From Phycisphaerales bacterium (GTDB lineage Bacteria > Planctomycetota > Phycisphaerae > Phycisphaerales > SM1A02), in the NCBI GenBank assembly GCA_044220875.1, contig JBGAQH010000007.1, positions 31,673-95,672 of the forward strand: a stretch of 64,000 nucleotides of DNA. The letters are read 5' to 3'. How positions within the stretch are numbered: the stretch's first letter is position 1; each line of letters starts with the position of its first letter. Below are positions 1 to 64,000 of this stretch, one piece after another. The translations under genes and the position numbers were made by a program. The notes beneath the pieces were generated by a model. It had not been told where the DNA came from and did not search any database. It worked only from the letters and a program-made list of their open reading frames with translations.

Positions 1-734
1 AGGGTCATGCCGAGGCGCAGATCGAGCGGGAGCATCCTGCGCCGTTCTCCTTTCAGGATGTGGCGAGGCTGATTCGCTTCTTCACCAAAGCAGGACAAAC
101 GGTGTTGGACCCGTTTGTTGGAGTCGGATCGACGCTCAAGGCCGCCGCGTTGGAGGGCCGGAGGGGTATCGGCATTGAACTCAACCCGAAGTACGCGTCC
201 TTGACCAAGAAGCGCCTCAGGGCTGAGGTGGATCCGGGGCTGTTCCACGGAGCCGAGCAAGTCGTCCTACGGGGCGATGCTCGCCGGGTGTTAGACAAGA
301 TCGCCGCTGGCTCTGTCGACCTCGTGGTTACTAGTCCGCCGTATTGGAATATTCTTCAGAAGAAGGATCACAAGGCGCGACAGGAGCGAGAGTCTCACGG
401 CCTTGATACGCAGTACAGCAATGACGCCGCGGATCTTGGCAACATTGACACCTACGCCGCATTCCTCACGGAGCTCGGCGAGGTGTTTAAAAAGTGTGCC
501 GTTTGCCTTAGGTCGCGCGGACATATGTGCGTCGTCGTCGGTGACTTCCGTCACGGCTCCCGCTACTTTATGTTCCACGCCGACATCATGAACCTGCTCG
601 AGTCTCTTGGCCTTGTACCCAAGGGACTTCATGTACTTTACCAGCGACACAAACGAGTGTTCCCATACGGGTATCCGACCGCATTCGTGCCCAACATTCA
701 TCATCAGTTCATTGTCATAGTGCAGAAGCCATGA
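1..734 (+). CDS. DNA methyltransferase (N4-C/N6-A family, SPPY catalytic motif), 5'-truncated by window edge, permuted motif order
   Basis: Frame 3 is open from nt 3 (…HPAPFSFQDVARLIRFF…). AdoMet motif I LDPFVGVGST lies upstream of motif IV DLVVTSPPYWN. The protein ends HHQFIVIVQKP. Its stop overlaps the next MTase start (ATGA at 731-734). Confidence 0.8.
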   Translation, partial: GHAEAQIEREHPAPFSFQDVARLIRFFTKAGQTVLDPFVGVGSTLKAAALEGRRGIGIELNPKYASLTKKRLRAEVDPGLFHGAEQVVLRGDARRVLDKIAAGSVDLVVTSPPYWNILQKKDHKARQERESHGLDTQYSNDAADLGNIDTYAAFLTELGEVFKKCAVCLRSRGHMCVVVGDFRHGSRYFMFHADIMNLLESLGLVPKGLHVLYQRHKRVFPYGYPTAFVPNIHHQFIVIVQKP

Positions 735-1534
735 ACCGTCTCGATGCCATCCGATGCGTGGACACGATCACTTTCATGTCGACGCTTGAGCCGGCATCGT
801 GTCGGCTTGTCATCGCGGATCCACCTTATAATCTGAAGATCGATAAGCGATTCGGTGTCCCGGCATCCTACACCGATCTTGACGGATGGCTCGCTTGGTC
901 CAAGCAGTGGCTAGATGCTGCGATCCGTGCGATGTCGCCGGACGGCAATCTCTTCGTCTACGGCATTCACCACTACGCCGCGTTCCTCCACGTGTATCTG
1001 TACGAAGCGGGCATGCGGTACCGACGTCAGATCATTTGGAATTACGAGAATGGATGGTCGCGCTACACGAACGCGCCTGCGGCCCACTACGAGCCCATTC
1101 TTTGGTTCGCAAAATCGGACCGCTCGGTCTATCACCCGATTCGCGAGCCCTACAAGAGCGAGGCACGCTTGAAGCACTCGATCTATAAGAACGGCAAGCT
1201 GTGGACCCCGCATCCCGACGGACGCCTAGCTGGGGATGTCTGGCGATTCCCGACCCTCGCGGGCAACCGCTTCCGTGACGAACGGGTTGATCACCCCACG
1301 CAGAAGCCGCTCTCGCTATCACGCCGGATCGTGCGTCACTTCAGCGATCCAGGTGATACGGTCCTCGTGCCATTTGTAGGATCCGGCAGCGAGTGTGTCG
1401 CGGCGAAAGAGCTTGGACGGCACTTCGTTGGAGCCGAACTGAATGTTGAGTACGTCCGGATCGCGCGCCGCCGGTTAGGCGGGGTCAAGCTCGGTGAGTT
1501 GTGTAATGAGAACGTCACCGTTATCGCCGATTGA
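731..1534 (+). CDS. DNA methyltransferase, beta-class N6-A/N4-C (DPPY)
   Basis: LVIADPPYNL (motif IV), then DHPTQKPLSL, then VLVPFVGSGSECVAA (motif I). 4-nt start/stop overlap with the upstream MTase. Confidence 0.85.
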   Translation: MNRLDAIRCVDTITFMSTLEPASCRLVIADPPYNLKIDKRFGVPASYTDLDGWLAWSKQWLDAAIRAMSPDGNLFVYGIHHYAAFLHVYLYEAGMRYRRQIIWNYENGWSRYTNAPAAHYEPILWFAKSDRSVYHPIREPYKSEARLKHSIYKNGKLWTPHPDGRLAGDVWRFPTLAGNRFRDERVDHPTQKPLSLSRRIVRHFSDPGDTVLVPFVGSGSECVAAKELGRHFVGAELNVEYVRIARRRLGGVKLGELCNENVTVIAD

Positions 1535-2782
1535 TACGAGGGCGTCGCCATCGCACCAAAGCGTATGAATGCCAGCGGACGCGAGCCACTCGATGTGTTC
1601 GTCACTGGGCTTCGATTCGAACAGCGCGATCTTTAAGGGCTCGGGACAATCAGCGGGTAAAGCAAACTGGCAATAGTAGAGCAACTGGCTTAGCGCATCG
1701 CGGACCCTCGACCTCTCGTCTTCGACTTCGCCACTTAGCGTCTTGACCTCAATCAGAATTGCACGATCATCGATTCGAGCTAGGCAGTCGAAGGGGTCTT
1801 CGTGGAGGCTTGCGCCCATGACATTGAGCCTCACGGCGACCTGCCGCACGATCTGATTGTGCCGCGTCAGCCGCTCGGCCCGAAGCGCGTTCGTTGCCGC
1901 GACCTCTTCGGGCGTAGGCACGCGCACGATGGACGGAAGATTCGCCTCGTCTGTTTCGACTCCCGCCCGAGCGATCGTTGCGGGGTCGACTCTGCGGCCT
2001 TGGGTTCGAGCACGGCGCGGGCGCGGCTGCCCCTGCATGACCTGAGGGATGACCTCGGGATTCGGTGGGAGGGCCGCTGGCGCCGCCGCCGGTAGATGCA
2101 GGTTGTGTCCGCGCTTCTCGATGTCCCCCAATTGCTCCGCAAACGCAGGCAGCACCTTCTTCGCGTTGTCCCAGTTGGATGGGGTCTCTCCTCCGATCCG
2201 AGCGCGAATCTCATCTTCGCTGTCGACATCCGCCAACAGGCAAATACGCTCCAACTCTGCGACCGAATCGTCAGTGGCTTCGAGGCAGAGAGCACTCTTC
2301 GCTCGGGTGATTCCAGGCCTCGCGGCGACAAGGCGAAGGAGGACCTGATACGGATGCGACACGCCGTCGACTGGGGAGCCGAGGCGAATGCTGGCGATCG
2401 CCACTCGCCACTGGGCCCTCTCCGCCTCACTGAGCTCGTCCAGCGAGTTCCTTGCAAGGGTCTCACCAAGGGGTGTCAGCCAAGCGGCGTTCGCAACCGA
2501 ATCCTCCTCCATGCAGCGCATCAGTCGAAACAACTCGCGAAGGCCGCGCGCGGAAGTGCGGTGACTCTGGAGGCTTGGCTGCCGTTGCCGCTGCTCGTCG
2601 AGGTACTCGTCAATCGGTCGAGGGGTATGTCCCGTACCAAGAACCTGGGCGCGGACTAGCGCCTCTCCGAGCACGCCGTCGTCCCGGATGTTCTCGCCGC
2701 GGACCGCCGCCTCCTGCGCCACACCCAGTGCCCGGGCGAGCTTCACGAGATTGGCGATCTGATTCGGGAATCCCTTTAGCAC
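1475..2782 (-). CDS. putative restriction endonuclease (PD-(D/E)xK-like C-terminal core)
   Basis: Convergent to the two MTases, with 3' ends overlapping about 60 nt. The C-terminal FDCLARIDDRAILIEVKT fits a D…ExK nuclease core. No other domain recognised. Confidence 0.5.
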   Translation of the reverse strand: MLKGFPNQIANLVKLARALGVAQEAAVRGENIRDDGVLGEALVRAQVLGTGHTPRPIDEYLDEQRQRQPSLQSHRTSARGLRELFRLMRCMEEDSVANAAWLTPLGETLARNSLDELSEAERAQWRVAIASIRLGSPVDGVSHPYQVLLRLVAARPGITRAKSALCLEATDDSVAELERICLLADVDSEDEIRARIGGETPSNWDNAKKVLPAFAEQLGDIEKRGHNLHLPAAAPAALPPNPEVIPQVMQGQPRPRRARTQGRRVDPATIARAGVETDEANLPSIVRVPTPEEVAATNALRAERLTRHNQIVRQVAVRLNVMGASLHEDPFDCLARIDDRAILIEVKTLSGEVEDERSRVRDALSQLLYYCQFALPADCPEPLKIALFESKPSDEHIEWLASAGIHTLWCDGDALVSIGDNGDVLITQLTELDPA

Positions 2783-3608
2783 GGGAAGAGACTATCGGAA
2801 TCGCATGGATTTGGCTGAGCGGTGGCCCCGCACCTCCGCGAATGTGCGGGCCGTCCGACTGCTGGGTGATGACCACGCCCGCCATAACCCGAGACGAGTC
2901 TCGGGTTAAGAGACTTCGAGACTCTCGCCCCGAGATCGGCCAACGGGCGCGGACGGTGGTCGCGCGCGACGCGCCAGCCGAGGCTCGGCGAGACGTCGCG
3001 CTCGCGCAGACCCTTGCGATTGCTTGGCCTACCAACGCGAACGCCCGCGAGTTGCCTCGCGGGCGTTCACCGTTCACCAGCGGGTCGGTGGCGTTCCACC
3101 GGACCCAAGAAGTAGTGCGGGGGCAACCCTCTTCGAGTGGATCGGGAGCCTGAACAGAGACTCGGCGGACGCCGCAGCGACTTGCGAGTAGCAGCGCCTT
3201 GGCTCTACTGATCGGCAGCGAGGTTGAGTAGGGGACGGCGGGCAGTGAAGGGCCAAGCGGTCGCCGGAGCGGCCTCTACGCGACCCGAGAGGACTTGATG
3301 GAACTTGAGCGCCCGGCCGCCCCGCCCTCTCAACCGCAACCGCATCATCGGACTTGGGCTGGCGTTGCGTGGCAGACATCACCCGCGAAGGCGGGTGAAC
3401 GGCGGAACGTACGGGCGGACTCCGCGTAGTCCCGTCGGCGGCGCTGCCGCCCACTCCGGCTGCCTGGAGGGATGAAGACCGCGCTCAGTCGAGGAATCTC
3501 TCAGCCACACCCCTACATGCCGATCGCGGCGCCGCGCATACTGCACAAGTACGGATCGACCGGGCTGGTAAGGTCGAGCTCAGCTAAGTCCAGTTACGTG
3601 GAGGTCAG

Positions 3609-5021
3609 ATGCGCCAGTGTACCGTTCCGCAGTTCGCGACTATGCTCGGCATCTTCATCGCCTCAAGCGTGCACGCGCAATGCGAAACCCACGTGTTCGC
3701 CGCGCCCGATCCGAGTGTCAAACTCTTCGGAGGGATCGTCTCGCTTCACGAAGATCGGGCTGCGATCTCCGAGGCGGCGGGGCTAATGGGCTCGCTTCGG
3801 GTATTCGTCAGGAGCGGAGCCTCGTGGGCGCAGGAGGCCGCGATCGCAGATCCCAATCGGGAGCCTTATGCCTCGTTTGGGATCGCATTTCAACTGACCG
3901 GTGACACGCTCATTACGAGCGCATTCGAGAGCGCACTGGTAGCGCCCGGCGAGGGCGCAGTCTATGTCTTCAAGCGAACCGATAGCGGTTGGTGGCTCGA
4001 CCAGGAGATTCGACCGAGTTCACCGGCGAAGTTCTTTGGCTATTCGGTCGCGTTCGATGACCAGACGCTTGTGGTGGGAGCCAATCTCACACCGGTTCCG
4101 GGTCAGGCGGGCAAGGGCTGCGTATTTGTCTTCTCGAAGGTCAACGGCGTTTGGTCGCCGCTGCAGCAGATATTTGCGCCATCTTCGCCTGCGGATACCT
4201 ACTTCGGAAAGCGGGTGTTCCTGCTTGGAGATAGGCTCTACGTCAGCCAGTACCCCACGAACGTGTTCGAGTATCAGCGCAGCCGCGGCGGTTGGGCGCT
4301 CACGCATCAGTTCCAGCCAGTCCCCCAGAGCGCCACGCTCGGGTACGCCGAATCGCTGGCTGCGACCGAGGATTTGCTCGTGGTCGGCGGTAAGGACAGC
4401 ATGGTCCGTGGGCTCAGCACCGGGAACGCCACGCTCTACCGCCGAGCAGCCGGCCGTTGGGATGACGGGCAAATCCTTGCGCCGCCTACCGACGAGGGCC
4501 CGGTCTTCTTTGCGGGAGCCGCGTGTGCGATTGCGGGTGACAAGGTCCTTGTCGGGGCCCCTCTTTCATCCGGTGGAGCGTCGCACTCCGGACGAGTGTT
4601 CGTTTATACAGAAAATGATGGCGGCTGGGGCTTGGCCGGGGAGATCATCCCCGGCACCACGATCGCCGAGGGCAATCTCGGTTGGAGCATCAGCCCCTAT
4701 GGAGACGAGGTTCTCATAGGCCGGTCATTCGCGACGGTACTGTTCGCAGGCTTGGGCGATGAAGACTGCAATGGCAACGGCGCACCGGACGCCTGCGATA
4801 TCACCGACGGAACGTCGTTGGATTTAAACCAGAACGGCGTTCCGGACGAGTGCGAAGCGCCGGGTGATCTCAATGGAGACGGAACGGTTGGCGGAGTAGA
4901 CCTTGGGATTCTTCTCGGCGACTGGGGGCCTTGCGCCGGGTGCCGATCCGATCTCAACGCAGACGGCAATGTAGGCGCTGACGATTTGGCGATACTATTC
5001 TCGTCATGGACGCTCGCGTAG
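3609..5021 (+). CDS. secreted FG-GAP-like beta-propeller repeat protein with C-terminal dockerin/EF-hand-like repeats
   Basis: Signal-peptide-like N-terminus (MLGIFIASSVHAQC). Repeated FGxSVAxxGDxLVVGAP-type units. C-terminal DLNGDGTVGGVDLGILLGDWG and DLNADGNVGADDLAILFSSW. Confidence 0.75.
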   Translation: MRQCTVPQFATMLGIFIASSVHAQCETHVFAAPDPSVKLFGGIVSLHEDRAAISEAAGLMGSLRVFVRSGASWAQEAAIADPNREPYASFGIAFQLTGDTLITSAFESALVAPGEGAVYVFKRTDSGWWLDQEIRPSSPAKFFGYSVAFDDQTLVVGANLTPVPGQAGKGCVFVFSKVNGVWSPLQQIFAPSSPADTYFGKRVFLLGDRLYVSQYPTNVFEYQRSRGGWALTHQFQPVPQSATLGYAESLAATEDLLVVGGKDSMVRGLSTGNATLYRRAAGRWDDGQILAPPTDEGPVFFAGAACAIAGDKVLVGAPLSSGGASHSGRVFVYTENDGGWGLAGEIIPGTTIAEGNLGWSISPYGDEVLIGRSFATVLFAGLGDEDCNGNGAPDACDITDGTSLDLNQNGVPDECEAPGDLNGDGTVGGVDLGILLGDWGPCAGCRSDLNADGNVGADDLAILFSSWTLA

Positions 5022-5069
5022 GGCGTCCGTAACGTCGGGCTAAGTATAAGAAGCTTCGTGAGGTGACCA

Positions 5070-6659
5070 ATGAATGTCGGAGCAGCACTATCGTGTGTCG
5101 TTTCGCTCGCGATTGCGTGCCCTCTTCGCGCGCAGTGTTCCGCTGACGGCAGCGCGCCATCCAATTTTGGATCGTCGTCAGCGACCAGCAATTGGCAGGT
5201 GGGAAACGCGGTCGCTATCAGCGGCAGTCGGATGGCTGTCGGCGCGGCCCTGGGCGACCCGAGCAGCATTCAAGACGCGGGGGCAGCTTGGATTTGGGAG
5301 TACAACTCCGGCTGGTCCGAGGTGAAGGCATTGGTCGATCCCTCACCGTCGTCGTTTGATTGCTTCGGCTTCTCCGTCGCCGTGGCGGGCGATGTAGTCG
5401 CGGTTGGTGTCCCAGACGCGGATGGGGGCGGACACGTCGTAGTCTTCCGGAAATCGGGCGGCACGTGGGACAACGGCACCACCCTCTCGCCCGGCGGTCT
5501 CTCCGAGTCGGGCGCCGATGATTTTGGGTTTGCTGTTGCACTCGACGGCAACACCCTTGTGGTAGGGGATCCGAAGGCCGACTACGGTGCAGGAACCCCC
5601 GGAATCAATCCTGGCCGGATCACCGTATTTGAGTACTCCGGTAACACATGGTCGGAGGTGGCCTATTTTGACAAGCCCGGCACCGCGAAGAACTTCGGCC
5701 ATGCAGTCGCGATCAAGGGCAACTTCATCATCGCGGGAGCGCCGAGCTATGACCTCGCAGACGGTGGAGAAGTGCACGTCTATCGACGATACGGAAGCCC
5801 GGCGACTTGGAACTACTCCGAGGAGATCACCGACGACGGCGACGGCTCCACTCAATACGGTTCGAGCGTCGCTTTCGACAAGGGTGGCGGCGTTGTCGTT
5901 GGAGCGCCGATCGACGGCTCGTACGGCAAGGTGTACGTCTGGAAACTGGCGGGAACGAGCGAGGCGGAGACAGACACCACATGGACTCAGATCGCGGTGT
6001 TGACTCCCTGCTACGAGGCCGATTCTGTGGAGCCTGAGCTCTTCGGCAACGCCGTCGCCGTCCACGGCGACCGCCTCGTCGTCGGATCACGCTACGCCGA
6101 TGTGAACAACGAGCAGAACGCGGGCGCGGCATATTTGTTTGGCCGCGGATGCGGATGGAGCTTGCTATCGACAGTGGTTGATGATGACCCTTCCGACAAC
6201 TACATCCAGGAGGAATTCGGGAAGGGTGCTGGCGTGGGAGGAGGACTCGCGGTCTTTGGATGCCCGGGTGACACCGACACTGCGCCGGATCCGGACCACC
6301 AGAAGGAGGGGAGCTTCACGACCGTCGAGACTGGAGCAGAAGGGTGTCCTGCTGACCTCGACTGCAGCGGGTCGATCGATGCGACTGACCTTGCGACCTT
6401 GCTCGGCGCGTATATGAGCGTTTGCTACGGTTGTGCGGAGGACATCGACCGCGACGGCTCGGTCGGATCGGCGGATCTCGCGATCCTTCTTGGCGCCTGG
6501 GGCGACTGCTTCGGCGACAGCTTTGCGCGGGGCGGCGGTCTGGGCGAGTTGCTCGAAGCGATCGGCTTCGAGAGCGAGGAGGAGTTTGTTAGTTGGTCGG
6601 GCTCAGCCAGCGAAGCCGAACGTGCCGCAATGGTCGCTCTGATTCTCGGCGCGAGCTGA
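5070..6659 (+). CDS. secreted FG-GAP-like repeat protein, paralog of 3609-5021
   Basis: Signal-peptide-like start (VVSLAIACPLRAQC). Same FGxxVAxxGDxxVVGxP repeats. C-terminal DLDCSGSIDATDLATLLGAY and DIDRDGSVGSADLAILLGAWG. Confidence 0.75.
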   Translation: MNVGAALSCVVSLAIACPLRAQCSADGSAPSNFGSSSATSNWQVGNAVAISGSRMAVGAALGDPSSIQDAGAAWIWEYNSGWSEVKALVDPSPSSFDCFGFSVAVAGDVVAVGVPDADGGGHVVVFRKSGGTWDNGTTLSPGGLSESGADDFGFAVALDGNTLVVGDPKADYGAGTPGINPGRITVFEYSGNTWSEVAYFDKPGTAKNFGHAVAIKGNFIIAGAPSYDLADGGEVHVYRRYGSPATWNYSEEITDDGDGSTQYGSSVAFDKGGGVVVGAPIDGSYGKVYVWKLAGTSEAETDTTWTQIAVLTPCYEADSVEPELFGNAVAVHGDRLVVGSRYADVNNEQNAGAAYLFGRGCGWSLLSTVVDDDPSDNYIQEEFGKGAGVGGGLAVFGCPGDTDTAPDPDHQKEGSFTTVETGAEGCPADLDCSGSIDATDLATLLGAYMSVCYGCAEDIDRDGSVGSADLAILLGAWGDCFGDSFARGGGLGELLEAIGFESEEEFVSWSGSASEAERAAMVALILGAS

Positions 6660-6762
6660 CCTCCGGCGAGCGACAGGCGGTAAGAGCAGGTCGAGCAACG
6701 GAGCGTTGGGTCGGTCTCGATCGCCCGAAGAATGTGGCAATTCGAGATCTGGAGATCCATGC

Positions 6763-6798
6763 GGCGCCGCCGAGTCACTCTCGGCGGCGCCTTTATTT
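6763..6798 (+). terminator. Rho-independent terminator
   Basis: 12-bp GC stem ggcgccgccgag/ctcggcggcgcc with a short loop, followed by tttattt. Lies about 100 nt after the stop at 6659. Confidence 0.75.
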
Positions 6799-7095
6799 GA
6801 GCCCCGTCTCTGAGCCGAAGCTCCGTGAGGACGTCATGCCGTCGTGTTGTTGCTGCTCCCGCTGCTGGCGCTCAAGCCGAGGCTGCTGCTCCCACCGCTC
6901 GTCAGGATCGACGGTGCGATCGTGCCGCTGCTCGAGAAGCTCGACCCGCTGCTCTTCGACGAGCCGGACGAGGACGAACTCGACGTGCTGGTCGAACTCA
7001 GCGCCGAGAGCGAGATGTCGTTGTGCGCCCAAACCCCGTCGACCAGCAGAGTGTTCGTCGTGGGAACGTGAATCGCGACGGTCCGCACGCGGCCC

Positions 7096-8235
7096 GTGAT
7101 CGGTCGGCCTGCCGCAACGATCGAATATCGGCCCTTGGAGACTCGACTTCCGGCACCAAGGCTGCTGAGGGAGGTTGCGGGATGTACGCTGAGCGGATGG
7201 GGCCGGTGCTCGCTCGTGCGCTGGCGTTCACCAATGAGGCAGGCGGGTCCCGGATCCCGCGACGCGATGAGGCGCCCGATGGCCAGTTCTCCCGATCCGC
7301 CCGAGAACGCCTACTCCAAGTTCCGTCGGTTCTTTGACGGAAGTGTCGTTGGAGCGGTCCTCGGGATCTTCTTTGGGGAGTTCGATGATCCGGTCGCGAG
7401 AAGGGAGCGCGAGCGGAATGCAGCACGCGAGGACGAGTTCGAAGCGATGTTGGCGGCAAGTGAGGCCGAGAAACTACGACAGCGCACCGCTGCAGCGCAG
7501 CAGATCGTCCCCCCTCCCAGAGCTGGCTCCGCCCCCGCCCGTCTCATCCGTTCAACGAGCCGCACGCGGGCGCCGTCCCTCGGCCAAGCTGTTCTGCGCG
7601 AGGTTCGAACATCTGCCGAATCACCAGGGCCGACAAACGACACGCTGAGATCGACGTTGCCCGCGAAGCCGCTCGCACTCAGCGACGGCAGCCAGCTTGA
7701 TGTCTACTATCTCGACGACTACTACCCGACGCGCGATCACAGGCACTCTTCGCATGCCGCGAGCTGCAACTTACTTCGCCTCAAGGACGATGAGCGTGCC
7801 GGGATCAACTACTTCGCCACGAGGCTGTCTCGATTGCTTGCGCGCGGCACGCTCCTGATTCCGATGCCGGGCCATTCGATTGGCCCTGCCTCTGGAGGCC
7901 TAAGATCGCTCGTTCGGCACTTGAGTCAATCTGGACATGTCGATGGAACGATTTGCTTGGAGCGGCTGACAACGGTCAACAAGTCGGCAGGGGCAGTTTC
8001 AGGCGCGAGGCCAACTGCGGAGATTCACCGTGCGAGCATGCACGTACCCCACCCCCTTCTAGTCCGCGGGCGCCATGTGGTCCTTCTCGACGACGTCGTG
8101 ACGAGGGGCTGCTCGATGCGCGGAGCGACGTATCACCTCAGGAAGGCCGGAGCGGCGAGCGTCATCTGCCTTGCACTGACGCGCACAGTGAGCGATCGTA
8201 GCGACCAGTCAGGAAGCGAGGACTCCGCACCTTGA
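7096..8235 (+). CDS. ComF-like phosphoribosyltransferase (PRTase); start uncertain
   Basis: C-terminal PRTase signature HVVLLDDVVTRGCSMRGA. The N-terminal ~180 aa are low-complexity, so the true start may be internal. Stop overlaps the next gene by 4 nt. Confidence 0.65.
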   Translation: MIGRPAATIEYRPLETRLPAPRLLREVAGCTLSGWGRCSLVRWRSPMRQAGPGSRDAMRRPMASSPDPPENAYSKFRRFFDGSVVGAVLGIFFGEFDDPVARRERERNAAREDEFEAMLAASEAEKLRQRTAAAQQIVPPPRAGSAPARLIRSTSRTRAPSLGQAVLREVRTSAESPGPTNDTLRSTLPAKPLALSDGSQLDVYYLDDYYPTRDHRHSSHAASCNLLRLKDDERAGINYFATRLSRLLARGTLLIPMPGHSIGPASGGLRSLVRHLSQSGHVDGTICLERLTTVNKSAGAVSGARPTAEIHRASMHVPHPLLVRGRHVVLLDDVVTRGCSMRGATYHLRKAGAASVICLALTRTVSDRSDQSGSEDSAP

Positions 8236-9227
8236 CCCACAGCCGCCAAAATGCCGATCGGGATCGCGCGAGATATCTGATCGCGCTGATGGAGTTACCC
8301 AAGATTGGCCGCCGACGATCGCTCTCGATCGCGCGAACCTCACCCGATCCGCCTGCTACGGCGTCCGAACTGCATGCCCGGCTAGCCAGCGTCCGCCACT
8401 CGATCCCGGGTCTTCCCGAGTACACACTGGACGAGGTCGATGCCGCGATGCGAGGTGCAGACGCCGTTGCAGAGCGCTGTTCGACGGAGGCCATCCAGGT
8501 CATGACCGCATGGGGCGGCGCAGTTGCACCGGCTGTCTGGGGGATCCCGGATCCGCCAGCGGTTCTTTACGCAAGGGGGAATCTGGAGTGCGTCGCGATG
8601 GGCTTGGCCGTCGCCATCGTCGGAACTCGCGAGCCCACTCCATACGGTCAAGGAGTGTCACGGCGATTCGCCCAGCGCTGCGCGGAGCGATCCGTTTGCG
8701 TAGTCAGCGGACTGGCAATCGGCTGCGATTCGCTTGCGCATGAGGGGTGTCTCGACGCTCATGGCCGGACGGTCGCGGTACTTGCGCACGGGTTGGACAC
8801 TGTGTATCCGCTCTCAAGCCGCTCGCTCGCTGCCCGAATTCTCGATGAAGGAGGGATGCTGGTCAGCGAGTACCCTCCTGGAGTCGGGATGCGTCCGAAC
8901 CAGCTAGTTGAGCGTGATCGACTCCAGCCTGGCTTGAGCGGGGGGTTGATTGTCATTGAGACGGATATCAAGGGCGGCACGATGCACGCGGTTCGTCAGG
9001 CCAGGGAGCAGAAGCGCCCGGTAGCGTGCCTTCAGCATCCCGCTCACCTGCTCAAAGAGGCAAAGGCCCAAGGTAACCAATCGCTGATCCTTCGCGGTGA
9101 TGCGGTGCCGCTTGCGAGTGGAGATGATCTGGGAGCATTTCTGGACGGGCTCCCCCGGGTCGATGCGAGCTCGCCAAACACCCAGTCGAGTCCGATTCAG
9201 CTTGACCTATTCCATGCAAAGCCCTGA
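8232..9227 (+). CDS. DprA/Smf-like (SLOG/Rossmann) protein, divergent
   Basis: GTREPTPYGQGV…VVSGLAIGCDSLAHEG…TVAVLAHGLDTVYP…LVSEYPPG matches the DprA core. The usual FPxRNR and VVEAxxxSGS motifs are altered (LVERDR, VIETDIKGGT). Confidence 0.75.
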   Translation: MTHSRQNADRDRARYLIALMELPKIGRRRSLSIARTSPDPPATASELHARLASVRHSIPGLPEYTLDEVDAAMRGADAVAERCSTEAIQVMTAWGGAVAPAVWGIPDPPAVLYARGNLECVAMGLAVAIVGTREPTPYGQGVSRRFAQRCAERSVCVVSGLAIGCDSLAHEGCLDAHGRTVAVLAHGLDTVYPLSSRSLAARILDEGGMLVSEYPPGVGMRPNQLVERDRLQPGLSGGLIVIETDIKGGTMHAVRQAREQKRPVACLQHPAHLLKEAKAQGNQSLILRGDAVPLASGDDLGAFLDGLPRVDASSPNTQSSPIQLDLFHAKP

Positions 9228-9765
9228 TGCGCGCCGATTACAGCATGAGGCTGTGCCGGCAGGTCTGATCTTGGATCTTGACCAGACGCTGATCGATTCG
9301 AGATCTGCGGCCGATCTTCGGCGCATGCGCCGCTGGTCCCAAGCTCGGGCCATGATTCCAACGTTCGCAATCCTACCCGGCGTTAGGCAGCTCTTGGCGA
9401 CACCACGGCCGTTCAGGATCGCAGTCGTTACCACATCACCGCGACCGTATGCAAAAGCGGCAATGGAGCGGCTCCAGATCGAGGGTGAACCGCTGGTTGC
9501 CTATCACGATGTGCGTCATCACAAGCCGAATGCCGCGCCCATGCTTAGGGCGCTTGAACTTCTTGGTCTATGTGCGGCTAGCGTCTGGGCTATCGGCGAC
9601 AGCCCTAGCGACACCGCCTCCGCGAGGAGTGCTGGCATTCGATCAATCGGCGTGCTTTTCGCCGCCGAAGACAGGGGAGGGCTCGGAGACTCTCGGCCAG
9701 ATCTGCTCGTAGAGTCCATTGAGGAGCTCTGCTTCAATTGCCTTCGGCGGGATCTACGACAGTAA
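9214..9765 (+). CDS. HAD-superfamily phosphatase
   Basis: Motif I LILDLDQTLIDS, then HHKPNAAP, then motif IV AIGDSPSDTASARSAGI. The ATG at 9214 overlaps the dprA-like 3' end by 14 nt. The track ORF 9097 start lies inside the upstream gene. Confidence 0.7.
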   Translation: MQSPDARRLQHEAVPAGLILDLDQTLIDSRSAADLRRMRRWSQARAMIPTFAILPGVRQLLATPRPFRIAVVTTSPRPYAKAAMERLQIEGEPLVAYHDVRHHKPNAAPMLRALELLGLCAASVWAIGDSPSDTASARSAGIRSIGVLFAAEDRGGLGDSRPDLLVESIEELCFNCLRRDLRQ

Positions 9766-9786
9766 CGTCTGAGCCGTTCTGTCTCG

Positions 9787-10218
9787 TCACCACCGAGAGA
9801 GCGGACACGTCGCATCCGGCATCGTGAGCTTCACGCTCAACGCCGCCCGCTTCCTTGTCCCGCATCCACACAGCCCGCAGAACCCGATCGGGTCATCGGG
9901 ATGCCTGACGAGCCCGCGACAGGTCTCGCAGGCCAGCCTCCTCCGCTCGGACTGCTCGTCCGCCACCTGGCCGTGGACAAGAAGTGACAACTCCGCCTTC
10001 GCGTAGGACGCGACGCGCTTCAGGATCCCGGGCGTCGGCGGCGGTTCGATTGCGGTCTCGCCAACCGGCCGGCCGCTTCGCGCGTCGATCCGTGTCTCGC
10101 AGTCGACCGCCGCGACGCGCTCCATGTAGGGGCGCTCCGCAGCCCAGTCGTCGGGCGCGACGAGATGCCGCACACCACCGCTCGGCAGTCTGATCCGATA
10201 GACCGCGCACTCACTCAT
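9787..10218 (-). CDS. phage distal-end protein with C-terminal Cys cluster
   Basis: ATGA overlap with the upstream gene at 10215-10218. C-terminus CETCRG…FCGLCGCG…ATCP. The longer track ORF (to 10932) overlaps the Cys-rich gene and is rejected. Confidence 0.55.
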   Translation of the reverse strand: MSECAVYRIRLPSGGVRHLVAPDDWAAERPYMERVAAVDCETRIDARSGRPVGETAIEPPPTPGILKRVASYAKAELSLLVHGQVADEQSERRRLACETCRGLVRHPDDPIGFCGLCGCGTRKRAALSVKLTMPDATCPLSRW

Positions 10219-11402
10219 GGCTCGGGACACTCCGGAAGTGACGGCTCGGGAGTCGGGTCGCCCGGCAGCCGCGTGCGGCAGTTCCGCTGCGATTCGTCCC
10301 ACGTGCAGCCGGTCGGTCCCACGCGCTCGAGCGTGCAGACGTGCGTCGGCAGTTCGAGGCACTGGTAGCCGTCCTCGATGTCGCAACTGAGCCGCGCCCA
10401 GAGGCGCGGGTGGCAGCAGATGACGCCGCCGTCGCACCGCGAGAGGTCGAGCGTGATCGTCGCCTGGCATCCCGGATCCCACTCGTCGGGGATCGAGCAG
10501 CACGGGTCGTTCGAACACGCGTCGACGCCGCAGGCGACGATCGTGCCCGAGGAGTCGAGGATCTGCTGGCCGGGAGCCGTCTCGCTCGTGCAGGTCGTGT
10601 CGGGACCGAAGCTGCACGCCCCGATGCAGAAGGGGCAATCGACGATCGCGAGCGGATCGCAGACGAAGTGCCATCCGAGCGCGGGTCGCGCCGCGATGTA
10701 GACGTCGCCCGACGGCGTGACGTAGCCGCACGGGAGGTCGCTGACGGGCCGGTGGTCCTCGGGCACGACGCAGCCGACCTGGTTCTCGAACTTCTTGCAG
10801 CCCGAGCAGACCCACCACCACTCGAGCGGGAAGATGCACTTGATGGACCCGCCCTCGTCGAGGAGCTCCTGCACCGACGGTGAGACCTCGGCGGTGACGA
10901 AGACGATCACGCGGTGGCAATAGGTGTCGCATCCGCCGCCGGGCGGGTCGTCACCGCCGCCCGGATCCGGAGGCGTCCAGCCCGGTCCCGGCGGCTCGAT
11001 CAGGATCGGCGTCGGGATCGCGTTGACGGGCTCGCACTCGTCGAACTCGGTCACGATGCAGTACTCCTCGGCGATCGCCTCGTACTCGACCCAGAGGTCG
11101 CTCGCCTGGGCGCTCGACATGCTGCCGCAGCAGTAGGTGTGCGTCAGGAACGGCGGGTTGCAGTCATCGAAGCAGGCGAAGGAGACGCCGCCGAAGTTCG
11201 TCGGTGGGAGGCCCGGTCGCGGGATCGTCAATCGGATCCGGTCGCCCGGTCGGTAGCAGCATCCGCCGCTCGCGTGCGTCTCGCCGACGAGGCAGCGGCA
11301 GCAGGGCGCTCCGCAGCAGCAGTCCACGCCGGCGGCCTCGTCGAGGAGCTTCGTCTGGCGGCGGGCCACCGCCCGCTCAAGCCTCAGGACACGCTTCGCC
11401 AT
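10215..11402 (-). CDS. extremely cysteine-rich putative tail-tip/receptor-binding protein
   Basis: About 40 Cys in 395 aa by manual count (VDCCCGAPCCRC, YCCG, DCPFCIGAC, DPCCS, VICCH). Its start lies immediately after the stop of the upstream tail gene. Position is distal to the tape measure protein. Confidence 0.65.
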   Translation of the reverse strand: MAKRVLRLERAVARRQTKLLDEAAGVDCCCGAPCCRCLVGETHASGGCCYRPGDRIRLTIPRPGLPPTNFGGVSFACFDDCNPPFLTHTYCCGSMSSAQASDLWVEYEAIAEEYCIVTEFDECEPVNAIPTPILIEPPGPGWTPPDPGGGDDPPGGGCDTYCHRVIVFVTAEVSPSVQELLDEGGSIKCIFPLEWWWVCSGCKKFENQVGCVVPEDHRPVSDLPCGYVTPSGDVYIAARPALGWHFVCDPLAIVDCPFCIGACSFGPDTTCTSETAPGQQILDSSGTIVACGVDACSNDPCCSIPDEWDPGCQATITLDLSRCDGGVICCHPRLWARLSCDIEDGYQCLELPTHVCTLERVGPTGCTWDESQRNCRTRLPGDPTPEPSLPECPEP

Positions 11403-11403
11403 C

Positions 11404-12210
11404 TCAGGGTGCCTCCTCGCAGTCGCGGTCGTCGACGACCTCGGTGAGCGCGATCAGCTTCCGCGTGACGTCGCCCGCCTCGCTGACGCACTGCCAGATG
11501 AGACAGGGGTCGCCGACGGCGGCGGGCTTCCAGTCGAAGTGGGCGGGGTCCAACGGACGGTTGACGGGCGCGCCGGTCACCGTGATGTCGGGGTCGTCGC
11601 ACGCGACCGCCGTGTACGAGGCGTTCAGCGCGCCCGAAACCGCCGTGATCGTCGCGGCGAACACTCCGCTCGCCGGTGGCGTCGGAGGCCCGAGCCAGAC
11701 GATCGCACGCTTCACGCCGGTGCCCGATTCCTTCCAGAGGATCGTGGCCTGCCCGGCCTTCGCGCTTCGGAGGTACGTGTCGCCGTCCTTCGCGGTCGCC
11801 CGCTTGTGGCCGACGTCGAGGACGTTCACCTTCGCCTGGACGACCCCGGCGACGACGAGCTTGCCGAAGCCCGACGCGCGCACCGGCTCGCAGGCGATGC
11901 CGAGCCAGCTCGAGGCGTTCGCGGTCGTCGCCGGCGAGCAGCTCACCGCGAGCCGCATCGCCCACTCCGCCTCGTTGTCTGAGGGGAGAATCACCGGCGC
12001 GGAGACGACCGCCACGGCGTGCCGGTCGATCGCGGTTGCGGTGGTGTTCATGGCGAGGGCCACGGTCGGCGTCGTCACGAGAAGCGCCGGGCTCTGGCCC
12101 CCGAGCGGGATCGCCATCGCCTCGACGCGCTTCGCGGCGTTCGCGAGCGAGTTCCAGTCGCCCGCACGGACGCGCAGACGCTCGCCGGCTCGGACGGATC
12201 GGAGGGTCAT
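11404..12210 (-). CDS. phage tail protein (unknown function)
   Basis: Start MTLRSV at 12210 overlaps the upstream stop (ATGA). In the tail-distal operon. The longer track ORF (to 12816) is an overlapping-frame extension. Confidence 0.6.
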   Translation of the reverse strand: MTLRSVRAGERLRVRAGDWNSLANAAKRVEAMAIPLGGQSPALLVTTPTVALAMNTTATAIDRHAVAVVSAPVILPSDNEAEWAMRLAVSCSPATTANASSWLGIACEPVRASGFGKLVVAGVVQAKVNVLDVGHKRATAKDGDTYLRSAKAGQATILWKESGTGVKRAIVWLGPPTPPASGVFAATITAVSGALNASYTAVACDDPDITVTGAPVNRPLDPAHFDWKPAAVGDPCLIWQCVSEAGDVTRKLIALTEVVDDRDCEEAP

Positions 12211-13019
12211 GTGCCGATCCCCAATGAGGCGAAGTCCGCGCTGTCGTAGACCTCCTCGACGTAGGCGAACGCGGGCTGCAGCACGATCCGGTTGGCGTCG
12301 ACGGCTGGTTCGTAGAGGACCCAGAGGTACTCCCAGCCGTGCTTCGCGATCCCGGTGATCGAGCCGACGGCGAGTCCCGTCGCGTTGTCGCTCGTCGCGA
12401 AGGAGAAGGTCACCTCCCAGACGTCGTCGCTCGCCCGCTTGCCGCCGCGCGCGCCGAGAAACAGCACCTCGCCGGCGGCGTGCCCGCGGAACGAGGCGTC
12501 GTTGACCTTGCCGGTCAGCGTCCGCAGGAGCCGCCGGTAGGACGCGGTCACGAACGCGTCGGAGAGGTAGTGCGTCTCCGAGAACCGCGCCTCGGGGACG
12601 AGGATGTCGCAGCCGTCGACGCCGTCCGGGGTGACGCCGATCGCGCCCTCGAAGTCGGGCATCGTCGGCGTCCCCGCCGGCGCGTAGCCGCCGACGGTGC
12701 CCTTCGACTGCGTGATGTGGCTCGTGGTCGTCCCGATCTCGAACGAGAAGCTGCTCTCGCCGACCTCGGGCGGCGGAGGGTCCTCGGTCGCTCGGTACGT
12801 CGAGGTCACTTCCCACAGCCCGCTCGACACGTCGATCGGCTCGACGCGGATCCGCCGGTTGCCGAGGCCGTCGTAGCTGGTCGGCAGCTGGATCTGGGCC
12901 TCGGTGCGGACCTCGATGTCGTCGTCGCCGGCGACGGCGAGATAGCGCAGCTCACGGCTCCCGCCCGTTCCGGTCTCGTGCGTTCGGCTGCTGGCAAGCT
13001 CGTGGAAGACGACGGTCAC
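12207..13019 (-). CDS. phage distal tail protein (putative)
   Basis: Immediately downstream of the tape measure gene (10-nt gap). No motif recognised; called by position. Confidence 0.55.
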   Translation of the reverse strand: MTVVFHELASSRTHETGTGGSRELRYLAVAGDDDIEVRTEAQIQLPTSYDGLGNRRIRVEPIDVSSGLWEVTSTYRATEDPPPPEVGESSFSFEIGTTTSHITQSKGTVGGYAPAGTPTMPDFEGAIGVTPDGVDGCDILVPEARFSETHYLSDAFVTASYRRLLRTLTGKVNDASFRGHAAGEVLFLGARGGKRASDDVWEVTFSFATSDNATGLAVGSITGIAKHGWEYLWVLYEPAVDANRIVLQPAFAYVEEVYDSADFASLGIGT

Positions 13020-13028
13020 GGTGGAAGC

Positions 13029-15014
13029 TCACTCCTGAAACACGAGTCCGTTGTCGGAGGCCTTGTCGAGGAGGCGGCGCAAGAGCCGGGCCGAGTCCTC
13101 GCTCGACTTCGCGATCCGTTCGAGCGGCCCGCCGCCGCCCGACTGGAGGCTCTGGGTCGCGGCTGCGCTGAAGGTGCCTCGCACCTCGGAGCGCTGCTGC
13201 GCCTGGCCGAATCCGGCGAGGATGTCGTCGATGGCGGGAATCCCTCGGCGGTCAGGTGTCGACGCGTCGCTTGAGGCTCGGGCGGCACGGGCCGCCTCGA
13301 TCGCCTGGGCGAGTTCTGCTTGGGCGGCGGCGAGCTCCCTCGCGTTCTCCGCGAGGGCGGCATCACGGGCAGTCGTGATCCGCTCTTGGTCTTGGACGAG
13401 TCCCTCGCCGATCGCCTTGATCGCCGCATCGCGCCGGGCCTCGGCGGCGGTGAGTCGGCCCTCGAGTCGCTTCGCGATCTCTTCTTCGTTCGAGCGGTTC
13501 GTCGCGTCGATCGCGGACCGGTTCCGCGCGGAGTCATCGCGCCGGGCCTTCTTCGCCGCTTCGACATCGAGCGTCGAGTCGACGAGGCCCATGAGTTCAA
13601 GGAGCCGGTCGGCAAGCCACCCGGTCACCGACTCGAACGCCGACCAGAAGGTCGACACGAGGGCGTTCCAGATCCGTCCGACGAAGGCCATCGCCTCAGC
13701 GGCGGCGGTCTCAAAGCCGCTCCAGATCTCGATGGCCCAGATCCGCGCGCCGCCGAAGACCTCGCTCGTCGCGGTCGCGAACCACGCCTTGAACTCGGTC
13801 CAGCGGTCCTCGAGAAAGTTGATGCCGCGGATCCACTCTGCCCGTATGCCGAGCCACGCGACGCGCGCGGCGAGCGCGAGGTCGCCCGCCATGAGGGCGT
13901 CACCGACCGCGCCGATGACGCTTGTGACCCGCTCCCTGAGTTCGGCGAATCGCTCGCCGAGCCAGGCGATCGCCGTGCCGCCGGCGCCTGAGAAGTACAT
14001 GATGGCAGCGGTCGCGCCGGCGGCGAGCGCGACGACGATCCCGAGCGGGGAGGCGAGGAGGAGGAACGCGGCCTTCGCGAGGAGCACCGCCTTCACGGCG
14101 AGGCCGAACGCGGTCGCGATCCCGCCGATGGCCGTCCCGAGGAGCGAGATGCCGAAGCCGACGCCGACGAGCGTCACGCCGACGAGGCCGACGACCGCGA
14201 CGACCTTCGCTGCGGTGACGACGAGGTCCCGATTCGCGCGGATCCACGCGACGATGCCCCCGACGACATGAGCGGCTCTCTCGGCGAGTTCCGTGACGAC
14301 CGGCGCGAGCGCCGCCCCGATCTGGAACGCGGCCGCCTTCGCGCTTCGTGCGAGGAGGTTGAGGGTGTCGTTCAGGAGCGCGGCGCTCTTGGCCTCGTCC
14401 GCCGAGACGGAGACTCCGAAATCGCTCGCCTGCTTGCGGAGTTCGGCGATGCCTTGGGAGCCCTCCTCGAGGAGCGGGATGAGGCTCGCTCCGGCCTTGC
14501 CGAAGACGCCGATCGCGGCGGCCGCGCGCTCGGCGGGATTGGTGATGGCCATGATCCGGTCGGCGACAAGCGACAGCTGGTCCTCGGGCGAGAGATTCGC
14601 AAGCGCACCAGCCGAGAGTCCGAGCTTGCCCAGTGCGTCGGCAGCGGAAGCGCTGCCCTCGCCGGCGGCGACCACCGTCCGCTGCATGACGCGGAGACCC
14701 TTCTCGAGGGTCTCGATGTCGCTGCCGGACTGCTCGGCCGCGAAGCCGAGTTCGGACACGGCCTCGACCGAGAGGCCGGTCCGGATCGCGGCCTTGTCGA
14801 GCGAGTCGCCGAAGTCACTGAAGAGCTTCACTCCCGCGACGAACGGGGCGCTCGCGGCAGCGGCCACGCCGGCCAGGGCGAGGCCGATGTTCCGGATCGA
14901 CGCACCGAAGGCCTTGAGTCGGGCCTCGGCGGCGCGAAGCGCCTTCGTGAACTTGTCGTCGACGCCGAGCTCGACGTAGGCCCGGCCCGCGCGGATGCCA
15001 GAGGATTTGGTCAC
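13029..15014 (-). CDS. tail tape measure protein
   Basis: 661 aa, Ala/Gly-rich helical protein with central hydrophobic segments. The N-terminal region FGDSLDKAAIRTGLSVEAVSELGFAAEQSG is typical of TP901-type tape measure cores. Confidence 0.85.
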   Translation of the reverse strand: MTKSSGIRAGRAYVELGVDDKFTKALRAAEARLKAFGASIRNIGLALAGVAAAASAPFVAGVKLFSDFGDSLDKAAIRTGLSVEAVSELGFAAEQSGSDIETLEKGLRVMQRTVVAAGEGSASAADALGKLGLSAGALANLSPEDQLSLVADRIMAITNPAERAAAAIGVFGKAGASLIPLLEEGSQGIAELRKQASDFGVSVSADEAKSAALLNDTLNLLARSAKAAAFQIGAALAPVVTELAERAAHVVGGIVAWIRANRDLVVTAAKVVAVVGLVGVTLVGVGFGISLLGTAIGGIATAFGLAVKAVLLAKAAFLLLASPLGIVVALAAGATAAIMYFSGAGGTAIAWLGERFAELRERVTSVIGAVGDALMAGDLALAARVAWLGIRAEWIRGINFLEDRWTEFKAWFATATSEVFGGARIWAIEIWSGFETAAAEAMAFVGRIWNALVSTFWSAFESVTGWLADRLLELMGLVDSTLDVEAAKKARRDDSARNRSAIDATNRSNEEEIAKRLEGRLTAAEARRDAAIKAIGEGLVQDQERITTARDAALAENARELAAAQAELAQAIEAARAARASSDASTPDRRGIPAIDDILAGFGQAQQRSEVRGTFSAAATQSLQSGGGGPLERIAKSSEDSARLLRRLLDKASDNGLVFQE

Positions 15015-15079
15015 GAGGCGTAGCCCCCAGCGTAGACAGGCAACTGCGTGAGGCGAGGGAGCGGTAGGATCCGACGGCT

Positions 15080-15655
15080 ATGGCGACCAATCTGGTTCTG
15101 TATGGCCCGTTTCCTGTTCCGTACTCTGTTGTCGCGGGAACGAAGAGCATCGCCCCAGCGGACGCCCGGGCGTTTTGGGGGCAGGCGGCGCTCTTGCCCC
15201 TGGCCACGAAGAATGGCTGCTACGTGTTCGCACTGAAGGCGAGCCAAGGCTACTTGCCCTGGTATGTGGGCATTACCGGGAAGAAGAAGTCCAAGAAGCG
15301 ACCAAAGCGGGCAAAGGCGGCCAGCTCGCCAATCGGGCGATGGGGGCTGAAGCACGAGACGTTCACGCCAGACAAGCTCAAGAAGTTCAACCGCGCAATG
15401 TCGCTCCGAAAGACAGGTGCACCAGTAATGTTCTTGGTCGCCCCCGCTGGGAGCATTCGGAAGATCCCAACCGCTGAGCTCCTGCACATGGAGAAGGAGC
15501 TCATTCAGAATGCACTCGCGCGAAATCCGGCATTGATAAACACCCAACACACCAAGAATCTCCCTCGATGGTGCATCAAGGGAGTTATCCGTGGCGGAAA
15601 GGGCCGTCCGAACAGCGGCGAAACGGCGTTCAGAAAGCTCCTCGGGTTGGCCTGA
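15080..15655 (+). CDS. GIY-YIG-like nuclease domain protein (opposite strand insertion)
   Basis: NGCYVFAL…LPWYVGITGKK resembles GIY…YIG. Downstream ELLHMEKELIQNALARNPALIN resembles the E..LI……N helix. Visibly lower G+C than flanks. It is the only plus-strand gene in the tail module. Confidence 0.45.
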   Translation: MATNLVLYGPFPVPYSVVAGTKSIAPADARAFWGQAALLPLATKNGCYVFALKASQGYLPWYVGITGKKKSKKRPKRAKAASSPIGRWGLKHETFTPDKLKKFNRAMSLRKTGAPVMFLVAPAGSIRKIPTAELLHMEKELIQNALARNPALINTQHTKNLPRWCIKGVIRGGKGRPNSGETAFRKLLGLA

Positions 15656-15670
15656 TGCGCGGGAGATAGT

Positions 15671-16171
15671 TCACCTCTTGGAAACCGAGTTCCGCAGTTG
15701 CTCGGGAAGCTTCGACTGTTCTCGCTCAAGCGCCGGCCGCATGTAGGGCCGCGCCGCGATCTGGACCGTCTTCGTCTCCCGCTTGCCCTTCGCGTATCGC
15801 GTGACCTTCGCCGTGCCGCCGAACTCGAGCGTCGACGGGGCACCGCTCCCGCCGTTCAGCTTCGCCGGTCCGACGACGACGCTCTTCGCCGACGGGTCGA
15901 ACGCGAAGAAGAGGTTGTCGCGCAGGAGCCCGGTGTGCGACATCGGCGGTTCGCCGGGCTTGCTCTGCCGGACGACCATCTTCCGCGGCTCGCCCTTCTT
16001 CGTGCGGCCCTTGGCAAACACCTTGGCGTCCTTGATCGACTTCTGTGCCGAGCGCATGAGGATCGCGCCGCCGCGTGACAGGGCCTTCCGCGTGGCCGCG
16101 TCGACACGCTCGATCACGAACGCGCGGTCGAAGAACAGGTTCTTCGCGCGGCTGACAGACATCTGGAGCAT
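15671..16171 (-). CDS. HK97 gp10-family head-tail/tail-completion protein
   Basis: …PGEPPMSHTGLLRDNLFF… and …AARPYMRPALE… are typical of the HK97 gp10 family. 2-nt gap from the upstream gene. Confidence 0.65.
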   Translation of the reverse strand: MLQMSVSRAKNLFFDRAFVIERVDAATRKALSRGGAILMRSAQKSIKDAKVFAKGRTKKGEPRKMVVRQSKPGEPPMSHTGLLRDNLFFAFDPSAKSVVVGPAKLNGGSGAPSTLEFGGTAKVTRYAKGKRETKTVQIAARPYMRPALEREQSKLPEQLRNSVSKR

Positions 16172-16173
16172 CG

Positions 16174-17046
16174 CTACGCCTCCGCCTTCGCAAGTGCGTA
16201 CTCGCGGCGGGCGACCTCGTCTCCGGCGATCGCTGCCTTGGCCTGCTTCCGCACGCTCTCGTCGGCCGCGATCTTGTCGATGCCGAAGCGCTCGGTCACG
16301 GCGATGACGCGTCGCGCGCCGTCGCGCTGCTCGACCGCCTCGTCGCGTTCGTCCTCCAGGTCCTTGTGCCTCCGCCGGTTCCGCACCGCGACCAGCGTGC
16401 CGATCGATCCGCCGCCGAGGATGGCGGCCAACCCCGTCTCGAGGATGCCCGACACCTGCGACGCGACCGCACCGGCGCCCGGAACGCCGAGGCCGCTCAG
16501 TTGGCCGCCGAGCGCCTTGACGCCCTCGGCGGTCCGCGTGATCGCGACACCCGTGGCCTCCGCGAATCCGTCGAGGGTCGCCTCGTGCTCTGCGAGCTCG
16601 CGACGGGCCTTGGCGGCAGCGACCTCGAGCTTGATCGCCTCCTCGTCGTAGTCGGCCAGCAGCCGAGCGATCGCGGCGGACTCGTTGGTGAGGCCCTCAA
16701 GCTGCGCGTCGACCTCGCGGATCGACGCCAAGAGGATCGGGCGAGCCTCGCTCGGCGCGGTCGCCAGCTTCCCGGCAAGCTCGGACTGCATGCGCTCGAG
16801 CACCTCTCGGCGCTGGCCGATCCGGTCTTCGGATGCCTTCACGTTCGCCGCCTCGCGCTCCGCCTGGGCGCGGCGCTCGTCGAGCGTCTCGACGTCCTCC
16901 TCGGCCTGCTTCAGCTTGGCTGCAGTGTCCCGCACCTCGGTCGAGGTGGGCGCACCGACCATCGTCGCGACGCCGTCGCGGATCGTCTCGCAGCCGGGGA
17001 AGAGAAGCAGGGCAAGCAGGAAGGTCGCGATCGTGATGAGCCGCAT
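16174..17046 (-). CDS. lipoprotein-signal / coiled-coil / C-proximal TM protein (spanin-like or exclusion protein candidate)
   Basis: N-terminus MRLITIATFLLALLLFPGC (lipobox-like). Long E/A/R-rich heptad region. Hydrophobic GILETGLAAILGGGSIGTLVAV followed by RNRRRHK. GGAGG Shine-Dalgarno sequence 5 nt upstream. Confidence 0.6.
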   Translation of the reverse strand: MRLITIATFLLALLLFPGCETIRDGVATMVGAPTSTEVRDTAAKLKQAEEDVETLDERRAQAEREAANVKASEDRIGQRREVLERMQSELAGKLATAPSEARPILLASIREVDAQLEGLTNESAAIARLLADYDEEAIKLEVAAAKARRELAEHEATLDGFAEATGVAITRTAEGVKALGGQLSGLGVPGAGAVASQVSGILETGLAAILGGGSIGTLVAVRNRRRHKDLEDERDEAVEQRDGARRVIAVTERFGIDKIAADESVRKQAKAAIAGDEVARREYALAKAEA

Positions 17047-17066
17047 GGGGCCTCCAGATGTTTGGT

Positions 17067-17788
17067 TCAGGTGGTCCGGCAGAACACGTCCCGCAGGACG
17101 GTGATGTCGACGGGGATCGACTGTGGAGCGTGCTTCGCGTCACGTCGGCGGAACGGGTCGAACTCGCTCGGGCTGACCGGGCTCCGCTTCCTCGGATCGC
17201 GGTGCAGGTTGACGAGCAGCGCCTCGAGCGAGGCCGTCCGCTGCCACTCGTCGCGCATCCGGCCCTCGGCCATCTGGTCGAGCTCGCGGAGCGTGAAAGG
17301 ATGCGGGTCGACGCCGGCTATGCCGGCGAGGCGGAAGACGGTCGCCCAGCCGTCGGCGTCGCCAGAAGCGCCTCGTCGATCGCCCGGTCCAGCTCGCCGC
17401 TTTCGATCCGCCGCTCGGCCAGCGTCCTCGCCCTGTCCATCGCGGCATCCATCGCCTGCACCACCCGCGAGAGCGCCGCCCGCTCGCGGGGGTTCGGGAA
17501 AAACGCGATGAGCTCGGCGATCAATGCTCTTGTCGCATGCTCGATCGCGTCGCCCGCCATCGAACGCCCGAAGTCCTCGTCGGAGACCTGAGCCTTGTCG
17601 GCCTCGGGCTTGCAGACGGCATAGAGCACGTCGCAGAGGGTGACGGGATCGCCGAAGAGCCGCTCGAACACGCGGCCGCCCTGGAGGTCGAGGAGGTCGA
17701 CCTGTGCGAGCGATCGGACGCGCTTGAGCGCCGCGACGTTGAGCGTGACCGTCCATGCCCGTCCTGCGTTGTCGGTGAAGGTCTTCAT
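17067..17788 (-). CDS. tail assembly chaperone -1 frameshift product (gpGT-like), inferred
   Basis: The ORF ending at 17067 is in the -1 frame relative to 17318-17788 (codon phase shifts from 1 to 2 mod 3 on the minus strand). It extends the protein by about 85 aa. No canonical XXXYYYZ heptamer found. Confidence 0.45.
17318..17788 (-). CDS. tail assembly chaperone (gpG-like)
   Basis: Position between the major tail gene and the tape-measure region. A -1 frame ORF overlaps its 3' end. Confidence 0.65.
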   Translation of the reverse strand: MKTFTDNAGRAWTVTLNVAALKRVRSLAQVDLLDLQGGRVFERLFGDPVTLCDVLYAVCKPEADKAQVSDEDFGRSMAGDAIEHATRALIAELIAFFPNPRERAALSRVVQAMDAAMDRARTLAERRIESGELDRAIDEALLATPTAGRPSSASPA

Positions 17789-17807
17789 GGGGCAGTCCAG
17801 CGATTCG

Positions 17808-18257
17808 TCAGGCGACGGTCATCCACGTCGGCGCGTTGCCGGAGTAGGACGGCTTGAGGGTGACGCTCACGGTGAGCGCCTCCTCGAGGGGCTCTTCCCG
17901 CGTGAAGCTCGTCACCATGCAGGTGGCGCGGAGCCCCTGGCTGCCGGAGGAGCCGAGCCCCGTGATGGCCCCGTCCATGGCGGCGACCTCGATGTTCGTG
18001 TTGTTGAGGTAGGCGTCGCGGATCGCGAGGAAGTCGGTGTCGCCGGTGTCCCACACCATCTGGAACTCGATCGACGCGTCCTTGAGCGTGGCGGCCGTCG
18101 CCTTCCAGCCGTTGTTGGCGCGGGTGGTCACATCGGCCTCGCCCGCCTCGAGGTTCAGCGTCACGTCCTTGACGTTGCCGATCTCGTCCCACGTGGGCGA
18201 GGCGTAGGTGCCGGAGTTGCGGTAGAGCTTGGCGTGCAGGCCGAGTCGGATGGCCAT
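17808..18257 (-). CDS. major tail protein
   Basis: 149 aa (MAIRLGLHAKLYRNSGTYASPTWDEIGNVKDVTLNLEAGEADVTTR…) resembling TP901-1/phi13-type major tail proteins. Sits directly upstream of the chaperone. Confidence 0.75.
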   Translation of the reverse strand: MAIRLGLHAKLYRNSGTYASPTWDEIGNVKDVTLNLEAGEADVTTRANNGWKATAATLKDASIEFQMVWDTGDTDFLAIRDAYLNNTNIEVAAMDGAITGLGSSGSQGLRATCMVTSFTREEPLEEALTVSVTLKPSYSGNAPTWMTVA

Positions 18258-18269
18258 GGCGGTGGGTCC

Positions 18270-18527
18270 TTAGGTCGAGTTGCCGATGACGGAGAGGACG
18301 AGACCGGCGGTCGAGCCCCAGACGTAGACCTCGGAGAGATTGACTCCTTCGAGGCGCACCTGGAGCTTGCTCGGGATGGTCCCGCGGGTCGCGCCGCCGT
18401 CGGTCGAGACGTAGGCGACGCGCGAGGCGTCGGTGTTCGTGAGGGTCACGTTCCCGACGAGACGCGTCGTGATGAGGCGCGTCGCGGTCGCGCCGAGCGT
18501 GACTTCGAAGGCGATCGCGTTCTTCAT
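18270..18527 (-). CDS. phage structural-module protein, unknown
   Basis: 85 aa. 4-nt overlap with the upstream gene. Called by position only. Confidence 0.45.
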   Translation of the reverse strand: MKNAIAFEVTLGATATRLITTRLVGNVTLTNTDASRVAYVSTDGGATRGTIPSKLQVRLEGVNLSEVYVWGSTAGLVLSVIGNST

Positions 18528-18988
18528 GCGTCGGCTCCCTGCGTGGTCACGCGATAGGTGAGCCGGAGGACGCCGGTGTACTGCTTCAGCCGGTTCCAGT
18601 GGTCGAGATCGAGGATCGGATCGATCCGCATGGAGAGGTAGTGGGCTTCGCCCTGCGGAGCGCCCTCGAAGACGAGCGGCAGCGCCTTCTGGAAGAGGGC
18701 ATCGCCGATCGCCTCAAGGTTCGCGGCGAGAGCCGAGACCTCCGCCTCGTCCTCGGCGGCCTTCTGGAGGGCGACGAGGATCTCGCAGTCGTACTGGCCG
18801 CGACGCCGCGAGAGATTGGCGGGCGTCTCGGTCGAGGGAATCGCCCAGCAAGCGATGACGCTCATGTCCTCACGGTCGGTGAGCGGCATCCAGCGCATCT
18901 GGGCCTGCACGGGGATCGGCAGCGCCGCGGTGTTGATCGCGGTCGCCACCGCCTCGGCGACGAGGACGAGTCGGCAAGGCATGATCAC
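18524..18988 (-). CDS. head-tail/neck or tail-completion protein (putative)
   Basis: 154 aa. Overlaps both neighbours by 4 nt. Called by position in the connector region. Confidence 0.5.
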   Translation of the reverse strand: MIMPCRLVLVAEAVATAINTAALPIPVQAQMRWMPLTDREDMSVIACWAIPSTETPANLSRRRGQYDCEILVALQKAAEDEAEVSALAANLEAIGDALFQKALPLVFEGAPQGEAHYLSMRIDPILDLDHWNRLKQYTGVLRLTYRVTTQGADA

Positions 18989-19263
18989 GACACCTCCGCC
19001 CGGGTGGCGCTGCCGCAGTGGATGCAGCGGTGGTGCTCGAGGTGCTCGATCCGCCGCGAGAGGTCGTCGATCAGGCGCTGCGAGTTCGCGGCGTTGGTCG
19101 TCGCCGCGACCTGGGCCTTCAGGAGGTCGGCCACGATCGACTTCAGCTCGTCGACGCTCCGGGCGAGCGAGTGGAGCTGCTGGTCGCGGTGGCCGATGTG
19201 GATGAAGATCGCGGCGACGCCGCCGATGAGGGCGATGAGCTGGAAGTAGGCGAGGAGTTCCAT
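18985..19263 (-). CDS. small single-pass membrane protein with coiled coil (holin-like candidate)
   Basis: MELLAYFQLIALIGGVAAIFIHIGH is a TM helix, followed by a helical region and a C-terminal HHRCIHCG. The longer track ORF (to 19653) overlaps the neighbouring gene. Confidence 0.5.
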   Translation of the reverse strand: MELLAYFQLIALIGGVAAIFIHIGHRDQQLHSLARSVDELKSIVADLLKAQVAATTNAANSQRLIDDLSRRIEHLEHHRCIHCGSATRAEVS

Positions 19264-19298
19264 CACGGGGGTGTCCTTGGGGGGTTCGGGACGGGCGA

Positions 19299-19682
19299 TC
19301 AGGCAGGCTCGGTGCCGACGAAACGCGTGTGGATGCGGTAGGCGGTCCGTTGGGCGTCGGCCCAGCGCCATGCGGGCATGCTTTGAACCGGTGCCATCAC
19401 TTCGAAGAGGTGGACGGTGGTCCCGACGGTCTCGCGGACCTGGTCGCCTCGCGCCGGTGCGGCCGGAAGGTCGGCGGTCGCGACGAGGAAGTCGCGCGAC
19501 TCCGTCCGTTCCATGACGCCGCCCCCCACGGATCCCTCGGAGACGACCTCGAACTCGGTGCGCCCGACGGAGGCCTTCACGGTGAGCGTGGTGGCTCCGG
19601 TGACGTAGCCGATGTCGCGTGAGAGGTGCGCCGCGCGCTGCGCGGCGAGCCACGCGGCTCCGTTCGCGATGAGGTCGGCCAT
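19299..19682 (-). CDS. head-tail adaptor (putative)
   Basis: The start MADLIANG at 19682 lies 14 nt after the upstream stop. Called by position between the decoration-like and neck genes. Confidence 0.5.
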   Translation of the reverse strand: MADLIANGAAWLAAQRAAHLSRDIGYVTGATTLTVKASVGRTEFEVVSEGSVGGGVMERTESRDFLVATADLPAAPARGDQVRETVGTTVHLFEVMAPVQSMPAWRWADAQRTAYRIHTRFVGTEPA

Positions 19683-19695
19683 GGGTAGGTCGACC

Positions 19696-20025
19696 TCACT
19701 GCGAGAGTCGGATGCGGACCGTCGCATCGGCGTCGGCCGCGGCCTTCACGCACTTGCCGATGAGCTTGTTGCCGGTCGCGACGGTCGTCGCCTGCTGGGC
19801 GCCGGTCGCCCAGTAGCAGAGCGCTCCGGCGGCGATCGCCGTGCTCGCGCCGGTCGCCTTCGGGAAGTCGAAGACGCCCGAGACCGAGAGGGCTCCCAGC
19901 TTGTTCGCCAGGATCGCCCGGTTCGTGACGCCGACGAGTTCGCCTTGGACGACCACCATGCCGGCGGCCGTGTCGGTGCCGGGCGTGTAGTCGATCGTCT
20001 TGCCTTCGTGGACGTAGGTGGCCAT
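19696..20025 (-). CDS. DUF2190-type head decoration/cement-like protein
   Basis: 109 aa (MATYVHEGKTIDYTPGTDTAAGMVVVQGELVGV…GKCV…), typical of the DUF2190 family encoded after major capsid genes. Confidence 0.65.
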   Translation of the reverse strand: MATYVHEGKTIDYTPGTDTAAGMVVVQGELVGVTNRAILANKLGALSVSGVFDFPKATGASTAIAAGALCYWATGAQQATTVATGNKLIGKCVKAAADADATVRIRLSQ

Positions 20026-20114
20026 GAGGTTGCCTCAGAGGAGGAGAGGGTCGGAATGCGGCTGATGCGGCGATGCCACACCAGCCGCTCGGAGGGGGGG
20101 ATGTTCGTGCTGGC

Positions 20115-22091
20115 TTATGCTTCGCCCTTGACCTTGAGGGCCCCGCGGAAATCCTGCTCGCGGAAGCCGAAGTCGATGTAGGCGGCCCACGAGATGCCCA
20201 TCGTGTTGATGGGCGTGTTCGCTCGCTCGATCGTCGGCTGCTGCTTGCCGTTGAGGAAGACGACCTCGAACGCCGGCACGAGCCGCGGATCGGCGAAGAG
20301 GTACCACGCCTTCGCGCTGTTGCCCGAGTAGTAGCTGTCCGAGAGGTGCGGCGCGACGCTGAGCTGGTACTTGCCGCGGTGCGGGTTGTCGGTCGGGAGC
20401 TTCGTCTTCGCCGTCGACCCGTCGAGGAGGATCTGCGAGGATCCGAGGAGAACCTGCGCGTCGGTTTCGACCTCGACCGGCGTCAGGAGGCGCACCGGGC
20501 GGATGTTGATCGGCTTCTGGTCCTTCGCGTCGGTGCCGGGGCCGATCTTGATTTTCTGGAACGCGGTCTTCGCCGCGGTGAGCGAGTCGACGCCGAAGGC
20601 GGTGTCCGCGCCCGAGAGGAAGTTGCCGTTCCCCACCGAGAAGAAGTTCGACGGGTTCGAGAGGAGCAGGCGGAAGAACTCGTCGTCGATCGTTGCCGCG
20701 CCGTCCATGCCGACCTGCCGGGGCAGGTCGAGGAAGGCGCCGAGGTCGTCGTTGATGAGGTCCTGCCGCGTGAGCGTGATCAGGATGCCGCGGGTCTCGG
20801 CCTGGTTCTTGAAGGTCTGCTCGCTGAGCTTGCCGCTCTTCAGTTCGCCGTCCTGCGCGACCTTCTCCCAGCGGCCTGCGCCGAGGAGGCGGACGCGAGA
20901 GACCTCGCGGAAGTCCTTCACGCTTCCCACGCGGCAGAGGTCCATCGCGACGATCGGGACCGCCTCGTAGGCGTCGAGCATCGTCCGCTGCATCGTGCCC
21001 TCGAGGATCGTGGGCAGGCTGAGCGTGGTGAACGAGGCCTGGATCGTCGCGCTGCCGTCGCCGAAGACGCTCGGGACGTGCTTTCCCTCGAGCCTCGCGC
21101 ACTCGGCGGCGAGCTCGCGGAGCCCGATGTGGCGGAGGCGGTCGGCCGCATCGAGCGTCTTCTCGCCGAAGTCCTTGAGGAGCCGCTTCTCGCCGACGCC
21201 GGCCGAGAGGCAGGCCGCCGCCTCGAGCACGCGCGAGGTCGGTGCCTCGCGCGAACCGTTGACGTAGGGGCCCGCGACAGGTCGCGTGGCGCGGAGCACC
21301 TCGAGCTGGGTCTTCTCGACGGTCCAGCCCTCGGCGATGGCCTTCGCCTCAAGCGCCGGCTGGCCGACGCACTCGACGTGGATCGCGGCGATGCGGGTCG
21401 CCTCGGCGGCCGCCTGGGCGCGCATGATCGAGACGGGATCGGTCGGTTCGGTGGCGTCGGCGGTCGCGGCGACGCCCTCTTGGGTCGTGGTCATGGTGGT
21501 CTCGTTGGTGGATGCGTCGGCCGCGGCGCTCGCGGCGACGCGCGCGGAGGTGTCGTCGTCCGCGCCGAGGGCGACGAAGCTGATCTCGCTGAGGGTCGAG
21601 GCGCGGGCGATGTGGATGGGTCCCTCGAAGGTCCGTCCGTTCGCGCTCGCGGTCTGGCCTTTCTTCACGAACTCGACGCGCGACGCCTTCGCGCCGACGC
21701 TCGCCTGCCAGGGGAATCCGTTGCGGCTCGATTCGACGATCTCGCTCGCCACGCGGCCGGAGCCCGAGACGAGTCCCGCGACGCGAAGCTGTCCGGCCTC
21801 GACGCCGACCGATTCGGTGTGGCCGACGATCATCGAGGGCGAGTGGTCCTTGAGGATCGGGCGGGCGTTCCCGCGCACCTGGAGGCCGGCGAGGTCGACG
21901 ACGACGGGCGCGTCCCATCCGGCGAGTTCCATGGCGGCACCGGTGTAGGCGACCATGTCGAAGCGGCGCAGGGACTTCGCGGTGCCGTCGGCGGCCTTCG
22001 CGCCGATCAGGTCGGGCGCATCCGTCCAATGCTCGATCGGTGCGGACAGGCGGATCGCGCGGATTGTGTTCGTCTCAGTCGCGTGGGTCAC
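20115..22091 (-). CDS. prohead protease - major capsid protein fusion
   Basis: The N-terminal ~190 aa are prohead-protease-like (…ILKDHSPSMIVGHTESV…FPWQASVGAK…). The C-terminal ~400 aa are capsid-like (…AKAWYLFADPRLVPAFEVVFLNGKQQPTIE…). Single uninterrupted frame. Confidence 0.75.
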   Translation of the reverse strand: MTHATETNTIRAIRLSAPIEHWTDAPDLIGAKAADGTAKSLRRFDMVAYTGAAMELAGWDAPVVVDLAGLQVRGNARPILKDHSPSMIVGHTESVGVEAGQLRVAGLVSGSGRVASEIVESSRNGFPWQASVGAKASRVEFVKKGQTASANGRTFEGPIHIARASTLSEISFVALGADDDTSARVAASAAADASTNETTMTTTQEGVAATADATEPTDPVSIMRAQAAAEATRIAAIHVECVGQPALEAKAIAEGWTVEKTQLEVLRATRPVAGPYVNGSREAPTSRVLEAAACLSAGVGEKRLLKDFGEKTLDAADRLRHIGLRELAAECARLEGKHVPSVFGDGSATIQASFTTLSLPTILEGTMQRTMLDAYEAVPIVAMDLCRVGSVKDFREVSRVRLLGAGRWEKVAQDGELKSGKLSEQTFKNQAETRGILITLTRQDLINDDLGAFLDLPRQVGMDGAATIDDEFFRLLLSNPSNFFSVGNGNFLSGADTAFGVDSLTAAKTAFQKIKIGPGTDAKDQKPINIRPVRLLTPVEVETDAQVLLGSSQILLDGSTAKTKLPTDNPHRGKYQLSVAPHLSDSYYSGNSAKAWYLFADPRLVPAFEVVFLNGKQQPTIERANTPINTMGISWAAYIDFGFREQDFRGALKVKGEA

Positions 22092-23553
22092 TGGCGTCCT
22101 CCTGGGCGGGTTGGTCGTTGGTGTTCGAAGGCGAGGAGACTGCGCTGGGCTGCGGCGTGATGCCGAGCTCCTCCATCAGCTCGATCTCCTTCGCGCGCTG
22201 CCGCAACTGGTCCTCCCAGTCGAGGCCCATGCGGGCGTACTCGGCGGCAAGGGTCGTCGTGTGCGAGGCGAGCTTCGTCGACTGCGCCGTCGCCTCCTTC
22301 AGCGGATCGACGTGCTCGTGCCCATCCCAGAACCACTGGTGCGGCACGGCGAGGAGGTCGCGCATCGACGCGGGCACGAGGCCTGGGACGCGCGATGCCT
22401 CGCGGAGCCACTCGGCGAGGATCCGGTCGAGGACCCGGCATTCGAGCTCGCTCCGCTCGACGCGGATCGCCTTGAAGTAGGTCTGGTGGTCGAGGCGGCC
22501 GGAGGCGTAGTTGTAGGAGGCGCTGTTCCCCGCCGCGACGTTGAACGGGATGTTCAGGCAGCGGGCGATCTCGTTGAGGATCTCGCGCTTGAACTCGCCG
22601 TAGGTCGTCGACGGCTGCTTCGCGTCGACCTGCTCCATGCGCCAACCGGCGGGCATGGTGACGAGCGCCCGGCTCTCAAGCTCGACCGTGTCCATCGGCT
22701 CGACGGATTCGGCCTCGCCCGCCGCCGGCGCGTCGGTGTAGAGGATGCCCGCGAAGTCGGCGGCGGTCTCGGCCGCGCCGAGCACAGCGAGCGTGTAGCG
22801 GCGGAGTTGTGCGAAGAGCGGGAGCGCCGGCGTGAATTCGGGGATGCCCCGCGACTGGCCGGGCCGGTCGACGCGGTAGGCGTGGATCACGCTCGCCGCC
22901 GGCACACGGTCGGCCTCGAGCGAGAAGGACGAGAGGAAGCCCACGTTCCCCGGGTGCGACCGGAGGATGTGGTAGACGGTCGGGTTGCCGAATCCGTCGA
23001 ATTCGATGCCGTCGACCGTCGGCTCTCGGCCGATGCGGAACGTGGGCGTGGTGACCTGGTCGGCTTCGATCAGGCGGATGTCTAGGAGGACCGCGCTGGC
23101 AACCTCGGGGTTGGTGGTGAGGAGGGCGAACGACTCGCCGTCGGTCGCCTTTGCCATCCGGATCGTGCGGAGTTTGCCCGGGAGGTCGATCGCCTTCGAC
23201 CAGGCGGCGAACTCGCTCTCGATCGCGGCGTTCGCGTCGGCGTCGTCGCTGGAGAGCTGGAGCCGCGGGCCGGTGCCCACGCAGTCGTTGGCGAGCGTGA
23301 GGACGATGCCCTTCGCGTAGGAGTTGTTCGCGACCTCGTAGCGGGCGCGGGTGCGGAGGACGCGTCGGACCTCGTGCGTCGCGGCGGCGTCGGCCGACAG
23401 GTGGTCGGCCTCCGCCCAGTGGCGGCGGTTCTCGTCGGTGGTCTTCGCGGCGTCGAAGCCGGCGCGGAGGATGAGCCGTCGGCGCGGGGTCGCGCGGGGC
23501 CGTTCAGGCGCGGCGCTGGGGCGGCCGAAGATGCTCGCGAGGAGACCCATCAC
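22075..23553 (-). CDS. portal protein, lambda family
   Basis: …DENRRHWAEADHLSADAA…LRTRARYEVANNSYAKGIVLTLANDCVGTGPRLQ… matches the lambda gpB-type portal N-terminus. ATGA overlap with the gpW-like gene. Confidence 0.85.
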   Translation of the reverse strand: MMGLLASIFGRPSAAPERPRATPRRRLILRAGFDAAKTTDENRRHWAEADHLSADAAATHEVRRVLRTRARYEVANNSYAKGIVLTLANDCVGTGPRLQLSSDDADANAAIESEFAAWSKAIDLPGKLRTIRMAKATDGESFALLTTNPEVASAVLLDIRLIEADQVTTPTFRIGREPTVDGIEFDGFGNPTVYHILRSHPGNVGFLSSFSLEADRVPAASVIHAYRVDRPGQSRGIPEFTPALPLFAQLRRYTLAVLGAAETAADFAGILYTDAPAAGEAESVEPMDTVELESRALVTMPAGWRMEQVDAKQPSTTYGEFKREILNEIARCLNIPFNVAAGNSASYNYASGRLDHQTYFKAIRVERSELECRVLDRILAEWLREASRVPGLVPASMRDLLAVPHQWFWDGHEHVDPLKEATAQSTKLASHTTTLAAEYARMGLDWEDQLRQRAKEIELMEELGITPQPSAVSSPSNTNDQPAQEDASDPRD

Positions 23554-23759
23554 GCGGCTCCCGGCGGAATGAGCTTCGCGAGCCGCAGCCCGCGCTTGGG
23601 GTTCGAGATGGCCGCCTTGGACGCGAGATAGCGGTCGGCCTCGATCTGGTCAGGCAGCGGGTGCTGCTCGACCGAGCCGGTCTCGTTCGACGCCTTGGCG
23701 GGGCCGGAGGCGTTGTCACGGATCTTGTCTTCGAGGTCTTCTGCCACGGCGGCTCCCAA
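23550..23759 (-). CDS. gpW-like head-tail joining protein (TTG start)
   Basis: 69 aa, directly upstream of the lambda-family portal as in lambda (A-W-B order). The start codon is TTG. Confidence 0.55.
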   Translation of the reverse strand: MGAAVAEDLEDKIRDNASGPAKASNETGSVEQHPLPDQIEADRYLASKAAISNPKRGLRLAKLIPPGAA

Positions 23760-23785
23760 CGCGGCGAAGGTGCCGCTATGGGGGA

Positions 23786-23813
23786 GCTATGCCGTGCGGG
23801 GCGATGATGCGCA
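23786..23813 (-). promoter_or_regulatory. promoter-like bipartite motif copy i (TGCGCA-N16-CATAGC)
   Basis: On the minus strand: TGCGCA, a 16-nt spacer ending CGG, then CATAGC, followed by TCCCCCATAGCGGCA. Lies about 27 nt upstream of the gpW-like start. Confidence 0.5.
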
Positions 23814-23928
23814 AGCGCTCGAATGGTCCCTCCAAATTCCTTCCACCGGTAGACCCATGACGAAAAAGCCCGGCCGCGGATATCCGCGACCGGGCATCGA
23901 CATGGTTTCGGCTGACTCGATCTCGGAG

Positions 23929-24549
23929 TCAGTGGAGCTTGATGTTGCCGGGAAGCTGCTTGAGTTCCTCGTTCGTGATGTTCGGATCCACGAACAGGAT
24001 CAGCGTGTTCCAGTACTTGGTGTCGCTGCGGGCTGCCATGTATCGGCCGTGGCCGGGGTTGAGCGTCACGAGATCACCGTGCTTCATCACCGGACCGATG
24101 TTCGGGTCGGAGCCCCAGTCCTCGTCATACTTCTGCTGGAAGGTCATCGCAGCGGGATCCTTGCCTTCCGGGACGTTCGCGACGAACACGCGCACCTTCG
24201 TGTCCTTCGTCCACGCGGGATCGAAGTTGATGTTATGGGTAAGGCGGGTGCCGCCCGCGTCGGAGCGCACGGGCACAGCGACGATGCTCTTGCCGTTGAT
24301 CGTGAACACCTGCTGGTACGTCTTGTGGCGGGTGAACACCTTCTTCCAGGCCTTGTTGGCCCACTTGCCGCAGTCCTTCATGAAGCCTTCGAGATCATCG
24401 ATGGTGATCTTGACGTTGACGCTCCATCCACCGGCTTCGCCGACCTTGACCCCGTCGGCGTACACACGCTGCGCGGGGACCAAGAGGCTGGTGGTGAGGA
24501 GCGCCAGGAGAATGGCGACGAGCGAGAGTGGGAAGTGCCGTCTGTTCAT
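23929..24549 (-). CDS. secreted protein of unknown function (moron candidate)
   Basis: Start MNRRHFPLSLVAILLALLTTSLLVPAQRVYA is a signal peptide, preceded by GGAGAT. Visibly lower G+C. Inserted between TerL and the gpW-like/portal genes. Confidence 0.65.
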   Translation of the reverse strand: MNRRHFPLSLVAILLALLTTSLLVPAQRVYADGVKVGEAGGWSVNVKITIDDLEGFMKDCGKWANKAWKKVFTRHKTYQQVFTINGKSIVAVPVRSDAGGTRLTHNINFDPAWTKDTKVRVFVANVPEGKDPAAMTFQQKYDEDWGSDPNIGPVMKHGDLVTLNPGHGRYMAARSDTKYWNTLILFVDPNITNEELKQLPGNIKLH

Positions 24550-24698
24550 GAGGGATCTCCAGTTCAACCGAGAGAGGACAATCCGCAGCTGCGGATGGCG
24601 GATCGTTGGGTGGCCGCCGTTTGCTCGGTTCGCCGTGACCGTCACGGCTAGCACTGCGGTTGCCTCACTCGACAGAACGCAAAGTCGCGCCTCATGGA

Positions 24699-24923
24699 TC
24701 AGGTGCCGGCCGAAGTTTTGCACCCCACCGGGCGTTTGCCGAAATGTCCGCCCTGCAACAGATCGATGGTGGTAAGTCGCCGTCCGCAGTTGCGGCACTC
24801 GCGCCGCCGGCGGATTCCACCGAAGGAGAGCTGCCGGGTGTTCACGACCCGAAGATGGGAGCAGCCGCAACCGCCGCATCGGATGCCAGCATGTCCGTCC
24901 GTCCGCGGGTGTTGCTCGCTCAT
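24699..24923 (-). CDS. small zinc-ribbon protein
   Basis: MSEQHPRTDGHAGIRCGGCGCSHL…RRECRNCGRRL has a CxxC…CxxC pattern. ATGA overlap with the TerL stop and GGAGG upstream. Confidence 0.55.
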   Translation of the reverse strand: MSEQHPRTDGHAGIRCGGCGCSHLRVVNTRQLSFGGIRRRRECRNCGRRLTTIDLLQGGHFGKRPVGCKTSAGT

Positions 24924-27202
24924 CGTTGCCTCCTCAGGGCCGAAAGTTTGATGCGGGGCCGATTCGCCGCCATCGACTCGCCCGTGCCGAACAGGACCGC
25001 CCCCTCCATCGACGCCGCGACCGACGCCCCCACCGCGCAGTCGAACCAGTGGTTGTCGAGGCTCTCGACCCGGAGCTTCCACTCGTCGACCGTCCGCCCG
25101 CGGCCCTGCGTCCGCACGCGGTACTCCGCCAGCAGGTGGTCGGCCAGGAGCCGGTGCGCCGCCGGCGCCCGACCGAAGAGCGAGAGGCAGCCGGGATCGC
25201 CCATCGGCACCGCCAGTCGCGCGTGGATGAAGCTCTTCCAGTAGTTCGTGTCGAAGACCACGTGCCGCACGGAGCGGCGACCCGTGATCGTCGGCACGCG
25301 CCAGTTGAGACCGACGCGATCGCCTCGCTTCCGCCGATAGTCGCTGAATGGAATGCTCGAGGCGCCGACATACCGGCCGTGGCTCGGCATGACGACGCCG
25401 GCGTACTTCGACTGGCGGCAGAACTGGTAGACGACGTCGGTCGACGATCCCCAGTTCGCGTCGATGAGGCAACGGTCGATCCGCACCATCGCGCCGTCGT
25501 CGCGTCGCCACTCGCGGCCGACAGTCGCTTCGATGAGCCGTTCGAGGCCTGCGTAGACAGCCCCCTCGAGTCCGGCGCGAGATGACGCATCCGCCAGGGT
25601 GTGGCGCACATCGCGAAGCGTGAAGTACGGCACCTTCTGGTCGGGCTCGGTGCCGTAGTCGATGACGTAGCCGGTGAAGTCGTCCTCCCACGCCGCGACG
25701 AGCCAGAAGAGAGCCTTGCCCTGCACGTCGACGAACATGGTGAGCCGCGTGCAGCCGATCGGAATCTCGCGTCGGGCGTGGCCGTTGGTCTTCGCGGCGA
25801 TCTCGTCGGCGCTGAGGAGTTCGTCCTCGGCGAGGTTCGCCTCGGGCAGAGGGGCGTTCTGGTACTCGGCCCAGAATGCGGTCTCGCCTTGGAGCCTGAG
25901 GTTCATCGCGTGCTGGACGGCCGACGCCTCATCGTGATTGAAGCGCTCGGCCCAGGCGACCACGGCTCCCTCGTCCATCGCCGCCTGGTGCTCGCGGTAG
26001 AACGCGGTGGCGGCGGCGATCCCTGCGTCCGATCGCAGGCCGTCGGCGCGGAGCTCCGCGTATCGCGCCCACAGTGCCTCGTTCGTCGGGAACGAGTAGA
26101 CCATCTTCGTCCGCTCGCCCTGCCACTGCGGGTGCTTCTCGCGGTCGAGCAGGCGGTCGGCCAGGTCGTCCGGCCGCACGACCGTCAGCGTCATGAGCCC
26201 GGCGATCTTCTTGCCGGGCCCCGCGAGTCCGAGGATCGCGCCCGAGAGGATCCGCTCGCGCGTGTCGCACTGCGATGGGCTCCGTGCCGACTCGTCAGTC
26301 TGCGGGTCGTCGATCAGGACGAGCGACGGACGCACCGCGCCGCCGTCCGGGCGCTTGTACTTCATGCCGCGCACCCGGCCGGTGATGCCGGCGACGCGGA
26401 TGATCGCACCGGCGGCACGCGAGCCATCGATTGAAGGGAGGACGACCTCCCGCGCGGTCCAGCCGATATGCGTCTGCTTGCCGCCATGAAGCTGGCCCGC
26501 TGCCCGTTGGTGGATGCCCTCAAGCCGGCGGATCGGGAAGCACGCCTCGGGGAAGTCGGCGAGGAGCAGCTCGTTGTTCTCGAGTTCCGCCTTGATCGAG
26601 TCGAGCATGCTCGCGGCGTGCTCCTCGTCGCTCCCAATGAGAGCCACGAACTCGCGGTGCCCGTAGAGCATCGCCCAGAGGCACGCTGTCTCGCAGAGCG
26701 ACGTCTTGCCCGATCCTCGGGGCATCGCCATCGCGAAGAGCCCGCCCTCGAGCACGGCCTGCTCGATCTTCGCGATCACCTTCAGGTGGTCGGCTGACCA
26801 CTTCAGGCTGAAGGTCTGCGGGAGGTAGGTCTCGCAGAAGAAGCGGAAGTCCCGTTCGGCCCGCGCCTTCCGGCTGGCGTCCTGGACCTCGGGCAACGCG
26901 CCGATGTCGCGGCCGGACACTGAGAGGAGCGCGTTTCGGAGGCGTGCTCGCTCGCGATGGGCGTCGTATCCGGGGACGCCGCCGGCGTCAGACGCCCTCT
27001 CGGGCGCGTGGCGCTGGTCGAAGAGCCAGGCGATGTAGCGGAGGAGGTTCACGCGATTGGGATCGCCGTCCGCCCCGATGCGGAGACCCGCCCGGGTGCG
27101 GTGCCGGTGCAACTGCCGCTCGCCCACGCATTCGCCCAGCGGGGTCGAATTGAGGAGACGACACGTCTCGCCGATCCGTAGACGACGTACATCAGTCCCC
27201 AC
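24920..27202 (-). CDS. terminase large subunit
   Basis: Walker A AMPRGSGKTSL and Walker B-like SLVLIDDPQTDE. 760 aa. Followed by the portal module. Confidence 0.85.
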   Translation of the reverse strand: MGTDVRRLRIGETCRLLNSTPLGECVGERQLHRHRTRAGLRIGADGDPNRVNLLRYIAWLFDQRHAPERASDAGGVPGYDAHRERARLRNALLSVSGRDIGALPEVQDASRKARAERDFRFFCETYLPQTFSLKWSADHLKVIAKIEQAVLEGGLFAMAMPRGSGKTSLCETACLWAMLYGHREFVALIGSDEEHAASMLDSIKAELENNELLLADFPEACFPIRRLEGIHQRAAGQLHGGKQTHIGWTAREVVLPSIDGSRAAGAIIRVAGITGRVRGMKYKRPDGGAVRPSLVLIDDPQTDESARSPSQCDTRERILSGAILGLAGPGKKIAGLMTLTVVRPDDLADRLLDREKHPQWQGERTKMVYSFPTNEALWARYAELRADGLRSDAGIAAATAFYREHQAAMDEGAVVAWAERFNHDEASAVQHAMNLRLQGETAFWAEYQNAPLPEANLAEDELLSADEIAAKTNGHARREIPIGCTRLTMFVDVQGKALFWLVAAWEDDFTGYVIDYGTEPDQKVPYFTLRDVRHTLADASSRAGLEGAVYAGLERLIEATVGREWRRDDGAMVRIDRCLIDANWGSSTDVVYQFCRQSKYAGVVMPSHGRYVGASSIPFSDYRRKRGDRVGLNWRVPTITGRRSVRHVVFDTNYWKSFIHARLAVPMGDPGCLSLFGRAPAAHRLLADHLLAEYRVRTQGRGRTVDEWKLRVESLDNHWFDCAVGASVAASMEGAVLFGTGESMAANRPRIKLSALRRQR

Positions 27203-27506
27203 GTGAGGCCTCCTGCGCCGCGGCTTGGCGAGCGAGCCACGCCCCGTAGTGGACGAGGTTCATCGTGCCGTCGGCGTTCGTGGGGGCACCCGCTTCGACG
27301 TCGGCGCGCACGCGGTCTGCGGTCGCGTGCTTTGAACCGGACGCGGCCAGCAGCCGCGCGAGGTCCGCGACGTCAAGGGAAGCAGGGCTCTTCTTGGCGG
27401 GAGTCGCCCCAGCATCACGCATGGCGCGCCTCCCGGACCGCGAAGGTCCGCGCCTCGCGGCCGAGTTGCCCACTTCGGGCCCACTGCCGCGAATTGCTCG
27501 CGACAT
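27192..27506 (-). CDS. putative terminase small subunit / DNA-binding protein (start uncertain, alternative ATG at 27422)
   Basis: Overlaps the TerL start by 11 nt. Contains the HTH-like segment LDVADLARLLAASGS. Called by position. Confidence 0.4.
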   Translation of the reverse strand: MSRAIRGSGPEVGNSAARRGPSRSGRRAMRDAGATPAKKSPASLDVADLARLLAASGSKHATADRVRADVEAGAPTNADGTMNLVHYGAWLARQAAAQEASRGD

Positions 27507-27582
27507 CGCCTTGATGCGTCGCGGAGCTCATGCCCTGATGTCCCCACCGATGTGGAGGTTCACATCGAACCAACGGAGAACC

Positions 27583-27948
27583 ATGATGGCAACGCGAAAG
27601 ACGAAGACGACGACAAGCAGCCCGCACGCGACCGAAGTCGACGCACGCCTCGCCCGGATCGCGGCGGCGCGACGCGAGATCACCCGGCTCCTGAACGAGC
27701 TCGGCGAGAAGGTGATGGCGGCAGAGGTCGAGTGCGCGACCGAGTCCGAAGCGCTCCGCAGGCTGGTGCGGGCGGACCGCAGCGGCGCGACGGCGAAGGC
27801 GGTCGCGGACGGGTTCGCCCGCGAGCGGATCGACACCGGAAGCCTCTGCAGCCGACTGAACGACGAGGTGGGGGCCCACGGGCACCGCCCATACCCGCCG
27901 ACCTACGCGGTCGAGAAGCCGCGATGGGCGATCGTCGAGAGCTGCTGA
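27583..27948 (+). CDS. hypothetical phage protein
   Basis: ATG preceded by GGAGAA. First gene of a plus-strand four-gene block. The longer track ORF from 27265 is unsupported. Confidence 0.45.
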   Translation: MMATRKTKTTTSSPHATEVDARLARIAAARREITRLLNELGEKVMAAEVECATESEALRRLVRADRSGATAKAVADGFARERIDTGSLCSRLNDEVGAHGHRPYPPTYAVEKPRWAIVESC

Positions 27949-27972
27949 CCCAGACGAACGGAGCACCAAGCC

Positions 27973-28230
27973 ATGACCACCAACGACCCGACACGAGATG
28001 CGGCCATCCGCGAGATCGCAAAGCGAGAGCTCTTCCTCGAGACGCTCGAGCCAACCATGAGCGGCGCGGACTTCCGCGAGATAGCGGTGTGGATGGCCGA
28101 GACCGCACTGAAGGCGGCCTACGAGGCCGGACGCGAGGCGGGCCGAAAGGCCGAACGCCGGCGACGCACGCCGACGCGGTGCGACTGTCCGGCCTGCGGA
28201 CGACGCATCGACATCATCCCGATCACCTGA
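27973..28230 (+). CDS. hypothetical phage protein
   Basis: 85 aa with C-terminal CDCPACG. Co-directional block. Confidence 0.45.
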   Translation: MTTNDPTRDAAIREIAKRELFLETLEPTMSGADFREIAVWMAETALKAAYEAGREAGRKAERRRRTPTRCDCPACGRRIDIIPIT

Positions 28231-28281
28231 GGCCCGCATCGTGCGGGCCTCGCTGTTTCCAGCACCAGACGGAGATTCACC

Positions 28282-28854
28282 ATGACGAAGAAGACGACCA
28301 AGAGTTCGAACGCCAAGACTACGACCGCCAAGAAGGCTCCCCGCATATCCGCGAGCGCCGCCCGCGCCGAGGGAGCCGCCCGCACGAAGCGGGCGCTCGC
28401 CAGCGCCCAGGCGACCGTTGCCGCGAACCTTAAGGCGATCGCGGCGGCCGATCAGGAGAACGCATCGAAGCGCGACGAGCGTGCCGCGAGTCAGGACGGC
28501 ATGGCGGCGAGCGAGCGGGCGATCGCGAAGCCCGCGAAGGGCGCGAAGGCTCCCAAGGCCCCGAAGGCGATCAAGGCCGCCAAGCCCGCCAAGGAGCGCA
28601 AGGCGAAGCGGGTCAGCGCCCTCGATGCCGCAGCGACCGTCCTCGCCTCGGCGAAGGAGCCGATGCGGACGAAGGACCTGATCGAGCAGATGGCCGCGAA
28701 GGGCCTGTGGACGAGTCCCGGCGGCAAGACCCCCGAAGCCACGCTCTACGCCGCCATCCTGCGTGAGATCGGGACCAAGAAGTCCGAGGCCCGCTTCCGC
28801 AAGGTGGAGCGCGGCCTCTTCGCCGCGACCGCCAGCGCCGGGAAGGGAGCCTGA
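28282..28854 (+). CDS. HARE-HTH domain protein with histone H1-like Lys/Ala-rich N-terminal tail
   Basis: N-terminal [29 protein letters not shown]-terminal [52 protein letters not shown]…FRKVERGLF is a HARE-HTH pattern. Confidence 0.65.
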
Positions 28855-28857
28855 CCC

Positions 28858-29109
28858 ATGGTCGACCACGATGAGACTGCTCCCCGCGTCCGCACCTCGG
28901 ATGTCGAGGACCTCCTCGCCGGACTCCTCGAGCAGGTCCGCGAGGCCGCCGGTGACGACGACGCCTTCGGCGAGATCGCCGCTTCCTTCGGCGGGATCGA
29001 AGGCGTGGCGTCCTTCCGCGACGCCGGCGTCATGACCCGCGACCGCGGCGTGGTGCTGCGGTGCGCCGACGGGAGCGAGTTCCAAATCACGATCGTCCGA
29101 AGCGACTGA
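28858..29109 (+). CDS. hypothetical phage protein
   Basis: 83 aa, acidic. Starts 4 nt after the upstream stop. Confidence 0.45.
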   Translation: MVDHDETAPRVRTSDVEDLLAGLLEQVREAAGDDDAFGEIAASFGGIEGVASFRDAGVMTRDRGVVLRCADGSEFQITIVRSD

Positions 29110-29130
29110 CCACATCGACGGTTCCCTCCC

Positions 29131-30477
29131 TCAGGCCTCGGCCAGCGCCGGGGCCTTCTCTGCGGCGGGGTCGTCCGCGCCGATGCGGGACGCCTTCGTC
29201 CCGGTGAACTCCTCGAAGCGCCGGACGATGACGTCGCAATAGAGCGGGTCGAGCTCCATGAGGAACGCCTTCCGCCCCGTCTGCTCGGCGGCGATGAGCG
29301 TCGAGCCCGAGCCGCCGAAGAGGTCGAGGATGTTCTCGCCGGGCCGCGACGAGTACTGCATGGCCCGCACCGCGAGCTCGACGGGCTTCTCGGTGAGGTG
29401 GACCATCGACTGCGGGTTCACCTTCTTGACGTGCCAGAGGTCTGTGGCGTTGTTCGGTCCGAGGAAGAGATGCGCCGCGCCCTCGCGCCAGCCGTAGAAG
29501 GCGATCTCGAAGGCGCCCATGAAGTCCTTGCGGGTCAACACCGGATGCTGCTTGTCCCACACGATGCCCTGGCTGAAGTAGAGCGCGTGCTTCTTGAGGT
29601 AGGGCGGATAGTTGCCGAGGTTCGCGTAGCCGCCCCAGATGTAGAACCCGCGGCCGGGCTCGAGCACGCGGGCCATGTTGCCGAACCACGCGTCGAGCAG
29701 CCCATCGAACGCCTCGTCGGTCACGAAGTCGTTGGCGAGCGGGCGGTCCTTCGCGCGAAGCTGCCTGTGTGTCGCCTTCGACTTCTCGGGGTGCCGCGCG
29801 ACATCCATCGACTGATGGTGGGTTGGTTTCGCGGCGCTGAACGACGAGAGGCCGGCGGCGATCGCGTTGTTCGATCGCGGCTCGACCTTCACGTTGTAGG
29901 GCGGGTCGGTGTTGACGAGGTGGATCCGTTCGCTGCCTAGGAGGCGATCAACATCCGCAGGTGACGAGCTGTCGCCGCAGAGGAGGCGATGGTTCCCGAG
30001 GAGCCAGAGGTCGCCCGGTCGCGTCGTGGCCTCGTCCGGCGGTGCGGGGATCGAGTCGGGATCGGTGAGCCCGTCCTTCACGTCGCCGGCGAAGATCTTG
30101 GCGAGCTCGTCCTCGTCGAAGCCGAGCGAGGCGAGGTCGATGTCGAGTTCACGAAGCGCCGCCAGCTCGATCGGCAGGAGGTCCATGTCCCACTCCGCAA
30201 GCTCGGCGGTCTTGTTGTCGGCGATGCGGTAGGCGCGGACCTGCTCGGGCGTGAGATCCTTCGCGACGTGCACCGGCACCTTCGCGAGTCCGAGCTTCTG
30301 TGCCGCCTTGAAGCGGGTGTGCCCGCAGACGATCACGCCGTCGGCATCGACGACGATCGGCTGCCGGAAGCCGTACTCGCGGATCGAGTGGGCCACGGCG
30401 TCAACCGCGTCGTCGTTGATGCGAGGGTTGTGCTCGTAGAGGCGGATGTCGGAGATAGGACGGATGTCGATCTTCAT
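29131..30477 (-). CDS. ParB-like nuclease domain - DNA N6-adenine methyltransferase fusion
   Basis: N-terminal ParB box (NPRINDDAVDAVAHSIREYGFRQPIVV…CGHTRFKAA), then VNTDPPYNV (motif IV) and ILDLFGGSGSTLIAAEQ (motif I). Confidence 0.85.
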   Translation of the reverse strand: MKIDIRPISDIRLYEHNPRINDDAVDAVAHSIREYGFRQPIVVDADGVIVCGHTRFKAAQKLGLAKVPVHVAKDLTPEQVRAYRIADNKTAELAEWDMDLLPIELAALRELDIDLASLGFDEDELAKIFAGDVKDGLTDPDSIPAPPDEATTRPGDLWLLGNHRLLCGDSSSPADVDRLLGSERIHLVNTDPPYNVKVEPRSNNAIAAGLSSFSAAKPTHHQSMDVARHPEKSKATHRQLRAKDRPLANDFVTDEAFDGLLDAWFGNMARVLEPGRGFYIWGGYANLGNYPPYLKKHALYFSQGIVWDKQHPVLTRKDFMGAFEIAFYGWREGAAHLFLGPNNATDLWHVKKVNPQSMVHLTEKPVELAVRAMQYSSRPGENILDLFGGSGSTLIAAEQTGRKAFLMELDPLYCDVIVRRFEEFTGTKASRIGADDPAAEKAPALAEA

Positions 30478-30495
30478 GGGGCCTTTCAGTTGAGG

Positions 30496-30870
30496 TCACC
30501 GCGGCTTCGTTCGAAGCCGATCGATGACCATGTCGAGGTCTCGAATGGAATAGAGCACGCGCCGGCCCATCCGGACGGTGGGGATCGGGCCTTTGGGCGC
30601 GCTCATGGACCAGAGCTTCCGATCGCTGATGTTCAAGCGCTTGGCTGCCTCATGAACCGTGACTAGAACTTGCTCGGGCTTCTGCGGCGGCATGACGCGA
30701 ACGGGTTCCGGTTGGGGCGGCGCGGGTGGATGGTCGACGCGCACGCGCACCTCCTCGCGCGGTCGCGACGCTCGACGAACGGCGATGCCTTCGTCGACGG
30801 CAACGAGGAATTCGATGAAGGACTCAGCCAGGCGAAGCGCGGCCGCCGACTCACGGGGTGTAGGTTTCAT
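30496..30870 (-). CDS. excisionase/MerR-type HTH DNA-binding protein
   Basis: C-terminal VTVHEAAKRLNISDRKLWSM…IPTVRMGRRVLYSIRDLD matches the Xis-family HTH. The start was chosen at MKPTPRES; the longer track ORF is unsupported. Confidence 0.6.
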   Translation of the reverse strand: MKPTPRESAAALRLAESFIEFLVAVDEGIAVRRASRPREEVRVRVDHPPAPPQPEPVRVMPPQKPEQVLVTVHEAAKRLNISDRKLWSMSAPKGPIPTVRMGRRVLYSIRDLDMVIDRLRTKPR

Positions 30871-30995
30871 CCCGGAATCGTCCGCTCGGGCTGTCAGCCC
30901 GGCGCTTCGGCCACGCGCAACAAACTCAGTCGGGAATTGCAGGTGTTCCCGCCGGGATCTCCGACGCCTCATGGCGGCGGAGTACCTACGACGCG

Positions 30996-31155
30996 CTGAA
31001 GGATCTTGAAGGAACTTGCGCGCCGAAGGTCCGGGGATACATGGATTTATCAAGAAGAGAGAGAGTTCCTTCAATCCTTCAACGGCATCCCCGCACGCGT
31101 GACCGCGCCCGCGCACACGTGTACGCGCGCGAAGAGGTTGAAGGATTGAAGGATT
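30996..31155. repeat. iteron-like TGAAGGA(T/A) repeats flanking an AT-rich patch (candidate origin/operator region)
   Basis: Six copies in three pairs: ctgaaggatcttgaaggaac (30996-31015), gttccttcaatccttcaa (31065-31082, inverted) and ttgaaggattgaaggatt (31138-31155). The AT-rich patch atacatggatttatcaagaagagagagag and the palindrome acacgtgt lie between them. Confidence 0.6.
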
Positions 31156-31159
31156 CGGG

Positions 31160-33343
31160 TCAGGCGATCTCATAGACCACCTTTGGCCGCGTGGCCGACG
31201 ATTCGATCTCGTGGCGCATCTGGCCGGTCTCCAAGAGGTTGTCGATGACCTCCTGCCGCTCGCGCTGGGTGAGCCACTGGGTCTTGCGGCATAGTTCAGC
31301 GCGGGAGATCCTTCCACCCGCCTTGCGCACGACGCGCATGACGCGCTTCTGCCTGGCGTCGAAGAGCCCGTCGGCGACCCACTCGTGGGCGACGTGGAGC
31401 ATGCGACGGGTCAGGTAGCGGGAGAGCTCACAGGCCCACCGCGCCGCCTCGGCGTCGATGACGGGCTTCGCGTGGTCGCGTGAGCAGGCGTAGATGAGGG
31501 CGAGGCGACAGGCCTTCTCTTCGGCGCGGGCCCAGAGCGACCTTCCGGCCTCGTCGGGCCTCGCGTACTCGGCGTCGACCGTTGCCGCCAGATCGTCGAA
31601 GACGATGCCGGCGTCGGCGGTGGTCTCGACGACCCTTGGTTCGGGATGCTCGAGCGCGAGGTTGCCTCCCGGCCGAAACGCTCCCCACCATGCGGCGGTG
31701 GCGACGATCGCCTCGGGAACAGGCACGGCCTTCGACCGCTGACGGCCCGGCGTGGCGTAGGCCTCGAAGACGAGCATGCGGGCGATGAACCCGTCGCTCA
31801 GGCTGTCGGCGGTGAGGGACTCGAAGAAGTGCTCGGGGACGGTCGTGCCGTAGACCGAGACGCAGGGTTGGTCGACGACCTTGTTCCGCTTCGGGTCGGC
31901 GTACGCCTTGCCGCGGAAGACGGTGTCGGCGCTCGAGAAGAGCTTCATGAGCGCGGTCAGGACGTTGAAGAGGTGCGGCGCCTTCTTCGGGTCGCCGATC
32001 GTCCTAAGAAAGCGCCCGAACTCGTCGATCTGGAAGAGGATCGACGGCTCGACCTCGACCGCCGCGAGGAGGCCCGCGTCTGAGGCGAGATCCTCGTTGC
32101 CCTCGTGCTCGATCAGGTCGGCTGCGAACAGGACATTCTTGTTGACCTTGCGGGCGTGGTCCTTGCCGGCGCCCGAGGGGGCGATGCCGACGCAGTAGAG
32201 GTTCGTCCTGTTGCCGCGCTCGTCGCGCACCTTGCGGCCGGCGAGCGTGGCTTGGAGGCAGATCGCCGCCGCGAGCGCGAGGACCGGTTGCGGCCTCGTC
32301 GCGGTCGCGAGGTTGTGGCGCATCACGGCATCGATGAAGCCGGGGACGTGCAGGAGCGCTGGCGGGAATGGGCCCGGATCCTCAGGACGGACGATCCGTC
32401 GCGGCTCGTCGTCCGCGTGAGCGGCCGTCGACACGCCGAACCCGGAGAGGTCGACATCGTTCGTCTCCGCCGGCGTCGCATCGCGCAGCCAACCGCGCGG
32501 GCGAGCATGCGGCTTGCTCGCGGCGTCGTCGATCTTGTGCTGCAGCTCGCGGTCGGTCCACGGCGGCACGCAGCGCGGGTTGTAGCGCTGGGCCAGCATG
32601 CGGAGCGCGACGTCGGGGGAGAGGCCGAAGCCGTGGACGAGCGCGGTCGCGGCGGCGAAGGTCCGGCCATGGCCGCCCTGGCCCGAGATCGCCGGCGGCA
32701 TGGCGTCGAGGTAGGCCTCGGCGCGGCGCTCGACGGCGTCGTCGGGGCGGGGTCCCGCCGTGGGCCGCGACGTTGGCCCACGTTCTGCCCGGGCCGCGAG
32801 GTCGCCGTGTCGGCGGGCCACGACGGCGGTGGCCAACGCGGCCACGCGGGCGGCGAGGTCGGCGGCGTCGACCCGGGGCGGGATCCCGTCGAGGTGGTCG
32901 TAGGGTTCGCCGCTCGGGTGCACGCTCGGGCCGATGAGCGTCTGGAGTCCGGTGCTTCGAAGTTCGACGATGCACTTCTCGGTGATCGGGTCGGCATGGC
33001 GGCGCGAGACTGCTCCCTCGGCGATGTACCAGCGGTGCGATCCGGGAGCGCTTGACCGCCCGGTCACGACGGGTGTGCTCGGGAGGTACTTGTCGGCCAG
33101 CTCGCGGGCCTCGTCGGAGTCGAGATCGACGTCGACGAGCCATCCGCTCGGTTCGCCGAGCAGGACGCCGATGTTGCCCGAGCCGTTGAAGTATTGCGGG
33201 AGGTCGGCGGGATCGAGGCGCAGGGCGTTCCAGCCCTTCGCGACCGGCCCCTTGCGGCCCGCCGGGACGGGGATGACCCGCAGGCCTCGAACGGTGTACG
33301 CGAAGGCGGCGTTGAGGAGGCGGTGGTGATGGGTGCTCGTCAC
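31160..33343 (-). CDS. bifunctional primase-polymerase (Prim-Pol) with DUF3987-like helicase region
   Basis: N-terminus RVIPVPAGRKGPVAKGWN…GVLLGEPSGWLVDVDLD…HRWY. Central region GIAPSGAGKDHARKVN. Confidence 0.8.
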   Translation of the reverse strand: MTSTHHHRLLNAAFAYTVRGLRVIPVPAGRKGPVAKGWNALRLDPADLPQYFNGSGNIGVLLGEPSGWLVDVDLDSDEARELADKYLPSTPVVTGRSSAPGSHRWYIAEGAVSRRHADPITEKCIVELRSTGLQTLIGPSVHPSGEPYDHLDGIPPRVDAADLAARVAALATAVVARRHGDLAARAERGPTSRPTAGPRPDDAVERRAEAYLDAMPPAISGQGGHGRTFAAATALVHGFGLSPDVALRMLAQRYNPRCVPPWTDRELQHKIDDAASKPHARPRGWLRDATPAETNDVDLSGFGVSTAAHADDEPRRIVRPEDPGPFPPALLHVPGFIDAVMRHNLATATRPQPVLALAAAICLQATLAGRKVRDERGNRTNLYCVGIAPSGAGKDHARKVNKNVLFAADLIEHEGNEDLASDAGLLAAVEVEPSILFQIDEFGRFLRTIGDPKKAPHLFNVLTALMKLFSSADTVFRGKAYADPKRNKVVDQPCVSVYGTTVPEHFFESLTADSLSDGFIARMLVFEAYATPGRQRSKAVPVPEAIVATAAWWGAFRPGGNLALEHPEPRVVETTADAGIVFDDLAATVDAEYARPDEAGRSLWARAEEKACRLALIYACSRDHAKPVIDAEAARWACELSRYLTRRMLHVAHEWVADGLFDARQKRVMRVVRKAGGRISRAELCRKTQWLTQRERQEVIDNLLETGQMRHEIESSATRPKVVYEIA

Positions 33344-33385
33344 AGGTGCGTCCTCCCCGCGGGCTCGCCGAGTACTCTGCGCGGC

Positions 33386-33622
33386 ATGACCAGCGAATCA
33401 GACAGCGGCACACTCCCCGAACGCGTCGTTGCGACGATCAAGTCGGATCCGAAGCGGGCGCTGTGCGACGATTGCCTCGCGCTCCTCGCGGAGGTCAAGC
33501 AGAGGCAAACCGCCCACACCATCGCGTCGACGCTGGGGCTCACCTCCGACTTCGTGCGTGAGAAGGCCGAGTGCTCCCGTTGCCGGGAGTCGAAGCTCGT
33601 GACGCGCGTCGCTCGTCGTTGA
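33386..33622 (+). CDS. small Cys4 protein, hypothetical
   Basis: 78 aa with CDDC…CSRC. Divergent from the primase start (42-nt gap). Weak support. Confidence 0.35.
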   Translation: MTSESDSGTLPERVVATIKSDPKRALCDDCLALLAEVKQRQTAHTIASTLGLTSDFVREKAECSRCRESKLVTRVARR

Positions 33623-33629
33623 CTGGGCA

Positions 33630-35318
33630 TCAGAATGGGATCTCGTCGTCCGGGATGCCGGCTAATGCGTTGCCAGGGTTCCGCTCGGGCAGCCCCTCAT
33701 CGCTCTCGACGCGCGGCGGACGTTCGCCAAGGACGTGCGACACGATCCGGTCGAACTTCTCGCCGGCCTTCTTCTCGACGGTGATCGTGAGCGTCATAGC
33801 GAGCGAGCCCGCATCGGCGAGATCGATCGCATCCATCACCGTGCTCGGGACCGCGTCGCGCGAGCGTGCCTGCCACCACTGCTCGGCCTTGCGCCTCGCA
33901 TAGCCCTCGTGCTCGAAGCAGATCCACTCGCGGTGCCAGCGGTTGAAGCCGACGCGGTACTCGACCCGCATCGATGGCGGGGCGTCGGGGTCGTCGCGCT
34001 TCGTGTGCAGGCAGTACGCGACCTCCTTCACCTGCTCCTCGGTGCGGGTGACCTGGTCGCTGAGGATGCCCTCGGTGGTTGCGGTGGCCTCGTGCGTCTC
34101 CTTCTCCGGCTCGGGGAAGACGAATCCGCAGCCCGGGCACGCGGCGTAACCGGTCGCGATGAGCGCCCTGCACTTCGGGCACTCCTTGGCCGGCGCCTCG
34201 CCGCCGGCGTTCGGGGCGCGGTCCTTCAGTCGGATCGCATCAACCGGACCATGCCGCATGACGTTGCCGCCGAAGTCGAGGACGAGGCAGTCGGCCTTGC
34301 CACCGTTCAGGCGGAAGCCTCGCCCGACCATCTGGTAGTAGAGGCCAGGCGACATGGTGGGCCGGAGGAGTACGACGCAGTCGACGTTGGGGGCGTCGAA
34401 TCCGGTCGTGAGCACGTTGACGTTCACGAGGTAGCGCAGGCCGCCCGATCGGAATCGCTTGAGGAGCGTGGCCCGCTCGTTGGCGGCGGTGTCGCCCGAG
34501 ATGAACCCGCACTCGATGCCGTGTCGCGACCTCAATGCGCCGGCCACGTGCCGGGCATGGCGGACGCCGCTTGCGAAGATGAGGACTGCCGTTCGATCCT
34601 TCGACTCGGCCACGACCTCGTCGACGGCAGCGCCGACAAGATCATCGGTGTCCATGAGGTCCTCGACCTCATTGGCCACGAACTCGCCGGCGCGGACATG
34701 GAGGTTCGCGTAGTCGGGCTTGTGCGCCCCCGACTTCGTCCGCAGCGGGCAGAGGTAGCCCTGGACGATCAGCTCGCGGACGCCGATGTCGAAGCAGACC
34801 TCGTTAAGGACGCCGTCGGACGAGCAGATCATGCCGGTCCGCATGCGGAACGGCGTCGCGGTCAGGCCGATCACACGCAGCTCCGGGTTGACGACCTTCG
34901 CGTCGGTGAGGAACTGCCGATACATGCCCTCGTCGTCGGCCGGAATGAGATGGGCCTCGTCGACGATAACGAGATTGACCGGGCCGAGATCACACGCTCG
35001 CTTGTAGATCGATTGGATGCCCGCGATCGTCACGGCGTAGCCGAGGTCGCGGCGCTTGAGGCCAGCGGAGTAGATGCCGACCGGGACGTCGGGCGCGATC
35101 GCCCGGAGCTTCTCGGCGGACTGCTCGAGGAGCTCCTTCACGTGGCTGACGACCGCCACGCGGCCATTCCACATCTGGACGGCGTCGCGGCAGATCGTCG
35201 CGAGGACCGGCGTCTTGCCGCCGCCGGTAGGGATCACGACGCAGGGGTTGTCGTCGCGCTCGCGGAGGAAGCGGTAGACCGCGTCGACCGCCTCGAGCTG
35301 GTAGGGGCGAAGCTGCAT
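33630..35318 (-). CDS. SF2 DEAD/DEAH-box DNA helicase
   Basis: Start MQLRPYQLEAV. Motif I IPTGGGKT, motif II VIVDEAHLI, motif III GLTATPFR, motif VI QMVGRGFR. The track N-terminal extension to 35825 overlaps the RusA and DUF669 genes. Confidence 0.85.
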   Translation of the reverse strand: MQLRPYQLEAVDAVYRFLRERDDNPCVVIPTGGGKTPVLATICRDAVQMWNGRVAVVSHVKELLEQSAEKLRAIAPDVPVGIYSAGLKRRDLGYAVTIAGIQSIYKRACDLGPVNLVIVDEAHLIPADDEGMYRQFLTDAKVVNPELRVIGLTATPFRMRTGMICSSDGVLNEVCFDIGVRELIVQGYLCPLRTKSGAHKPDYANLHVRAGEFVANEVEDLMDTDDLVGAAVDEVVAESKDRTAVLIFASGVRHARHVAGALRSRHGIECGFISGDTAANERATLLKRFRSGGLRYLVNVNVLTTGFDAPNVDCVVLLRPTMSPGLYYQMVGRGFRLNGGKADCLVLDFGGNVMRHGPVDAIRLKDRAPNAGGEAPAKECPKCRALIATGYAACPGCGFVFPEPEKETHEATATTEGILSDQVTRTEEQVKEVAYCLHTKRDDPDAPPSMRVEYRVGFNRWHREWICFEHEGYARRKAEQWWQARSRDAVPSTVMDAIDLADAGSLAMTLTITVEKKAGEKFDRIVSHVLGERPPRVESDEGLPERNPGNALAGIPDDEIPF

Positions 35319-35320
35319 GG

Positions 35321-35689
35321 TCAGACGATCTCCTCGATCTCGACGATGCAGGCGCCGCCCGAGGTGACCGGGCCCCTGCGCGTGACGAGCTCGTCGACCT
35401 GGGCGTCGTCCCGGAAGACGCGGGCGTGGACGAGCGAGTCGAGCACCGCCTTCTGCGTGTTGTCGATGTCGCGCCGCCGGCGGTCGGGCACGTAGAGCGT
35501 GATGGTCACGGAGAGCCTCCCGTCCAGTCGCTTGAGACCCGATGCCGCGAGGAGGGCGCACACGCATTCGCGATAGCGCCGCCCCTCGCGGCTGATGAGC
35601 GTCCTCCGGCCGACATGCCGCCAGTAGTGATTGGTTGAGGGCGGATACGGGAGCGAGAGGACACGTCGTCGTGCGGTCATCGCTTCCAC
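35321..35689 (-). CDS. rusA: RusA-family Holliday junction resolvase
   Basis: LPYPPSTNHYWRH…REGRRYRE…PDRRRRDIDNTQKAVLDSL…VFRDDAQV. Confidence 0.8.
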   Translation of the reverse strand: MEAMTARRRVLSLPYPPSTNHYWRHVGRRTLISREGRRYRECVCALLAASGLKRLDGRLSVTITLYVPDRRRRDIDNTQKAVLDSLVHARVFRDDAQVDELVTRRGPVTSGGACIVEIEEIV

Positions 35690-36138
35690 GGCGGCGGGCT
35701 CCCTGCGGCGCCGGCGGTGGTGAACGCACGCGGCGCGGTTGCGGGCTCTCGCTTCTCGAAGCCCTTGATCGCATTGGTGAGCTCGCCGTTGTCGTCGCGC
35801 TTCTTGCAGGCGACGTTGATGACAAGCGGGACGTTGTGGAGCTCCGTCGAGTCCCTCGGGGCCATCACGCCGATCGCCCGGCAGACGGCGGAGAGGTTGC
35901 CGCGGGCGATCTTGACCGTGGTCTCGTTCGGGTGCTTGAGAGTGAGCCGCTCCCAGACCTTGCGGCCCTTGTAGGGGCCATCAAGCACCTCGAACTCGAG
36001 TTGCAGGTACTCGCCGGCGCCGTTCTTGGTCGGCTTCATCTGCGAGTCGGTGATGAGGGCGAGGTACTTGCCGGCGGGGATGGGATCGAAGCCCACGTTC
36101 GAGTCGACGTCATTGGCGTTGAAGTTCAGCGTTGCCAT
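35677..36138 (-). CDS. DUF669-family phage ssDNA-binding-like protein
   Basis: FDPIPAGKYLALITDSQMKPTKNGAGEYLQLEFEVLDGPYKGRKVWERL is typical of DUF669. Confidence 0.7.
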   Translation of the reverse strand: MATLNFNANDVDSNVGFDPIPAGKYLALITDSQMKPTKNGAGEYLQLEFEVLDGPYKGRKVWERLTLKHPNETTVKIARGNLSAVCRAIGVMAPRDSTELHNVPLVINVACKKRDDNGELTNAIKGFEKREPATAPRAFTTAGAAGSPPPWKR

Positions 36139-36190
36139 GATTTTCGTGTTCCTTTGGTCGTTGGTTCAGGGGTGTAGGTGGATGGAGACT

Positions 36191-36976
36191 TCACTCGTGG
36201 TCGGTGTGCGTGCCGATCGCCGGGGGCTCGCCACGCACGAGCGAGGCATAGACGCGGTAGTCGAGGGGGATCTCGTCGGGGAGATCGAGCCGGTTCTTCG
36301 CGATGTGCGACGGACGCTCGGTGGTGCGGATGACTCGCTCGCCGGTGCCGAGCCCACGGTGCTTCTGCTGGCCGAAGGCCTCGTCCACCTTGCGTGTGAG
36401 GACTCGGTAGGAGGCGAAGAGCACCTCGTCGCACCATTCCTGGACGAGCGCCGACGCCAGCTTGTGAAGCCGCGGCACGTAACGGTCATAGGGGTCGGTC
36501 TCGGGGTTCTCGAACCGCTCGATGCGGGCGTGTGCGACGAGGATCACGTCCATGCCGCGGTCGTGACGGAGGGCGTCGAGGCCGGCCAGCACCTCGCGCC
36601 AGTAGGTCAGCGCGAACGCATAGCCCTTCGCGTAGCCGATTTCCTCGATGTTCTTGACGCCGTGCTCGGAGCAGACCTCGGCCCAGATCAGCCGTTCGAG
36701 CCAGTCGAGCGAGTCGATCGCGATGGTGCGGTAGTCGTGCTCGTCGCCGTGCAGAGACTCGAGCTGCTCGAGGACGTCGCGGTAGCGGGTGCAGAGCGGG
36801 AATCGCTCGCAGTCGATGTTCGAGAGACCGTCCTCGGTCGAGATGAAGACGGGCCTGTCAGCCATCGACGCGAAGGTCGACTTGCCGATGCCTGGCGTGC
36901 CGTAGACGAGCGTGCGACGGGGAGCGGGGACGCGGCCACGGACGATCTGGTTGATGCGGGGAGCTGTTGCTGGCAT
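36191..36976 (-). CDS. Sak4-like RecA-fold ATPase (phage recombination)
   Basis: Walker A LVYGTPGIGKST. Also …VILVAHARIERFENPETDPYDRY… The start was chosen at MPATAPRIN. Confidence 0.7.
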   Translation of the reverse strand: MPATAPRINQIVRGRVPAPRRTLVYGTPGIGKSTFASMADRPVFISTEDGLSNIDCERFPLCTRYRDVLEQLESLHGDEHDYRTIAIDSLDWLERLIWAEVCSEHGVKNIEEIGYAKGYAFALTYWREVLAGLDALRHDRGMDVILVAHARIERFENPETDPYDRYVPRLHKLASALVQEWCDEVLFASYRVLTRKVDEAFGQQKHRGLGTGERVIRTTERPSHIAKNRLDLPDEIPLDYRVYASLVRGEPPAIGTHTDHE

Positions 36977-37096
36977 GGTTGGTCTCGAAAGGGGACGAAG
37001 GTCGTGGGGATGGATGTCCCGGGTGAATTCGCCCTGTGACCGGGCGGACGAACGGAACACGGCTGGAGGTGTCGCCACGCGGGCGACGTGGTGACG

Positions 37097-37396
37097 TCAT
37101 GCAGCCGCGCTCGCAGGCGACGTGACGGGCGGCATTCGTCGGACCGCGAACGCATCGGCACCGATCTCGCGGGTCAGGAAGCCCGTGTAGATGCGAACGA
37201 CCGCGTCACCGACAGGAGTCGAGCCGTCGACGACGATCGTCGATCGCGGGGCATCAGCGAAGTACGACGCTTCCAAGCGGACCCGGGACTCACCGAAGAG
37301 TCCCTCGGCAGCCAGAAGCGAGAGGAGCAGGGTGGCCTCAACCTCATCGAGGGCGACGCCCTGTGCGAACGTGAATCGGAAGACGGCCGTGTTCAT
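37097..37396 (-). CDS. hypothetical phage protein (start uncertain)
   Basis: First ORF downstream of promoter-like motif copy iv. No motif recognised. Confidence 0.4.
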   Translation of the reverse strand: MNTAVFRFTFAQGVALDEVEATLLLSLLAAEGLFGESRVRLEASYFADAPRSTIVVDGSTPVGDAVVRIYTGFLTREIGADAFAVRRMPPVTSPASAAA

Positions 37397-37554
37397 CGTG
37401 GTGTTTCCAGGCAGTTGGACTCGCAAGCCGAACCCCGCGTCTGGAGTCTGGCCATGGAGGCAAGCGACGCTGCTTGCGGTCGCCGACCAAGCCCATAACC
37501 GGTTTCTCCGGAGCGGCGGACTCGATTGGGACGAGAGGTGCCACCTTGGGGGTC

Positions 37555-37582
37555 TCTATGCCGACGGCGAGGCTGCTGCGCG
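37555..37582 (-). promoter_or_regulatory. promoter-like bipartite motif copy iv (CGCGCA-N16-CATAGA)
   Basis: Immediately after the sigma-factor stop. Same 16-nt spacing and the same CGG before CATAG as the other copies. Confidence 0.45.
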
Positions 37583-37584
37583 CA

Positions 37585-38184
37585 TCACCGGACATCGAGC
37601 CCGGCGTTCTCGAACCGACGCTTCATCCGCGCGAGCCTCTCGTCGATGTGCCGCCGCGAGACCGGGCCTCCTTCGAGACGGTGCCAGTCACGGGCGGTCG
37701 CGGAGACGCCATGGTCGCCAACGTGGACAAGGAGTCGCCGCTCTTCTGGCCCCAGCTGCGCGAACGCGTGGCCCGTCGCCTCGGCGATCTCCATCCGTTC
37801 AAGGGGACTCGCCTGAGGCTGGCCGGTCCGACGCGCTTGGTCGGCTGGTGCGATGACGTTCGCGAGCGGTTCCTTGTCGCCGTCGACCTCGATGTACGTC
37901 CGCTCGAGCGTCACCGTCATGACGTTCCCGAGCCGCTTGGCGCGGCCCCTGTAGCGGAGCGTCATGCCGACCCAAGTGTTCACGAGCTTGGTGACGAAGG
38001 CCTCGACGTTGCCCCGTGTCGGATCGAAGAGACGCTGCTTCTCCAGGAGGTAGAGATACATGCCCTGGCGGAGATCCTCACGATCGGACGGCGAGAAGTC
38101 TCGACGGCGACAGAGTTGGGCAGCCTTGATGCGGATGAAGGGTGCGGTGAATGGGTGGCTGACGACGTCGTGGCCCTTGGCCAT
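37585..38184 (-). CDS. sigma-70 family (ECF-like) sigma factor, phage-encoded
   Basis: Region-2-like FSPSDREDLRQGMYLYLLEK. C-terminal region-4-like HTH (LGPEERRLLVHVGDHGVSATARDW…IDERLARMKRRF). The start was chosen at MAKGHD. Confidence 0.6.
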   Translation of the reverse strand: MAKGHDVVSHPFTAPFIRIKAAQLCRRRDFSPSDREDLRQGMYLYLLEKQRLFDPTRGNVEAFVTKLVNTWVGMTLRYRGRAKRLGNVMTVTLERTYIEVDGDKEPLANVIAPADQARRTGQPQASPLERMEIAEATGHAFAQLGPEERRLLVHVGDHGVSATARDWHRLEGGPVSRRHIDERLARMKRRFENAGLDVR

Positions 38185-38347
38185 CGGATTGCTCCGAGGC
38201 CGGTCGTCGTGCTCCCGGGCGAGTCGCGCCGCGTTGCAGTCGGCCCGTGCCGCCGCTCGCTGCGGCGGCGATCCACGGGTGCGTCTCTGACTCACCGGTT
38301 ATGAGCGGACCGGCCTCGGACGCAGGCCGTGCTGTCGCGGCTGGCGC

Positions 38348-38376
38348 ATAAAAAGGGCGGGCCAAGTGGCCCGCCC
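38348..38376 (-). terminator. Rho-independent terminator
   Basis: On the minus strand: gggcgggcc-actt-ggcccgccc followed by TTTTTAT. Lies 30 nt after the stop at 38406. Confidence 0.8.
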
Positions 38377-38405
38377 GAGCGTTGCAAAGTGCTTTGCGAC
38401 AGCGA

Positions 38406-39365
38406 CTAGCGACGCTGCGCCAATTTTGTCGCCCTGTCGCGTGGCTGCGACGCGACAGTCCGTGCGACGGAGTCGGAGTCCGTCATGCGTCGTAAAGCGT
38501 CCGGCCCGCCGGCTGCCTTCACTGCGCGTTCGACGGCCCACCGGTCTGTGGCGAAGCCCGATTGGTTCAGTGCGTTGGCCGCCGCGCGGTACGAACCGTG
38601 CGTGACGTATGCCTGCACGAGGGCGTCGGCGGTTGCCATGGAGTCGACGGCCTGCTTGACTCGTCGACGGAATCGACTCGCCTCGGCTCCGCTCCCGGTG
38701 CCCTCTGCGTCAGTCGCATGGTCGAGGGCCTCGACCAGCGAACGGAGGGACATCGACTCGATCGCGAGCGATGCTCCCGTCCATGCCATGAGGTCCTCGA
38801 GTGGCACGCAGACCGGCACACGACCCGGCCATGGCACGTCGCCGGGCGGACTCCGTTCGACGAGGAGGATCTGCCGGCCGCTCCGGCCCGCACGTTGCGC
38901 GACCAGAGGTCCGTCGGGCGCCGTCAGTCCGAGCGCGAGCGCCACCTGTCGCATTCCGGTGCCCCACGCCAGCGAGCCGAGGGTCCAGTACCGACCGGGG
39001 AGGGCCTCGCGGAAGGGCGGAAGCAAGCCAAGTGCATCCGCGACCAGTTTCGCGAACGCCGCCCGGTCAAACCGCATCCGGGTCAGGGCGAGGTCGTCGA
39101 CTTCGAACCACCCGGCCTCCGGGCAAATGATCCATGATCGCGAGCTTGCCTCGACGTCTGCCTTGACCTGCGTGCGACGGTGGAGGAGATGAGATCCGCC
39201 GCACGAAGAGCATGGGATCGTTTCGGCAGGGCCCGTGTCGGTCACGATGCCGCGCTCCTGAAGCCACGCCAAGAATGCAGGCTCCCACTCGTCCAGCTCC
39301 TCGGTGCCGAACCGGAGGGCAGGGTCCGCCAGCGCGCACAGGATTGGGTCGATAGGGTCACGCAT
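38406..39365 (-). CDS. hypothetical protein, possible C-terminal HTH
   Basis: 319 aa. 8-nt overlap with the upstream gene. N-terminal CSSCGGSH. The C-terminal segment YVTHGSYRAAANALNQSGFATDRWAVERAVK looks HTH-like. Confidence 0.55.
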   Translation of the reverse strand: MRDPIDPILCALADPALRFGTEELDEWEPAFLAWLQERGIVTDTGPAETIPCSSCGGSHLLHRRTQVKADVEASSRSWIICPEAGWFEVDDLALTRMRFDRAAFAKLVADALGLLPPFREALPGRYWTLGSLAWGTGMRQVALALGLTAPDGPLVAQRAGRSGRQILLVERSPPGDVPWPGRVPVCVPLEDLMAWTGASLAIESMSLRSLVEALDHATDAEGTGSGAEASRFRRRVKQAVDSMATADALVQAYVTHGSYRAAANALNQSGFATDRWAVERAVKAAGGPDALRRMTDSDSVARTVASQPRDRATKLAQRR

Positions 39366-40539
39366 CGGTCACCCCCCACAGCCGGAGACATCGCTCGCCG
39401 ATGATCCGCCGCTCGTCGCGGGCGCCCTTGAGGTCGCACGAATTGGGCCCGCCGACGCCGAAGGTGAACGTCTTCGGGGTCTTGCCTGCCTCGGGAAGAA
39501 ACGTGAGCCTGAACCTGGCCCCGTGGAGCCGCAGCGAACGGAGCGGAGTCTCGACGGGATTCAGGCGCTTGCGGAGCGTTTCGTCGAGGCTCTCGCCTGC
39601 CGGGACATTGAGGATGATGTCCTCATCGCCGTTCGTGCCGAGGGGACGCAGCCGCACCGAAGTAATCTCGACGGTCGCGACGCGGTCGTCGGTCGCGGTG
39701 CGGAGGTTGCGCTCAGGCCAGAGCAGGTGGTCGAGCCGATAGGTTCGGCGCTTCCGCTCGAACCGGACGGCCTTCATCTCAAGGACGGTCTCGCAGAAGA
39801 TCCGCTGAAGCGCCTCGTAGACCGGCTGGCCTCCCTGGGCGTACATCGAGAGTGTGCCGTCGGCCGGACAGTGCACGAACACGACCTCGAAGGTTCGCCA
39901 CTCCTCGCCGCGGCGCTCCTTGCCGTCGGGTCCGAAGACCAGTGGGGCATCGGGGTAGTCGGCGAGCCGGACGAAGAAGTATTGCGCCCCCCCGGCGCGC
40001 TCGTGGGCGTGCACGCAGAAGTGCCTGCCGCGGAGTTCCTTGTTCTGAAAGAACGCCGCGACCCGCATGGCGAGCGCGTCCCGAAGCTCGGGCGTCGCGT
40101 CGATCGGCTTCTTGGGAAGGCTGTTGGTGGTAACCCAGTACCGGCCCGTCGACTTCATGTCGGCGTCGGCGACAAGGCGGGCCAGCTGGAAGGCCTGCGG
40201 GGCATTGACGAGCGTCCACATCGCTCGCTCGGCCCGGCCGGTCATCGCCTCGAACTCGCCAGCCCGCTCGGGCAACTGGCGCTGGATCTCTTCCGCGAGC
40301 GATCGAGTGCCGAAGCCCGTCTCGTCGGAGAGGTCGTGGATGTCGTGGAGCGCGACCTGGATCGCCTTGCCTCGGCCCTCGGGGAGCTGCGCGATGGCCT
40401 CGATGACGGGGTCGACGTCATGCTCGCCGAGCGAGTCCCAGTCGATGCCTTCGAGTCCGCCGTGGCTGTCGAAGAACAGCTTGAGGAGGGTGTTGGGGAT
40501 TTGCTTGAGGAGCCGTCGGGGGTCGTACTGGATCGTCAT
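39358..40539 (-). CDS. hypothetical protein (no recognisable domain)
   Basis: 393 aa. Co-directional, 86 nt downstream of the ImmA-like gene. Confidence 0.6.
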   Translation of the reverse strand: MTIQYDPRRLLKQIPNTLLKLFFDSHGGLEGIDWDSLGEHDVDPVIEAIAQLPEGRGKAIQVALHDIHDLSDETGFGTRSLAEEIQRQLPERAGEFEAMTGRAERAMWTLVNAPQAFQLARLVADADMKSTGRYWVTTNSLPKKPIDATPELRDALAMRVAAFFQNKELRGRHFCVHAHERAGGAQYFFVRLADYPDAPLVFGPDGKERRGEEWRTFEVVFVHCPADGTLSMYAQGGQPVYEALQRIFCETVLEMKAVRFERKRRTYRLDHLLWPERNLRTATDDRVATVEITSVRLRPLGTNGDEDIILNVPAGESLDETLRKRLNPVETPLRSLRLHGARFRLTFLPEAGKTPKTFTFGVGGPNSCDLKGARDERRIIGERCLRLWGVTDA

Positions 40540-40625
40540 GGCTGATTCACTCGCTTTCTGGCGGCGTGCCCCGCCTGTCTATGCGCAGTGAATGGTAAAC
40601 GTCCTGAGAACACATCCGCGTCCCG

Positions 40626-41339
40626 TCAGGTTGTGAACAGGTTCTGCTCCCTCTCCCGGACAAGCAGCCTGACGGCCGCCAACCGATGCCGGAGGGCTTC
40701 GGCTGAGACCTCGAGCCGGTCGGCCAGCGGGCGGCAGAGCCGGTCGATGGCCACCGCCTCGTCGCGCCGACGGTCGCCGGTGCGAGCGGGGGCTACGAGA
40801 TCCTGGATCACGAGGGGCTCGTCGCTCCCTCGCCACGCGACAAAGGCGCCTCTGAGGATTCGGCGGGGCATGAGCAGCATTGCAGCGAACTTGTTCGCCT
40901 GGACTTCCTCCGCCGCGGTGGCCCCGGCCCGGCAGATCACCGCGGGCGGTGGGTACGCCTCGTCAAGCGTCCGCTGCGAGGGGTCGGGCCGCAGGTGCTG
41001 CCGGTGGAGACGCCAGTGGCCGACCTCATGCGCGAGCGTGAACCGGAACCGCCCGAGCATGGCGCGGTTCAACGCGGGATCAAGCGAGCGGTCGATGCGG
41101 ATCGTGCGATCCTCAAACCAGATCGCACCGAGCACGTCCCGGTGCCCGAGCATCGCTCCGAGATCGCCCATCTCGACGGTGAGGCCAAGGTGGATCTCCG
41201 CGAGGTCCTCGATCGGGACTGGCGCGGCGACCTCGACTCCCTTCGACTTCTCCCATTCCGCGAGAAGAAGATCGGCCTCAGCCGCGATTGCCTCGTCGGC
41301 CAGGAATGGCACTCGATCCTTCCCGCGCGGGGCTCTCAC
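40626..41339 (-). CDS. ImmA/IrrE-family zinc metallopeptidase
   Basis: HEXXH motif in FTLAHEVGHWRLH. ATGA overlap with the upstream XRE gene. Confidence 0.8.
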   Translation of the reverse strand: MRAPRGKDRVPFLADEAIAAEADLLLAEWEKSKGVEVAAPVPIEDLAEIHLGLTVEMGDLGAMLGHRDVLGAIWFEDRTIRIDRSLDPALNRAMLGRFRFTLAHEVGHWRLHRQHLRPDPSQRTLDEAYPPPAVICRAGATAAEEVQANKFAAMLLMPRRILRGAFVAWRGSDEPLVIQDLVAPARTGDRRRDEAVAIDRLCRPLADRLEVSAEALRHRLAAVRLLVREREQNLFTT

Positions 41340-41740
41340 GATCCGCGTCCCTTCGCGCGCTTCAGCCGCTCCGCCTCCTCGACGAGCCGTTTGAGGTCTG
41401 CGGCGGTGAGTCCGCCAGCGGCCCTGAGCAGAGCAGGCATCGACGCGGGCTTCCGCTTGATGATGTCGGACAGGTCCTGTGGGACGCGTCCCGCGAGTGT
41501 GATCAGTCCGTCGGGGTCCTGCTCGAGGACCTCCGCCATCTTCCGCAGTCGCTCAAGCGTCGGCGGGCTCTCCACCTTCCCCTGCTCGACGAGGGAAATG
41601 TAGGTCGGGCTCAGATCCAGCATCTCAGCGAACTTCCTGAGGCTGTAGCCTTTGGCGACCCTCATCTCGCGGAGGGCCGCCCCGAAGGGTTGTTTGGATT
41701 GGCCCATTAGGTCCTCGGGTCGGTCGGCAACGTCGAGCAT
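41336..41740 (-). CDS. XRE-family HTH transcriptional regulator
   Basis: LREMRVAKGYSLRKFAEMLDLSPTYISLVEQGK. Alternative start at MGQSKQ. Confidence 0.8.
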   Translation of the reverse strand: MLDVADRPEDLMGQSKQPFGAALREMRVAKGYSLRKFAEMLDLSPTYISLVEQGKVESPPTLERLRKMAEVLEQDPDGLITLAGRVPQDLSDIIKRKPASMPALLRAAGGLTAADLKRLVEEAERLKRAKGRGS

Positions 41741-41922
41741 TCACTGTACCATTGACATACTTGCGAGGCCAACGGGAATTCGCTCCGGCTCTCGAACGGG
41801 GGCGTGACGATGGGGCCCTGGTTGAATCGATCTGGCCGGCACTGCGAGCCCGAGGCGAGTTCCTCGGAGCTGGTCGCTTCTGGACCGTGACTACGGCTGA
41901 CGAGTACAAAGGAGAGTAGCGC

Positions 41923-43665
41923 ATGCCGGGCGAAGCAAAGGATGCCGTGCGACGAGAAGTCGTCTCTGCGCTGAACACTGTTGCCCGGCGCCATGGGCTT
42001 GAAGTCGCCGAGAGTGGCAAGACGGCCCGGATGCGCGAGCTCGACGCTGCCGCGGGCTATTGGGCGGAGCCCACCACGGTGACTGCCAAGCCGCCTCGGT
42101 GGATCATCCAGTTGGCTGCTCATAGAGGTGACTGGATCGCCAGTGTGCCGAACTTGCCCGGGTCACGGCGCACCGCCTACTTCAACACTGCGAATCGGTA
42201 CGTCGGCGTCGGCTGCTTTCGCATAGCCCTCGCGGTGAAGTGGGACGACGTTCCAAGCTTCGCGTTTCCGTCCGATTGGGATTGGCTTCTATGGTTCGCG
42301 TTTAGTCCCGCACTGCGGAACGGTAGCAGTGGTCAGTTGTTGGATGACTTCGATCCATCGACCGGCATTCTCACCTATATGGGGCAACGCCAGCCGTATG
42401 TAGCAGCGGGGCTCGTCTGCCTTTCCCCGCCCACCGAGGAGTTTGCAATTGCTGGTCGCACCCTCACATACGGGCAGGCCACCGAGGCAATTCAGGGCCT
42501 CATTCATGTGGCTCCTCAAGTGTCGGTCGGTGGCGCTGCTCCGGCCGTGATGCCCATGGCTTCGATCGATGTCTTCGATGCGACCAACACCGCCTCTCGG
42601 CTTCTCTTGACGGAGAAGCTGGACGCTGCGTTCCGCGACGCGAAGACTTCCACGGCGGACGCGGAGGGCGACGGACTCGGAGGCGGAGCTCGCATTCCCG
42701 AGTTTCCGGGGCTCATCGGGTTGCCGCCATCTATCTCTCGGCAGATCGAGGCAGCGCTCAACTCGGGCAAGCGGCATCTGATGCTCTACGGCCCGCCCGG
42801 CACGGGCAAGACCACGCTCGCGCAACTTGTCGCTGGGTGCCTCGCAGATCAGTGGAAGTTGATCACCGCCTCCGCGGACTGGACTTCCCAAGACATCATC
42901 GGAGGCTACATGCCTCTGGAGGGAGGGAGGCTCAGGTTCTTGCCCGGAATTCTCCTTTCGAACTTCGACAGGCCGCTCATCATTGACGAGCTGAATCGCT
43001 GCGACATCGACAAGGTGATCGGGCCGCTGTTCACCGTGCTCAGTGGACACCCGACGACCCTTCCCTACCTAACCGAGCCCGGGAACCCGGAGTCGCCGAG
43101 ATACACGATTCTGCCGGAATCCAAGCCGGATCGCTCGCCTCACGAGTTCGCGCCGTCGCGCGACTGGCGGCTGATCGCGACGATCAACACTGTTGACAAG
43201 TCGTCGCTGTACCAGATGTCGTACGCCCTCTCCCGTCGGTTCGCATGGATCTTCGTGGATGTGCCAGCTTCCACATCCGGCTTCCTACTGGAGTGGCTGA
43301 GGTCAAAGGGCATGATCCCGGCGGATGGTGACTTGCCCACCTCAATCCCACTCGGGCAAGTCTGGGCCGCAGTCAACGCGATTCGGCCGCTTGGCCCCGC
43401 TCCCGCGATCGATTCAGTCATGTACATGAGGTCGGCAGCAGGAGACGAGACCGTGGATCAGTTGGCGCCGATCACCGGTGCCGAAGACGCTCGCGTGGAG
43501 ATGATCGTAGATGCTCTGGTTGTGTTCTTCCTTCCTCTCCTCGACGGCATTAGTCGGCAGGAAGGGGAGACGCTTGTGAGCGACGTTCGGGCCGCGCTTT
43601 CGCTCGCCCCTGAGCATGCGCTCGCGGATCGTCTTCGGCGATCCGTGCTCGCGATTTGCATATGA
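41923..43665 (+). CDS. McrB-like AAA+ (GTPase-type) protein with unknown N-terminal domain
   Basis: Walker A LMLYGPPGTGKT. McrB-type Walker B LIIDELNRCDIDKVIGPLFTVL. Also ATINTVDKS…ALSRRFAWIFV. The N-terminal ~270 aa are unassigned. GGAGAG Shine-Dalgarno sequence. Confidence 0.75.
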   Translation: MPGEAKDAVRREVVSALNTVARRHGLEVAESGKTARMRELDAAAGYWAEPTTVTAKPPRWIIQLAAHRGDWIASVPNLPGSRRTAYFNTANRYVGVGCFRIALAVKWDDVPSFAFPSDWDWLLWFAFSPALRNGSSGQLLDDFDPSTGILTYMGQRQPYVAAGLVCLSPPTEEFAIAGRTLTYGQATEAIQGLIHVAPQVSVGGAAPAVMPMASIDVFDATNTASRLLLTEKLDAAFRDAKTSTADAEGDGLGGGARIPEFPGLIGLPPSISRQIEAALNSGKRHLMLYGPPGTGKTTLAQLVAGCLADQWKLITASADWTSQDIIGGYMPLEGGRLRFLPGILLSNFDRPLIIDELNRCDIDKVIGPLFTVLSGHPTTLPYLTEPGNPESPRYTILPESKPDRSPHEFAPSRDWRLIATINTVDKSSLYQMSYALSRRFAWIFVDVPASTSGFLLEWLRSKGMIPADGDLPTSIPLGQVWAAVNAIRPLGPAPAIDSVMYMRSAAGDETVDQLAPITGAEDARVEMIVDALVVFFLPLLDGISRQEGETLVSDVRAALSLAPEHALADRLRRSVLAICI

Positions 43666-44912
43666 GCGACCTCTCGCCAATCATTGATGGGGCGATCATT
43701 CGCGTGCTTCTCCGGTACTTCAGAAGAGGCTCGCGAGTCGTCCTGCCACCTGGAGTCCGGACCGCGCGAGAGGACGCGGGACTGGTGATGATGCACTGGG
43801 CGATGTCGGCCGAGGTAGAACGGCTGGCGACGCGTCTTGCAATGAGTCCACACGAGGCCGATCTGGTGCTCGCTCAAGAGCGATCCGAATCTGATGGAAT
43901 CGCGCGAGGACGAATCGACGCGCGCAGCACGCTGTTAGTCCAGTTGCGGAGCGGTGATCATGGCCGCACAGTGTCCTTCGCGCCATCTAGGCATGCCGAT
44001 CATGGCGCCAACCGATTGATCGTCTGGGTCTTGAAGCGAGCGTCACAGTTGCTCGATCAAATCGAGGGGTTGATGGAGGACGGTAGCCCTTATCTCGAGC
44101 GGTGTACTGCCATTCGCTCGTCGGTCGCGAGAGCATCGCGGTTCTCGCGGGTGTCCGAACTCTTTCGGACGCTCCGTCTCTCCGACCGGCCTTGTGCGGG
44201 TGACGTGCGGCATGCAGCTACGCATCGAAAAGGCACCTACCGGCTCGGCGCCGCAGCATACTTGCGGCTAACCGCGATCGAGCGGGGAGACGAGTCCGCA
44301 GTAGCTGCGACGCTCCACGATTCTGTCATCGCGCCACTGGAGCCCTGGCGACGATTCGAGCTTCTCACCGCCTTGGCAGTGGCGGAGGAACTCTCGCGCG
44401 CCAGTACCGAGCCTCTGACACTGGAGATCCTGGGTTCCGGCGGTGCTTTAAGGCCGCTCGCCCGCTGTCGACCATATGAGGTCTTCTGGCAAGCTCGCAC
44501 CTCGTACTACACCGAACCTGGGCCGGAGCCGTCTGAACAAATCGCGGCGGGCATCTGTGAGGACTTCGGAATCTCTTGTGGAGCAGACCGACCGGATGTC
44601 GTGGTGGTCGACGCAGTGGCCAGGCGCGTAGTGGCGATCGCGGAGGCCAAGTTCATCGGCGGAACGGCGGGCTACGAGTCTGGCCCGTTTACGGACGCCG
44701 TGCTCCAACTTGTTAGGTATGCGCGAGGCTACGATCCGGGCGTTCTTGCACGGTCAGTGATCGCGATGTCGAGGCTCCCTGCGCAGGTCTGCGTCGGAAG
44801 TCCAAGTGGTCGGTCACCGTTCGCGATCGATCTCGCCGGGTTGCTCAGTGGCGAGCTGGCTAGATGGAATCCGTCGGTTCGTTCCCTCATCGACCTCCCC
44901 GATGCAACGTGA
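43656..44912 (+). CDS. McrC-like PD-(D/E)xK nuclease partner
   Basis: 10-nt overlap with the McrB-like gene. C-terminal DRPDVVVVDAVARRVVAIAEAKF fits the PD…ExK pattern. Confidence 0.6.
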   Translation: MHMSDLSPIIDGAIIRVLLRYFRRGSRVVLPPGVRTAREDAGLVMMHWAMSAEVERLATRLAMSPHEADLVLAQERSESDGIARGRIDARSTLLVQLRSGDHGRTVSFAPSRHADHGANRLIVWVLKRASQLLDQIEGLMEDGSPYLERCTAIRSSVARASRFSRVSELFRTLRLSDRPCAGDVRHAATHRKGTYRLGAAAYLRLTAIERGDESAVAATLHDSVIAPLEPWRRFELLTALAVAEELSRASTEPLTLEILGSGGALRPLARCRPYEVFWQARTSYYTEPGPEPSEQIAAGICEDFGISCGADRPDVVVVDAVARRVVAIAEAKFIGGTAGYESGPFTDAVLQLVRYARGYDPGVLARSVIAMSRLPAQVCVGSPSGRSPFAIDLAGLLSGELARWNPSVRSLIDLPDAT

Positions 44913-45056
44913 TGCCATGTAGTGGAGGCGCAGCGTTGCCGACCCAGTGAGGCCGGAGCATCGCCGCGGCCAGGGGCACATCCTCACGAGTGGTATGCGG
45001 CACCCCCGCGAGATCGCCCCGGGCGTGCCGCCTCCGACCATGTCCGCAACGCCGTC

Positions 45057-46289
45057 TCAGCGTGCTATCGCTAAGTCTGAATCACGAGGCGCTGACTTCC
45101 GCGACGCAGAACCGCGCTTACCCGACTCGCCTGTGCCCAGACGAGCTGGCTCGGCTCCGTCCACCAACGAGCACGGCGCGGAGATCTGGTACGAGCCCTG
45201 AGCGGGCGTTGATGGCCGTGGCTCTCGCAGGAACCTCGACTGCCCGCCCTTCAGGAAGTTCGCGTCAAGCTCACAGCAAATCCACTTGCGGTTCAACCTG
45301 TCGCAGACCTCACCAGTGACGCACGATCCTGCAAACGGATCGAGCACCACATCGCCTTCATCCGTGAGCATTCTCACGAAGTACTCGGGGAGGAGCGAAG
45401 GGAATCGTGCCGGGTGGATCGGGAGCTCGTGCTCCCGGCAATATGCCTGATAGTGGCTATTCGATTCCGTGTTTGCGATGGCGAGTAGGTTTGGCGGAAC
45501 CGAACCGCCGTTGTGGCGCTGGAACTTTGTAGAGATGTCGTGTCCCGACGGTCGCAGCGCGGCCTTGTATCCGTTCTTTAGAAGATGTTCCATCGCTGGC
45601 GAGTAGGGTGCGAGCACTCGGCGGTTGTCAGCCTTCGGCCACGGACTCGGCGACAGCCACCAGACGCAATTGACCGCGTCCTTCACGCGAATTCTTCGGA
45701 TGTTCACCCACTCTGCAGGCGTTGGAAGTTTCGATGGACTCCACCAGTAGTGCTCCTGACAGAGATGGAATCCAAACTCTCTGCATAGGCTGATGAGCAA
45801 CTCGAAGTGGTAGAGCGACCGCGTCGGGGTGCCGGGCTTCCACGCACCGCCGATGTCGATCACGAGGCTCCCTTGCTCCTTGAGCACGCGGTGGAATCCC
45901 GCCGCGAATGGCCTGAACCAGTCGACGTACTGGTCTGCGTCCTCGTTGCCGTATGACTTCTTCCGCACCAGTCCGAAGGGCGGTGATGTGACGATCAGGT
46001 CTACCGAGCGCGGAGCGAGCGTCTTCAGGAGCAGACCACGCGAGTCGCCGTGGTAGATCGTGCCGCGACGAACTCGCGCAAAGACCTTCGGCTCGTCAAC
46101 CTCGCAGGCTCCGGGCGCCCGCGTCGCAGCGTGTTCCGCCAGGTGGCGCCGGTGGAGGGACCGAACATACTCGCTGATGGTCGGAAACCCTGCCTCCTCG
46201 GCGGCCTTCTGCATCGCGGCGTGTTCGGGTTCTGTCAGGCGGACGTTCGCGGTCGCTGACCGGGGAGTGGCTGCTCTGGGCCTAGGCAT
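45057..46289 (-). CDS. DNA methyltransferase (SPPF motif, N4-cytosine-like) with N-terminal ribbon-helix-helix domain
   Basis: N-terminus RLTEPEHAAMQKAAEEAGFPTISEYVRSL (RHH-like). Motif IV DLIVTSPPFGL. Motif I VVLDPFAGSCVTGEV. Confidence 0.8.
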   Translation of the reverse strand: MPRPRAATPRSATANVRLTEPEHAAMQKAAEEAGFPTISEYVRSLHRRHLAEHAATRAPGACEVDEPKVFARVRRGTIYHGDSRGLLLKTLAPRSVDLIVTSPPFGLVRKKSYGNEDADQYVDWFRPFAAGFHRVLKEQGSLVIDIGGAWKPGTPTRSLYHFELLISLCREFGFHLCQEHYWWSPSKLPTPAEWVNIRRIRVKDAVNCVWWLSPSPWPKADNRRVLAPYSPAMEHLLKNGYKAALRPSGHDISTKFQRHNGGSVPPNLLAIANTESNSHYQAYCREHELPIHPARFPSLLPEYFVRMLTDEGDVVLDPFAGSCVTGEVCDRLNRKWICCELDANFLKGGQSRFLREPRPSTPAQGSYQISAPCSLVDGAEPARLGTGESGKRGSASRKSAPRDSDLAIAR

Positions 46290-46332
46290 GAAGGGGTCCG
46301 TAGAAGATGGCGGAAGATATCGGGCATGGTAA

Positions 46333-46806
46333 CTAGTGGGTTCTTGTGTGACAAGAACGCTCCGACGGAATATCGCGTCGAAGCCGCGCCCACTTGAGTC
46401 GCTGCCCCGCCCAGCGTCTCTCTTGCACCACCTGTCGTAGGTCGCGCTCGCTCAACTGGCCGCGGCCGCATGGCAGGCCGGGGAGCAGGAGGATCTCCTC
46501 CTGAATGTCTGGCGCGAGGTGCAGCAGGTTCATGATCTGTGTCATCCGTGGCTGGGTCACGCGAGCGAGCTTGGCGAGCTCCGACTGGTTCGCGACGACG
46601 CCTTCCCGAAGCAACTCATCGAATCGGATCGCCAACGCCATCAGCCGAGCAACGCGCGGGACGCGGCCGTCGTTGGCGTCCGCGACGACTCTTGAACTGC
46701 CGGATGGCTCGGGCGGGTATGAGCCCGGGCCGGCGGCCGTGGCCACGACGGCCCGCTTGCGGCGGTCCCTCGTCGTGAACCGGATCGATCGGGTGACGGT
46801 CGTCAT
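46333..46806 (-). CDS. HTH protein of the recombinase module
   Basis: …NQSELAKLARVTQPRMTQIMNLLHLAPDIQEEIL… 4-nt overlap with the recombinase stop. Confidence 0.6.
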   Translation of the reverse strand: MTTVTRSIRFTTRDRRKRAVVATAAGPGSYPPEPSGSSRVVADANDGRVPRVARLMALAIRFDELLREGVVANQSELAKLARVTQPRMTQIMNLLHLAPDIQEEILLLPGLPCGRGQLSERDLRQVVQERRWAGQRLKWARLRRDIPSERSCHTRTH

Positions 46807-48386
46807 GCGGCTTCCTCCAGTCGTAGTGCGATCAACGCTCCGATGCTCGTCGGGCGGAACGTCACGGCCACGGTCCCGGCGGTCGCGTCGTACTCGACGG
46901 TCGAAATGAGAAGGCGAAGCAGTCGTGCCTGCTCGCGTGGGATCAGGTTCTGCCAGAGCGCGTCGAAGTCGGCGAACGCGACTTCGGCCTCAGCCCGAGT
47001 GATCGTGTCTCGCCCGATGTCGGCGAGTCGGGCCTCGACTTGGGGCAGGCGGCGCTCGGCGTCCGCGACTCGCTCATGGAGGTTGGCGATAGCGGCCGCC
47101 GTGGCTGCGGTGGGTGGGGCAGTGATCTGCGCCCGCAGTTCTCGGTGATGCTGCGCGACGGCAGATCGGAGCGAGACATGTTCAGCGGTCAGCGCCTTTC
47201 GGTCTGCCTCAAGCGTGGCTTGCGTCTCCGCGAGAATCTGCGCGACCAAGGTCCGGTCGCGGGCGAGCGCTCGCACCTCGTCGACGACCAGTCGCTCGAT
47301 CTCGGCCGCGGGAACGGTGCCCGATGGGCAGACGTCGGCTCCGCTCTTGATCGCCTTCACGCACCGGTAGTAGCGGTACGAGCGGCTCTTCCGTCCGCCC
47401 GCGAACGTGTGCGTCATCGAGTGATCGCAGCACTTGCACCGGAGCAGGCCGCGAAGGAGGGCGCCGTACTTGTTGCGGACCTCGGCACCGCCGGTGCGGC
47501 CGTTGGTCTTGAGGAGGGCCTGGACTCGCTCGAATATCTCACGGTCGATGATCGCGGCGTGCTCGCCGTCGTAGATCGCGTCTCGATGGACGATCTTCCC
47601 GATGTAGATCGGATTGGTCAGCGTCTGGTGGAGCGAGCTCTTGTCGAAGGCCTTCCCGCCGAGAGCCTTGCCCTTCTTCGTGACGCGGCTCTTGTTGGAC
47701 CATTGCCGCCGCGCGAGCTCGCTCACGACTGGCAGGAGCGAGCCCTTCTCGAGGTAGAGCGAGAAGATCTGTCGGACACGTGCCGCCTCGGCTTCGTTGA
47801 TGACCAGATGCGGGCTCGGTCCCGACCGGTCGACGTCGTAGCCCAAGACGGGGACGCCACCAGCCCACTTCCCCTTGCGCTTCTGCGCCGCGATCTTGTC
47901 GCGGATGCGCTCGCCGATGATCTCGCGCTCGAACTGGGCGAAGGAGAGCAGGATGTTCAGCGTGAGCCGTCCCATCGAGCTCGTCGTGTTGAACTGCTGG
48001 GTGACCGAGACGAACGACACGCCCTTGCGGTCGAACGCCTCCATAATCCGGGCGAAGTCCATGAGCGAGCGGCTGAGGCGGTCGACCTTGTAGACGACGA
48101 CGCAGTCGACCTTGCCCGTCTCGATGTCGCGGAGCAGACGGTCGAGCGCCGGCCGCTCCATGCTTCCGCCGGAGAACCCGCCGTCGTCGTAGCGATCGGC
48201 GACGCAGGTCCACCCCTCGGCCTTCTGGCTGGCGATGAACGCCTCGGCGCTCTCTCGCTGAGCATCCAGCGAGTTGAACTCTTGATCGAGGCCCTCGTCG
48301 CTCGACTTGCGGGTGTAGATGGCGCAGCGGATCGATCGCTTCACGTCGACCGCCACCGGCGAACCGGTTCGTCGGCGCCCGCTCAT
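46803..48386 (-). CDS. large serine recombinase
   Basis: IRCAIYTRKSSDEGLDQEFNSLDAQRE carries the catalytic Ser motif. Resolvase core …VVVYKVDRLSRS… and zinc-ribbon region CKCCDHSM…YYRC. The ATG at 48386 overlaps the DUF2924 stop (ATGA). Confidence 0.85.
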   Translation of the reverse strand: MSGRRRTGSPVAVDVKRSIRCAIYTRKSSDEGLDQEFNSLDAQRESAEAFIASQKAEGWTCVADRYDDGGFSGGSMERPALDRLLRDIETGKVDCVVVYKVDRLSRSLMDFARIMEAFDRKGVSFVSVTQQFNTTSSMGRLTLNILLSFAQFEREIIGERIRDKIAAQKRKGKWAGGVPVLGYDVDRSGPSPHLVINEAEAARVRQIFSLYLEKGSLLPVVSELARRQWSNKSRVTKKGKALGGKAFDKSSLHQTLTNPIYIGKIVHRDAIYDGEHAAIIDREIFERVQALLKTNGRTGGAEVRNKYGALLRGLLRCKCCDHSMTHTFAGGRKSRSYRYYRCVKAIKSGADVCPSGTVPAAEIERLVVDEVRALARDRTLVAQILAETQATLEADRKALTAEHVSLRSAVAQHHRELRAQITAPPTAATAAAIANLHERVADAERRLPQVEARLADIGRDTITRAEAEVAFADFDALWQNLIPREQARLLRLLISTVEYDATAGTVAVTFRPTSIGALIALRLEEAA

Positions 48387-48889
48387 CGCTCGCCCTCGAG
48401 GCGGAAGAACCGGAACCCGTTCAGGTGGCTCCCGGTCACCTTCTTGGCGACGGCGGTGAGCGTGCGGAAGCGTTCGCCGTTCCATTCGAAGCCCTCGTCC
48501 TTGGGCAGGACCAGCACGCGAATCGTGCGGCCCTTGTACTCGCGGACGATTGCAGAGCCCGCGGGCGGCAGGCGTCGATCATCGTGGTCGTCGCCGTGGA
48601 CGCGGCGGCGAACGGTCTTCGCGGTGCCCGACTGCGGCGGGCTGACCAGCGTCTTCGGGGCCATGACCCGCACCTCGGCGTCGTCGGCCAGTTCGGCGGC
48701 CCGACGTCGTGCCCGTTCGCTGAGGTCGCCCTCGGCGTTGGCCTGAATGCGCCAAGCGATCTTCCGGATGAGGTACTGCCGGTGGCGGGTGCGGCATGGG
48801 TAGCCGTGGACCTCGGCGAAGCGCTCGACGAGCTCCGTCGTGGTCATGCGCTCGAGCGCGTTGATCTGGTCTTCGATGGACTCCGGCAT
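48383..48889 (-). CDS. DUF2924-family protein
   Basis: …TTELVERFAEVHGYPCRTRHRQYLIRKIAWRIQA… and …EYKGRTIRVLVLPKDEGFEWNGERFRTLTAVAKKVTGSHLNGFRFF…. Confidence 0.7.
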   Translation of the reverse strand: MPESIEDQINALERMTTTELVERFAEVHGYPCRTRHRQYLIRKIAWRIQANAEGDLSERARRRAAELADDAEVRVMAPKTLVSPPQSGTAKTVRRRVHGDDHDDRRLPPAGSAIVREYKGRTIRVLVLPKDEGFEWNGERFRTLTAVAKKVTGSHLNGFRFFRLEGER

Positions 48890-48927
48890 TCGTGGCTCCT
48901 GTGAATGGGTCTCCGTTGCAGGCGGCC

Positions 48928-49131
48928 CTAACCACCGGGCCGTGGAGCCACACTGAGCCTCGGATCGCCGGGAAGATCAAGGCATGTCGGGGCGAGATCC
49001 GGCCGGATTCGGGCGCTCGCGCGAGCTGCGGTGACGGCGCGGGAAAGCCCGCGAGCAAGGATGTTCGCAACCTCGTCGCGGCGCTCGGCTTCCGTCATGC
49101 TCTCGGGATCACGGGTGCTGTCGATCGGCAT
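48928..49131 (-). CDS. small hypothetical protein upstream of the recombinase module
   Basis: ATG preceded by GGAGCCCC. The first 12 codons (MPIDSTRDPES…) are duplicated in degenerate form at about 50050. Confidence 0.4.
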   Translation of the reverse strand: MPIDSTRDPESMTEAERRDEVANILARGLSRAVTAARASARIRPDLAPTCLDLPGDPRLSVAPRPGG

Positions 49132-49205
49132 GGGGCTCCGTGCGGCCCGGCCATAACCGGGATGCCGCTACGGGGGAGCTATGCCGTCGGTGACTCGAGT
49201 GCGCG
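49096..49205. repeat. ~110-nt segment duplicated at 50015-50122
   Basis: Manual alignment shows a long colinear match with scattered substitutions and 1-2 nt indels. It includes ggggctccgtgcggcccgg, gagctatgccgt and gtgcgcg. Confidence 0.75.
49178..49205 (-). promoter_or_regulatory. promoter-like bipartite motif copy ii (CGCGCA-N16-CATAGC)
   Basis: Upstream of the small ORF/DUF2924/recombinase operon. Followed by a nested hairpin (GCTCC…GCGGC…CCGG-ttatgg-CCGG-GCCGC…GGAGC) that can pair with the GGAG Shine-Dalgarno sequence. Confidence 0.5.
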
Positions 49206-49284
49206 ATGCAACAGCCAGTCCGATCGGTTCAGATAGAATGCGATCGGTGTTGGTTGTACAGTCTCCCGTTCGGAGTGAGTTCCA

Positions 49285-49917
49285 TTGGAGCAAGCCAAGA
49301 TTGACGCATTCCGAGCGGCCGCGTCGGATCCGGAGGCGTGGCGTCAGAAGGCGCGCCTCGTTCGTCGCTCTGCCGACGCACTTTGGGATTCCTACACCGA
49401 GCTGTTCGCGACGATTGAGCCCGGAGATCGGGATCGCGCGCTCGCGATTCTTGACAGCTGGCTTGAGCGATTGAACACCGCCCAGTTCCTTTATGGGCTT
49501 GCGGTCGAGACGGCGCTCAAGGCGAGGCTCATCGCACTCGATGCCGCGAACATCAGCTTCGCTGAAGTCAAGGATGGGCGCGGTCAAGTGATCGATCTGC
49601 GCATCAGCAAGATCGGCGTCGACCTCGGGGCGGACGGCCATGACCTACGTCGACTGGCGGCGGCGGCAGGGGTCGGGCCTGGTTGCCCCAGTTGTGTGTT
49701 CGCGATCGAGAGCGATAGAACCGCGATCACCGAGATCCTCGCGTATCTGACCGACTGCGTCCGATGGAGCGGTCGATACCCAGCACCGAAGCGAATGACC
49801 GAGGGGTACAAGCCGAGCAATCCCATTCCCGCCCGGGTGCTCGGTCACTACATGCGTGAGTGGTTGGACCCATTCCTCGACGGACTCCTCGCGGCCGCGG
49901 ACCAAGACAACGACTGA
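49285..49917 (+). CDS. hypothetical protein (possible HEPN-like helical protein, unconfirmed)
   Basis: 210 aa, predicted helical. GADGHDLRRL and RWSGRYP segments. No firm motif. Confidence 0.5.
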   Translation: MEQAKIDAFRAAASDPEAWRQKARLVRRSADALWDSYTELFATIEPGDRDRALAILDSWLERLNTAQFLYGLAVETALKARLIALDAANISFAEVKDGRGQVIDLRISKIGVDLGADGHDLRRLAAAAGVGPGCPSCVFAIESDRTAITEILAYLTDCVRWSGRYPAPKRMTEGYKPSNPIPARVLGHYMREWLDPFLDGLLAAADQDND

Positions 49918-50014
49918 GGTCTGCCCTCGAAGGCCGTCTGGATCGCTATCGCGTCCGAATCTCCTCGTGTGGTCGCGCTAACGCGGTGTCCAGAGTGCGT
50001 CTTTCCAGATGGAG

Positions 50015-50122
50015 CCTGCTCTCCGGATCATGGGTTCTGTCTATCGGCACGGGGCTCCGTGCGGCCCGGAAATATCCGGATTGCCGCCACGGGAGCTATG
50101 CCGTTCAGGATGCAAGTGCGCG
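50015..50122. repeat. degenerate copy of 49096-49205 (promoter-like motif copy iii plus truncated small-ORF 5' end)
   Basis: Contains CGCGCA-N16-CATAGC (50095-50122), the same hairpin arms, and a GTG-started 33-codon remnant (VPIDRTHDPES…). Confidence 0.7.
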
Positions 50123-50185
50123 CGAACGGAGCAGATGGGTCACGGCTATGCGAGCAGTTCGCGGAGCCATGGGGGGCAGGCCTGT

Positions 50186-51775
50186 CTACCGCTTCCAGCG
50201 ATCCTCCCAAACACCGAGATGCATCGGCATGATCACGTGGCCGTCAGGTCTCGCCTTCTCGCGGGCCTGCTCCTCTTGGCGAACTCCGAGGGAAAGGTAG
50301 ATCAGCGCTGCGCGGGCGAGCTTCATTACGCGGAGAGTTGCAGCCATGAACGCGTCTCGGCGCAGCGAGAAGGCAAGCGTGTCGCGGAGCGGGTCGGGTG
50401 TCGTGGACGCGTCGCTTCCCGACCAGAAGTCATCATGCAGCTTGAGGTACTTGTGCTCAAGGTGATTTCGTAGCTCGGCGAGGCCTCGCGCATCGGGATC
50501 CATGACATCGCGGAAGTCTGGCCTGTCCTCAAAGAGATCCTTGCTCAGCCAATGAAGCCCCCGCCAGGGCCAGTTGTCCCGGGCCGCGAAATCCGATCGA
50601 ATCCCTTTGCCGCGCTCCTGAGCGGTGTACCACAGCGTACGGAATGAAACTCGCTTCTCAGGGATTCCGAGCCTCGCGTAGGCGTTCATGAAGTACGCGA
50701 TTTTGTCGAACAGCGAGTATGCGGCGCGATAGGCCAGCTTGGCCTGCTCGACTGCCAGCGAATAGGCTGGGTAGTCGAGCGTGTTGTAGAGCAGCACCCC
50801 CGCGTCGGAGAAGTGCGTGCTCTCGCGTGATGCGGCTTCGAAGTAGATCCATCGCGCCGAGCAGTACTCCTGCTTCAGCTGGTTGAAGAAGCCGGGCAGG
50901 GATGGGCCTTCGTCGAGTCCAGTGACGACCGATGGAGTTGTGAGGACGTCGTGTGCCGCGATCGGTAGCGGTCCAAGGTCGTTCAGGGGATTGAGGAACA
51001 GTCCCTCGCGAAGGCACCATGCCCGGTACTCGACTTCTGACGGTGACGAACCAAGCGAGAAACTCTCGACGTCCATCCCGTCGCGCAGAAAGTCTGGGGG
51101 CAGCCAGCCACCAATCCGTTCCCGAAGCGGAGCGAACATTGCTCGGGCGCCTGGATCGATGTCAACCTCAAGTGCCGCAGTCAGATCGCAATGTGCAGCG
51201 CGGAGAAGCAAGGCGACGTGCCCGTCGTCGTAGAGGGAGCGCGCATACGAGTCCAAGCACACCCCTCGATTGCCCTGTGCATGTCCGAAGGCGGCATCGA
51301 TCCGAAGGGCTTTGTTGAATAGTTCAATTGCCTCGACAAACCTCCCCACGAAGCTGAGGGCATTCCCCGCGTTCGTGAGAATCTGGCACCGCCGGATGAT
51401 GGGCAACGTGGCGAATCCCGGTCCGCGCATGGCCGCGCGGAGGTGGAACACTTCACGCTCGACCTCAAGGCGCTCCCAAAGCCAGGTCTCCGGCGTGCCG
51501 TGGGTTGCGTACCGGCCAGCGACTGCCCACGCGTTGCCACGGTAGTAGTTGAGCAGGCACTGCTGTTGTGACTCAAGAGCGGTGACGTCGAGAGTCGAGG
51601 CGAGAGCGTCGGCATGTCGGGCTGCGGCGACATCTCCAGCGTCGCCGGCCGCGTCGACGATCATCGCCAAGAGTTCGAGCGAGACCTCTGGCGGTCGATC
51701 TGAGAGGCTCGTCCATGAGCGCGCCGTTGCGTTGATCTCGCGAGGGTCGGCCAGTTCCTCAGGTTCGTTCGCCAT
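50186..51775 (-). CDS. TPR-repeat protein with C-terminal HEPN domain (Rx4H)
   Basis: TPR-like segments (…NALSFVGRFVEAIELFNKALRIDAAFGHAQGNRG…). HEPN motif in LAELRNHLEHKYLKLHD. Confidence 0.7.
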   Translation of the reverse strand: MANEPEELADPREINATARSWTSLSDRPPEVSLELLAMIVDAAGDAGDVAAARHADALASTLDVTALESQQQCLLNYYRGNAWAVAGRYATHGTPETWLWERLEVEREVFHLRAAMRGPGFATLPIIRRCQILTNAGNALSFVGRFVEAIELFNKALRIDAAFGHAQGNRGVCLDSYARSLYDDGHVALLLRAAHCDLTAALEVDIDPGARAMFAPLRERIGGWLPPDFLRDGMDVESFSLGSSPSEVEYRAWCLREGLFLNPLNDLGPLPIAAHDVLTTPSVVTGLDEGPSLPGFFNQLKQEYCSARWIYFEAASRESTHFSDAGVLLYNTLDYPAYSLAVEQAKLAYRAAYSLFDKIAYFMNAYARLGIPEKRVSFRTLWYTAQERGKGIRSDFAARDNWPWRGLHWLSKDLFEDRPDFRDVMDPDARGLAELRNHLEHKYLKLHDDFWSGSDASTTPDPLRDTLAFSLRRDAFMAATLRVMKLARAALIYLSLGVRQEEQAREKARPDGHVIMPMHLGVWEDRWKR

Positions 51776-52025
51776 GCTCCGATGATCCCATCTCGGTGAC
51801 CGTGGGTTCGCAACCGTCTTCTCCGCTATCGCCGCCCAACCTCCCCGGTCGGTCGCGCTACAGCGGAGCCGACCCCCTCATAACCCCCGCACGGGTCTCG
51901 GCGAGAGACCGAGAGACTTTGGTGCCGATTCGGGGTCGACCGCGCCCGAGACCCGACCTGCGGGTGATGACCATGCGGCAACGGAGAGACTTCGCGTGCA
52001 ACCGCGCACCTCGCCAAACCCTTGC

Positions 52026-52067
52026 GGGAAAAGCAGAAACGCCGCCGAGGTCTCTCGGCGGCGTTTC
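52026..52067 (-). terminator. Rho-independent terminator downstream of tRNA
   Basis: 14-bp stem gaaacgccgccgag/ctcggcggcgtttc. On the minus strand it is followed by CTGCTTTTCCC. Confidence 0.65.
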
Positions 52068-52110
52068 GTCTGAACTGGTGGGCCGGTCGCGTTTGCAACC
52101 GACCTCGAAA

Positions 52111-52184
<74 letters not shown>

Positions 52185-52196
52185 GTCGAGTCGTGC

Positions 52197-52224
52197 ATCA
52201 TAGGGGAGGGCCGGGGTTCGTCAA
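52197..52224 (-). promoter_or_regulatory. sigma70-type promoter of the tRNA gene
   Basis: On the minus strand: TTGACG, 16 nt, TATGAT. The -10 element ends 12 nt before the tRNA 5' end. Confidence 0.6.
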
Positions 52225-52244
52225 GCTGCTCGGATCCTTGCGGC

Positions 52245-54050
52245 TTAGGCGTGGGGATTCGGGGGCGTGGCCGCCGTTGCCGCGGCTGCGGTCGGGGCGG
52301 GCGGCGTGTGCACCGGTCGCGCGACGTGGGGGGCTTCTGGCGGCGCACCGGTGTTCAGGAGGGCCATGAACTCGGTGAACGACCGGCAATCGAGGGCCGC
52401 GCGGGCCACCGCGCGGTCGCCGAAGGTCTTGGCGATCTCGGCCAGCAGCTCAAGCTGGGCCTCGGCGGCGCTCTCTGGCGTCAGCACGAGGAAAATCAGT
52501 TTCGACGACTGGCCGTCGTGGGCCCGGAAGTCGACGCCGTGCTTGGCGATTCCCGCGGCAACGATCGGGCGGTCGAGCGACGCCAGCCGTCCGTGCGGCA
52601 CGGCGACGCCGTTGGCCAACCCCGTCGCCATGATTCGCTCGCGTTCGAGCACCGCCCTGGTCGCGTCGTCCGGAATCAGCCGCTCATGCGTCCTTGACAG
52701 CGCCGCGGTCAGCTCGCGGATCACCTCCTCCGCACTCGCGCCGTGCAGCGCCGCGACGAAGGACTTCGACGCGATGCACTCCGCGAAGCGGGTCGGCCTG
52801 CGGCGCCGGAGTATCCGCTGCATCGCCGGCCCGGCCAGCATCGAGGTGATGATCGCCATCACCACGAGGGCCACAAAGAGCCGCGAGTTGATGAGCCCCG
52901 CCTGCAGGGCCAGCGTCGCGAGGACGATCTCCATCGCACCGCGGGCATTGAGGGCAAATCCGATCGCCCACGCATGACGGGTCGGGAATCCCGCCATCCT
53001 CGCCCCGAGCGAACCGCCGAGGATCTGACCGACGCACGCCACGCCCACCACCGTCGTCACCAGCCCGAGGTCGAAGTGGGCGAGGAAGTTCACCTTCAGC
53101 CCGATCGACGCGAAGAAGAGCGGCGCGAAGACGCTGGCCACGAACTGCTCGAGCGTGCGCCTCGCCTTCTCGCGCATGTGCGGCGAGTCACCTAACGCGA
53201 CGCCCGACAGGAACGCCCCGAAGATCGCATGGATGCCGATGGCCTCGGTCGCCGCCGCGGAGAGGAGCGCCGCCGTCAGCGCAAACGCGAGCACCCCCAT
53301 CGGCCAGCTCGCGTTGGCCTGGATCCACGGAAGGCTGCGGTGAAACGCCCATCGCCCCGCCGACAGCATCAGGAGCGCGAAGCCCAGCGCCATGACCACC
53401 GTCATCGTGATCGACGTGGCGCTGGCGCTCGATGGGTTCATCAGCCCCAGCACCACGGCGAAGATCGTCCAGCCCACCAGATCGAGGAAGATCGCCGTCG
53501 CGATCACCATCATCCCGAGGTCGGTCCTGAAGAGATTCAGGTCCATCAGCGTCTTGGCGATCACCGGCAGCGCCGAGATCGACATCGCCACGCCGAGGAA
53601 GATCGAGAAGGTCAGCGCGTTCGCGTCCGGCTCGCGGCCCATCGCCAGCGGCGCCAGCCACCCCAGCGTCGCGCCGATCGCGAAGGGCATGAGCAGGCTC
53701 GAGCAGCCGATCACCGCCGCCGAGCGCTTCAGCCGCACGATCGTCGAGAGGTCGACCTCCATCCCCGCCACCAGCAGGAAGAGCACCACCGAGAAGGTCG
53801 TGATGCCGTGCAGGACCAGCGGGTTGGGGCCGCTCGTCGGAAAGAGGAACGCGTTGGCCGCCGGCGCGACCGTCCCCAGCACCGTCGGTCCGAGCACGAT
53901 GCCGGCGAGGATCTCGCCGAGCACCGCCGGCTGCCCCAGCCGACGGGCGATCTCGCCAAGCAGCCGGGCGCTGCCCAGGAGCGCCGCGAGGCTGAGCAGC
54001 ATCACCAGCAGTTGGTCGTGAGAGAGCATGCCCATGCGGGTGCCGATCAA
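52245..54050 (-). CDS. CPA2 cation:proton antiporter fused to PTS EIIA (type 2) domain
   Basis: The N-terminal ~400 aa are polytopic (…GQPAVLGEILAGIVLGPTVLG…). C-terminal …GVAVPHGRLASLDRPIVAAGIAKHGVDF…KLIFLVLTPE… is EIIA-like. Confidence 0.8.
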   Translation of the reverse strand: MIGTRMGMLSHDQLLVMLLSLAALLGSARLLGEIARRLGQPAVLGEILAGIVLGPTVLGTVAPAANAFLFPTSGPNPLVLHGITTFSVVLFLLVAGMEVDLSTIVRLKRSAAVIGCSSLLMPFAIGATLGWLAPLAMGREPDANALTFSIFLGVAMSISALPVIAKTLMDLNLFRTDLGMMVIATAIFLDLVGWTIFAVVLGLMNPSSASATSITMTVVMALGFALLMLSAGRWAFHRSLPWIQANASWPMGVLAFALTAALLSAAATEAIGIHAIFGAFLSGVALGDSPHMREKARRTLEQFVASVFAPLFFASIGLKVNFLAHFDLGLVTTVVGVACVGQILGGSLGARMAGFPTRHAWAIGFALNARGAMEIVLATLALQAGLINSRLFVALVVMAIITSMLAGPAMQRILRRRRPTRFAECIASKSFVAALHGASAEEVIRELTAALSRTHERLIPDDATRAVLERERIMATGLANGVAVPHGRLASLDRPIVAAGIAKHGVDFRAHDGQSSKLIFLVLTPESAAEAQLELLAEIAKTFGDRAVARAALDCRSFTEFMALLNTGAPPEAPHVARPVHTPPAPTAAAATAATPPNPHA

Positions 54051-54213
54051 GTTCCCGTCCGGGCGATTCTACCGTACCGGCGTCAGAGGCCCGACGACGG
54101 CTCGCCGCTCGCCCGGCGCCGCCGGCGCCTCCGGCGGATGACAGGCGCCGCTCCGCTTCGCATAATCTCGACCCATCGGCCGCGGGCCGATCCTCCGTCA
54201 CCGCCGAGTCGCC

Positions 54214-55098
54214 ATGTTTACCGCCGCGCCCATCGCCCCCTTTCTCCTCCCGCTCGCCGCGGCCACGCCGCCCGTCACCACCACCGTCGTCGCGGGCACG
54301 GGCGGGGCACCATCGAGCGCCAAGGCGCTCGAGTACCTCGTCGTCACCTCGCTCGACTGGTCCGGCCGCGTGCTCGGCGTCATCGTCATCCTGATCGTCG
54401 CGTGGATGACCGCGGCCTGGGCCCGCCGGTCGGTCTACCGCATCATCCTCAAGGCCCACGCGGACATCACCGTCGCGAGCTTCGCCGGCAACACCACGCG
54501 ATGGGCCATCCTGATCCTCGGCCTCATCGCCTGCCTCTCGATCTTCGGCATCAACATCGCGGCGGTCACCGCGGTCATCGGCGCCGCGGGTCTTGCCGTG
54601 GGCCTTGCCATGCAGGGCAGCCTCTCGAACCTCGCCGCCGGCATCATGCTCCTGATCCTTCGGCCCTTCCGCGTCGGCGACGGCATCGCCGTCGCCGGAC
54701 AGAGCGGCCGGGTCAACGACATCGATCTCTTCAGCACCAAGATCGACACCGTCGACAACCGCCGGCTCATCGTGCCCAACGCCCAGATCTTCGGCGCAAC
54801 CATCGAGAACGCATCGCACCATCCCAAGCGTCGCGTCGACGTCGCGGTGCGGACGCCCTTCACCGTGGAGATCGACCACACCCGGGAGACGCTCTGCGCC
54901 GCCGCCGTTTCGGTGCCGCACCGCCTGCCATCCGAGGTTGCGGACGCGATGCTGAGCGACATTGCCCCCAACGGGCTCCAGTGGACGGTGCGGGTGTGGG
55001 TCGCGACGCCCGACGTCGCCCACGCCAAGGAGTGCCTCGTGCGGGCCGTGAAGGAGTCGCTCGAACGCGAGGGGATTCCGATTGCCGTGACCGTCTGA
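54214..55098 (+). CDS. MscS-family mechanosensitive channel
   Basis: …LSNLAAGIMLLILRPFRVGDGIAVAGQSGRVNDIDLFSTKIDTVDNRRLIVPNAQIF…. Confidence 0.8.
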   Translation: MFTAAPIAPFLLPLAAATPPVTTTVVAGTGGAPSSAKALEYLVVTSLDWSGRVLGVIVILIVAWMTAAWARRSVYRIILKAHADITVASFAGNTTRWAILILGLIACLSIFGINIAAVTAVIGAAGLAVGLAMQGSLSNLAAGIMLLILRPFRVGDGIAVAGQSGRVNDIDLFSTKIDTVDNRRLIVPNAQIFGATIENASHHPKRRVDVAVRTPFTVEIDHTRETLCAAAVSVPHRLPSEVADAMLSDIAPNGLQWTVRVWVATPDVAHAKECLVRAVKESLEREGIPIAVTV

Positions 55099-55173
55099 GC
55101 GCCGAGGTCTGAGCGGCGCGAAATTCACCGGATTTCGCTTTCCCCATACCGTGGCGAGCGGTACGTTCAACGC

Positions 55174-57015
55174 ATGGCGATGTGGGGGTCCGTCGAGCGC
55201 ATGGCGATGGTGGTGGTGCTCAGCGCGCCGTTGGCGTCCGTGCCATGGCGATCCGCCGCGCTCGCCGAGACGACCTTCACCGAGGAGGCCGTCGCCCGCG
55301 GCATCAACTACCTCGTGACGCAGGGCGCCTTTGGCGGCCCGGGCCAGTACGGCTGCGGACTCGCCCTCTGCGACCTCGACGGCGACGGCGACGAGGACGT
55401 GATCTGCACCGGCGGCGACGATCCGACGATCGCGCTCTTCGAGAATCAGGGCGACGGTCACTTCACGGACCGCTCGACCTCGGCCGGCTTCGGCTCGCCG
55501 CTGAAGCCGTCGGGGATCGCCGCCGGCGACTACGACGCGGACGGAGACCTCGACATCGTCCTCACCCGCTGGCTCGGCCCGCCGATCCTCTTCCGAAACG
55601 ACGGGCGACTTCACTTCACGAACGTGACCGCGGCCGCGGGGATCGTCTCCGTCGGACTCGCCGCCGGCGGCGGCGCGTCGTGGGCCGACTTCGACGGCGA
55701 CGGATGGATCGACCTCGCCATCGCGAACCGAAGCGGCAACGGCGCGGCGGCCAAGAACCAGCTCTTCCGCAACCTCGGCAACGGCACCTTCGTCGACGTC
55801 GCCCCGGCGCTCGGCGTGAACGACGCGTTCGCAAGCTTCCAGGCCTCGTGGTGCGACCTCGATCGCGACGGCGACCTCGACCTCTACGTCGCCAACGACA
55901 AGGGGTCGAGCGGCATCTCGTGGAACCACCTCTACCGAAATCAGGGCAACGGGACGTTCGCGGAGGATCCGGCGAGCGGCGCCCAGATCTCGATCGACGC
56001 CATGGGCGTCTGCTTCGGCGATCTCACCGGCGACCTCTTTCCCGAGATCTTCGTGCCGAACGTCCCGAGCGGCAACGTGCTCCTCAAGTCAAGCGGCGGC
56101 GTCGGATTCACCAACGTCGCCGCGGCGGCCGGCGTCGGCGGGTTCGCCACGTGCTGGGGCGGCATCGCCCTCGATCCGGACAACGACGGCGACACCGACC
56201 TCTACTTCACCACCAGCTCGAGCGGGCCGGACTTCCTCTTCGAGAACACCGGCCAGTGGCCGCTCGTGAATCGGACCGCGACGTGGGGACTCGCGAATCT
56301 CGGCGAGGCGTATTGTCACGCGGCGGGCGACATCGACGGCGACGGCGACATCGACCTGCTCGTGCAGGGGCGCGACGCCACGGTCCGCCTCTTCGTCAAC
56401 CACGCCGACTCGCTCGCGAAGCGCCACTGGGCCAAGTTCCGGCCAGTCGGCATCGGCGCCGACCGCAACGCGATCGGACTGCAGATCGACGTCGACAACG
56501 GTCACGCCGTGCAGTGGCGTCAGGTCGAATGCGGCAGCGCGTACAAGAGCCAGAGTTCGACGGTCCTTCACGTCGGACTCGGCGACGTGACGGTCATGAG
56601 CTCTGTCGTCGCCCGCTGGCCCAATGGCGGCGGTACGCGCACGCTGCTCCACTACGGCGCCGACCGCACGTGGACGCTCGTGCCGCCGGGTGCCCTCGGC
56701 GATGCCGACGGCGACGGCACGCTCGGGTACGCCGACCACGCGGCGCTGCAGGCACGGATCGGTCTTGCTTTCGCGCCCGGATGCGAGGCCTTCGACCTCG
56801 ACGGCGACGCCGACGTCGATCTGGGCGACGAGGCCCGTTTCCTCGTCCGCTTCTGCGACCTGACCGGGGACGGCACCGTCGGTCCCGCCGACCTGGCGAC
56901 GCTGCTCGGGCGATGGGGACTCGCGGCGTCGACGCCGGCCGAGGGCGACTTCGACGGCGACGGCGCGGTCGGGGCGGGCGACCTTGCGCTGCTCGTCGAG
57001 GGCTGGGCCGGCTGA
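55174..57015 (+). CDS. CRTAC1/ASPIC-UnbV-like FG-GAP/VCBS repeat protein with C-terminal dockerin-like repeats
   Basis: Repeated DxDGDGDxD loops (CDLDGDGDEDV, DYDADGDLDIV, DFDGDGWIDL, DLDRDGDLDLY, DIDGDGDIDLL). UnbV-like …GSAYKSQSSTVLHVGLG… C-terminal DLTGDGTVGPADLATLLGRWG. Confidence 0.8.
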   Translation: MAMWGSVERMAMVVVLSAPLASVPWRSAALAETTFTEEAVARGINYLVTQGAFGGPGQYGCGLALCDLDGDGDEDVICTGGDDPTIALFENQGDGHFTDRSTSAGFGSPLKPSGIAAGDYDADGDLDIVLTRWLGPPILFRNDGRLHFTNVTAAAGIVSVGLAAGGGASWADFDGDGWIDLAIANRSGNGAAAKNQLFRNLGNGTFVDVAPALGVNDAFASFQASWCDLDRDGDLDLYVANDKGSSGISWNHLYRNQGNGTFAEDPASGAQISIDAMGVCFGDLTGDLFPEIFVPNVPSGNVLLKSSGGVGFTNVAAAAGVGGFATCWGGIALDPDNDGDTDLYFTTSSSGPDFLFENTGQWPLVNRTATWGLANLGEAYCHAAGDIDGDGDIDLLVQGRDATVRLFVNHADSLAKRHWAKFRPVGIGADRNAIGLQIDVDNGHAVQWRQVECGSAYKSQSSTVLHVGLGDVTVMSSVVARWPNGGGTRTLLHYGADRTWTLVPPGALGDADGDGTLGYADHAALQARIGLAFAPGCEAFDLDGDADVDLGDEARFLVRFCDLTGDGTVGPADLATLLGRWGLAASTPAEGDFDGDGAVGAGDLALLVEGWAG

Positions 57016-57023
57016 GCGAACCG

Positions 57024-58673
57024 TTAGCTCGCCGCGCACGCCCGGGCCATGCGCATCGCCTCCTCGATCGCGTGGCGGAGCGGCGCGGGCACGCCGTCGG
57101 CCCCGCGGTGGCTCGCGGCCTCCGCGACCTCGACCGCCATGCCCGGCTTCGAGCGGGCCCGCAGCGCCCGCTCGATCGTCGGAGTCGGGTTCTCGACCCT
57201 GGGCCGCCGGTCAAAGCGCCGAGGCGACGAGCCGCGCACGGCGTTGCGGTAGACGTCGGCATATCCGGCGTTCCAGAGGCAATGCTCGAGGTCGCGCTCC
57301 GCGAGTCGCGTGACGTGGCGCTCCGCCGGACGGCTGCCCAGGAGCGCCCTCGCGCTGGCCTCGTATCCACGGCCGGCGCTGTCGCCGTCGGCGATGAGGT
57401 GCCAGGCGATGCCGAGGTCGTCGGCGAGCTTGATGAGCGGCTCGACGCCGCACTGGGCGAACTCCATGATGCGGATGCCCTCGATCGCCAGGTCGACGCC
57501 GAGGAGGTCGGCGAGCTGCGGCAGGAGCCAGAACTCCGTCTCGCCCTCGACCAGGAGCCACGCCCGGGCGAAGAAGCTCGCGCCGCGGTTGGCCTTCACG
57601 TGAAAGCCGACGCGGCGGAGCTCGTCGTCGCTCAGCGACTCGCGCTCGAGCCGATGGGATCGGGTGCCGGCGTCGGTGCGCACCAGCCGGCGCAGCGAGC
57701 GGAGCGGGAGCATCGAGAGCAGCTCGCCCGAGTTGGTGGTGATGATCTTCTGGGCGGGAATCGCCTCGATGATGTTGGCGACCGCGGCGAGCAGCACCGG
57801 GTGCAGGTTCGCCTCGGCGTCCTCGACCGCGAGGATCGGGAGCGAGCCGACGCCGAAGGTCTGCACCGCGCGGGCGTCGAGGAGCGCGCCGAGGACGAGC
57901 ATGAGGGCCATGCTGCGGGCCGCGAGGCTGACGCCGGTGCCGGTCGCCGAGTAGGGAATGGCGGGGAAGAAGTGTCGCACGCGCTCGCGGAGCCGCTCGC
58001 CGCCGAAGCGTTCGACGTAGGCCCGTGCGGCGTCGAGTCCGCCGTGGACCATCATCTCGTGGTTCGGCTCGTGCGGGCGCATGAGCGCCTCGTAGGCGTC
58101 GGTGATCTCCGCGGCCAGCCGCTCCTCGAGCGAGAGGGGGCGAGCGCTCGGGCCTCCCGTCGCCGAGCGCGAAGGCCGCGTGAAATAGCGGTCGGCCTTG
58201 AGGAGCAGGAAGGGGCAGCGGGTCCGCAGCAGCGTGACGACCTCGGGGGTGGGCGAGGGGCCGATCGTGCGGCCCTCACCGTCGAGGAACGCGGTCGTCG
58301 CCGCGAGGAACTCTCCCTCGCCGGCGCCGGGTCGGGCCCGGACGCGGAGGCTGATGCGCCGGTCGTTGCGGCGGCCGATGTAGACGTGGGGCCGGAGCGG
58401 GGCGCACGCCGCGTCGGCGGTCCACTCGCTCTCGGCCGTCTCGCGGAATCCCAGCTCGATCTCGATCGGCGCGCTGGCGTCGCCGCCGAGGTCGTCCGCG
58501 GTGAAGGTGAAGTGGCCGTCGCTGGCTCCGGGGCCCAGGCAGGCGAGGAGCGCGTCGAGGAGGTTCGACTTGCCGTAGGCGTTCTCGCCGATGAGCGTCG
58601 TCACCGGATCGATCGAGAGCTCGAGCGAGCGTATCCCGCGGTAGTTTCGGATGCCCACGTAGCCGAGCCGCAT
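57024..58673 (-). CDS. OLD-family ATP-dependent endonuclease (ABC-type ATPase + Toprim), stand-alone
   Basis: N-terminus IRNYRGIRSLEL…LIGENAYGKSNLLDAL. C-terminal Toprim AWLLVEGETEFWLLP…IADGDSAGRGY. Confidence 0.8.
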   Translation of the reverse strand: MRLGYVGIRNYRGIRSLELSIDPVTTLIGENAYGKSNLLDALLACLGPGASDGHFTFTADDLGGDASAPIEIELGFRETAESEWTADAACAPLRPHVYIGRRNDRRISLRVRARPGAGEGEFLAATTAFLDGEGRTIGPSPTPEVVTLLRTRCPFLLLKADRYFTRPSRSATGGPSARPLSLEERLAAEITDAYEALMRPHEPNHEMMVHGGLDAARAYVERFGGERLRERVRHFFPAIPYSATGTGVSLAARSMALMLVLGALLDARAVQTFGVGSLPILAVEDAEANLHPVLLAAVANIIEAIPAQKIITTNSGELLSMLPLRSLRRLVRTDAGTRSHRLERESLSDDELRRVGFHVKANRGASFFARAWLLVEGETEFWLLPQLADLLGVDLAIEGIRIMEFAQCGVEPLIKLADDLGIAWHLIADGDSAGRGYEASARALLGSRPAERHVTRLAERDLEHCLWNAGYADVYRNAVRGSSPRRFDRRPRVENPTPTIERALRARSKPGMAVEVAEAASHRGADGVPAPLRHAIEEAMRMARACAAS

Positions 58674-58754
58674 GCGGCGAGTGTCGCGGGTTCCCGTGGG
58701 CGACGCAAGGGGCTGCTACGATCTCCGCCTTCCCCAACGGCGGAGCGAGATCCC

Positions 58755-60449
58755 GTGGCAGCCCCTGCGAACACCGACACCACCCGCGTCATCTACTCGA
58801 TGCTCGGCGTCTCCAAGACGATCGACCGGAAGGTCATCCTCAAGGACATCAGCCTCTCCTACTACTACGGCGCGAAGATCGGCGTGCTCGGCCTCAACGG
58901 CAGCGGCAAGTCGACGCTGCTCAAGATCATGGCCGGCGTCGACGCGAACTTCGAGGGGAAGGTCTGGGCGGCGCAGGGCTATTCGATCGGCTACCTCGAG
59001 CAGGAGCCGCTCCTCAACGAGACCCGCACCGTCATCGAGGTCGTGCGCGAGGGGGCCCAGGAGACCTACGCGCTGCTCGCCGAGTACGACCGCGTGAACG
59101 AGAAGTTGGGGACCGACATCGATCCCGACGAGATGGAGCGGCTGCTCAACCGGAGCGGCGAGCTGCAGGAGAAACTCGACCGCGTCGGCGCCTGGGACCT
59201 CGACAGCCGCCTCGAGATGGCGATGGACGCCCTGCGCTGTCCGCCCTCCGACCAGCCGCTCAACAGCTGCTCCGGCGGCGAGCGGCGCCGCGTCGCGCTC
59301 TGCCGGCTTCTCCTCCGCACGCCGGACATCCTCCTCCTCGACGAGCCGACGAACCACCTCGACGCGGAGAGCGTCCAGTGGCTCGAGCAGCATCTCCAGA
59401 AGTACGAGGGCACGGTCATCGCCGTGACCCACGACCGCTACTTCCTCGACAACGTCGCGGGATGGATCCTCGAGCTCGATCGCGGCGAGGGCATCCCGTA
59501 CAAGGGGAACTACTCCGGCTGGCTCGACCAGAAGCGGAAGCGGCTCGAGGTCGAGGAGAAGCAGGAGAGCGTGCGGCAGAAGACGCTCGCCCGCGAGCTC
59601 GACTGGATCCGGCAGAACCCCAAGGGGCGGCAGTCGAAGAGCAAGGCCCGCGTCGCCGCGTATGACCGCATGCTCTCGGAGAACGGCGAGAAGCGGGCGA
59701 AGGAGATCGAGATCTACATCCCGCCGGGACCGCGGCTCGGCAACCTCGTCATCGAGGCGAAGGGACTGACGAAGTGTTATGGCGACCGGATGCTGCTCGA
59801 CAACGTCAGCTTCTCGATCCCGCCGAACGCGATCGTCGGCATCATCGGCCCCAACGGCGCGGGCAAGACCACGCTCTTTCGCATGATCACCGGCAAGGAG
59901 ACGCCGGACTCGGGCGAGCTCCGCGTCGGCGAGACGGTGGTGATGAGCTACGTCGAGCAGGGCCGCGACTCGCTGCCCGCCGGCAAGAACGTCTGGGAGG
60001 CGATCTCCGACGGCGACGACGAGCTGCGCCTCGGCGAGGTGAAGGTGAACAGCCGGGCCTTCGTCTCGCGCTTCGGCTTCACCGGCGCCGACCAGCAGAA
60101 GTCGATCGACAACCTCTCGGGCGGCGAGCGCAACCGCGTGCACCTGGCCCGCATGCTCAAGTCCGGCGCGAACGTCATGCTCCTCGACGAGCCCACCAAC
60201 GACATCGACGTCAACACCATGCGGGCCCTCGAGGAGGCGATCGAGAACTTCGCCGGCTGCGTCGTCTGCATCAGCCACGACCGCTGGTTCCTCGACCGGC
60301 TCTGCACCCACATCCTCGCCTTCGAGGGCGACTCGCAGGTCTTCTTCTACAACGGCAACTTCACGGAATACGAAGAGGATCGGAAGAAGCGCACCGGCGA
60401 GGACATCACGCCGCATCGCCTGAAGTACCGGAAGCTGACGAGGACGTGA
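58755..60449 (+). CDS. ettA: energy-dependent translational throttle ABC-F protein EttA
   Basis: Two ABC cassettes (GLNGSGKST/LSGGERRRVAL/LLLDEPTNHLD and GPNGAGKTT/LSGGERNRVHL/LLDEPTNDID). The N-terminus parallels E. coli EttA. GTG start with GGAG upstream. It is the 3' part of the artefactual 1755-aa track ORF. Confidence 0.85.
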   Translation: MAAPANTDTTRVIYSMLGVSKTIDRKVILKDISLSYYYGAKIGVLGLNGSGKSTLLKIMAGVDANFEGKVWAAQGYSIGYLEQEPLLNETRTVIEVVREGAQETYALLAEYDRVNEKLGTDIDPDEMERLLNRSGELQEKLDRVGAWDLDSRLEMAMDALRCPPSDQPLNSCSGGERRRVALCRLLLRTPDILLLDEPTNHLDAESVQWLEQHLQKYEGTVIAVTHDRYFLDNVAGWILELDRGEGIPYKGNYSGWLDQKRKRLEVEEKQESVRQKTLARELDWIRQNPKGRQSKSKARVAAYDRMLSENGEKRAKEIEIYIPPGPRLGNLVIEAKGLTKCYGDRMLLDNVSFSIPPNAIVGIIGPNGAGKTTLFRMITGKETPDSGELRVGETVVMSYVEQGRDSLPAGKNVWEAISDGDDELRLGEVKVNSRAFVSRFGFTGADQQKSIDNLSGGERNRVHLARMLKSGANVMLLDEPTNDIDVNTMRALEEAIENFAGCVVCISHDRWFLDRLCTHILAFEGDSQVFFYNGNFTEYEEDRKKRTGEDITPHRLKYRKLTRT

Positions 60450-61017
60450 GGACGGCGCGGACGCGGGCCTCGACGGCGACGGGGTCGTCGAGGCGGTCGT
60501 CAATCAGGATCGCCGCACGCTCGGTCTTTCGCCCCGTCTCGCGCTTCAGTCGCAGCACCCAGACGTGGGGCTTCCGCCCGTGCGGCAGGAGCGTCGTCGC
60601 GACCCAGCCGTCGGCCCCGTCGTGGAAGGTGGTCGGGCCGCGCGGGGGGCGGTGCTCGAGGCGGGTGTCCGAGACGATCCAGATGTCGTCGAAGCGCTTG
60701 CCCGAGAGCCGGGCGAACGAGATCGGAAGCGAGACGATCCCGAGATAGAGGAAGCCGCCGATCTGACCACCCCTCGATCCGACGAGCATCGCGTAGAGCC
60801 AATACGAGACGATGCCCAGAAAGATGGTCGAACCGATGTGGGCGCCCCGCCAGAGCCACGGCGACGGCTCGCGGAGAAGGACCGTCCAGGTCAGCGGGAG
60901 ACGGGCCTCGCCGCACTCCGGGCAGCGCTCGCTGCGCGCCGGGTCGTAGCGGTAGGAGCAGGCGACGCAGGGCCGGAGCATCGCGAACAGTGTGACGTGC
61001 GAATCGTTAGGCGGCAA
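60406..61017 (-). CDS. zinc-ribbon membrane protein, paralog A
   Basis: LRPCVACSYRYDP…CPECGEA, two to three hydrophobic helices, and C-terminal ILIDDRLDDPVAVEARV shared with the neighbour. Confidence 0.6.
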   Translation of the reverse strand: MPPNDSHVTLFAMLRPCVACSYRYDPARSERCPECGEARLPLTWTVLLREPSPWLWRGAHIGSTIFLGIVSYWLYAMLVGSRGGQIGGFLYLGIVSLPISFARLSGKRFDDIWIVSDTRLEHRPPRGPTTFHDGADGWVATTLLPHGRKPHVWVLRLKRETGRKTERAAILIDDRLDDPVAVEARVRAVLTSSSASGTSGDAA

Positions 61018-61675
61018 CCGGCGGCGCGAGTGCCCTCCGCAGCGCCGCCTCGACCGCGACCGGGTCGTCGATCCGGTCGTCGATCGGGATCTCGAAGCGG
61101 TCGGCGACTCCCTCGCCGATCCCCTCGCTGTATCGGTGCACGGTCAGCGCCCAGCGATGCGGGTCAACGGCGTCGCGTACCAGGGCGCCCGCCCGCCACC
61201 CCTCGGCGCTCCGGCAGACGCGGTTGAAGCCGAGCGATGTGGTCGCCACGCCGTCGTCGCGGATCACGTAGATCCCCAGCGCCTTCCGCGAGAAGAGCTG
61301 GCGCACGAGGAAGGGGGTGAAGAGGATCGGGAAGAGCCCGATGCAGCCCGGACCGAGGGTGCTGGTGCCGAAGAGGAGCGAGACGCCGATCATCGTCATC
61401 GGCAGGCCGATCCCGATGCCGATCGCGAGGTAGAACCAGCGGCGCACATGCGGCGGAATGGTGGTCTCGACGATCACCCATGACGCCGGCGGCTGGGCCG
61501 TGCCGCACTCGGGGCATGCCGCCCCCTCGCGGGGTTCGCACCGGTAGCCGCACTCGAGGCAGGGTCGCAGCACCGCGACAGTGTCGATGCGCGGCTCGCC
61601 CCGTGCAAGCCTCTGGTACAAGACGCCCATGGCCTCTTCCGAGCGGGCGCCGTCCGCGAGCATCGCCAGGAGCAT
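61007..61675 (-). CDS. zinc-ribbon membrane protein, paralog B (start 61675 or 61630)
   Basis: LRPCLECGYRCEP…CPECGTA, hydrophobic helices, and C-terminal IPIDDRIDDPVAVEAAL. Confidence 0.6.
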   Translation of the reverse strand: MLLAMLADGARSEEAMGVLYQRLARGEPRIDTVAVLRPCLECGYRCEPREGAACPECGTAQPPASWVIVETTIPPHVRRWFYLAIGIGIGLPMTMIGVSLLFGTSTLGPGCIGLFPILFTPFLVRQLFSRKALGIYVIRDDGVATTSLGFNRVCRSAEGWRAGALVRDAVDPHRWALTVHRYSEGIGEGVADRFEIPIDDRIDDPVAVEAALRRALAPPVAA

Positions 61676-63245
61676 CGTCGCGCTCGCCGCCTGCTCGGCG
61701 TGCGCGGTGGCGATCGTCGTCGCCTGGTTCGGCTACCGCGCCGAGACCGCCGCAATGATGCGCGGCGTCGACGCCAAGCTGCACGCGCTGACCGCCGCGG
61801 CGGGAGGGCTGATCGGCGATGACCTGCATCGCAGGGCGAGGCTTTCGGCATCGGCGGGCGACGCGATCGGCGATGCCGAGAACCTCGCGATCTGCGAGCG
61901 GCTCTCGCGCGTCGCGGACGAGTCGGGAGTCACCTACCTCTACACCTGCGTGAAACCCGACCAGCTGGTCTTCGTCGAGTTCACGAGTCTCACCGCGGAG
62001 GAGCGGGCCAAGGGCGAGGCGCCGACGCTCATGCGCATCTACGAGCGGCCGCCGCCGGAGCTCCTGGCCAGCCTCGAGGACGGCGGGCCGCGCTTCGCCG
62101 AGTACGAGGACGAGTACGGCAGCTTCCGCTCGATGTTCCATCCGATCGCCACGCCGAACGGACGCGTGGTGGTGGCGGCGGACGTGAAGCTCGACGACCT
62201 TCGGGCGAGCGTGCGGTCGACGCTCCTCTGGCAGGCGATGATCGCCGTCGGCGTGCTTGTGCCTGTGGTGCTCGCGGCGAGGCTTCTCGGGGGCCGCATC
62301 GCCCGGCCGCTGGTGCAGCTTGCGTCGAACGTGCGGACCTTCGCCGACGACGACTTCAGCGACGACGCCCGCTCGATCGCCGAGCTCGAGCGCATCGTCG
62401 CCGCCCAGCGCGACGAGACGCACACGCTGGCCGCGGCGATCCTCGACCTCCGCCGGCGGCTCGTGCGGCACCTCATCGACCTCACCGCGATCACGGCCGA
62501 GAAGGAACGGATCACCGCGAAGCTGAACATCGCCCGCGACATCCAGCGCGGGCTCCTTCCGAAGGAGCCGCCGGTCGCCGCGGGCTTCGACATCGCCGGC
62601 TGGAGCGAGGCGGCGGACGAGACGGGCGGCGACTTCTACGACTGGATCGAGACGCCGCGCGGCGACATCGTGCTCGTCCTCGCCGACGTCACCGGGCACG
62701 GCGTCGGGCCCTCGCTCATGGCCGCGGTCTGCCGGGCCTACGCCCGGGCGACGCTGGTCGACGACTCGCCGATCGAGCCGCTGATCGAGCGGCTCAACCG
62801 GCTCGTGCACGGCGACTCGAAGGCGGGGCAGTTCGTCACCTTCTTCGCCGGCGTGCTCGAGCCGGAGAGCCGGCGGCTCACGATCCTCTCCGCGGCCCAC
62901 GGGCCGATCCTCGTCTATCGCGCCCTCGACCGGCGGGTCGTCGAGACGCCGACGCACGGCCTGCCGCTCGGCATCGTCCAGGAGCTCGGCACCGACCCCG
63001 GCACGCGCCTCACGCTCGAGCCGGGCGACGTCCTCATGGTGGTCTCCGACGGGTTCTTCGAGTGGGCCAACGCCGAGGGGGAGCAGTTCGGCCACGAGCG
63101 CCTGGCGGCCGAACTGTTAGCCGGAGCGTCGTCGGGCTCGATGGAGATCATCGAGCGGCTCCGCGCCGCCGTCTACCGCTTCACGACCGGCACCGTCCAG
63201 CCCGACGACATGACGGCGCTCGTCGTGCGCTGCGTGGCGCGGTGA
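61629..63245 (+). CDS. SpoIIE/PP2C-family serine phosphatase with N-terminal sensor and HAMP-like region
   Basis: …IARDIQRGLLPK…GGDFYDW…VLADVTGHGVGPSLMAA…DGFFE…QPDDMTALVVR. The start was chosen at MASSER (TM follows); the track start at 61581 is also possible. Confidence 0.8.
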   Translation: MASSERAPSASIARSIVALAACSACAVAIVVAWFGYRAETAAMMRGVDAKLHALTAAAGGLIGDDLHRRARLSASAGDAIGDAENLAICERLSRVADESGVTYLYTCVKPDQLVFVEFTSLTAEERAKGEAPTLMRIYERPPPELLASLEDGGPRFAEYEDEYGSFRSMFHPIATPNGRVVVAADVKLDDLRASVRSTLLWQAMIAVGVLVPVVLAARLLGGRIARPLVQLASNVRTFADDDFSDDARSIAELERIVAAQRDETHTLAAAILDLRRRLVRHLIDLTAITAEKERITAKLNIARDIQRGLLPKEPPVAAGFDIAGWSEAADETGGDFYDWIETPRGDIVLVLADVTGHGVGPSLMAAVCRAYARATLVDDSPIEPLIERLNRLVHGDSKAGQFVTFFAGVLEPESRRLTILSAAHGPILVYRALDRRVVETPTHGLPLGIVQELGTDPGTRLTLEPGDVLMVVSDGFFEWANAEGEQFGHERLAAELLAGASSGSMEIIERLRAAVYRFTTGTVQPDDMTALVVRCVAR

Positions 63246-63288
63246 GCGGCGGGAAGGCCTCCGCGGCGTCCGCTACCATGCGTGACCC

Positions 63289-64000
63289 ATGCAGACCACC
63301 GCCCACGTCATGGCCGGCATTCCGGCGATCAACCGCTCGCTCTACCGCAGCGTCCGCTTCCTCGTGGGCGACCCGGTGGCGATCGCCGACGTCGGCGGGC
63401 GACGCACCCTCATCCTGCGCGACATCGAGATGGAGCGGGCCCGTCGACATGCCCGCGCCGACGTCGTCGCCTGTCCGCGGGACTTCGAGCCGCAGGGCGG
63501 GCTGAGCGGCGACCGCGAGACGGCGACGGCCCAAGCGTTAGGCGAGTGCCTCCGCCGGGCGAACGTGCGCGAGGCGATCGCCGACCGGACCTTCCCGCTC
63601 ATCTTCGCCGAGCATCTCCGGCACGCCGGCGTCGCGGTGCGCTATGACGCCGACTTCGGCGTGGGCGAGCGGCGGTCGAAGGACGCGCAGGAGTTCGCCT
63701 GGCTCCGCGAGGCCCAGGCCGCGACCGAGCGCGCGATGCGCCACGCCTGCGAGCTGGTCGCCAACGCCGATGTCCGCGCCGACGGGACGCTCGAGTCGGG
63801 CGGCGAGCCGCTCACCGCCAAGCGGGTGAAGTCGGCGATCGACCTCTTCCTGCTGGGCCTCGGCTACGAGAATCCCGAGCCGATCGTCGCCGGCGGCCGC
63901 GTCGGCGCCGACTGCCACGACCTCGGCCATGGCATCCTCCGCACCGGCGAGCCGGTGATCATCGACATCTTCCCGCGGAACCGGACGACGCTCTTCAACG
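63289..64000 (+). CDS. M24-family (Xaa-Pro) aminopeptidase, 3'-truncated by window edge
   Basis: Manual translation from the ATG at 63289 is open to the window end: MQTTAHVMAGIPAINRSLYRSVRFLVGDP…GADCHDLGHGILRTGEPVIIDIFPR… Not present in the ORF track because there is no stop in the window. Confidence 0.6.
   Translation, partial: MQTTAHVMAGIPAINRSLYRSVRFLVGDPVAIADVGGRRTLILRDIEMERARRHARADVVACPRDFEPQGGLSGDRETATAQALGECLRRANVREAIADRTFPLIFAEHLRHAGVAVRYDADFGVGERRSKDAQEFAWLREAQAATERAMRHACELVANADVRADGTLESGGEPLTAKRVKSAIDLFLLGLGYENPEPIVAGGRVGADCHDLGHGILRTGEPVIIDIFPRNRTTLFN

Follow-up and report, generated by a model that had tools for sequence, protein, structure and literature searches.

Three co-directional genes lie between positions 7096 and 9765 of the window, by which we mean the whole stretch of 64,000 nucleotides that was analysed. 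Inspection of the open reading frames and their junctions showed that each gene overlaps the next: a phosphoribosyltransferase (PRTase) gene is followed by a DprA-like gene and then by a gene for a HAD phosphatase. The longest PRTase frame, 7096..8235 (+), has a GTG start, while the gene caller placed the start at the ATG at 7279, giving a protein of 318 amino acids (P0001). The DprA-like frame (8232..9227, +) begins with a TTG at 8232 and overlaps the PRTase gene, with its TGA stop codon at 8233-8235, by 4 nt. The HAD frame spans 9097/9214..9765 (+), and its ATG at 9214 gives a 14-nt overlap with the DprA-like gene, the stop codon of which is at 9225-9227; a later GTG start just 5' of the DLDQT motif is possible, in which case a short gap would replace the overlap. 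The HAD stop codon TAA ends at 9765 and is separated by a gap of 21 nt (9766..9786), where GC3 jumps, from a convergent gene on the phage side. At the other end, a terminator-like hairpin (6763..6791, +) with a stem of 12 pairs, 11 of them G-C, and a subsequent T run is located 3' of the upstream FG-GAP gene, and marks a separate transcription unit beginning at the operon. No sigma-70-like promoter was seen in 6500-10300, a negative of little weight in this phylum. Thus, the three-gene operon described in a sequence-only reading, with its 4-nt and 14-nt overlaps and 21 nt to the convergent gene, was borne out, and the motifs named there, VVLLDDVVTRG in the PRTase and DLDQT in the HAD protein, are both present.

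The tail-distal arm of a prophage of approximately 49 kb, integrated in a tRNA-Met gene, carries the operon as cargo. The intact tRNA-Met (CAT) is found on the attR side of the element at 52111..52184 (-) (ARAGORN; alignment A5). The probable attL is at 3113..3124, next to the displaced downstream flank of the tRNA-Met (2864-3112), which terminates in some 10 nt from the 3' end of the tRNA. Positions 2864-3101 are 86.7% identical to the sequence adjoining tRNA-Met in a genome of the same genus (G001), and in alignment A5 the divergence begins after TAGTGCGGGG. The same tRNA-Met adjoins a related prophage in genome G002, where a homologue, 62% identical, of the probable integrase also lies beside tRNA-Met and phage genes; in the window this enzyme is a large serine recombinase (46803..48485, -) with the Pfam domains Resolvase, Recombinase and Zn_ribbon_recom. 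The repeat GGGTGATGACCA, found at 2864 and 51962, was considered as the att core and rejected, as the 12-mer and near copies of it are scattered genome-wide, and a blastn-short comparison between the flanks of the element returned nothing significant. The prophage backbone, identified with PHROGs and Pfam, occupies 9787..41740 (-) and contains tail, head and replication genes with GC3 values of 0.8-0.95. Among them are genes for the tape measure protein (13029-15014), protease-capsid, portal and TerL, and further for a ParB-MTase, a primase-polymerase, a helicase, an AAA_24 protein and an M78 peptidase. The GC3 of the operon is 0.60-0.69, against 0.83 in the convergent Cys-cluster gene (9787-10218, -), and this lower value argues for prophage cargo. 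The earlier suggestion that the operon is cargo at a prophage end therefore holds, given the mapping of attL and attR in tRNA-Met and the approximately 49-kb extent of the element.

On the basis of PADLOC, a PDB sequence match and a phylogenetic tree, the second gene (8232..9227, +) is predicted to encode a ShosA-like antitoxin of the DprA family. The protein matches Pfam DNA_processg_A at 5e-55 and the PADLOC ShosA model PDLC03961 at 3.7e-63, and its top PDB sequence match is E. coli ShosA (9vzo/8zva, 1.5e-25). Its score against the dprA model TIGR00732 is under the cut-off (172.7 vs 191.15). In the tree, the canonical DprA clade (support 100/96) takes in the genome's own canonical DprA, encoded on contig C11 and scoring 237 bits, and leaves out the window protein; a ComF-like gene is present on contig C6. 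These are the outcomes of the two checks proposed earlier, a phylogeny and a search for canonical dprA and comF genes elsewhere in the genome. A canonical DprA was also found in 5/5 other carrier genomes checked. The altered FPxRNR and VVEA…SGS motifs pointed out before are real and kept throughout the family, in which the canonical FPxRNRII and VVEA..SG[SA]LIT have become (F/L)VERDR(L/I)Q and V(I/V)ETDIKGGTMH, respectively. The R(I/L)Q and GT.H signatures occur in the window-type proteins as in E. coli ShosA, but not in canonical DprA. Residues R139 and R234 of ShosA, which bind ssDNA, are needed for its antitoxin activity (PMC12961424), and their equivalents, R133 and R228, are invariant in 25/25 sequences of the three-gene type. 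Over the core, the DprA-like proteins are about 35-40% identical to the model ShosA. The three-gene clade lies in the tree at no smaller distance from E. coli ShosA than from canonical DprA. Shared motifs are the sole argument that the two ShosA groups descend from one ancestor.

The first gene (7279..8235, +; PRTase domain at approximately 7681-8235) is predicted from PADLOC, Pfam and fold comparisons to encode a ShosT-like toxin. Pfam Pribosyltran was matched at 7.1e-08 over residues 263-368 and the PADLOC ShosT model PDLC03962 at 1.2e-17; all 24 short PRTases of related loci match this ShosT model too. The PADLOC models made from E. coli-type proteins match the window pair more weakly (PDLC03012, 0.018; PDLC02997, 9.1e-26). 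When the AF2 model of the PRTase (pLDDT 88.8) was searched with Foldseek, ShosT structures 8zvc, 8zvd and 8zvb took ranks 1-3 with E-values of 7.5e-7 to 1.3e-5, a metabolic APRT was at rank 4 and ComF (7p0h) at rank 27; as the TM score was only about 0.5, the relation to ShosT is distant. ShosT was not found by phmmer with the window PRTase against PDB, and the profile of the short PRTases reaches ShosT solely via the generic PRPP loop (8.5e-4). The link was made by profile-profile comparison using E. coli-type loci taken from plasmids, in which hhalign aligned the PRTase family to residues 225-357 of the long ShosT with an E-value of 8.8e-9. The PRPP-binding residues D331/D332, K280 and R285 of E. 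coli ShosT are needed for toxicity (PMC12961424). The DD motif in the PRPP loop (D137/D138 in alignment A3) does not vary within the PRTase family, and the block RHTTAxKS..R aligns with CLERLTTVNKS..GAR of the K280/R285 region, with the register of the Arg uncertain by one position. The window PRTase thus appears to possess the PRPP-binding residues of ShosT. According to Pfam it carries no HAD domain, so it is not a single-polypeptide HAD-PRTase. Its extra N-terminal region of ~135 amino acids is of low complexity with one hydrophobic stretch; a membrane anchor was considered and is unsupported, since this stretch is short and the 19-residue Kyte-Doolittle maximum is 1.25. With the full-length PRTase as query just two relatives were found, while the PRTase profile collected 547 cluster representatives at E <= 1e-30. 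The N-terminal part contains no Cys cluster that could form a ComF-type zinc finger, and the score against TIGR00201 is 27.5 bits with a cut-off of 233.55, covering the last 41 model positions alone, in agreement with the previous remark that the zinc finger is missing.

The third gene (9214..9765, +) encodes a small-cap HAD phosphatase (Pfam HAD_2, 4.4e-17; AF2 pLDDT 90.3). In 22 sequences of the family, residues D21, D23, T25, T73, S75, K104, G128, D129 and D133 are invariant, and motifs I-IV (DxDxT, T/S, K and GDxxxD) are all kept, as in competent phosphatases; judging from these motifs, the enzyme is catalytically intact. The cap consists of two short helices (residues 30-46) with the family-invariant residues R36 and W41. 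The protein scores under every NCBIfam equivalog cut-off. The fold search by Foldseek gave generic HADs alone among the best 50 matches listed (E-values 5e-10 to 5e-8), and a search of PDB sequences with the HAD profile did not have ShosT among the best 60 matches listed. Profile comparison by hhalign, on the other hand, aligned the HAD family to residues 2-155 of ShosT, the whole N-terminal domain, with 95% probability and an E-value of 4e-8. In fusion protein P0024, a HAD domain of this family (E 1.4e-27) and a PRTase domain of the family seen here (E 2e-53) form one polypeptide, and at locus L031 a HAD-PRTase fusion adjoins a ShosA-like gene. Together, these comparisons identify the HAD protein, at the level of sequence profiles, as corresponding to the HAD-like domain at the N-terminus of E. 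coli ShosT. However, generic HAD-IA phosphatases are matched at 1e-19 to 1e-13, among the matches listed, and as the HAD protein is closer to these (1e-19) than to the ShosT domain, the module could have been recruited independently. The third gene had been proposed to add an undescribed chemistry to the known pair, which was overstated: E. coli ShosT has a fused HAD-like domain (PMC11961720), to which the family aligns over its full length. What differs here is the split layout, together with catalytic motifs that are intact, and the three-gene linkage as such may already appear in comparative-genomics papers.

The sequence-only reading had called for a survey of the HAD gene next to DprA-like homologues, and such genes proved to be kept together. 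A HAD gene lies directly 3' of the DprA-like gene in 23/26 loci, in 21 of which PRTase and HAD are separate proteins. The carriers belong to Planctomycetota, Bacillota, Bacteroidota, Cyanobacteriota, Pseudomonadota and Armatimonadota, and include one methanogenic archaeon; retention of the position across phyla indicates that the presence of the HAD gene is no accident. All three modules were found on 23 viral contigs in at least four layouts. In the examined loci, the HAD partner was part of a fusion with the PRTase or the product of a neighbouring gene. The three-gene cassette is also found on plasmids and on chromosomes without nearby phage genes. A search of 30 relatives did not turn up the operon.

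Taking these results together, we estimate a probability of roughly 0.8 that the operon is a ShosTA-family toxin-antitoxin or abortive-infection module carried as prophage cargo. The pair of DprA-like protein and PRTase had previously been assigned to DprA-PPRT, i.e., ShosTA or Shosta, and not to competence genes, and the PADLOC matches, the separate DprA and the tree agree with this assignment. Extrapolating from the E. coli model (PMC11961720, PMC12961424), the ShosT-like PRTase would use PRPP to phosphoribosylate an acceptor, which would disturb nucleotide metabolism and damage DNA. The ShosA-like protein would bind ssDNA, probably in concert with RecA or further proteins of recombination, and, as in the E. 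coli model, would counteract the damage rather than bind the toxin. Shut-off of host expression by an infecting phage, or a flood of phage-induced ssDNA, would abolish the antitoxin effect, and the cell would be dead before the phage could mature. We infer that the HAD acts on the toxin side with the PRTase, where it might either hydrolyse the released PPi, pulling the transfer forward, or strip the 5'-phosphate from the phosphoribosylated product. A bolder form of the second option makes the HAD a dedicated 5'-phosphatase of the PRTase product, with the toxin being the dephosphorylated non-canonical riboside or a re-phosphorylated derivative of it. This we regard as rather unlikely; if true, the module would carry out a two-step antimetabolite synthesis from PRPP and not a simple PRPP or purine drain, and R36 and W41 of the cap would read the base.

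Could the HAD instead protect the cell? As a second antitoxin or detoxifier it would dephosphorylate the toxic PRTase product alongside the DprA-like protein. Such a role would suit the fact that in the window, as in the majority of split loci, it is the antitoxin gene and not that of the toxin to which the HAD gene is translationally coupled, as well as the full set of catalytic residues and the closest folds, which, among the best 50 listed, include the ribosyl-5-phosphate-adduct phosphatases AlnB (4ex6) and HDHD1A (3l5k). However, the same HAD family is fused to the PRTase not only in P0024 and at L031 but also in several viral loci, likewise in E. coli ShosT, and a detoxifier fused to its own toxin would be an unlikely design. 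Furthermore, mutation of the HAD-like domain of E. coli ShosT reduced toxicity just marginally (PMC11961720), whereas the loss of a detoxifier should raise it. Thus, a protective role appears improbable. Against the preferred toxin-side role, in turn, it counts that the E. coli-type domain lacks the nucleophile Asp in sequence comparison; in view of this and the marginal effect of the mutation, the role of that domain may not carry over.

The location of the operon inside a prophage and the frequent presence of its modules on viral contigs would also suit a phage module of nucleotide metabolism or DNA modification that makes a modified nucleoside, e.g., against restriction, and does not serve defence. 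Weak PADLOC matches to DpdF-type PRTase-like models point the same way, as does the fact that the ShosT acceptor was not identified in structural studies. We consider this very unlikely: the convergent orientation of the operon relative to the backbone and its deviating composition are what one would expect of a moron, the cassette also occurs away from phage genes on plasmids and chromosomes, and the homologous E. coli pair is an experimental toxin-antitoxin with anti-phage activity (PMC9122126, PMC11961720). Finally, although Pfam and NCBIfam name the first two proteins ComF and DprA, housekeeping competence genes comF and dprA/smf beside an unrelated phosphatase gene can practically be dismissed, considering that both scores are below the curated cut-offs, the zinc finger is missing, a canonical DprA and a ComF-like gene are encoded elsewhere, the canonical DprA clade does not include the window protein, and the operon sits in a prophage, is not found in 30 relatives and has a HAD gene whose position is conserved across phyla.

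[quoted passage not shown] The HAD being intact, and fused to or beside the PRTase in the loci examined, argues that the phosphatase chemistry is an ancestral and integral part of the toxin module, of which the E. coli domain would be a degenerate derivative. As the HAD enzyme is separate and apparently intact, the acceptor, elusive in two structural studies, could be sought directly. The split genes offer a simpler experimental system, in which each enzyme can be produced, mutated and assayed on its own for substrate and product. In annotation, the HAD component will escape defence-finding tools with a two-gene model of Shosta.

Among known systems, the HAD-IA phosphatases (the inorganic pyrophosphatase BT2127, PpaX, phosphoglycolate phosphatases and AlnB) share the core fold and the catalytic motifs with the HAD protein of the window, which differs in its far smaller cap and in its constant association with genes for a PRTase and a DprA-like protein. 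Canonical DprA/Smf and ComF resemble the first two proteins in the Rossmann-type DprA fold, the ssDNA-binding arginines and the type I PRTase fold; the window proteins differ in the altered FPxRNR and VVEA..SGS motifs, the absent zinc finger and the scores below curated cut-offs. PsyrTA / RqlHI, with a RecQ-like helicase-PRTase toxin, likewise combines a DprA-like antitoxin with a PRTase-containing toxin, and secondary PADLOC matches were obtained to PsyrA (1.9e-26) and PsyrT (6.7e-05). However, Pfam finds no helicase domain in the operon, and the PsyrT match is confined to the last 45 residues (model positions 643-687), i.e., the PRPP loop.

The closest system is ShosTA, known from P2-like prophage hotspots of E. 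coli and from structures 8zva-8zvd, 9vzo and 9w2p. It reportedly also features in Kimelman 2012 and Millman 2022. Like ShosTA as described by Rousset 2022 (PMC9122126), Pu 2025 (PMC11961720) and Yang 2026 (PMC12961424), the operon combines an ssDNA-binding protein of the DprA type, a non-canonical PRTase in which the PRPP-binding residues are conserved, and a HAD-fold domain in tightly coupled, prophage-borne genes. The layout differs, as the window has the order PRTase, DprA-like and HAD, while the two-gene E. coli system (locus L033) has ShosA ahead of a HAD-PRTase fusion with an N-terminal HAD-like hydrolase/pyrophosphatase domain (PMC11961720). The window HAD has the full active-site set, while the nucleophile Asp has disappeared from E. 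coli-type ShosT. The window PRTase is short, with a core of about 180 amino acids, has an extra N-terminal region compared with E. coli ShosT and aligns with it at the profile and fold level only, and the DprA-like clade is separate from that of E. coli ShosA. Therefore, we conclude that the operon is most probably the known ShosTA system in a split layout, and not a new kind of defence.

The three genes of the operon are all on the plus strand. The PRTase ORF spans 7096-8235, with an alternative start (ATG 7279, giving 318 aa) favoured both by gene calling and by the closest homologues, and is followed by the DprA-like ORF (8232-9227) and the HAD ORF (9214-9765). As read in the sequence, the TTG start at 8232 overlaps the PRTase stop (TGA 8233-8235), the HAD ATG at 9214 lies 14 nt ahead of the DprA-like stop (9225-9227), and 21 nt separate the HAD stop (9765) from the end of the convergent minus-strand gene at 9787. 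A strong terminator-like hairpin (6763-6791) parts the operon from the upstream FG-GAP gene. Pfam assigned Pribosyltran to residues 263-368 of the long PRTase ORF, DNA_processg_A to the DprA-like protein (5e-55), and HAD_2 to the third product (4.4e-17). The sequence-only reading had described the operon correctly in all details that were checked, among them the altered DprA motifs, which in the alignment are kept throughout the family.

The first two genes resemble ShosTA, the E. coli toxin-antitoxin pair. PADLOC models for ShosT (PDLC03962, 1.2e-17) and ShosA (PDLC03961, 3.7e-63) matched the PRTase and the DprA-like protein, respectively, while no PADLOC model matched the HAD protein. Among sequences of solved structures, the closest to the DprA-like protein was the ShosA antitoxin (9vzo/8zva, 1.5e-25), with bona fide DprA behind it. 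When the PRTase domain was modelled with AlphaFold (pLDDT 88.8), the top fold matches were ShosT structures 8zvc, 8zvd and 8zvb, with APRT lower and ComF at rank 27; the relation to ShosT is distant, since the TM-score is only about 0.5. Functionally required residues of ShosT and ShosA have been reported by Yang et al. (PMC12961424). The DD of the PRPP loop is invariant in the PRTase family, the block containing K280/R285 of E. coli ShosT is alignable, and the ssDNA-binding arginines R139 and R234 of ShosA correspond to R133 and R228, invariant in the DprA-like family.

A survey of one genome per species yielded 26 loci with a DprA-like relative (36-49% identity) in Planctomycetota, Bacillota, Bacteroidota, Cyanobacteriota, Pseudomonadota, Armatimonadota, Ignavibacteriota, Campylobacterota and archaea. 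A HAD homologue lay directly downstream of the DprA-like gene in 23 of the 26, so the HAD is conserved beside homologues; a separate short PRTase (about 180 aa) was also present in 21, and one further surveyed locus stops short of the HAD position. The catalytic motifs are complete in 22 aligned HADs (D21, D23, T25; T73/S75; K104; G128-D129..D133), and the very small cap carries invariant R36 and W41. The HAD structure model was confident (pLDDT 90.3).

A search with the short-PRTase profile against 1.84 billion representatives returned 547 matches at E <= 1e-30. One of these, P0024 (349 aa), is a single-chain HAD-PRTase fusion, a Rosetta-stone protein: its N-terminal half belongs to the same HAD family (E 1.4e-27), with DLDNT intact and the R..W cap present, and its C-terminal half to the same short-PRTase family. 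This fusion is the strongest link to the E. coli system. At an Arcobacteraceae locus, basal in the three-gene clade of the tree along with a Klebsiella plasmid sequence, a HAD-PRTase fusion adjoins a ShosA-like gene. Among 80 viral contigs encoding a DprA-like protein, 23 had both other modules within 1.5 kb, in at least four layouts (PRT-A-HAD, A-HAD-PRT, A-[HAD-PRT] and [HAD-PRT]-A). Taken with the ShosT-domain alignment described below, the conserved neighbourhood and the fusions therefore indicate that the HAD belongs to the system and has a functional tie with the PRTase.

In some viral three-gene loci (L080, L082-L084, IMG/VR), the ShosA-like gene is preceded by a tandem pair of short-PRTase paralogues. 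Short ShosT-type PRTase homologues frequently carry a variable N-terminal extension: a transmembrane helix, an acyl-carrier (PP-binding) domain and an acidic linker in P0003, a transmembrane anchor in P0083, TPR repeats in P0100, and an uncharacterised domain (about 325 aa) at locus L026. The low-complexity N-terminal region (about 135 aa) of the PRTase studied here may be one of such add-ons.

By analogy with E. coli ShosTA, from which we infer the whole PRTase/DprA-like mechanism, the PRTase would consume PRPP and phosphoribosylate some acceptor, disturbing nucleotide pools and damaging DNA. The DprA-like protein would offset the damage by binding ssDNA and recombination proteins, and infection would take this protection away, leading to cell death. 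For the HAD, a role as toxin-side helper is favoured in view of its repeated fusion to the PRTase; the main rival is that it acts as a detoxifier. As a helper, it may have pyrophosphatase activity, as has been proposed in E. coli, or be a 5'-phosphatase acting on the PRTase product. Its top fold match was AlnB, which dephosphorylates a ribosyl-5-phosphate adduct, with HDHD1A also among the matches and small margins among HAD-IA folds.

The operon appears to be prophage cargo. Its G+C is 60-63% (genome 68.3%) and its GC3 0.60-0.69, against 0.83-0.95 in the adjoining phage genes. The phage backbone, annotated with tail, head and replication functions, occupies 9787-41740 on the minus strand, and a large serine recombinase lies at 46803-48485. 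The sequence at 2864-3101 is 86.7% identical to tRNA-Met-adjacent sequence in a same-genus genome; in the alignment, the last part of the displaced flank is some 10 nt from the tRNA 3' end (about 3113-3124), beyond which the sequences diverge. The tRNA-Met itself is at 52111-52184. Another same-genus genome (G002) has a related prophage at the same tRNA, with a recombinase 62% identical. Most simply, this would be a single element of about 49 kb (about 3125-52110), with the ShosTA-like operon and two FG-GAP genes as low-GC cargo in its tail-distal arm. A composite of two elements is possible, as internal att sites would go undetected if they were short.

Several further genes accompany this element. 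The two FG-GAP-repeat proteins, secreted and with dockerin-like C-termini, are encoded at 3609-6659 on the plus strand, between attL and the operon; their GC3 (about 0.70-0.72) is operon-like, and they are unusual phage cargo. Right of the phage block, flanked by the phage regulatory region on one side and the integrase on the other, lie low-GC genes for a McrB-like AAA_5 ATPase (41923-43665), a coupled 418-aa partner with no Pfam match (43656-44912) and a minus-strand DNA methylase with a NikA-like N-terminus (45057-46289), which probably make up another defence cargo of this prophage. A 529-aa TPR and HEPN_LA2681 protein (1e-72) is encoded at 50186-51775 on the minus strand, in the interval from the serine recombinase to tRNA-Met; such HEPN domains are usually defence-linked. 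Just left of the window (G000:C5:14000-30800) are a second serine recombinase and paralogues of phage replication genes, which suggests that another related prophage, or what is left of one, lies there. This recombinase is 62% identical to that of the G002 prophage, as the window's own also is. Two N6/N4 methylase genes and a 435-aa ORF (60-2782) form a low-GC cassette between this left-hand recombinase and attL.

The operon is not the housekeeping competence locus. Both proteins fall below the NCBIfam cut-offs (comF, 27.5 vs 233.55; dprA, 172.7 vs 191.15), and the genome carries another, higher-scoring DprA (237 bits, contig C11) as well as a ComF-like gene (contig C6); a separate canonical DprA was found in all five other three-gene-locus carrier genomes checked. 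The maximum-likelihood tree separated canonical DprA, including the C11 copy (support 100/96), E. coli-type ShosA (100/100) and a clade with the three-gene-type DprA-like proteins (94/90), where the partner of the present protein came from a Phycisphaerales MAG (100/95). The operon DNA was not found in the 30 relatives searched, 8 of them of the same genus. Neither of the two counter-cases named in the sequence-only reading therefore holds: the operon is not the sole dprA/comFC of the genome, grouping with housekeeping genes, and the HAD gene is conserved beside homologues.

In the literature searched, ShosTA is a two-gene system and HAD appears only as a ShosT domain or figure-legend label; the split layout with an intact HAD had no mention there, a likely earlier comparative-genomics source lying outside its coverage. 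E. coli ShosT (424 aa) consists of a BT2127-like (HAD-type pyrophosphatase) hydrolase domain at residues 1-164 and a C-terminal PRTase, and its toxicity is abolished by PRTase mutation and only marginally lowered by hydrolase mutation (Pu et al., PMC11961720). The HAD family aligned with ShosT residues 2-155 (probability 95%, E 4e-8) and the short PRTase family with residues 225-357 (E 8.8e-9). Thus, the HAD is not the new chemistry extending ShosTA that had been proposed, as E. coli ShosT already has a HAD-like domain and the fusions tie HAD to PRTase. Independent recruitment of the HAD module is possible, its sequence being nearer generic HAD-IA phosphatases (1e-19) than the ShosT N-terminal domain. 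In the long ShosT proteins, aligned from a P2-like prophage locus of E. coli and from related loci on plasmids, the hydrolase domain is degenerate, because Ser or Gly takes the place of the first motif I Asp; this Asp is intact in the split-family HADs.

Two plasmid loci show other arrangements. On Bermanella marisrubri plasmid pBma45 (L037, 1769-2996; E. coli-type clade), HAD-like (154 aa) and PRTase (204 aa) genes are annotated separately after ShosA; they may be naturally split, or a long ShosT may have been frameshifted. In several plasmids from Klebsiella and Raoultella (L038; Klebsiella H10-H15), IS26 directly follows a DprA-like relative of the three-gene clade, and the toxin partner seems lost or replaced. 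The three-gene DprA-like clade was not demonstrably sister to E. coli ShosA in the tree. The sole evidence for their putative kinship is a pair of signatures, R(I/L)Q and GT.H, common to the three-gene DprA-like proteins and E. coli ShosA and missing in canonical DprA.

Follow-up and report, generated by a model that had tools for sequence, protein, structure and literature searches.

Two conserved early genes between an ImmR/ImmA-type switch and a phage sigma factor gene in Planctomycete prophages

Here we show that, in a temperate siphovirus-like prophage of a Phycisphaerae-type (Planctomycetota) genome, two adjoining genes, which we call C and D, lie with an XRE-family repressor gene and an ImmA-type peptidase gene where the immunity region meets the early genes. 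The locus is not a new defence system. An earlier note on this DNA had proposed a self-contained regulator-plus-effector cassette for phage defence or superinfection exclusion, but the homologs of C and D proved to be position-conserved early genes in some 130 loci, fixed between the immunity module and the sigma and replication genes, an outcome that the note itself had listed as a refutation. Because the pair is syntenic with the sigma gene, the McrB-like neighbour is missing from related loci, the modules are swapped independently and an operator-like motif that tracks XRE lies upstream of C, we consider C and D most likely to be the first repressor-controlled early genes of the phage rather than a defence expressed in the lysogen.

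RESULTS

Layout of the locus

The DNA analysed is a stretch of 64,000 nt, referred to below as the window; all coordinates are positions within it, in forward-strand numbering. It contains a siphovirus-like prophage of ~39 kb that is transcribed on the minus strand in the order serine integrase, variable cargo, XRE, ImmA, C, D, terminator and structured leader, and ECF-type sigma factor (Table 1). Beyond the sigma gene come genes for Sak4, a DUF669-SSB, an SNF2-type helicase, Prim-Pol/DUF3987 and a ParB-methylase, and then the block from terminase to tail, in which the terminase, portal, protease/capsid, major tail and tape measure genes are every one on the minus strand. The integrase gene is upstream of the XRE-ImmA-C-D module and co-directional with it, and in 34 or more related loci a homolog of it precedes C by 0.1 to 9 kb. 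The XRE-to-D region heads the early/replication arm of the prophage and is not, as first described, in an accessory arm.

All four minus-strand reading frames from XRE to D were confirmed at the positions given in the earlier note, which had treated them as one compact unit. The genes are indeed co-directional; a single transcription unit is not established, because the ImmA-C spacer holds a conserved operator/promoter-like motif. The window lacks a terminator between ImmA and C, and all four genes could therefore be transcribed together here. A strict hairpin and T-run follows ImmA in just 19 of 70 relatives.

Table 1. Features of the immunity-to-early junction, listed by position in the window
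Feature	Coordinates	Strand	Remarks
p109, conserved small protein after sigma	37097-37426	minus	tblastn
Divergent ECF-type sigma factor, 199 aa	37585-38184	minus	Sigma70_r2 in family
Structured leader, ~165 nt	38179-38342	minus	directly upstream of, and including, sigma start codon
Intrinsic-terminator-like hairpin and T-run	38347-38376	minus	30 nt 3' of D stop
Protein D, 319 aa	38406-39365	minus	helices, Cys2-His-Cys zinc ribbon, alpha/beta domain, C-terminal helical putative HTH
Protein C, 393 aa	39358-40539	minus	N-terminal helical domain and two alpha/beta domains; phrog_37634 at 6e-30
ImmA-C spacer, 86 nt, with operator/promoter-like motif	40540-40625	minus	motif conserved in XRE-type spacers
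Operator/promoter-like motif GTTTACCATTCAC...	40574-40600	minus	GTTTAC-like
Spacer inverted repeat	CCATTCACTG at 40586-40595, CGAGTGAATCAG at 40542-40553	minus	
ImmA/IrrE-type M78 zinc metallopeptidase, 237 aa	40626-41339	minus	Peptidase_M78 E=7e-12
XRE-family HTH repressor, 134 aa	41336-41740	minus	HTH_3 E=3e-13
McrB-like AAA_5 ATPase	41923-43665	plus	domain search
418-aa partner of McrB-like	43656-44912	plus	
N6/N4 DNA methylase	45057-46289	minus	domain search
Large serine recombinase (prophage integrase)	46803-48485	minus	Resolvase, Recombinase, Zn_ribbon_recom domains

The XRE-ImmA switch

The original assignments of XRE as an HTH protein and ImmA as a HEXXH peptidase hold. Besides HTH_3, XRE matched HTH_31 (3e-12) and came out as a transcriptional repressor in the PHROG search; one gene caller picks an internal ATG, giving a protein of 123 aa. 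ImmA matched Peptidase_M78 and carries its HEXXH motif as HEVGH at residues 104 to 108. The two genes overlap and form an ImmR/ImmA-type pair, as proposed; the 4-nt junction, previously read as ATGA, is GTGA, and ImmA starts with GTG. Among PADLOC models, XRE matched capH over nearly the full model (2.4e-10), although that model also catches generic XRE proteins. ImmA matched capP (3.5e-16) over model positions 14 to 120 of 242 only, leaving the C-terminal half unmatched, and this model also catches generic M78 proteins.

Proteins C and D

Translational coupling joins C and D. Their 8-nt overlap, ATGCGTGA, was confirmed and is retained in distant pairs. Neither has a Pfam, NCBIfam or PADLOC family (PADLOC-DB v2, 0 matches at E≤0.01), which bears out the statement that the two could be assigned to no family; the PADLOC result counts against the defence proposal. 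The single PHROG match, that of C, is to an entry of unknown function; D had none in that search. An exhaustive search nevertheless placed C in a large family, with 2,427 representatives of clusters at 50% identity.

In a Foldseek search of the PDB, the AF2 model of C (pLDDT 86.6) had as its best matches CENP-N/Chl4 and E. coli RdgC, which are DNA- or nucleosome-binding folds. The resemblance is weak (E of ~2e-3 to 3e-2, TM-scores of 0.2 to 0.46): the N-terminal half matched CENP-N/Chl4 with a Foldseek probability of up to 0.99, and the RdgC match was to 2owl (E=0.03). A sequence relationship to these proteins is absent; hhalign of the C alignment (A3) against E. coli RdgC gave a probability of 0.1%, and C had no Pfam match to the RdgC family PF04381. 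C also differs from them in its additional N-terminal helical domain and in having an obligate partner gene.

D, modelled by AF2 with a pLDDT of 78, ends in a conserved disordered tail. Its zinc-ribbon residues C52, C55, H59 and C81 are invariant or nearly so, and its only PDB matches were to TFIIS/Rpb9-type zinc ribbons. The possible C-terminal HTH pointed out earlier appears in the model as a helical putative HTH, but no profile supports it. Given the CENP-N and RdgC matches of C and the zinc ribbon and C-terminal helices of D, the models suggest that both are probably nucleic-acid-binding proteins; no homology assigns an activity to either.

The sigma factor gene

Judged by profile matches, the gene downstream of D encodes an ECF-type member of the sigma-70 family. 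Sigma70_r2 was matched by 27 of 28 family members (best 6e-10), Sigma70_ECF by three, and Sigma70_r4 and Sigma70_r4_2 by two each. Against the PDB, the family profile found RpoE/ECF SigE at 2e-8 in region 2 and RpoS and SigL in region 4. A GTG at 38295 was rejected as the start codon. The start is the ATG at 38184, and the D-sigma spacer is therefore ~220 nt long. The small protein p109 had no family match; tblastn found it at a conserved position in 68 of the 131 loci described below.

Synteny and module exchange

We compared 131 related loci anchored on C, which were Planctomycete prophage or viral. D accompanied C in 122 of them, so the two are conserved as a pair, as the proposal in the earlier note required. 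Sigma was present in 110, Sak4 in 97, ImmA in 92 and XRE in 90, with order and direction constant, and in 110 of 121 loci sigma came after D at a distance of at most 1.5 kb. A second set of loci from IMG/VR was anchored on sigma and thus not selected for C-D. Here C-D sat immediately 5' of sigma in most loci with enough upstream sequence, even in clades at ~33% sigma identity; the position was kept in ~80% of the set, and 11 sigma loci lacked the pair. Identity across loci was 33 to 45% for C and 26 to 55% for sigma. Holding the same place in 122/131 C-anchored loci and most sigma-anchored ones, C-D is not accessory cargo. The pair also occurs without any sigma gene, so sigma control cannot be its sole role.

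XRE-ImmA and C-D are two separable modules that have been exchanged independently. Among 105 loci, the genes upstream of C were XRE-ImmA in 84, a divergent ECF-sigma/p134/M78 module in 8 and something else in 13. Conversely, a small protein takes the place of C-D after XRE-ImmA in two loci (L177 and L199) and after ImmA in another (L196). Each module is thus found without the other, and XRE-ImmA belongs to the phage backbone and is not dedicated to C-D.

More distant settings were also found. In Pirellulales the arrangement is integrase, p137, C, D, and in a mer island C-D heads an alpA/HTH_17/tyrosine integrase group. On a Tenderia plasmid, a C-D-like pair heads a multiubiquitin/JAB/E1 operon, with a tyrosine integrase also there; the C homolog was recognized by hhalign at 99.5% probability and the D-like protein at E=1e-4, and the pair matched no PADLOC-DB v2 family at E≤0.01.

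The cargo interval between the integrase and XRE (41923-46289) is variable. The McrB-like defence gene and its partner were present in 0/131 related loci and the methylase in 2/131. A relative (L146) carries QatC (9.7e-58) in its integrase-to-sigma interval.

An operator-like motif that tracks XRE

The GTTTAC-like motif in the ImmA-C spacer usually overlaps a palindrome, TACNGT-N7-ACNGTA. It was present in 69 of 70 nonredundant XRE-type spacers versus 0 of ~20 loci without XRE, a correlation confounded by shared ancestry. The motif stays with XRE-ImmA: in relatives lacking C-D it is still 3' of ImmA. The sequence of the XRE recognition helix, SPTY(L/I/V)S(Q/L/H), changes along with the class of operator, which follows the residue after SPTYLS. 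Since this XRE-linked motif lies directly upstream of C, C-D is predicted to be off in the lysogen.

Terminator and leader RNA

The hairpin after D, described earlier as a canonical terminator, is real by structure: it has a 9-bp all-G:C stem (38376-38355), a 4-nt loop and then TTTTT. A hairpin and T-run recurs at the same offset past the D stop codon in 38 of 106 related loci, where the stems differ and show compensatory changes. A generic terminator scan of these 8 kb gave 6 sites versus 4.4 expected, which is no enrichment.

The D-sigma spacer also contains a conserved structured leader. In its outer helix, TCCGAGGCCGG pairs with a stretch just before and into the ribosome-binding site. In an alignment (A5) that comprised 49 sequences with identity under 90%, 85.7% of cells were paired, compared with ~38% in slid controls, and 27 of 44 pairs showed changes on both sides. 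The derived covariance model (R1) scored 109.5 bits on the window. When the window was searched with Rfam 15, only a tRNA passed gathering and the leader had no match; the best local match, Xoo2 (21 bits against a 45-bit threshold), overlaps the terminator and not the leader. In one relative (L073), 7 kb is inserted after D and the leader remains with sigma. The leader was detected solely in C-D-bearing loci. It was undetectable in one C-D-positive clade (L179 to L193), in which the D-sigma gap is ~50 nt, and a dedicated link between C-D and the leader is therefore hypothetical.

DISCUSSION

On balance, we lean slightly towards a locus of two modules, an ImmR/ImmA-type switch and a C-D early regulator pair that acts on sigma expression. 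Most likely, XRE would bind the GTTTAC motif and palindrome in the 86-nt spacer and so keep the early promoter off in the lysogen. On an induction signal, the M78 peptidase would inactivate XRE, presumably by cleavage as its family suggests, and derepression would bring C and D to expression first. We infer that the two may form a complex that regulates the developmental cascade at an early stage, with expression of the ECF-type sigma gene directly downstream as the likeliest target. That expression would be gated by the terminator and by the structured leader occluding the ribosome-binding site, and the sigma factor would in turn direct transcription of the replication and late genes. The "lysogeny switch" offered as an alternative in the earlier note comes close to the data.

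The switch resembles ImmR/ImmA of ICEBs1 and phage phi105, and DdrO/IrrE of Deinococcus, in its XRE repressor followed by an overlapping M78 HEXXH metallopeptidase. Like ImmR/ImmA-type modules, it lies inside an integrative element, whose integrase is in the same prophage, and has a predicted operator-like site heading the early genes. In contrast to ICEBs1 and phi105, the pair here is co-directional with the genes that it presumably represses, variable cargo separates it from the integrase, and the operon opens with C, D and an ECF-type sigma gene instead of xis or conjugation genes.

Phage early cascades use phage sigma factors such as SPO1 gp28 and T4 gp55, and lambda gates its regulators at leaders and terminators (N/nut and Q/qut). 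The present locus is like the sigma cascades in having early genes directly behind the immunity region, then a terminator, and a phage sigma factor gene upstream of the replication and structural genes, although this sigma factor is ECF-like. It has no N, Q or put homology, and the conserved RNA here differs in lying 3' of the terminator, where it seems to cover the ribosome-binding site; its connection to C-D is hypothetical. A bolder version, in which C-D is a two-protein signal-responsive regulator of integrative elements that here licenses the sigma factor through antitermination or ribosome-binding-site unmasking at the terminator and leader, strikes us as a long shot. If true, a new checkpoint in phage development would stand between the loss of the repressor and lytic commitment, and the leader would be a new class of cis-regulatory RNA.

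C and D might instead be DNA-transaction factors of integrative elements, involved in excision or recombination-directionality control, in RdgC-like modulation of RecA/Sak4 recombination or in recognizing the origin as replication starts, rather than regulators of transcription. An integrase lies a few genes from C-D in very different elements (the serine-integrase phages, Pirellulales, the mer island and the Tenderia plasmid), the C model weakly recalls DNA-binding folds, Sak4 and an SSB-like protein are encoded nearby, and early expression would coincide with the start of excision and replication. However, the neighbouring integrases are of both serine and tyrosine types, which speaks against a directionality factor specific to one integrase. 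The sigma gene and terminator also stand between C-D and the replication and recombination genes, and there is no sequence kinship to RdgC or to any replication-initiator or excisionase family. We regard such a role as unlikely. Less credit still is due to the defence reading, in which a CapH/CapP-like XRE-ImmA would, upon DNA damage, trigger a module not described before whose effectors are C and D and whose task is defence, superinfection exclusion or anti-defence; we think this quite improbable. CapH/CapP-type pairs, which control CBASS and diverse other immune operons (bioRxiv 10.1101/2022.04.27.489752), have the same HTH and M78 domain pair, the PADLOC matches to both are significant, and DNA-damage-responsive derepression of the adjoining operon is presumed there as here. 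The integrase-to-sigma interval is a cargo hotspot, the Tenderia pair adjoins a ubiquitin-like/JAB/E1 operon, and other genes fill the C-D slot in some relatives. Yet CapH/CapP is typically divergent from its immune operon, with a shared promoter (10.1101/2022.04.27.489752), whereas the genes here are co-directional, the next genes are phage early genes that match no defence model, and only the peptidase half of capP is covered by ImmA. Moreover, C-D diverged alongside the phage backbone while true cargo turned over, XRE-ImmA goes with that backbone rather than with C-D, and, judging from where the operator-like site lies, C-D should be repressed in the lysogen, when exclusion would be needed.

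Our analysis defines how the lysogeny-to-lysis junction is built in a large family of uncultured temperate phages of Planctomycetes, mainly Phycisphaerae. First comes an ImmR/ImmA-type switch or, in its stead, an ECF-sigma/M78 module; two conserved early proteins are next, and then a phage ECF sigma factor, preceded by a terminator and a leader RNA that shows covariation. The integrase-proximal interval is the real cargo or defence hotspot of these phages: McrB-like and methylase genes occupy it in this prophage, and a relative has QatC. As a candidate for a new cis-regulatory motif, the leader is concrete and can be tested, and a function for the C family, which neither Pfam nor NCBIfam contains, would give an annotation to thousands of genes in mobile elements.

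Four genes at the head of the early arm

The four minus-strand ORFs described in the earlier note, encoding the HTH repressor XRE, the M78 peptidase ImmA and the uncharacterised 393-aa and 319-aa proteins C and D, were confirmed at their positions. XRE and ImmA do overlap by 4 nt, but the overlap reads GTGA, with a GTG start, and not ATGA as first thought. The C and D ORFs share the expected 8 nt (ATGCGTGA). The terminator hairpin after D is likewise present, with nine G:C pairs, a 4-nt loop and TTTTT. Terminator-like sites showed no general enrichment across the 8-kb stretch (6 found against 4.4 expected), but a hairpin plus T-run followed the D stop codon at the identical offset in 38 of 106 loci, with stems that differ in a mutually compensating way.

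The surrounding genes make up a siphovirus-like prophage in minus-strand orientation. Downstream of the module come the sigma-like gene, the small protein p109, a Sak4/AAA_24 protein, a DUF669 SSB-like protein, an SNF2-type helicase, a Prim-Pol/DUF3987 protein and a ParB-methylase; beyond the terminase lie the portal, protease/major head, major tail and tape measure genes. This layout of flanking genes places the four genes at the head of the early/replication arm and not in the accessory arm to which they had been assigned. Just outside the integrase end of the prophage, a gene for a TPR and HEPN_LA2681 protein (E=1e-72) adjoins a tRNA-Met gene; it may mark the attachment region or be a defence gene next to the prophage.

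Features of the window and of related loci
Feature	Position	Strand	Remark
Tape measure	13029-15014		
Terminase large subunit	24920-27202		further downstream of replication genes
ParB_N-DNA methylase fusion	29131-30477	-	replication arm; in 46/131 related loci
Prim-Pol/DUF3987 primase-helicase	31160-33343	-	replication arm; in 57/131 related loci
p109	37097-37426	-	
Sigma	37585-38184	-	
Structured leader, ~165 nt	38342-38179	-	to sigma start codon; nucleotide conservation
Terminator hairpin	38376-38348		
D	38406-39365	-	
C	39358-40539	-	
Operator/promoter-like GTTTAC + TACNGT-N7-ACNGTA	spacer 40540-40625, motif 40574-40600	-	ImmA-C spacer
ImmA	40626-41339	-	Peptidase_M78 E=7e-12; HEVGH = residues 104-108
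XRE	41336-41740	-	HTH_3 E=3e-13
McrB-like AAA_5 ATPase and partner	41923-44912	+	integrase-XRE interval
DNA methylase, N6/N4, NikA-like N-terminus	45057-46289	-	integrase-XRE interval
Large serine recombinase	46803-48485		upstream of XRE
TPR + HEPN_LA2681 protein	50186-51775	-	
tRNA-Met	52111-52184	-	
Alternative ECF sigma/134-aa/303-aa M78 module	L018 7872-9734	-	also L021, L027, L030, L046, L098, L112, L129
Small protein between ImmA and sigma	L177 4558-4929; L199 7120-7467; L196 2986-3411		
Insert between D and sigma, ~7 kb	L073 12188-18837		
285-aa protein + QatC-like protein	L146 3007-5629	+	also L147
Distant C-D pair, then multiubiquitin, JAB, ThiF/E1, tyrosine integrase	L202, Ca. Tenderia electrophaga plasmid CP013100.1, 8992-14820		

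C-D is part of the phage backbone and separable from XRE-ImmA

We compared the window's proteins by tblastn with 131 loci encoding a relative of C (80 loci from genomes and 51 from IMG/VR). D was matched in 122 of the 131, confirming that C and D are conserved as a pair, sigma in 110, Sak4 in 97, ImmA in 92, XRE in 90, the helicase (p731) in 81 and DUF669 in 80; all matches retained order and orientation. By HMMs, sigma lay no more than 1.5 kb from D in 110 of the 121 loci with enough downstream sequence. A second scan, anchored on a closer subset of the sigma sequences and so removing selection on C, gave 62 IMG/VR loci; C-D was directly upstream in most of those that extend 2.5 kb or more in that direction, including a clade in which sigma identity is only ~33% and the D-sigma gap ~50 nt, and 11 loci were without C-D. 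Being kept in both C- and sigma-anchored loci, C-D behaves as a long-lived backbone component of the phage lineage, unlike true cargo.

Since the McrB-like protein and its partner were matched in none of the 131 loci and the neighbouring methylase recurred in only 2, the integrase-XRE interval is the real cargo or defence hotspot. The defence context that the earlier note had envisaged for C-D was not supported by these loci, which all lack the McrB-like neighbour. The partner of the McrB-like ATPase is a 418-aa protein from an overlapping gene, possibly McrC-like, without a family match. L146 (like L147) has a 285-aa protein and a QatC-like protein between integrase and sigma; in L146, a close relative with 54% sigma identity that lacks both XRE-ImmA and C-D, the latter protein matches PADLOC QatC at 9.7e-58.

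Gene exchange among loci shows that XRE-ImmA and C-D are two separate modules and not the one unit originally proposed, nor is XRE-ImmA always beside C-D. Of the 105 C-anchored loci that extend 1.5 kb or more upstream, 84 have co-directional XRE-ImmA before C. It is replaced in 8 by a divergently transcribed ECF sigma gene, a 134-aa protein and an M78 peptidase (Sigma70_r2 1.7e-9; M78 peptidase 8.6e-11), possibly a lysogeny switch of sigma/anti-sigma/protease type. One locus with this alternative, L046, is carried by a cultured host, Planctomycetales bacterium ZRK34. Other genes precede C in 13, among them Pirellulales-type loci with a serine recombinase and a small HTH-like protein immediately before C. 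In L177 and L199, which lack C-D, the gene between XRE-ImmA and sigma encodes a 115-123-aa protein, and in L196 the one between ImmA and sigma encodes a 141-aa protein. The two internal repeats of these small proteins resemble DUF2292, but the match, for the L177 protein, is weak (E=0.13).

A candidate operator lies between ImmA and C

The ImmA-C spacer, 54-91 nt long among loci, contains a GTTTAC-like motif that mostly overlaps a TACNGT-N7-ACNGTA palindrome. The GTTTAC-like motif was present in 69 of 70 non-redundant XRE-type loci versus 0 of ~20 loci without XRE, and it also follows ImmA in L177, L199 and one Actinomycetia locus. Operator variants correlate with the XRE recognition-helix position that follows SPTYLS (Q, L, H or YVSQ class), a correlation confounded by shared ancestry. 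A second operator palindrome upstream of XRE, as for autoregulation, was not found at up to 3 mismatches. In 19 of 70 relatives, though not in the window, ImmA ends in a strict hairpin plus T-run after its stop codon.

Read most simply, XRE would repress a promoter directly upstream of C through this candidate operator, and C-D would then be the first genes of a repressor-controlled early operon. Such a repressed-promoter layout fits ImmR/ImmA logic, and the lysogeny switch that the earlier note had offered as its alternative is close to the one we adopt: XRE-ImmA is the prophage's probable ImmR/ImmA-type immunity switch. CapH/CapP is a poorer fit, because such pairs usually diverge from an immune operon of recognised type (10.1101/2022.04.27.489752), whereas XRE-ImmA is co-directional with C-D here, and because the capP model was matched by the window's ImmA over the peptidase half only.

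C and D are uncharacterised families with a wide distribution

As noted earlier, neither C nor D has an assignable family: against Pfam, NCBIfam, PADLOC and PHROGs, the sole match was that of C, along its full length (6e-30), to phrog_37634, of unknown function. A tblastn search with C, D and the distant homolog P0038 found no match in 50,697 phage records, and the plasmid collection gave a single distant match, on a Tenderia plasmid. Sequence-profile searches of the PDB, run for both proteins and for the C-terminal part of D by itself, returned nothing meaningful. Homologs occur chiefly in metagenome-assembled genomes of Phycisphaerae and other Planctomycetota, forming 38 (C) and 63 (D) clusters at 90% identity; an exhaustive profile search gave 2,427 cluster representatives for C, nearly all ~390 aa, and the neighbourhoods described here cover about 200 loci.

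The AF2 model of C (pLDDT 86.6) has an N-terminal helical domain and two alpha/beta domains. Its top PDB fold matches were to CENP-N/Chl4 (E ~2e-3 to 1e-2; probability at most 0.99 for the N-terminal half), with a further match to E. coli RdgC (E=0.03), which amounts to a weak fold-level resemblance to DNA-binding proteins. Membership of C in the RdgC family was ruled out by a negative hhalign comparison with E. coli RdgC, and a BFVD fold search with C returned uncharacterised proteins only.

The model of D (pLDDT 78) comprises N-terminal helices, a beta-ribbon, an alpha/beta domain, a C-terminal helical region and a tail. The beta-ribbon bears C52, C55, H59 and C81, invariant or nearly so, and the PDB fold matches were solely zinc-ribbon fragments of the TFIIS/Rpb9 type (probability ~0.9). 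The C-terminal HTH suspected in the earlier note stands as putative: by sequence (HGSYRKAADAL..TDRWAVERAVKAAGG) the helical region looks Fis-type HTH-like, and no profile supported it. The conserved tail, DSxSVxRTVASQxRDR, has low model confidence. A 491-aa relative of D keeps the first ~200 residues, with a different C-terminus, and is preceded by a 391-aa gene with the 8-nt overlap retained; what makes D specific for its partner is thus probably its N-terminal part. An identity of C-D with CapK/CapS, an anti-sigma-type kinase plus a STAS protein, was rejected.

More distant pairs were found in other settings. A mercury-resistance island has a C relative (29% identical), a 263-aa gene at the D position, and then alpA, an HTH_17 gene and a tyrosine integrase, while an Actinomycetia MAG has the order serine recombinase, p151, XRE, ImmA, C and a short D. 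On the plasmid of Ca. Tenderia electrophaga, the C homolog is bona fide by hhalign (probability 99.5%), and after it come a D-like protein (E=1e-4) and a ubiquitin-like operon in which no E2 gene was evident; the Bil/Bub literature on ubiquitin-like operons does not describe C/D-like components. In mobile elements unrelated to one another, C-D thus heads different operons close to integrases, as would be expected of a regulatory or element-housekeeping function more than of a structural one specific to a lineage.

A structured leader RNA precedes the sigma gene

Judging from profile matches, the sigma-like gene encodes a divergent ECF-type sigma factor: Sigma70_r2 matched 27 of 28 family members (best 6e-10), and the family profile matched ECF SigE in the PDB (2e-8) in addition to region-4 matches. 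The gene begins with the ATG at 38184, behind a conserved GGAG, and encodes 199 aa; the GTG at 38295, which opens the longest ORF, is not its start.

Upstream of this start lies a leader whose sequence is conserved in ~95 non-redundant loci of Planctomycete phage and begins with an invariant GCGAC. RNAalifold on the raw MAFFT alignment gave a poor consensus, and we took the structure from per-sequence folds, which agree on a long, irregular six-helix hairpin, and then counted pairs in 49 sequences of <90% identity. Cells were paired in 85.7% of cases versus 37-42% with slid partners; 27 of 44 pairs changed on both sides (120 double-change cells), and 0 of 500 column shuffles attained the observed values. 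The frequent G:U pairing on this strand argues for RNA rather than duplex DNA. In the outer helix, TCCGAGGCCGG pairs with CCGGCCTCGGA, which extends into the GGAG ribosome-binding site, so that this helix is predicted to mask initiation of sigma translation.

The leader had no match in Rfam 15. Our covariance model, R1, located it directly upstream of sigma in C-D-positive loci, including L142 and L073, where it stays at sigma despite 7 kb inserted after D. R1 found no leader in seven sigma loci without C-D, even with filters off, nor in the C-D-positive clade L179-L193; the leader thus belongs to sigma and is clade-restricted, and a functional link with C-D is possible. The L073 insert contains two large minus-strand ORFs (442 and 1581 aa), and the D-sigma spacer can thus also accept insertions. 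The sequence (G/A)AACC-GCGACA-N10-CGTCC at the leader 5' end was considered as an autoregulated ECF promoter or regulon motif. That reading is unsupported: the motif has no repeat elsewhere in the window, and covariation of helix P1 indicates that the region is transcribed.

The role of C-D

The observation behind the earlier note was real, and its interpretation has changed. We regard C-D as a separate, conserved, translationally coupled pair, probably of nucleic-acid-binding early proteins under the XRE-ImmA switch. Our best guess is that they would act as an early regulatory complex upstream of a terminator- and leader-gated ECF sigma, and we lean towards this combination of an ImmR/ImmA-type switch with an early regulatory pair; the synteny and module structure are much better supported than the function of C-D. 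A role in DNA transactions seems unlikely to us. C-D does occur near integrases, but in unrelated elements and ahead of different operons, which makes an integrase-specific directionality factor less likely. A defence or exclusion role, as originally proposed, we consider improbable, because C-D is a position-conserved backbone component, unlike true cargo such as the McrB-like pair here or QatC in L146.

The most concrete new object found is the leader RNA, and the module itself is a known kind of switch that contains two uncharacterised protein families.

Follow-up and report, generated by a model that had tools for sequence, protein, structure and literature searches.

The described systems closest to the locus reported here are LlaJI, to which BsuMI is related, and the McrBC enzyme of E. 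coli K-12 (EcoKMcrBC). LlaJI combines methyltransferases with a McrB-like R1 subunit that has a unique N-terminal specificity domain and with an R2 subunit that carries a PD..D/ExK motif; it restricts unmethylated DNA, for which both R1 and R2 are needed (PMC1459862). A MNxxDRS signature in place of sensor I has been stated for all McrB homologues (PMC7680126). The census of McrBC systems by Bell and colleagues, presented in their CoCoNuTs paper, includes McrBC clades that are associated with methyltransferases, an association which the authors regard as unexpected among Type IV systems and as probably ancestral, and whose description they defer to a later publication (10.1101/2023.07.31.551357 / PMC11090510).

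The locus considered here lies inside a prophage, within a stretch of DNA of 64,000 nucleotides that we refer to in its entirety as the window. In our view, the genes at 41923-46289 are likely to constitute an autonomous restriction-modification cassette of three genes, of the LlaJI type (McrBC-like), which the prophage carries as cargo close to its recombinase end. We observe directly which domains and catalytic motifs the proteins have and that the linkage and orientation of the three genes are conserved; the direction in which methylation acts, the use of GTP and the base that is methylated are inferred.

Organization of the locus

The features of the cassette and its surroundings are as follows.

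29131-30477: ParB-MTase, an unrelated methyltransferase of the prophage
40626-41339, minus strand: ImmA/IrrE-type M78 metallopeptidase, partner of the XRE protein (Pfam Peptidase_M78, 7e-12; PADLOC capP, 3.5e-16)
41336-41740, minus strand: XRE-family HTH protein, a neighbour and not a conserved part of the cassette (Pfam HTH_3, 3e-13; PADLOC capH, 2e-10)
41741-41922, no strand: divergent spacer between the XRE gene and R1, 182 nt
41923-43665, plus strand: R1, predicted McrB-type AAA+ motor and specificity subunit, 580 aa
43662-44912, plus strand: R2, predicted McrC-like nuclease subunit, 416 aa from the ATG at 43662
45057-46289, minus strand: M, DNA methyltransferase with an N-terminal ribbon-helix-helix (RHH) domain, convergent with R1-R2
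46333-48889, minus strand: integration module, often linked to the cassette, encoding an unknown 157-aa protein, the serine recombinase and the DUF2924 protein
46803-48485, minus strand: large serine recombinase (Pfam Resolvase, Recombinase, Zn_ribbon_recom)
48383-48889, minus strand: DUF2924 protein (DUF2924)

All three cassette genes have a G+C content of 62.2%, compared with 68% for the prophage. The cassette was not found in 40 related genomes, nor did the collection of sequenced phages contain a match to it. Homologues of the integration module flank M in at least nine genome loci and in six IMG/VR contigs. A search for att-like direct repeats between the two flanks of the prophage found none.

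The motor and nuclease subunits

R1, the ATG of which is preceded by the ribosome-binding site AAAGGAG, is made up of a beta-rich N-terminal domain (residues 1 to about 222), a long linker helix (residues 223-249) and an AAA+ module (residues about 270-580). The translated reading frame contains the motifs GPPGTGKT, IIDELNR and ALSRRF. Both the Walker A motif GPPGTGKT (residues 290-297) and the Walker B motif IIDELNR (residues 353-359) are invariant in 51 R1 homologues. Invariance among the homologues extends to Asn422 and Asp425 of the signature I-N422-T-V-D425-K-S and to Arg438, Arg439 and Phe440, the RRF motif that comprises sensor II and the arginine finger. The Pfam match of R1 is AAA_5 (E 3e-19). 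Alignment of the R1 profile with that of E. coli McrB using hhalign gave a probability of 98.3 and an E value of 1.7e-14, with NTVDKS aligned with NTADRS of EcoKMcrB and the RRF motifs of the two proteins also aligned; a phmmer comparison with PDB entry 6hz4 matched residues 282-454 (E 3e-7). The AlphaFold2 model of R1 has a mean pLDDT of 88.8, and in a Foldseek search of the PDB with this model E. coli McrB (6ut6_D) ranked first (E 1e-9). By its Walker motifs, NxxD signature, RRF motif, profile and fold, R1 is a McrB-type AAA+ protein, and the nucleotide that it uses is predicted to be probably GTP.

The N-terminal part of R1 is of a different character. Residues 1-270 match nothing in the Pfam, NCBIfam and PADLOC families or among PDB sequences, a profile of the N-terminal domain gave nothing significant in the PDB or Pfam, and the same profile did not match the N-terminal domain of EcoKMcrB (DUF3578). 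When the whole R1 model was searched against the PDB and BFVD using Foldseek, the 50 matches listed were all to AAA+ proteins. Structurally, the domain may yet be a reader of modified bases resembling SRA or EVE, which is a point against the restriction-modification reading.

The R2 reading frame is open from a TTG at 43656, which would give 418 aa, but the ATG at 43662 is the likelier start as it forms an ATGA overlap with the stop codon of R1. This start/stop overlap indicates that R2 is translationally coupled to R1. The translation contains the motif RPDVVVVD...IAEAKF, and across 45 homologues Arg312-Pro313-Asp314, Glu330, Lys332, Gln351, Tyr355 and Arg357 are invariant. In the AlphaFold2 model of R2 (mean pLDDT 86), the N-terminal half is helical and includes a beta-hairpin bearing the invariant sequence R84-G85-R86-x-D88. 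Foldseek matched this model to BstEII (E 7e-4) and, in second place, to E. coli McrC (6ut6_G), as well as to BsoBI, MunI and SgrAI; the match to McrC is weak (E 6e-3, probability 0.77, TM about 0.2). No match to R2 was found in Pfam (including McrC/McrBC, DUF2357 and RE_LlaJI), NCBIfam or PADLOC, its sequence profile has no similarity to that of E. coli McrC, and neither the single sequence nor the 45-sequence profile retrieved anything from the PDB. We note that this distance from E. coli McrC in profile and fold, together with the lack of a Pfam model, counts against the restriction-modification reading.

An earlier note on this DNA had taken the 580-aa protein to be of McrB type with an unassigned N-terminus, its partner to have a PD-(D/E)xK-like nuclease core and the pair to be carried by a prophage. 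The first of these assignments is upheld by the Pfam, profile and Foldseek results, and the nuclease core by the invariance of Asp314, Glu330 and Lys332 and by the matches to restriction-nuclease folds. Carriage by a prophage is likewise supported; the unassigned region of R1 is confirmed as such, with the domain itself covering about 220 aa.

The methyltransferase and its linkage to R1-R2

A third gene, which the earlier note overlooked, lies 144 nt past R2. Its product, M, matches Pfam N6_N4_Mtase (8e-37) and PADLOC MTase_II (1e-108), with a NikA-like RHH domain at residues 9-45. In 11 aligned M homologues the sequences TSPPFGLVRKK and DPFxGSCVTG are invariant and the RHH segment is conserved. 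The SPPF motif suggests that the product of methylation is N4-methylcytosine, and the RHH domain probably serves to autoregulate expression.

More than 1,200 homologues of R1 were found. Every one of the 43 related loci that have an intact R2 and at least 1.3 kb of downstream sequence carries M in convergent orientation. These loci come from chromosomes of Alphaproteobacteria, Dehalococcoidia, Rhodothermales, Pseudomonadales and Woeseiaceae, from plasmids and from IMG/VR contigs, and the median identities across them are 60% for M, 40% for R1 and 35% for R2. M is absent from three loci (L031/L059 and L062), in each of which R2 is truncated, and it is retained beside decayed or absent restriction genes in L060, in L018, where R1 is split, and in L038, where R2 lies in two frames. 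Intact R1 and R2 without M were not encountered at any of the loci examined. In RefSeq the three genes are labelled 'AAA family ATPase', 'hypothetical protein' and 'DNA methyltransferase', and the R1-R2-M family, widespread as it is, is unannotated in current libraries.

Because R1 and R2 are invariably linked to a methyltransferase of their own, the arrangement is that of a restriction-modification system which spares methylated self DNA, as LlaJI does. The cassette thus most likely cuts unmethylated foreign DNA, a direction of sensitivity that we infer from the linkage, from the pattern of gene decay and from one characterized analogue. In such a scheme the RHH-fused M would mark the DNA of the host and the prophage at a specific motif, and an unmethylated copy of this motif would be bound by the N-terminal domain of R1. 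On the DNA, R1 would assemble its AAA+ ring and hydrolyse NTP, probably GTP; R2 would dock onto this ring and cut the DNA with its PD-ExK site, so that incoming phage or plasmid DNA lacking the methylation would be destroyed. With only three genes, the system offers a tractable means of studying how a McrB motor is coupled to the recognition of unmethylated sites.

The N-terminal domain of R1 and its fusion to Mrr_cat

In one single-chain protein, a domain of the R1 N-terminal type is fused to Mrr_cat, and downstream of the gene for this fusion is a convergent methyltransferase that is 55% identical to M. The restriction-modification reading draws on this case also, since the same N-terminal domain is again accompanied by a convergent methyltransferase of the M type. 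The fusion and its methyltransferase are known from a single contig, which counts against that reading. No further fusions of the N-terminal domain to Mrr were found in the metagenome and viral contigs scanned, and a search for homologues with the fusion protein as the query returned only the protein itself. Nucleases of the Mrr_cat family are frequent among modification-dependent enzymes, which is a further point against the restriction-modification reading.

R1 and a Mrr-type nuclease thus have one uncharacterized recognition domain in common. We also put forward a broader idea, tentatively, as we consider it somewhat doubtful. The module of about 220 aa may be an undescribed DNA-recognition fold, sequence-specific and blocked by methylation, that moves as a unit together with a single family of methyltransferases and has been joined to a variety of cleavage engines. 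These engines would be the GTP-driven McrBC-type motor nuclease of the window, single-chain Mrr-type nucleases, and split and stand-alone forms. If true, this would be a natural modular exchange in which 'Type IV-like' hardware follows Type II logic.

The XRE/ImmA genes and the divergent spacer

The earlier note had proposed that the pair is under damage- or infection-inducible control by the XRE/ImmA genes, in the manner of CapH/CapP. Without the modification dependence assumed there, this idea becomes a variant of the restriction-modification reading in which R1-R2 would, in this prophage lineage, be placed under an XRE/ImmA damage switch through the shared 182-nt spacer, restriction being kept low in the lysogen and raised by DNA damage or prophage induction. 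We regard this variant as unlikely.

The geometry on which it rests is as the note had described it, with the XRE/ImmA genes divergent from R1 across exactly 182 nt, and the spacer presumably holds the promoters of both the XRE gene and R1. The arrangement fits the rule 'upstream and on the opposite strand' given for CapH/CapP (10.1101/2022.04.27.489752), and the PADLOC matches of the two proteins are to capH and capP. The finer detail of the spacer is less favourable. It had been called AT-richer, but its G+C content of 61.5% is like that of the cassette genes and lies only at the 15th percentile of 182-nt segments. The perfect TTGACA is indeed present at 41752-41757; however, this hexamer is no commoner than expected by chance (8 in the window compared with 10.3 expected), and a consensus scan of the spacer found neither a -10 partner for it nor any consensus promoter. 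No inverted-repeat operator was found in the 182 nt.

The comparison with other loci points in the same direction. In 32 genome loci, a search of the 2.5 kb upstream of R1 detected no homologue of XRE or M78. When 117 ORFs lying upstream of the cassette in 39 loci were scanned against Pfam, HTH_3/HTH_31 and Peptidase_M78 were not among the first 25 of 67 families, which were those listed. The genes found upstream of the cassette differ from one locus to another; the CapH/CapP-like arrangement holds for the window but was not seen to recur in these distant loci. Only one relative of the same prophage, at 70% identity (L039/L051), preserves the link between XRE and R1. There an XRE gene with 55% identity is still divergent from R1 despite the loss of about 24 kb of phage genes beside it, which favours the switch; the ImmA gene in L039 is a remnant of 120 aa, which does not. 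Alignment of the two spacers gave scattered identity only. Finally, in the window XRE and ImmA head an operon of their own, which comprises four minus-strand genes and ends at a strong terminator; in this they are more like the ImmR/ImmA modules found on mobile elements. Most likely, the two genes provide the prophage with a damage-responsive switch or regulate the operon to which they belong, and most likely they adjoin the cassette by descent in the phage lineage.

A proposed dependence on modification

The earlier note had also regarded the pair as a modification-dependent nuclease. According to this explanation R1-R2 would be a Type IV McrBC enzyme, the N-terminal domain of R1 would read a modified base and M would be unrelated phage cargo. 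R1 does have the hallmarks of McrB, dependence on modification is characteristic of canonical McrBC enzymes, fusion to Mrr_cat is known for the same N-terminal domain, and the prophage carries a second, unrelated methyltransferase in ParB-MTase. Against this, linkage to one orthologous, convergent methyltransferase at all 43 loci, across phyla and types of replicon, is not coincidental, and cutting DNA that has been marked by an obligate neighbour would be lethal to the host. Moreover, at the level of sequence the N-terminal domain is unlike DUF3578, the Pfam reader families and PDB sequences. We therefore consider the Type IV explanation very improbable, and the claim of modification dependence is not supported. 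Annotation pipelines and defence finders file McrBC-type machines as Type IV, and a family that is wired to a methyltransferase is thus misread or missed.

It is hardly credible that R1 is a MoxR/NorQ-type chaperone ATPase, with a partner that is no nuclease and no role for the pair in DNA restriction: NorQ and CbbQ, which belong to the MoxR class, nearly match the Foldseek score of McrB for the AAA+ module and one source labels some homologues 'MoxR-like ATPase', but R1 carries the invariant NxxD(K)S followed by RRF where MoxR proteins have their own sensor motifs, R2 combines an invariant PD-ExK core with fold matches to restriction enzymes and has no VWA domain, and a DNA methyltransferase is an obligate companion of the pair.

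For the source genome, the restriction-modification reading would mean that the prophage supplies a complete restriction-modification barrier and not a damage-induced nuclease for methylated DNA.

Comparison with known systems

As with CapH/CapP, the XRE and M78 genes of the window encode a repressor of the XRE family and a peptidase, and they are situated on the opposite strand, upstream of a set of defence genes (10.1101/2022.04.27.489752). In contrast to CapH/CapP, their association is not conserved with the cassette family, and as the head of a four-gene prophage operon they are nearer to the ImmR/ImmA pairs of ICEBs1 and phage phi105 than to a dedicated two-gene regulator.

The cassette resembles the clades of the McrBC census in having a McrB GTPase-type subunit with the NxxD signature beside a predicted DNA methyltransferase. 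The filter used in that census needed a match to a McrC 'alias', of which R2 has none in Pfam.

With EcoKMcrBC, a Type IV system, the cassette shares the AAA+ Walker A and B motifs, a signature of the MNxxDRS type, the RRF motif and a nuclease partner that is encoded downstream and translationally coupled. The architecture of a hexamer plus a nuclease is presumed to be common to both (PMC7680126). EcoKMcrBC differs in having no cognate methyltransferase, in requiring methylated DNA and in its unrelated N-terminal domain (DUF3578), and its McrC subunit has no sequence-profile match to R2.

LlaJI from Lactococcus lactis pNP40 (R1/R2.LlaJI and M1/M2.LlaJI) likewise combines methyltransferase function with a McrB-like subunit and a separate PD..D/ExK subunit. 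The single methyltransferase of the cassette is a beta-class N6_N4 enzyme that has an SPPF motif and is fused to an RHH domain, whereas LlaJI has two m5C methyltransferases, and the methyltransferase gene is convergent in the cassette but co-directional in LlaJI. In addition, R2 lacks a match to Pfam RE_LlaJI, and no protein of solved structure is related in sequence to the N-terminal domain of R1. Although it is not a member of the LlaJI group at the sequence level, the cassette would, by analogy, work like LlaJI.

Organization of the R1–R2–M cassette

The McrBC-like pair belongs to a three-gene cassette, which we regard as probably a prophage-borne, LlaJI-like McrBC-type restriction–modification (R-M) system that attacks unmethylated DNA. 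The observations of the earlier note were largely correct, but it overlooked M, the gene that decides the reading. The cassette comprises the following genes.

41923–43665, plus strand: P0001 (R1), 580 residues, with the motifs GPPGTGKT, IIDELNR and ALSRRF
43656 (listed TTG start)–44912, plus strand: P0002 (R2), with RPDVVVVD...IAEAKF
45057–46289, minus strand: M, an N6_N4_Mtase methyltransferase of 410 residues, 144 nt past P0002 and convergent with it

Both plus-strand reading frames are present with the McrB-type motifs and PD...EAK-like core first ascribed to them. P0001 is preceded by a ribosome-binding site, AAAGGAG. The TTG start of P0002 gives a 10 nt overlap with P0001; read from an in-frame ATG at 43662 instead, P0002 overlaps the stop codon of P0001 as ATGA and has the 416-residue length of a 96%-identical homologue.

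The probable restriction subunits

A 51-sequence profile of P0001 matches Escherichia coli McrB over the whole AAA+ module (probability 98.3, E = 1.7e-14), aligning NTVDKS with the McrB signature NTADRS and SRRF with RRRF; Asn422, Asp425, Arg438, Arg439 and Phe440 are invariant in this family. The motif MNxxDRS replaces sensor I in all McrB homologues (PMC7680126). The best PDB match to the AlphaFold2 model (mean pLDDT 88.8) in Foldseek is likewise E. coli McrB, with the MoxR-class proteins NorQ and CbbQ close behind. To judge from these comparisons, the AAA+ half of P0001 is McrB-type, as had been proposed, and more than just an AAA_5 module. In the model, residues 1 to ~222 form a β-rich domain followed by a long helix. 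The first ~270 residues had been said to match nothing recognizable; a 17-sequence profile of the N-terminal domain gave no significant match in the PDB or Pfam and none to the N-terminal domain of E. coli McrB.

The P0002 sequence has no match in Pfam, NCBIfam, PADLOC or the PDB. Its nuclease core is nevertheless established by the residues that are invariant in its 45-member family (Arg312-Pro313-Asp314, Glu330, Lys332, Gln351, Tyr355 and Arg357) and by the restriction-nuclease folds matched by its AlphaFold2 model (mean pLDDT 86), namely BstEII (7e-4), E. coli McrC in second place (6e-3) and then BsoBI, MunI and SgrAI. An McrC-type finger domain is no more than suggested. The proposed likeness to McrC holds for the nuclease core, but sequence profiles show no similarity between P0002 and E. 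coli McrC.

Linkage of the methyltransferase

M matches Pfam N6_N4_Mtase (8e-37) and PADLOC MTase_II (1e-108), with TSPPF as motif IV, DPFAGSCVTG as motif I and an N-terminal NikA-like ribbon-helix-helix (RHH) segment (residues 9–45). We surveyed loci encoding P0002 relatives (38 genome, two plasmid and 12 IMG/VR loci, designated by L-numbers). Of these, 46 extend 1.3 kb or more beyond the P0002 homologue; a convergent M orthologue comes next in 43 of them, at a median gap of ~100 nt between alignments, and in the three exceptions (L031/L059 and L062) the P0002 homologue is itself truncated. This linkage speaks against the earlier proposal of a modification-dependent nuclease. The median identity to the window proteins is 60% for M, 35% for P0002 and 40% for P0001, and all 11 aligned M homologues retain the RHH segment together with TSPPFGLVRKK and DPFxGSCVTG. 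Intact M genes occur beside damaged or absent restriction genes (L060; L018, with R1 split by ~2.4 kb; L038, with R2 in two frames), and no surveyed locus has intact restriction genes without M, a pattern of decay that fits an R-M system.

The hosts include Alphaproteobacteria, Dehalococcoidia, Rhodothermales, Pseudomonadales and Woeseiaceae, and the cassette occurs on chromosomes and plasmids as well as in proviruses. RefSeq labels the homologous plasmid genes only 'AAA family ATPase', 'hypothetical protein' and 'DNA methyltransferase'. On the chromosome-sized contig CATOTI010000001.1 of an uncultured Pseudomonadales, two whole-cassette copies (L016 and L028) lie ~43 kb apart, and their match statistics to the proteins of the window are identical.

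The N-terminal domain as a putative mobile module

An exhaustive phmmer search with residues 1–222 of R1 retrieved 109 representative proteins in four groups: AAA_5 fusions of ~570–585 residues; many proteins of ~200–235 residues; proteins of ~460–500 residues with the domain C-terminal; and proteins of ~400–420 residues with the domain N-terminal, at least two of which carry a C-terminal Mrr_cat nuclease domain. One such fusion provides a single-chain counterpart of the cassette.

L049, 1071–2826: fusion of the N-terminal domain with Mrr_cat (397 residues) and neighbouring M fragment

The M fragment is convergent, comes next after the fusion and is 55% identical to the window M. To judge from this single contig, two unrelated cleavage engines share a putative recognition domain and a methyltransferase family, as expected if the domain recognizes the site that M protects. 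The ~460–500-residue proteins are a third architecture; in P0172, P0174, P0178, P0183 and P0188 the domain stands behind a 270-residue region for which no Pfam match was found. In the R1 region of L052, L056 and L034, and in P0013, P0014 and P0042, the N-terminal domain aligns, or is encoded, separately from the AAA+ module; AAA-only (~367–376 residues) and domain-only (~200–235 residues) proteins also occur, which suggests that some relatives have split R1 variants.

The XRE/ImmA neighbours

Upstream of R1 lies a four-gene minus-strand unit, which ends at a strong intrinsic terminator (38376–38355; nine G–C pairs and a T run).

41336–41740, minus strand: XRE helix-turn-helix gene (PADLOC capH, 2e-10)
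40626–41339, minus strand: M78/ImmA peptidase gene (PADLOC capP, 3.5e-16)
38355–41740, minus strand: whole unit, comprising XRE, ImmA, a 393-residue phrog_37634 protein and a 319-residue protein

The divergence of XRE/ImmA from P0001 across 182 nt is confirmed. The spacer, described as AT-richer, is not distinct in composition: its G+C content of 61.5%, at only the 15th percentile of 182 nt windows, equals that of the cassette genes (62.2%). The TTGACA reported at 41752–41757 is present, but the window holds eight such hexamers against 10.3 expected, and a consensus promoter scan of the spacer found no −10 partner. The likeness to CapH/CapP stands as far as the model matches and divergent orientation go, but the arrangement does not recur: no XRE/M78 homologue was found within 2.5 kb upstream of R1 in 32 genome loci (E ≤ 1), and when 117 ORFs upstream of the cassette in 39 loci were compared with Pfam, neither XRE nor a peptidase was recurrent among the families listed (25 of 67). 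These upstream neighbours are heterogeneous, including recombinases, integrases and housekeeping genes.

The XRE link is kept only in L039/L051 (IMG/VR 3300028648, an 85.9 kb contig), where R1 is 70% identical. It shares with the window XRE (55%), the cassette, a 157-residue gene and several tail-end genes of the window phage (window 12207–17046), lacks the intervening ~24 kb, where the window has replication and head genes, and retains ImmA as a 120-residue remnant. The contig would thus appear to derive from the same phage by deletion, with the R-M cassette preserved. On this evidence XRE/ImmA are not a conserved part of the cassette family, and their adjacency reflects shared descent within one phage lineage. 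That XRE nonetheless controls the R1 promoter in the window prophage is unlikely; the 393- and 319-residue proteins may be the actual targets of XRE/ImmA. The reading as a modification-dependent, CapH/CapP-controlled nuclease is unsupported, given the linkage of M and the lack of XRE/ImmA recurrence.

Prophage setting

As first proposed, the window holds a prophage: between ~10.2 and 41.7 kb the minus strand carries all of its genes for a head protease, portal, terminase, primase, helicase, Sak4 and ParB-methyltransferase. No att-like repeats were found between its flanks. The three cassette genes are less G+C-rich than the prophage (62.2% against 68%), and a search of 40 related genomes did not turn up the cassette. 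Next to M lies a further module.

46333–48889, minus strand: 157-residue gene, large serine recombinase and DUF2924 gene (the latter two at 46.8–48.9 kb)

This module adjoins the cassette in at least nine genome loci and six viral contigs, and the R-M cassette may travel with it between elements. Past M, a homologue of the 157-residue gene, a large serine recombinase and a DUF2924 gene recur (L019, L022–L024, L026, L027, L052–L055 and L058). Between the module and a tRNA-Met gene (52111–52184, minus strand) is a TPR and LA2681-like HEPN protein (50186–51775, minus strand; Pfam E = 1e-72). A phosphoribosyltransferase-domain protein and DprA (7096–9227, plus strand; DNA_processg_A, E = 5e-55) abut the prophage tail end. 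Besides M, the window encodes two more DNA methyltransferases.

29131–30477, minus strand: ParB-fused phage methyltransferase (phrog_498, E = 2e-124)
731–1534, plus strand: stand-alone N6_N4 methyltransferase in the low-G+C left flank

Comparison with known systems

What is new is a widespread, unannotated family with a different methyltransferase class, an R2 unrecognizable by sequence and an uncharacterized recognition domain that Mrr-type nucleases also use. A census of McrBC systems in the CoCoNuTs paper noted methyltransferase-associated McrB clades, calling them surprising for Type IV and probably ancestral, and left them for later publication (10.1101/2023.07.31.551357). The experimental precedent is LlaJI, which has two m5C methyltransferases, an R1 that joins a unique N-terminal specificity half to a McrB-like GTPase half and an R2 carrying PD..D/ExK. 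Its target is unmethylated DNA, and it has been described as a system that behaves like Type II but is built from Type IV hardware (PMC1459862). By analogy, the cassette would be LlaJI-like in its working without belonging to LlaJI at the sequence level: its M is a single, convergent, RHH-fused β-class N6_N4 enzyme with SPPF, its R2 has no RE_LlaJI match and the N-terminal domain of its R1 is new.
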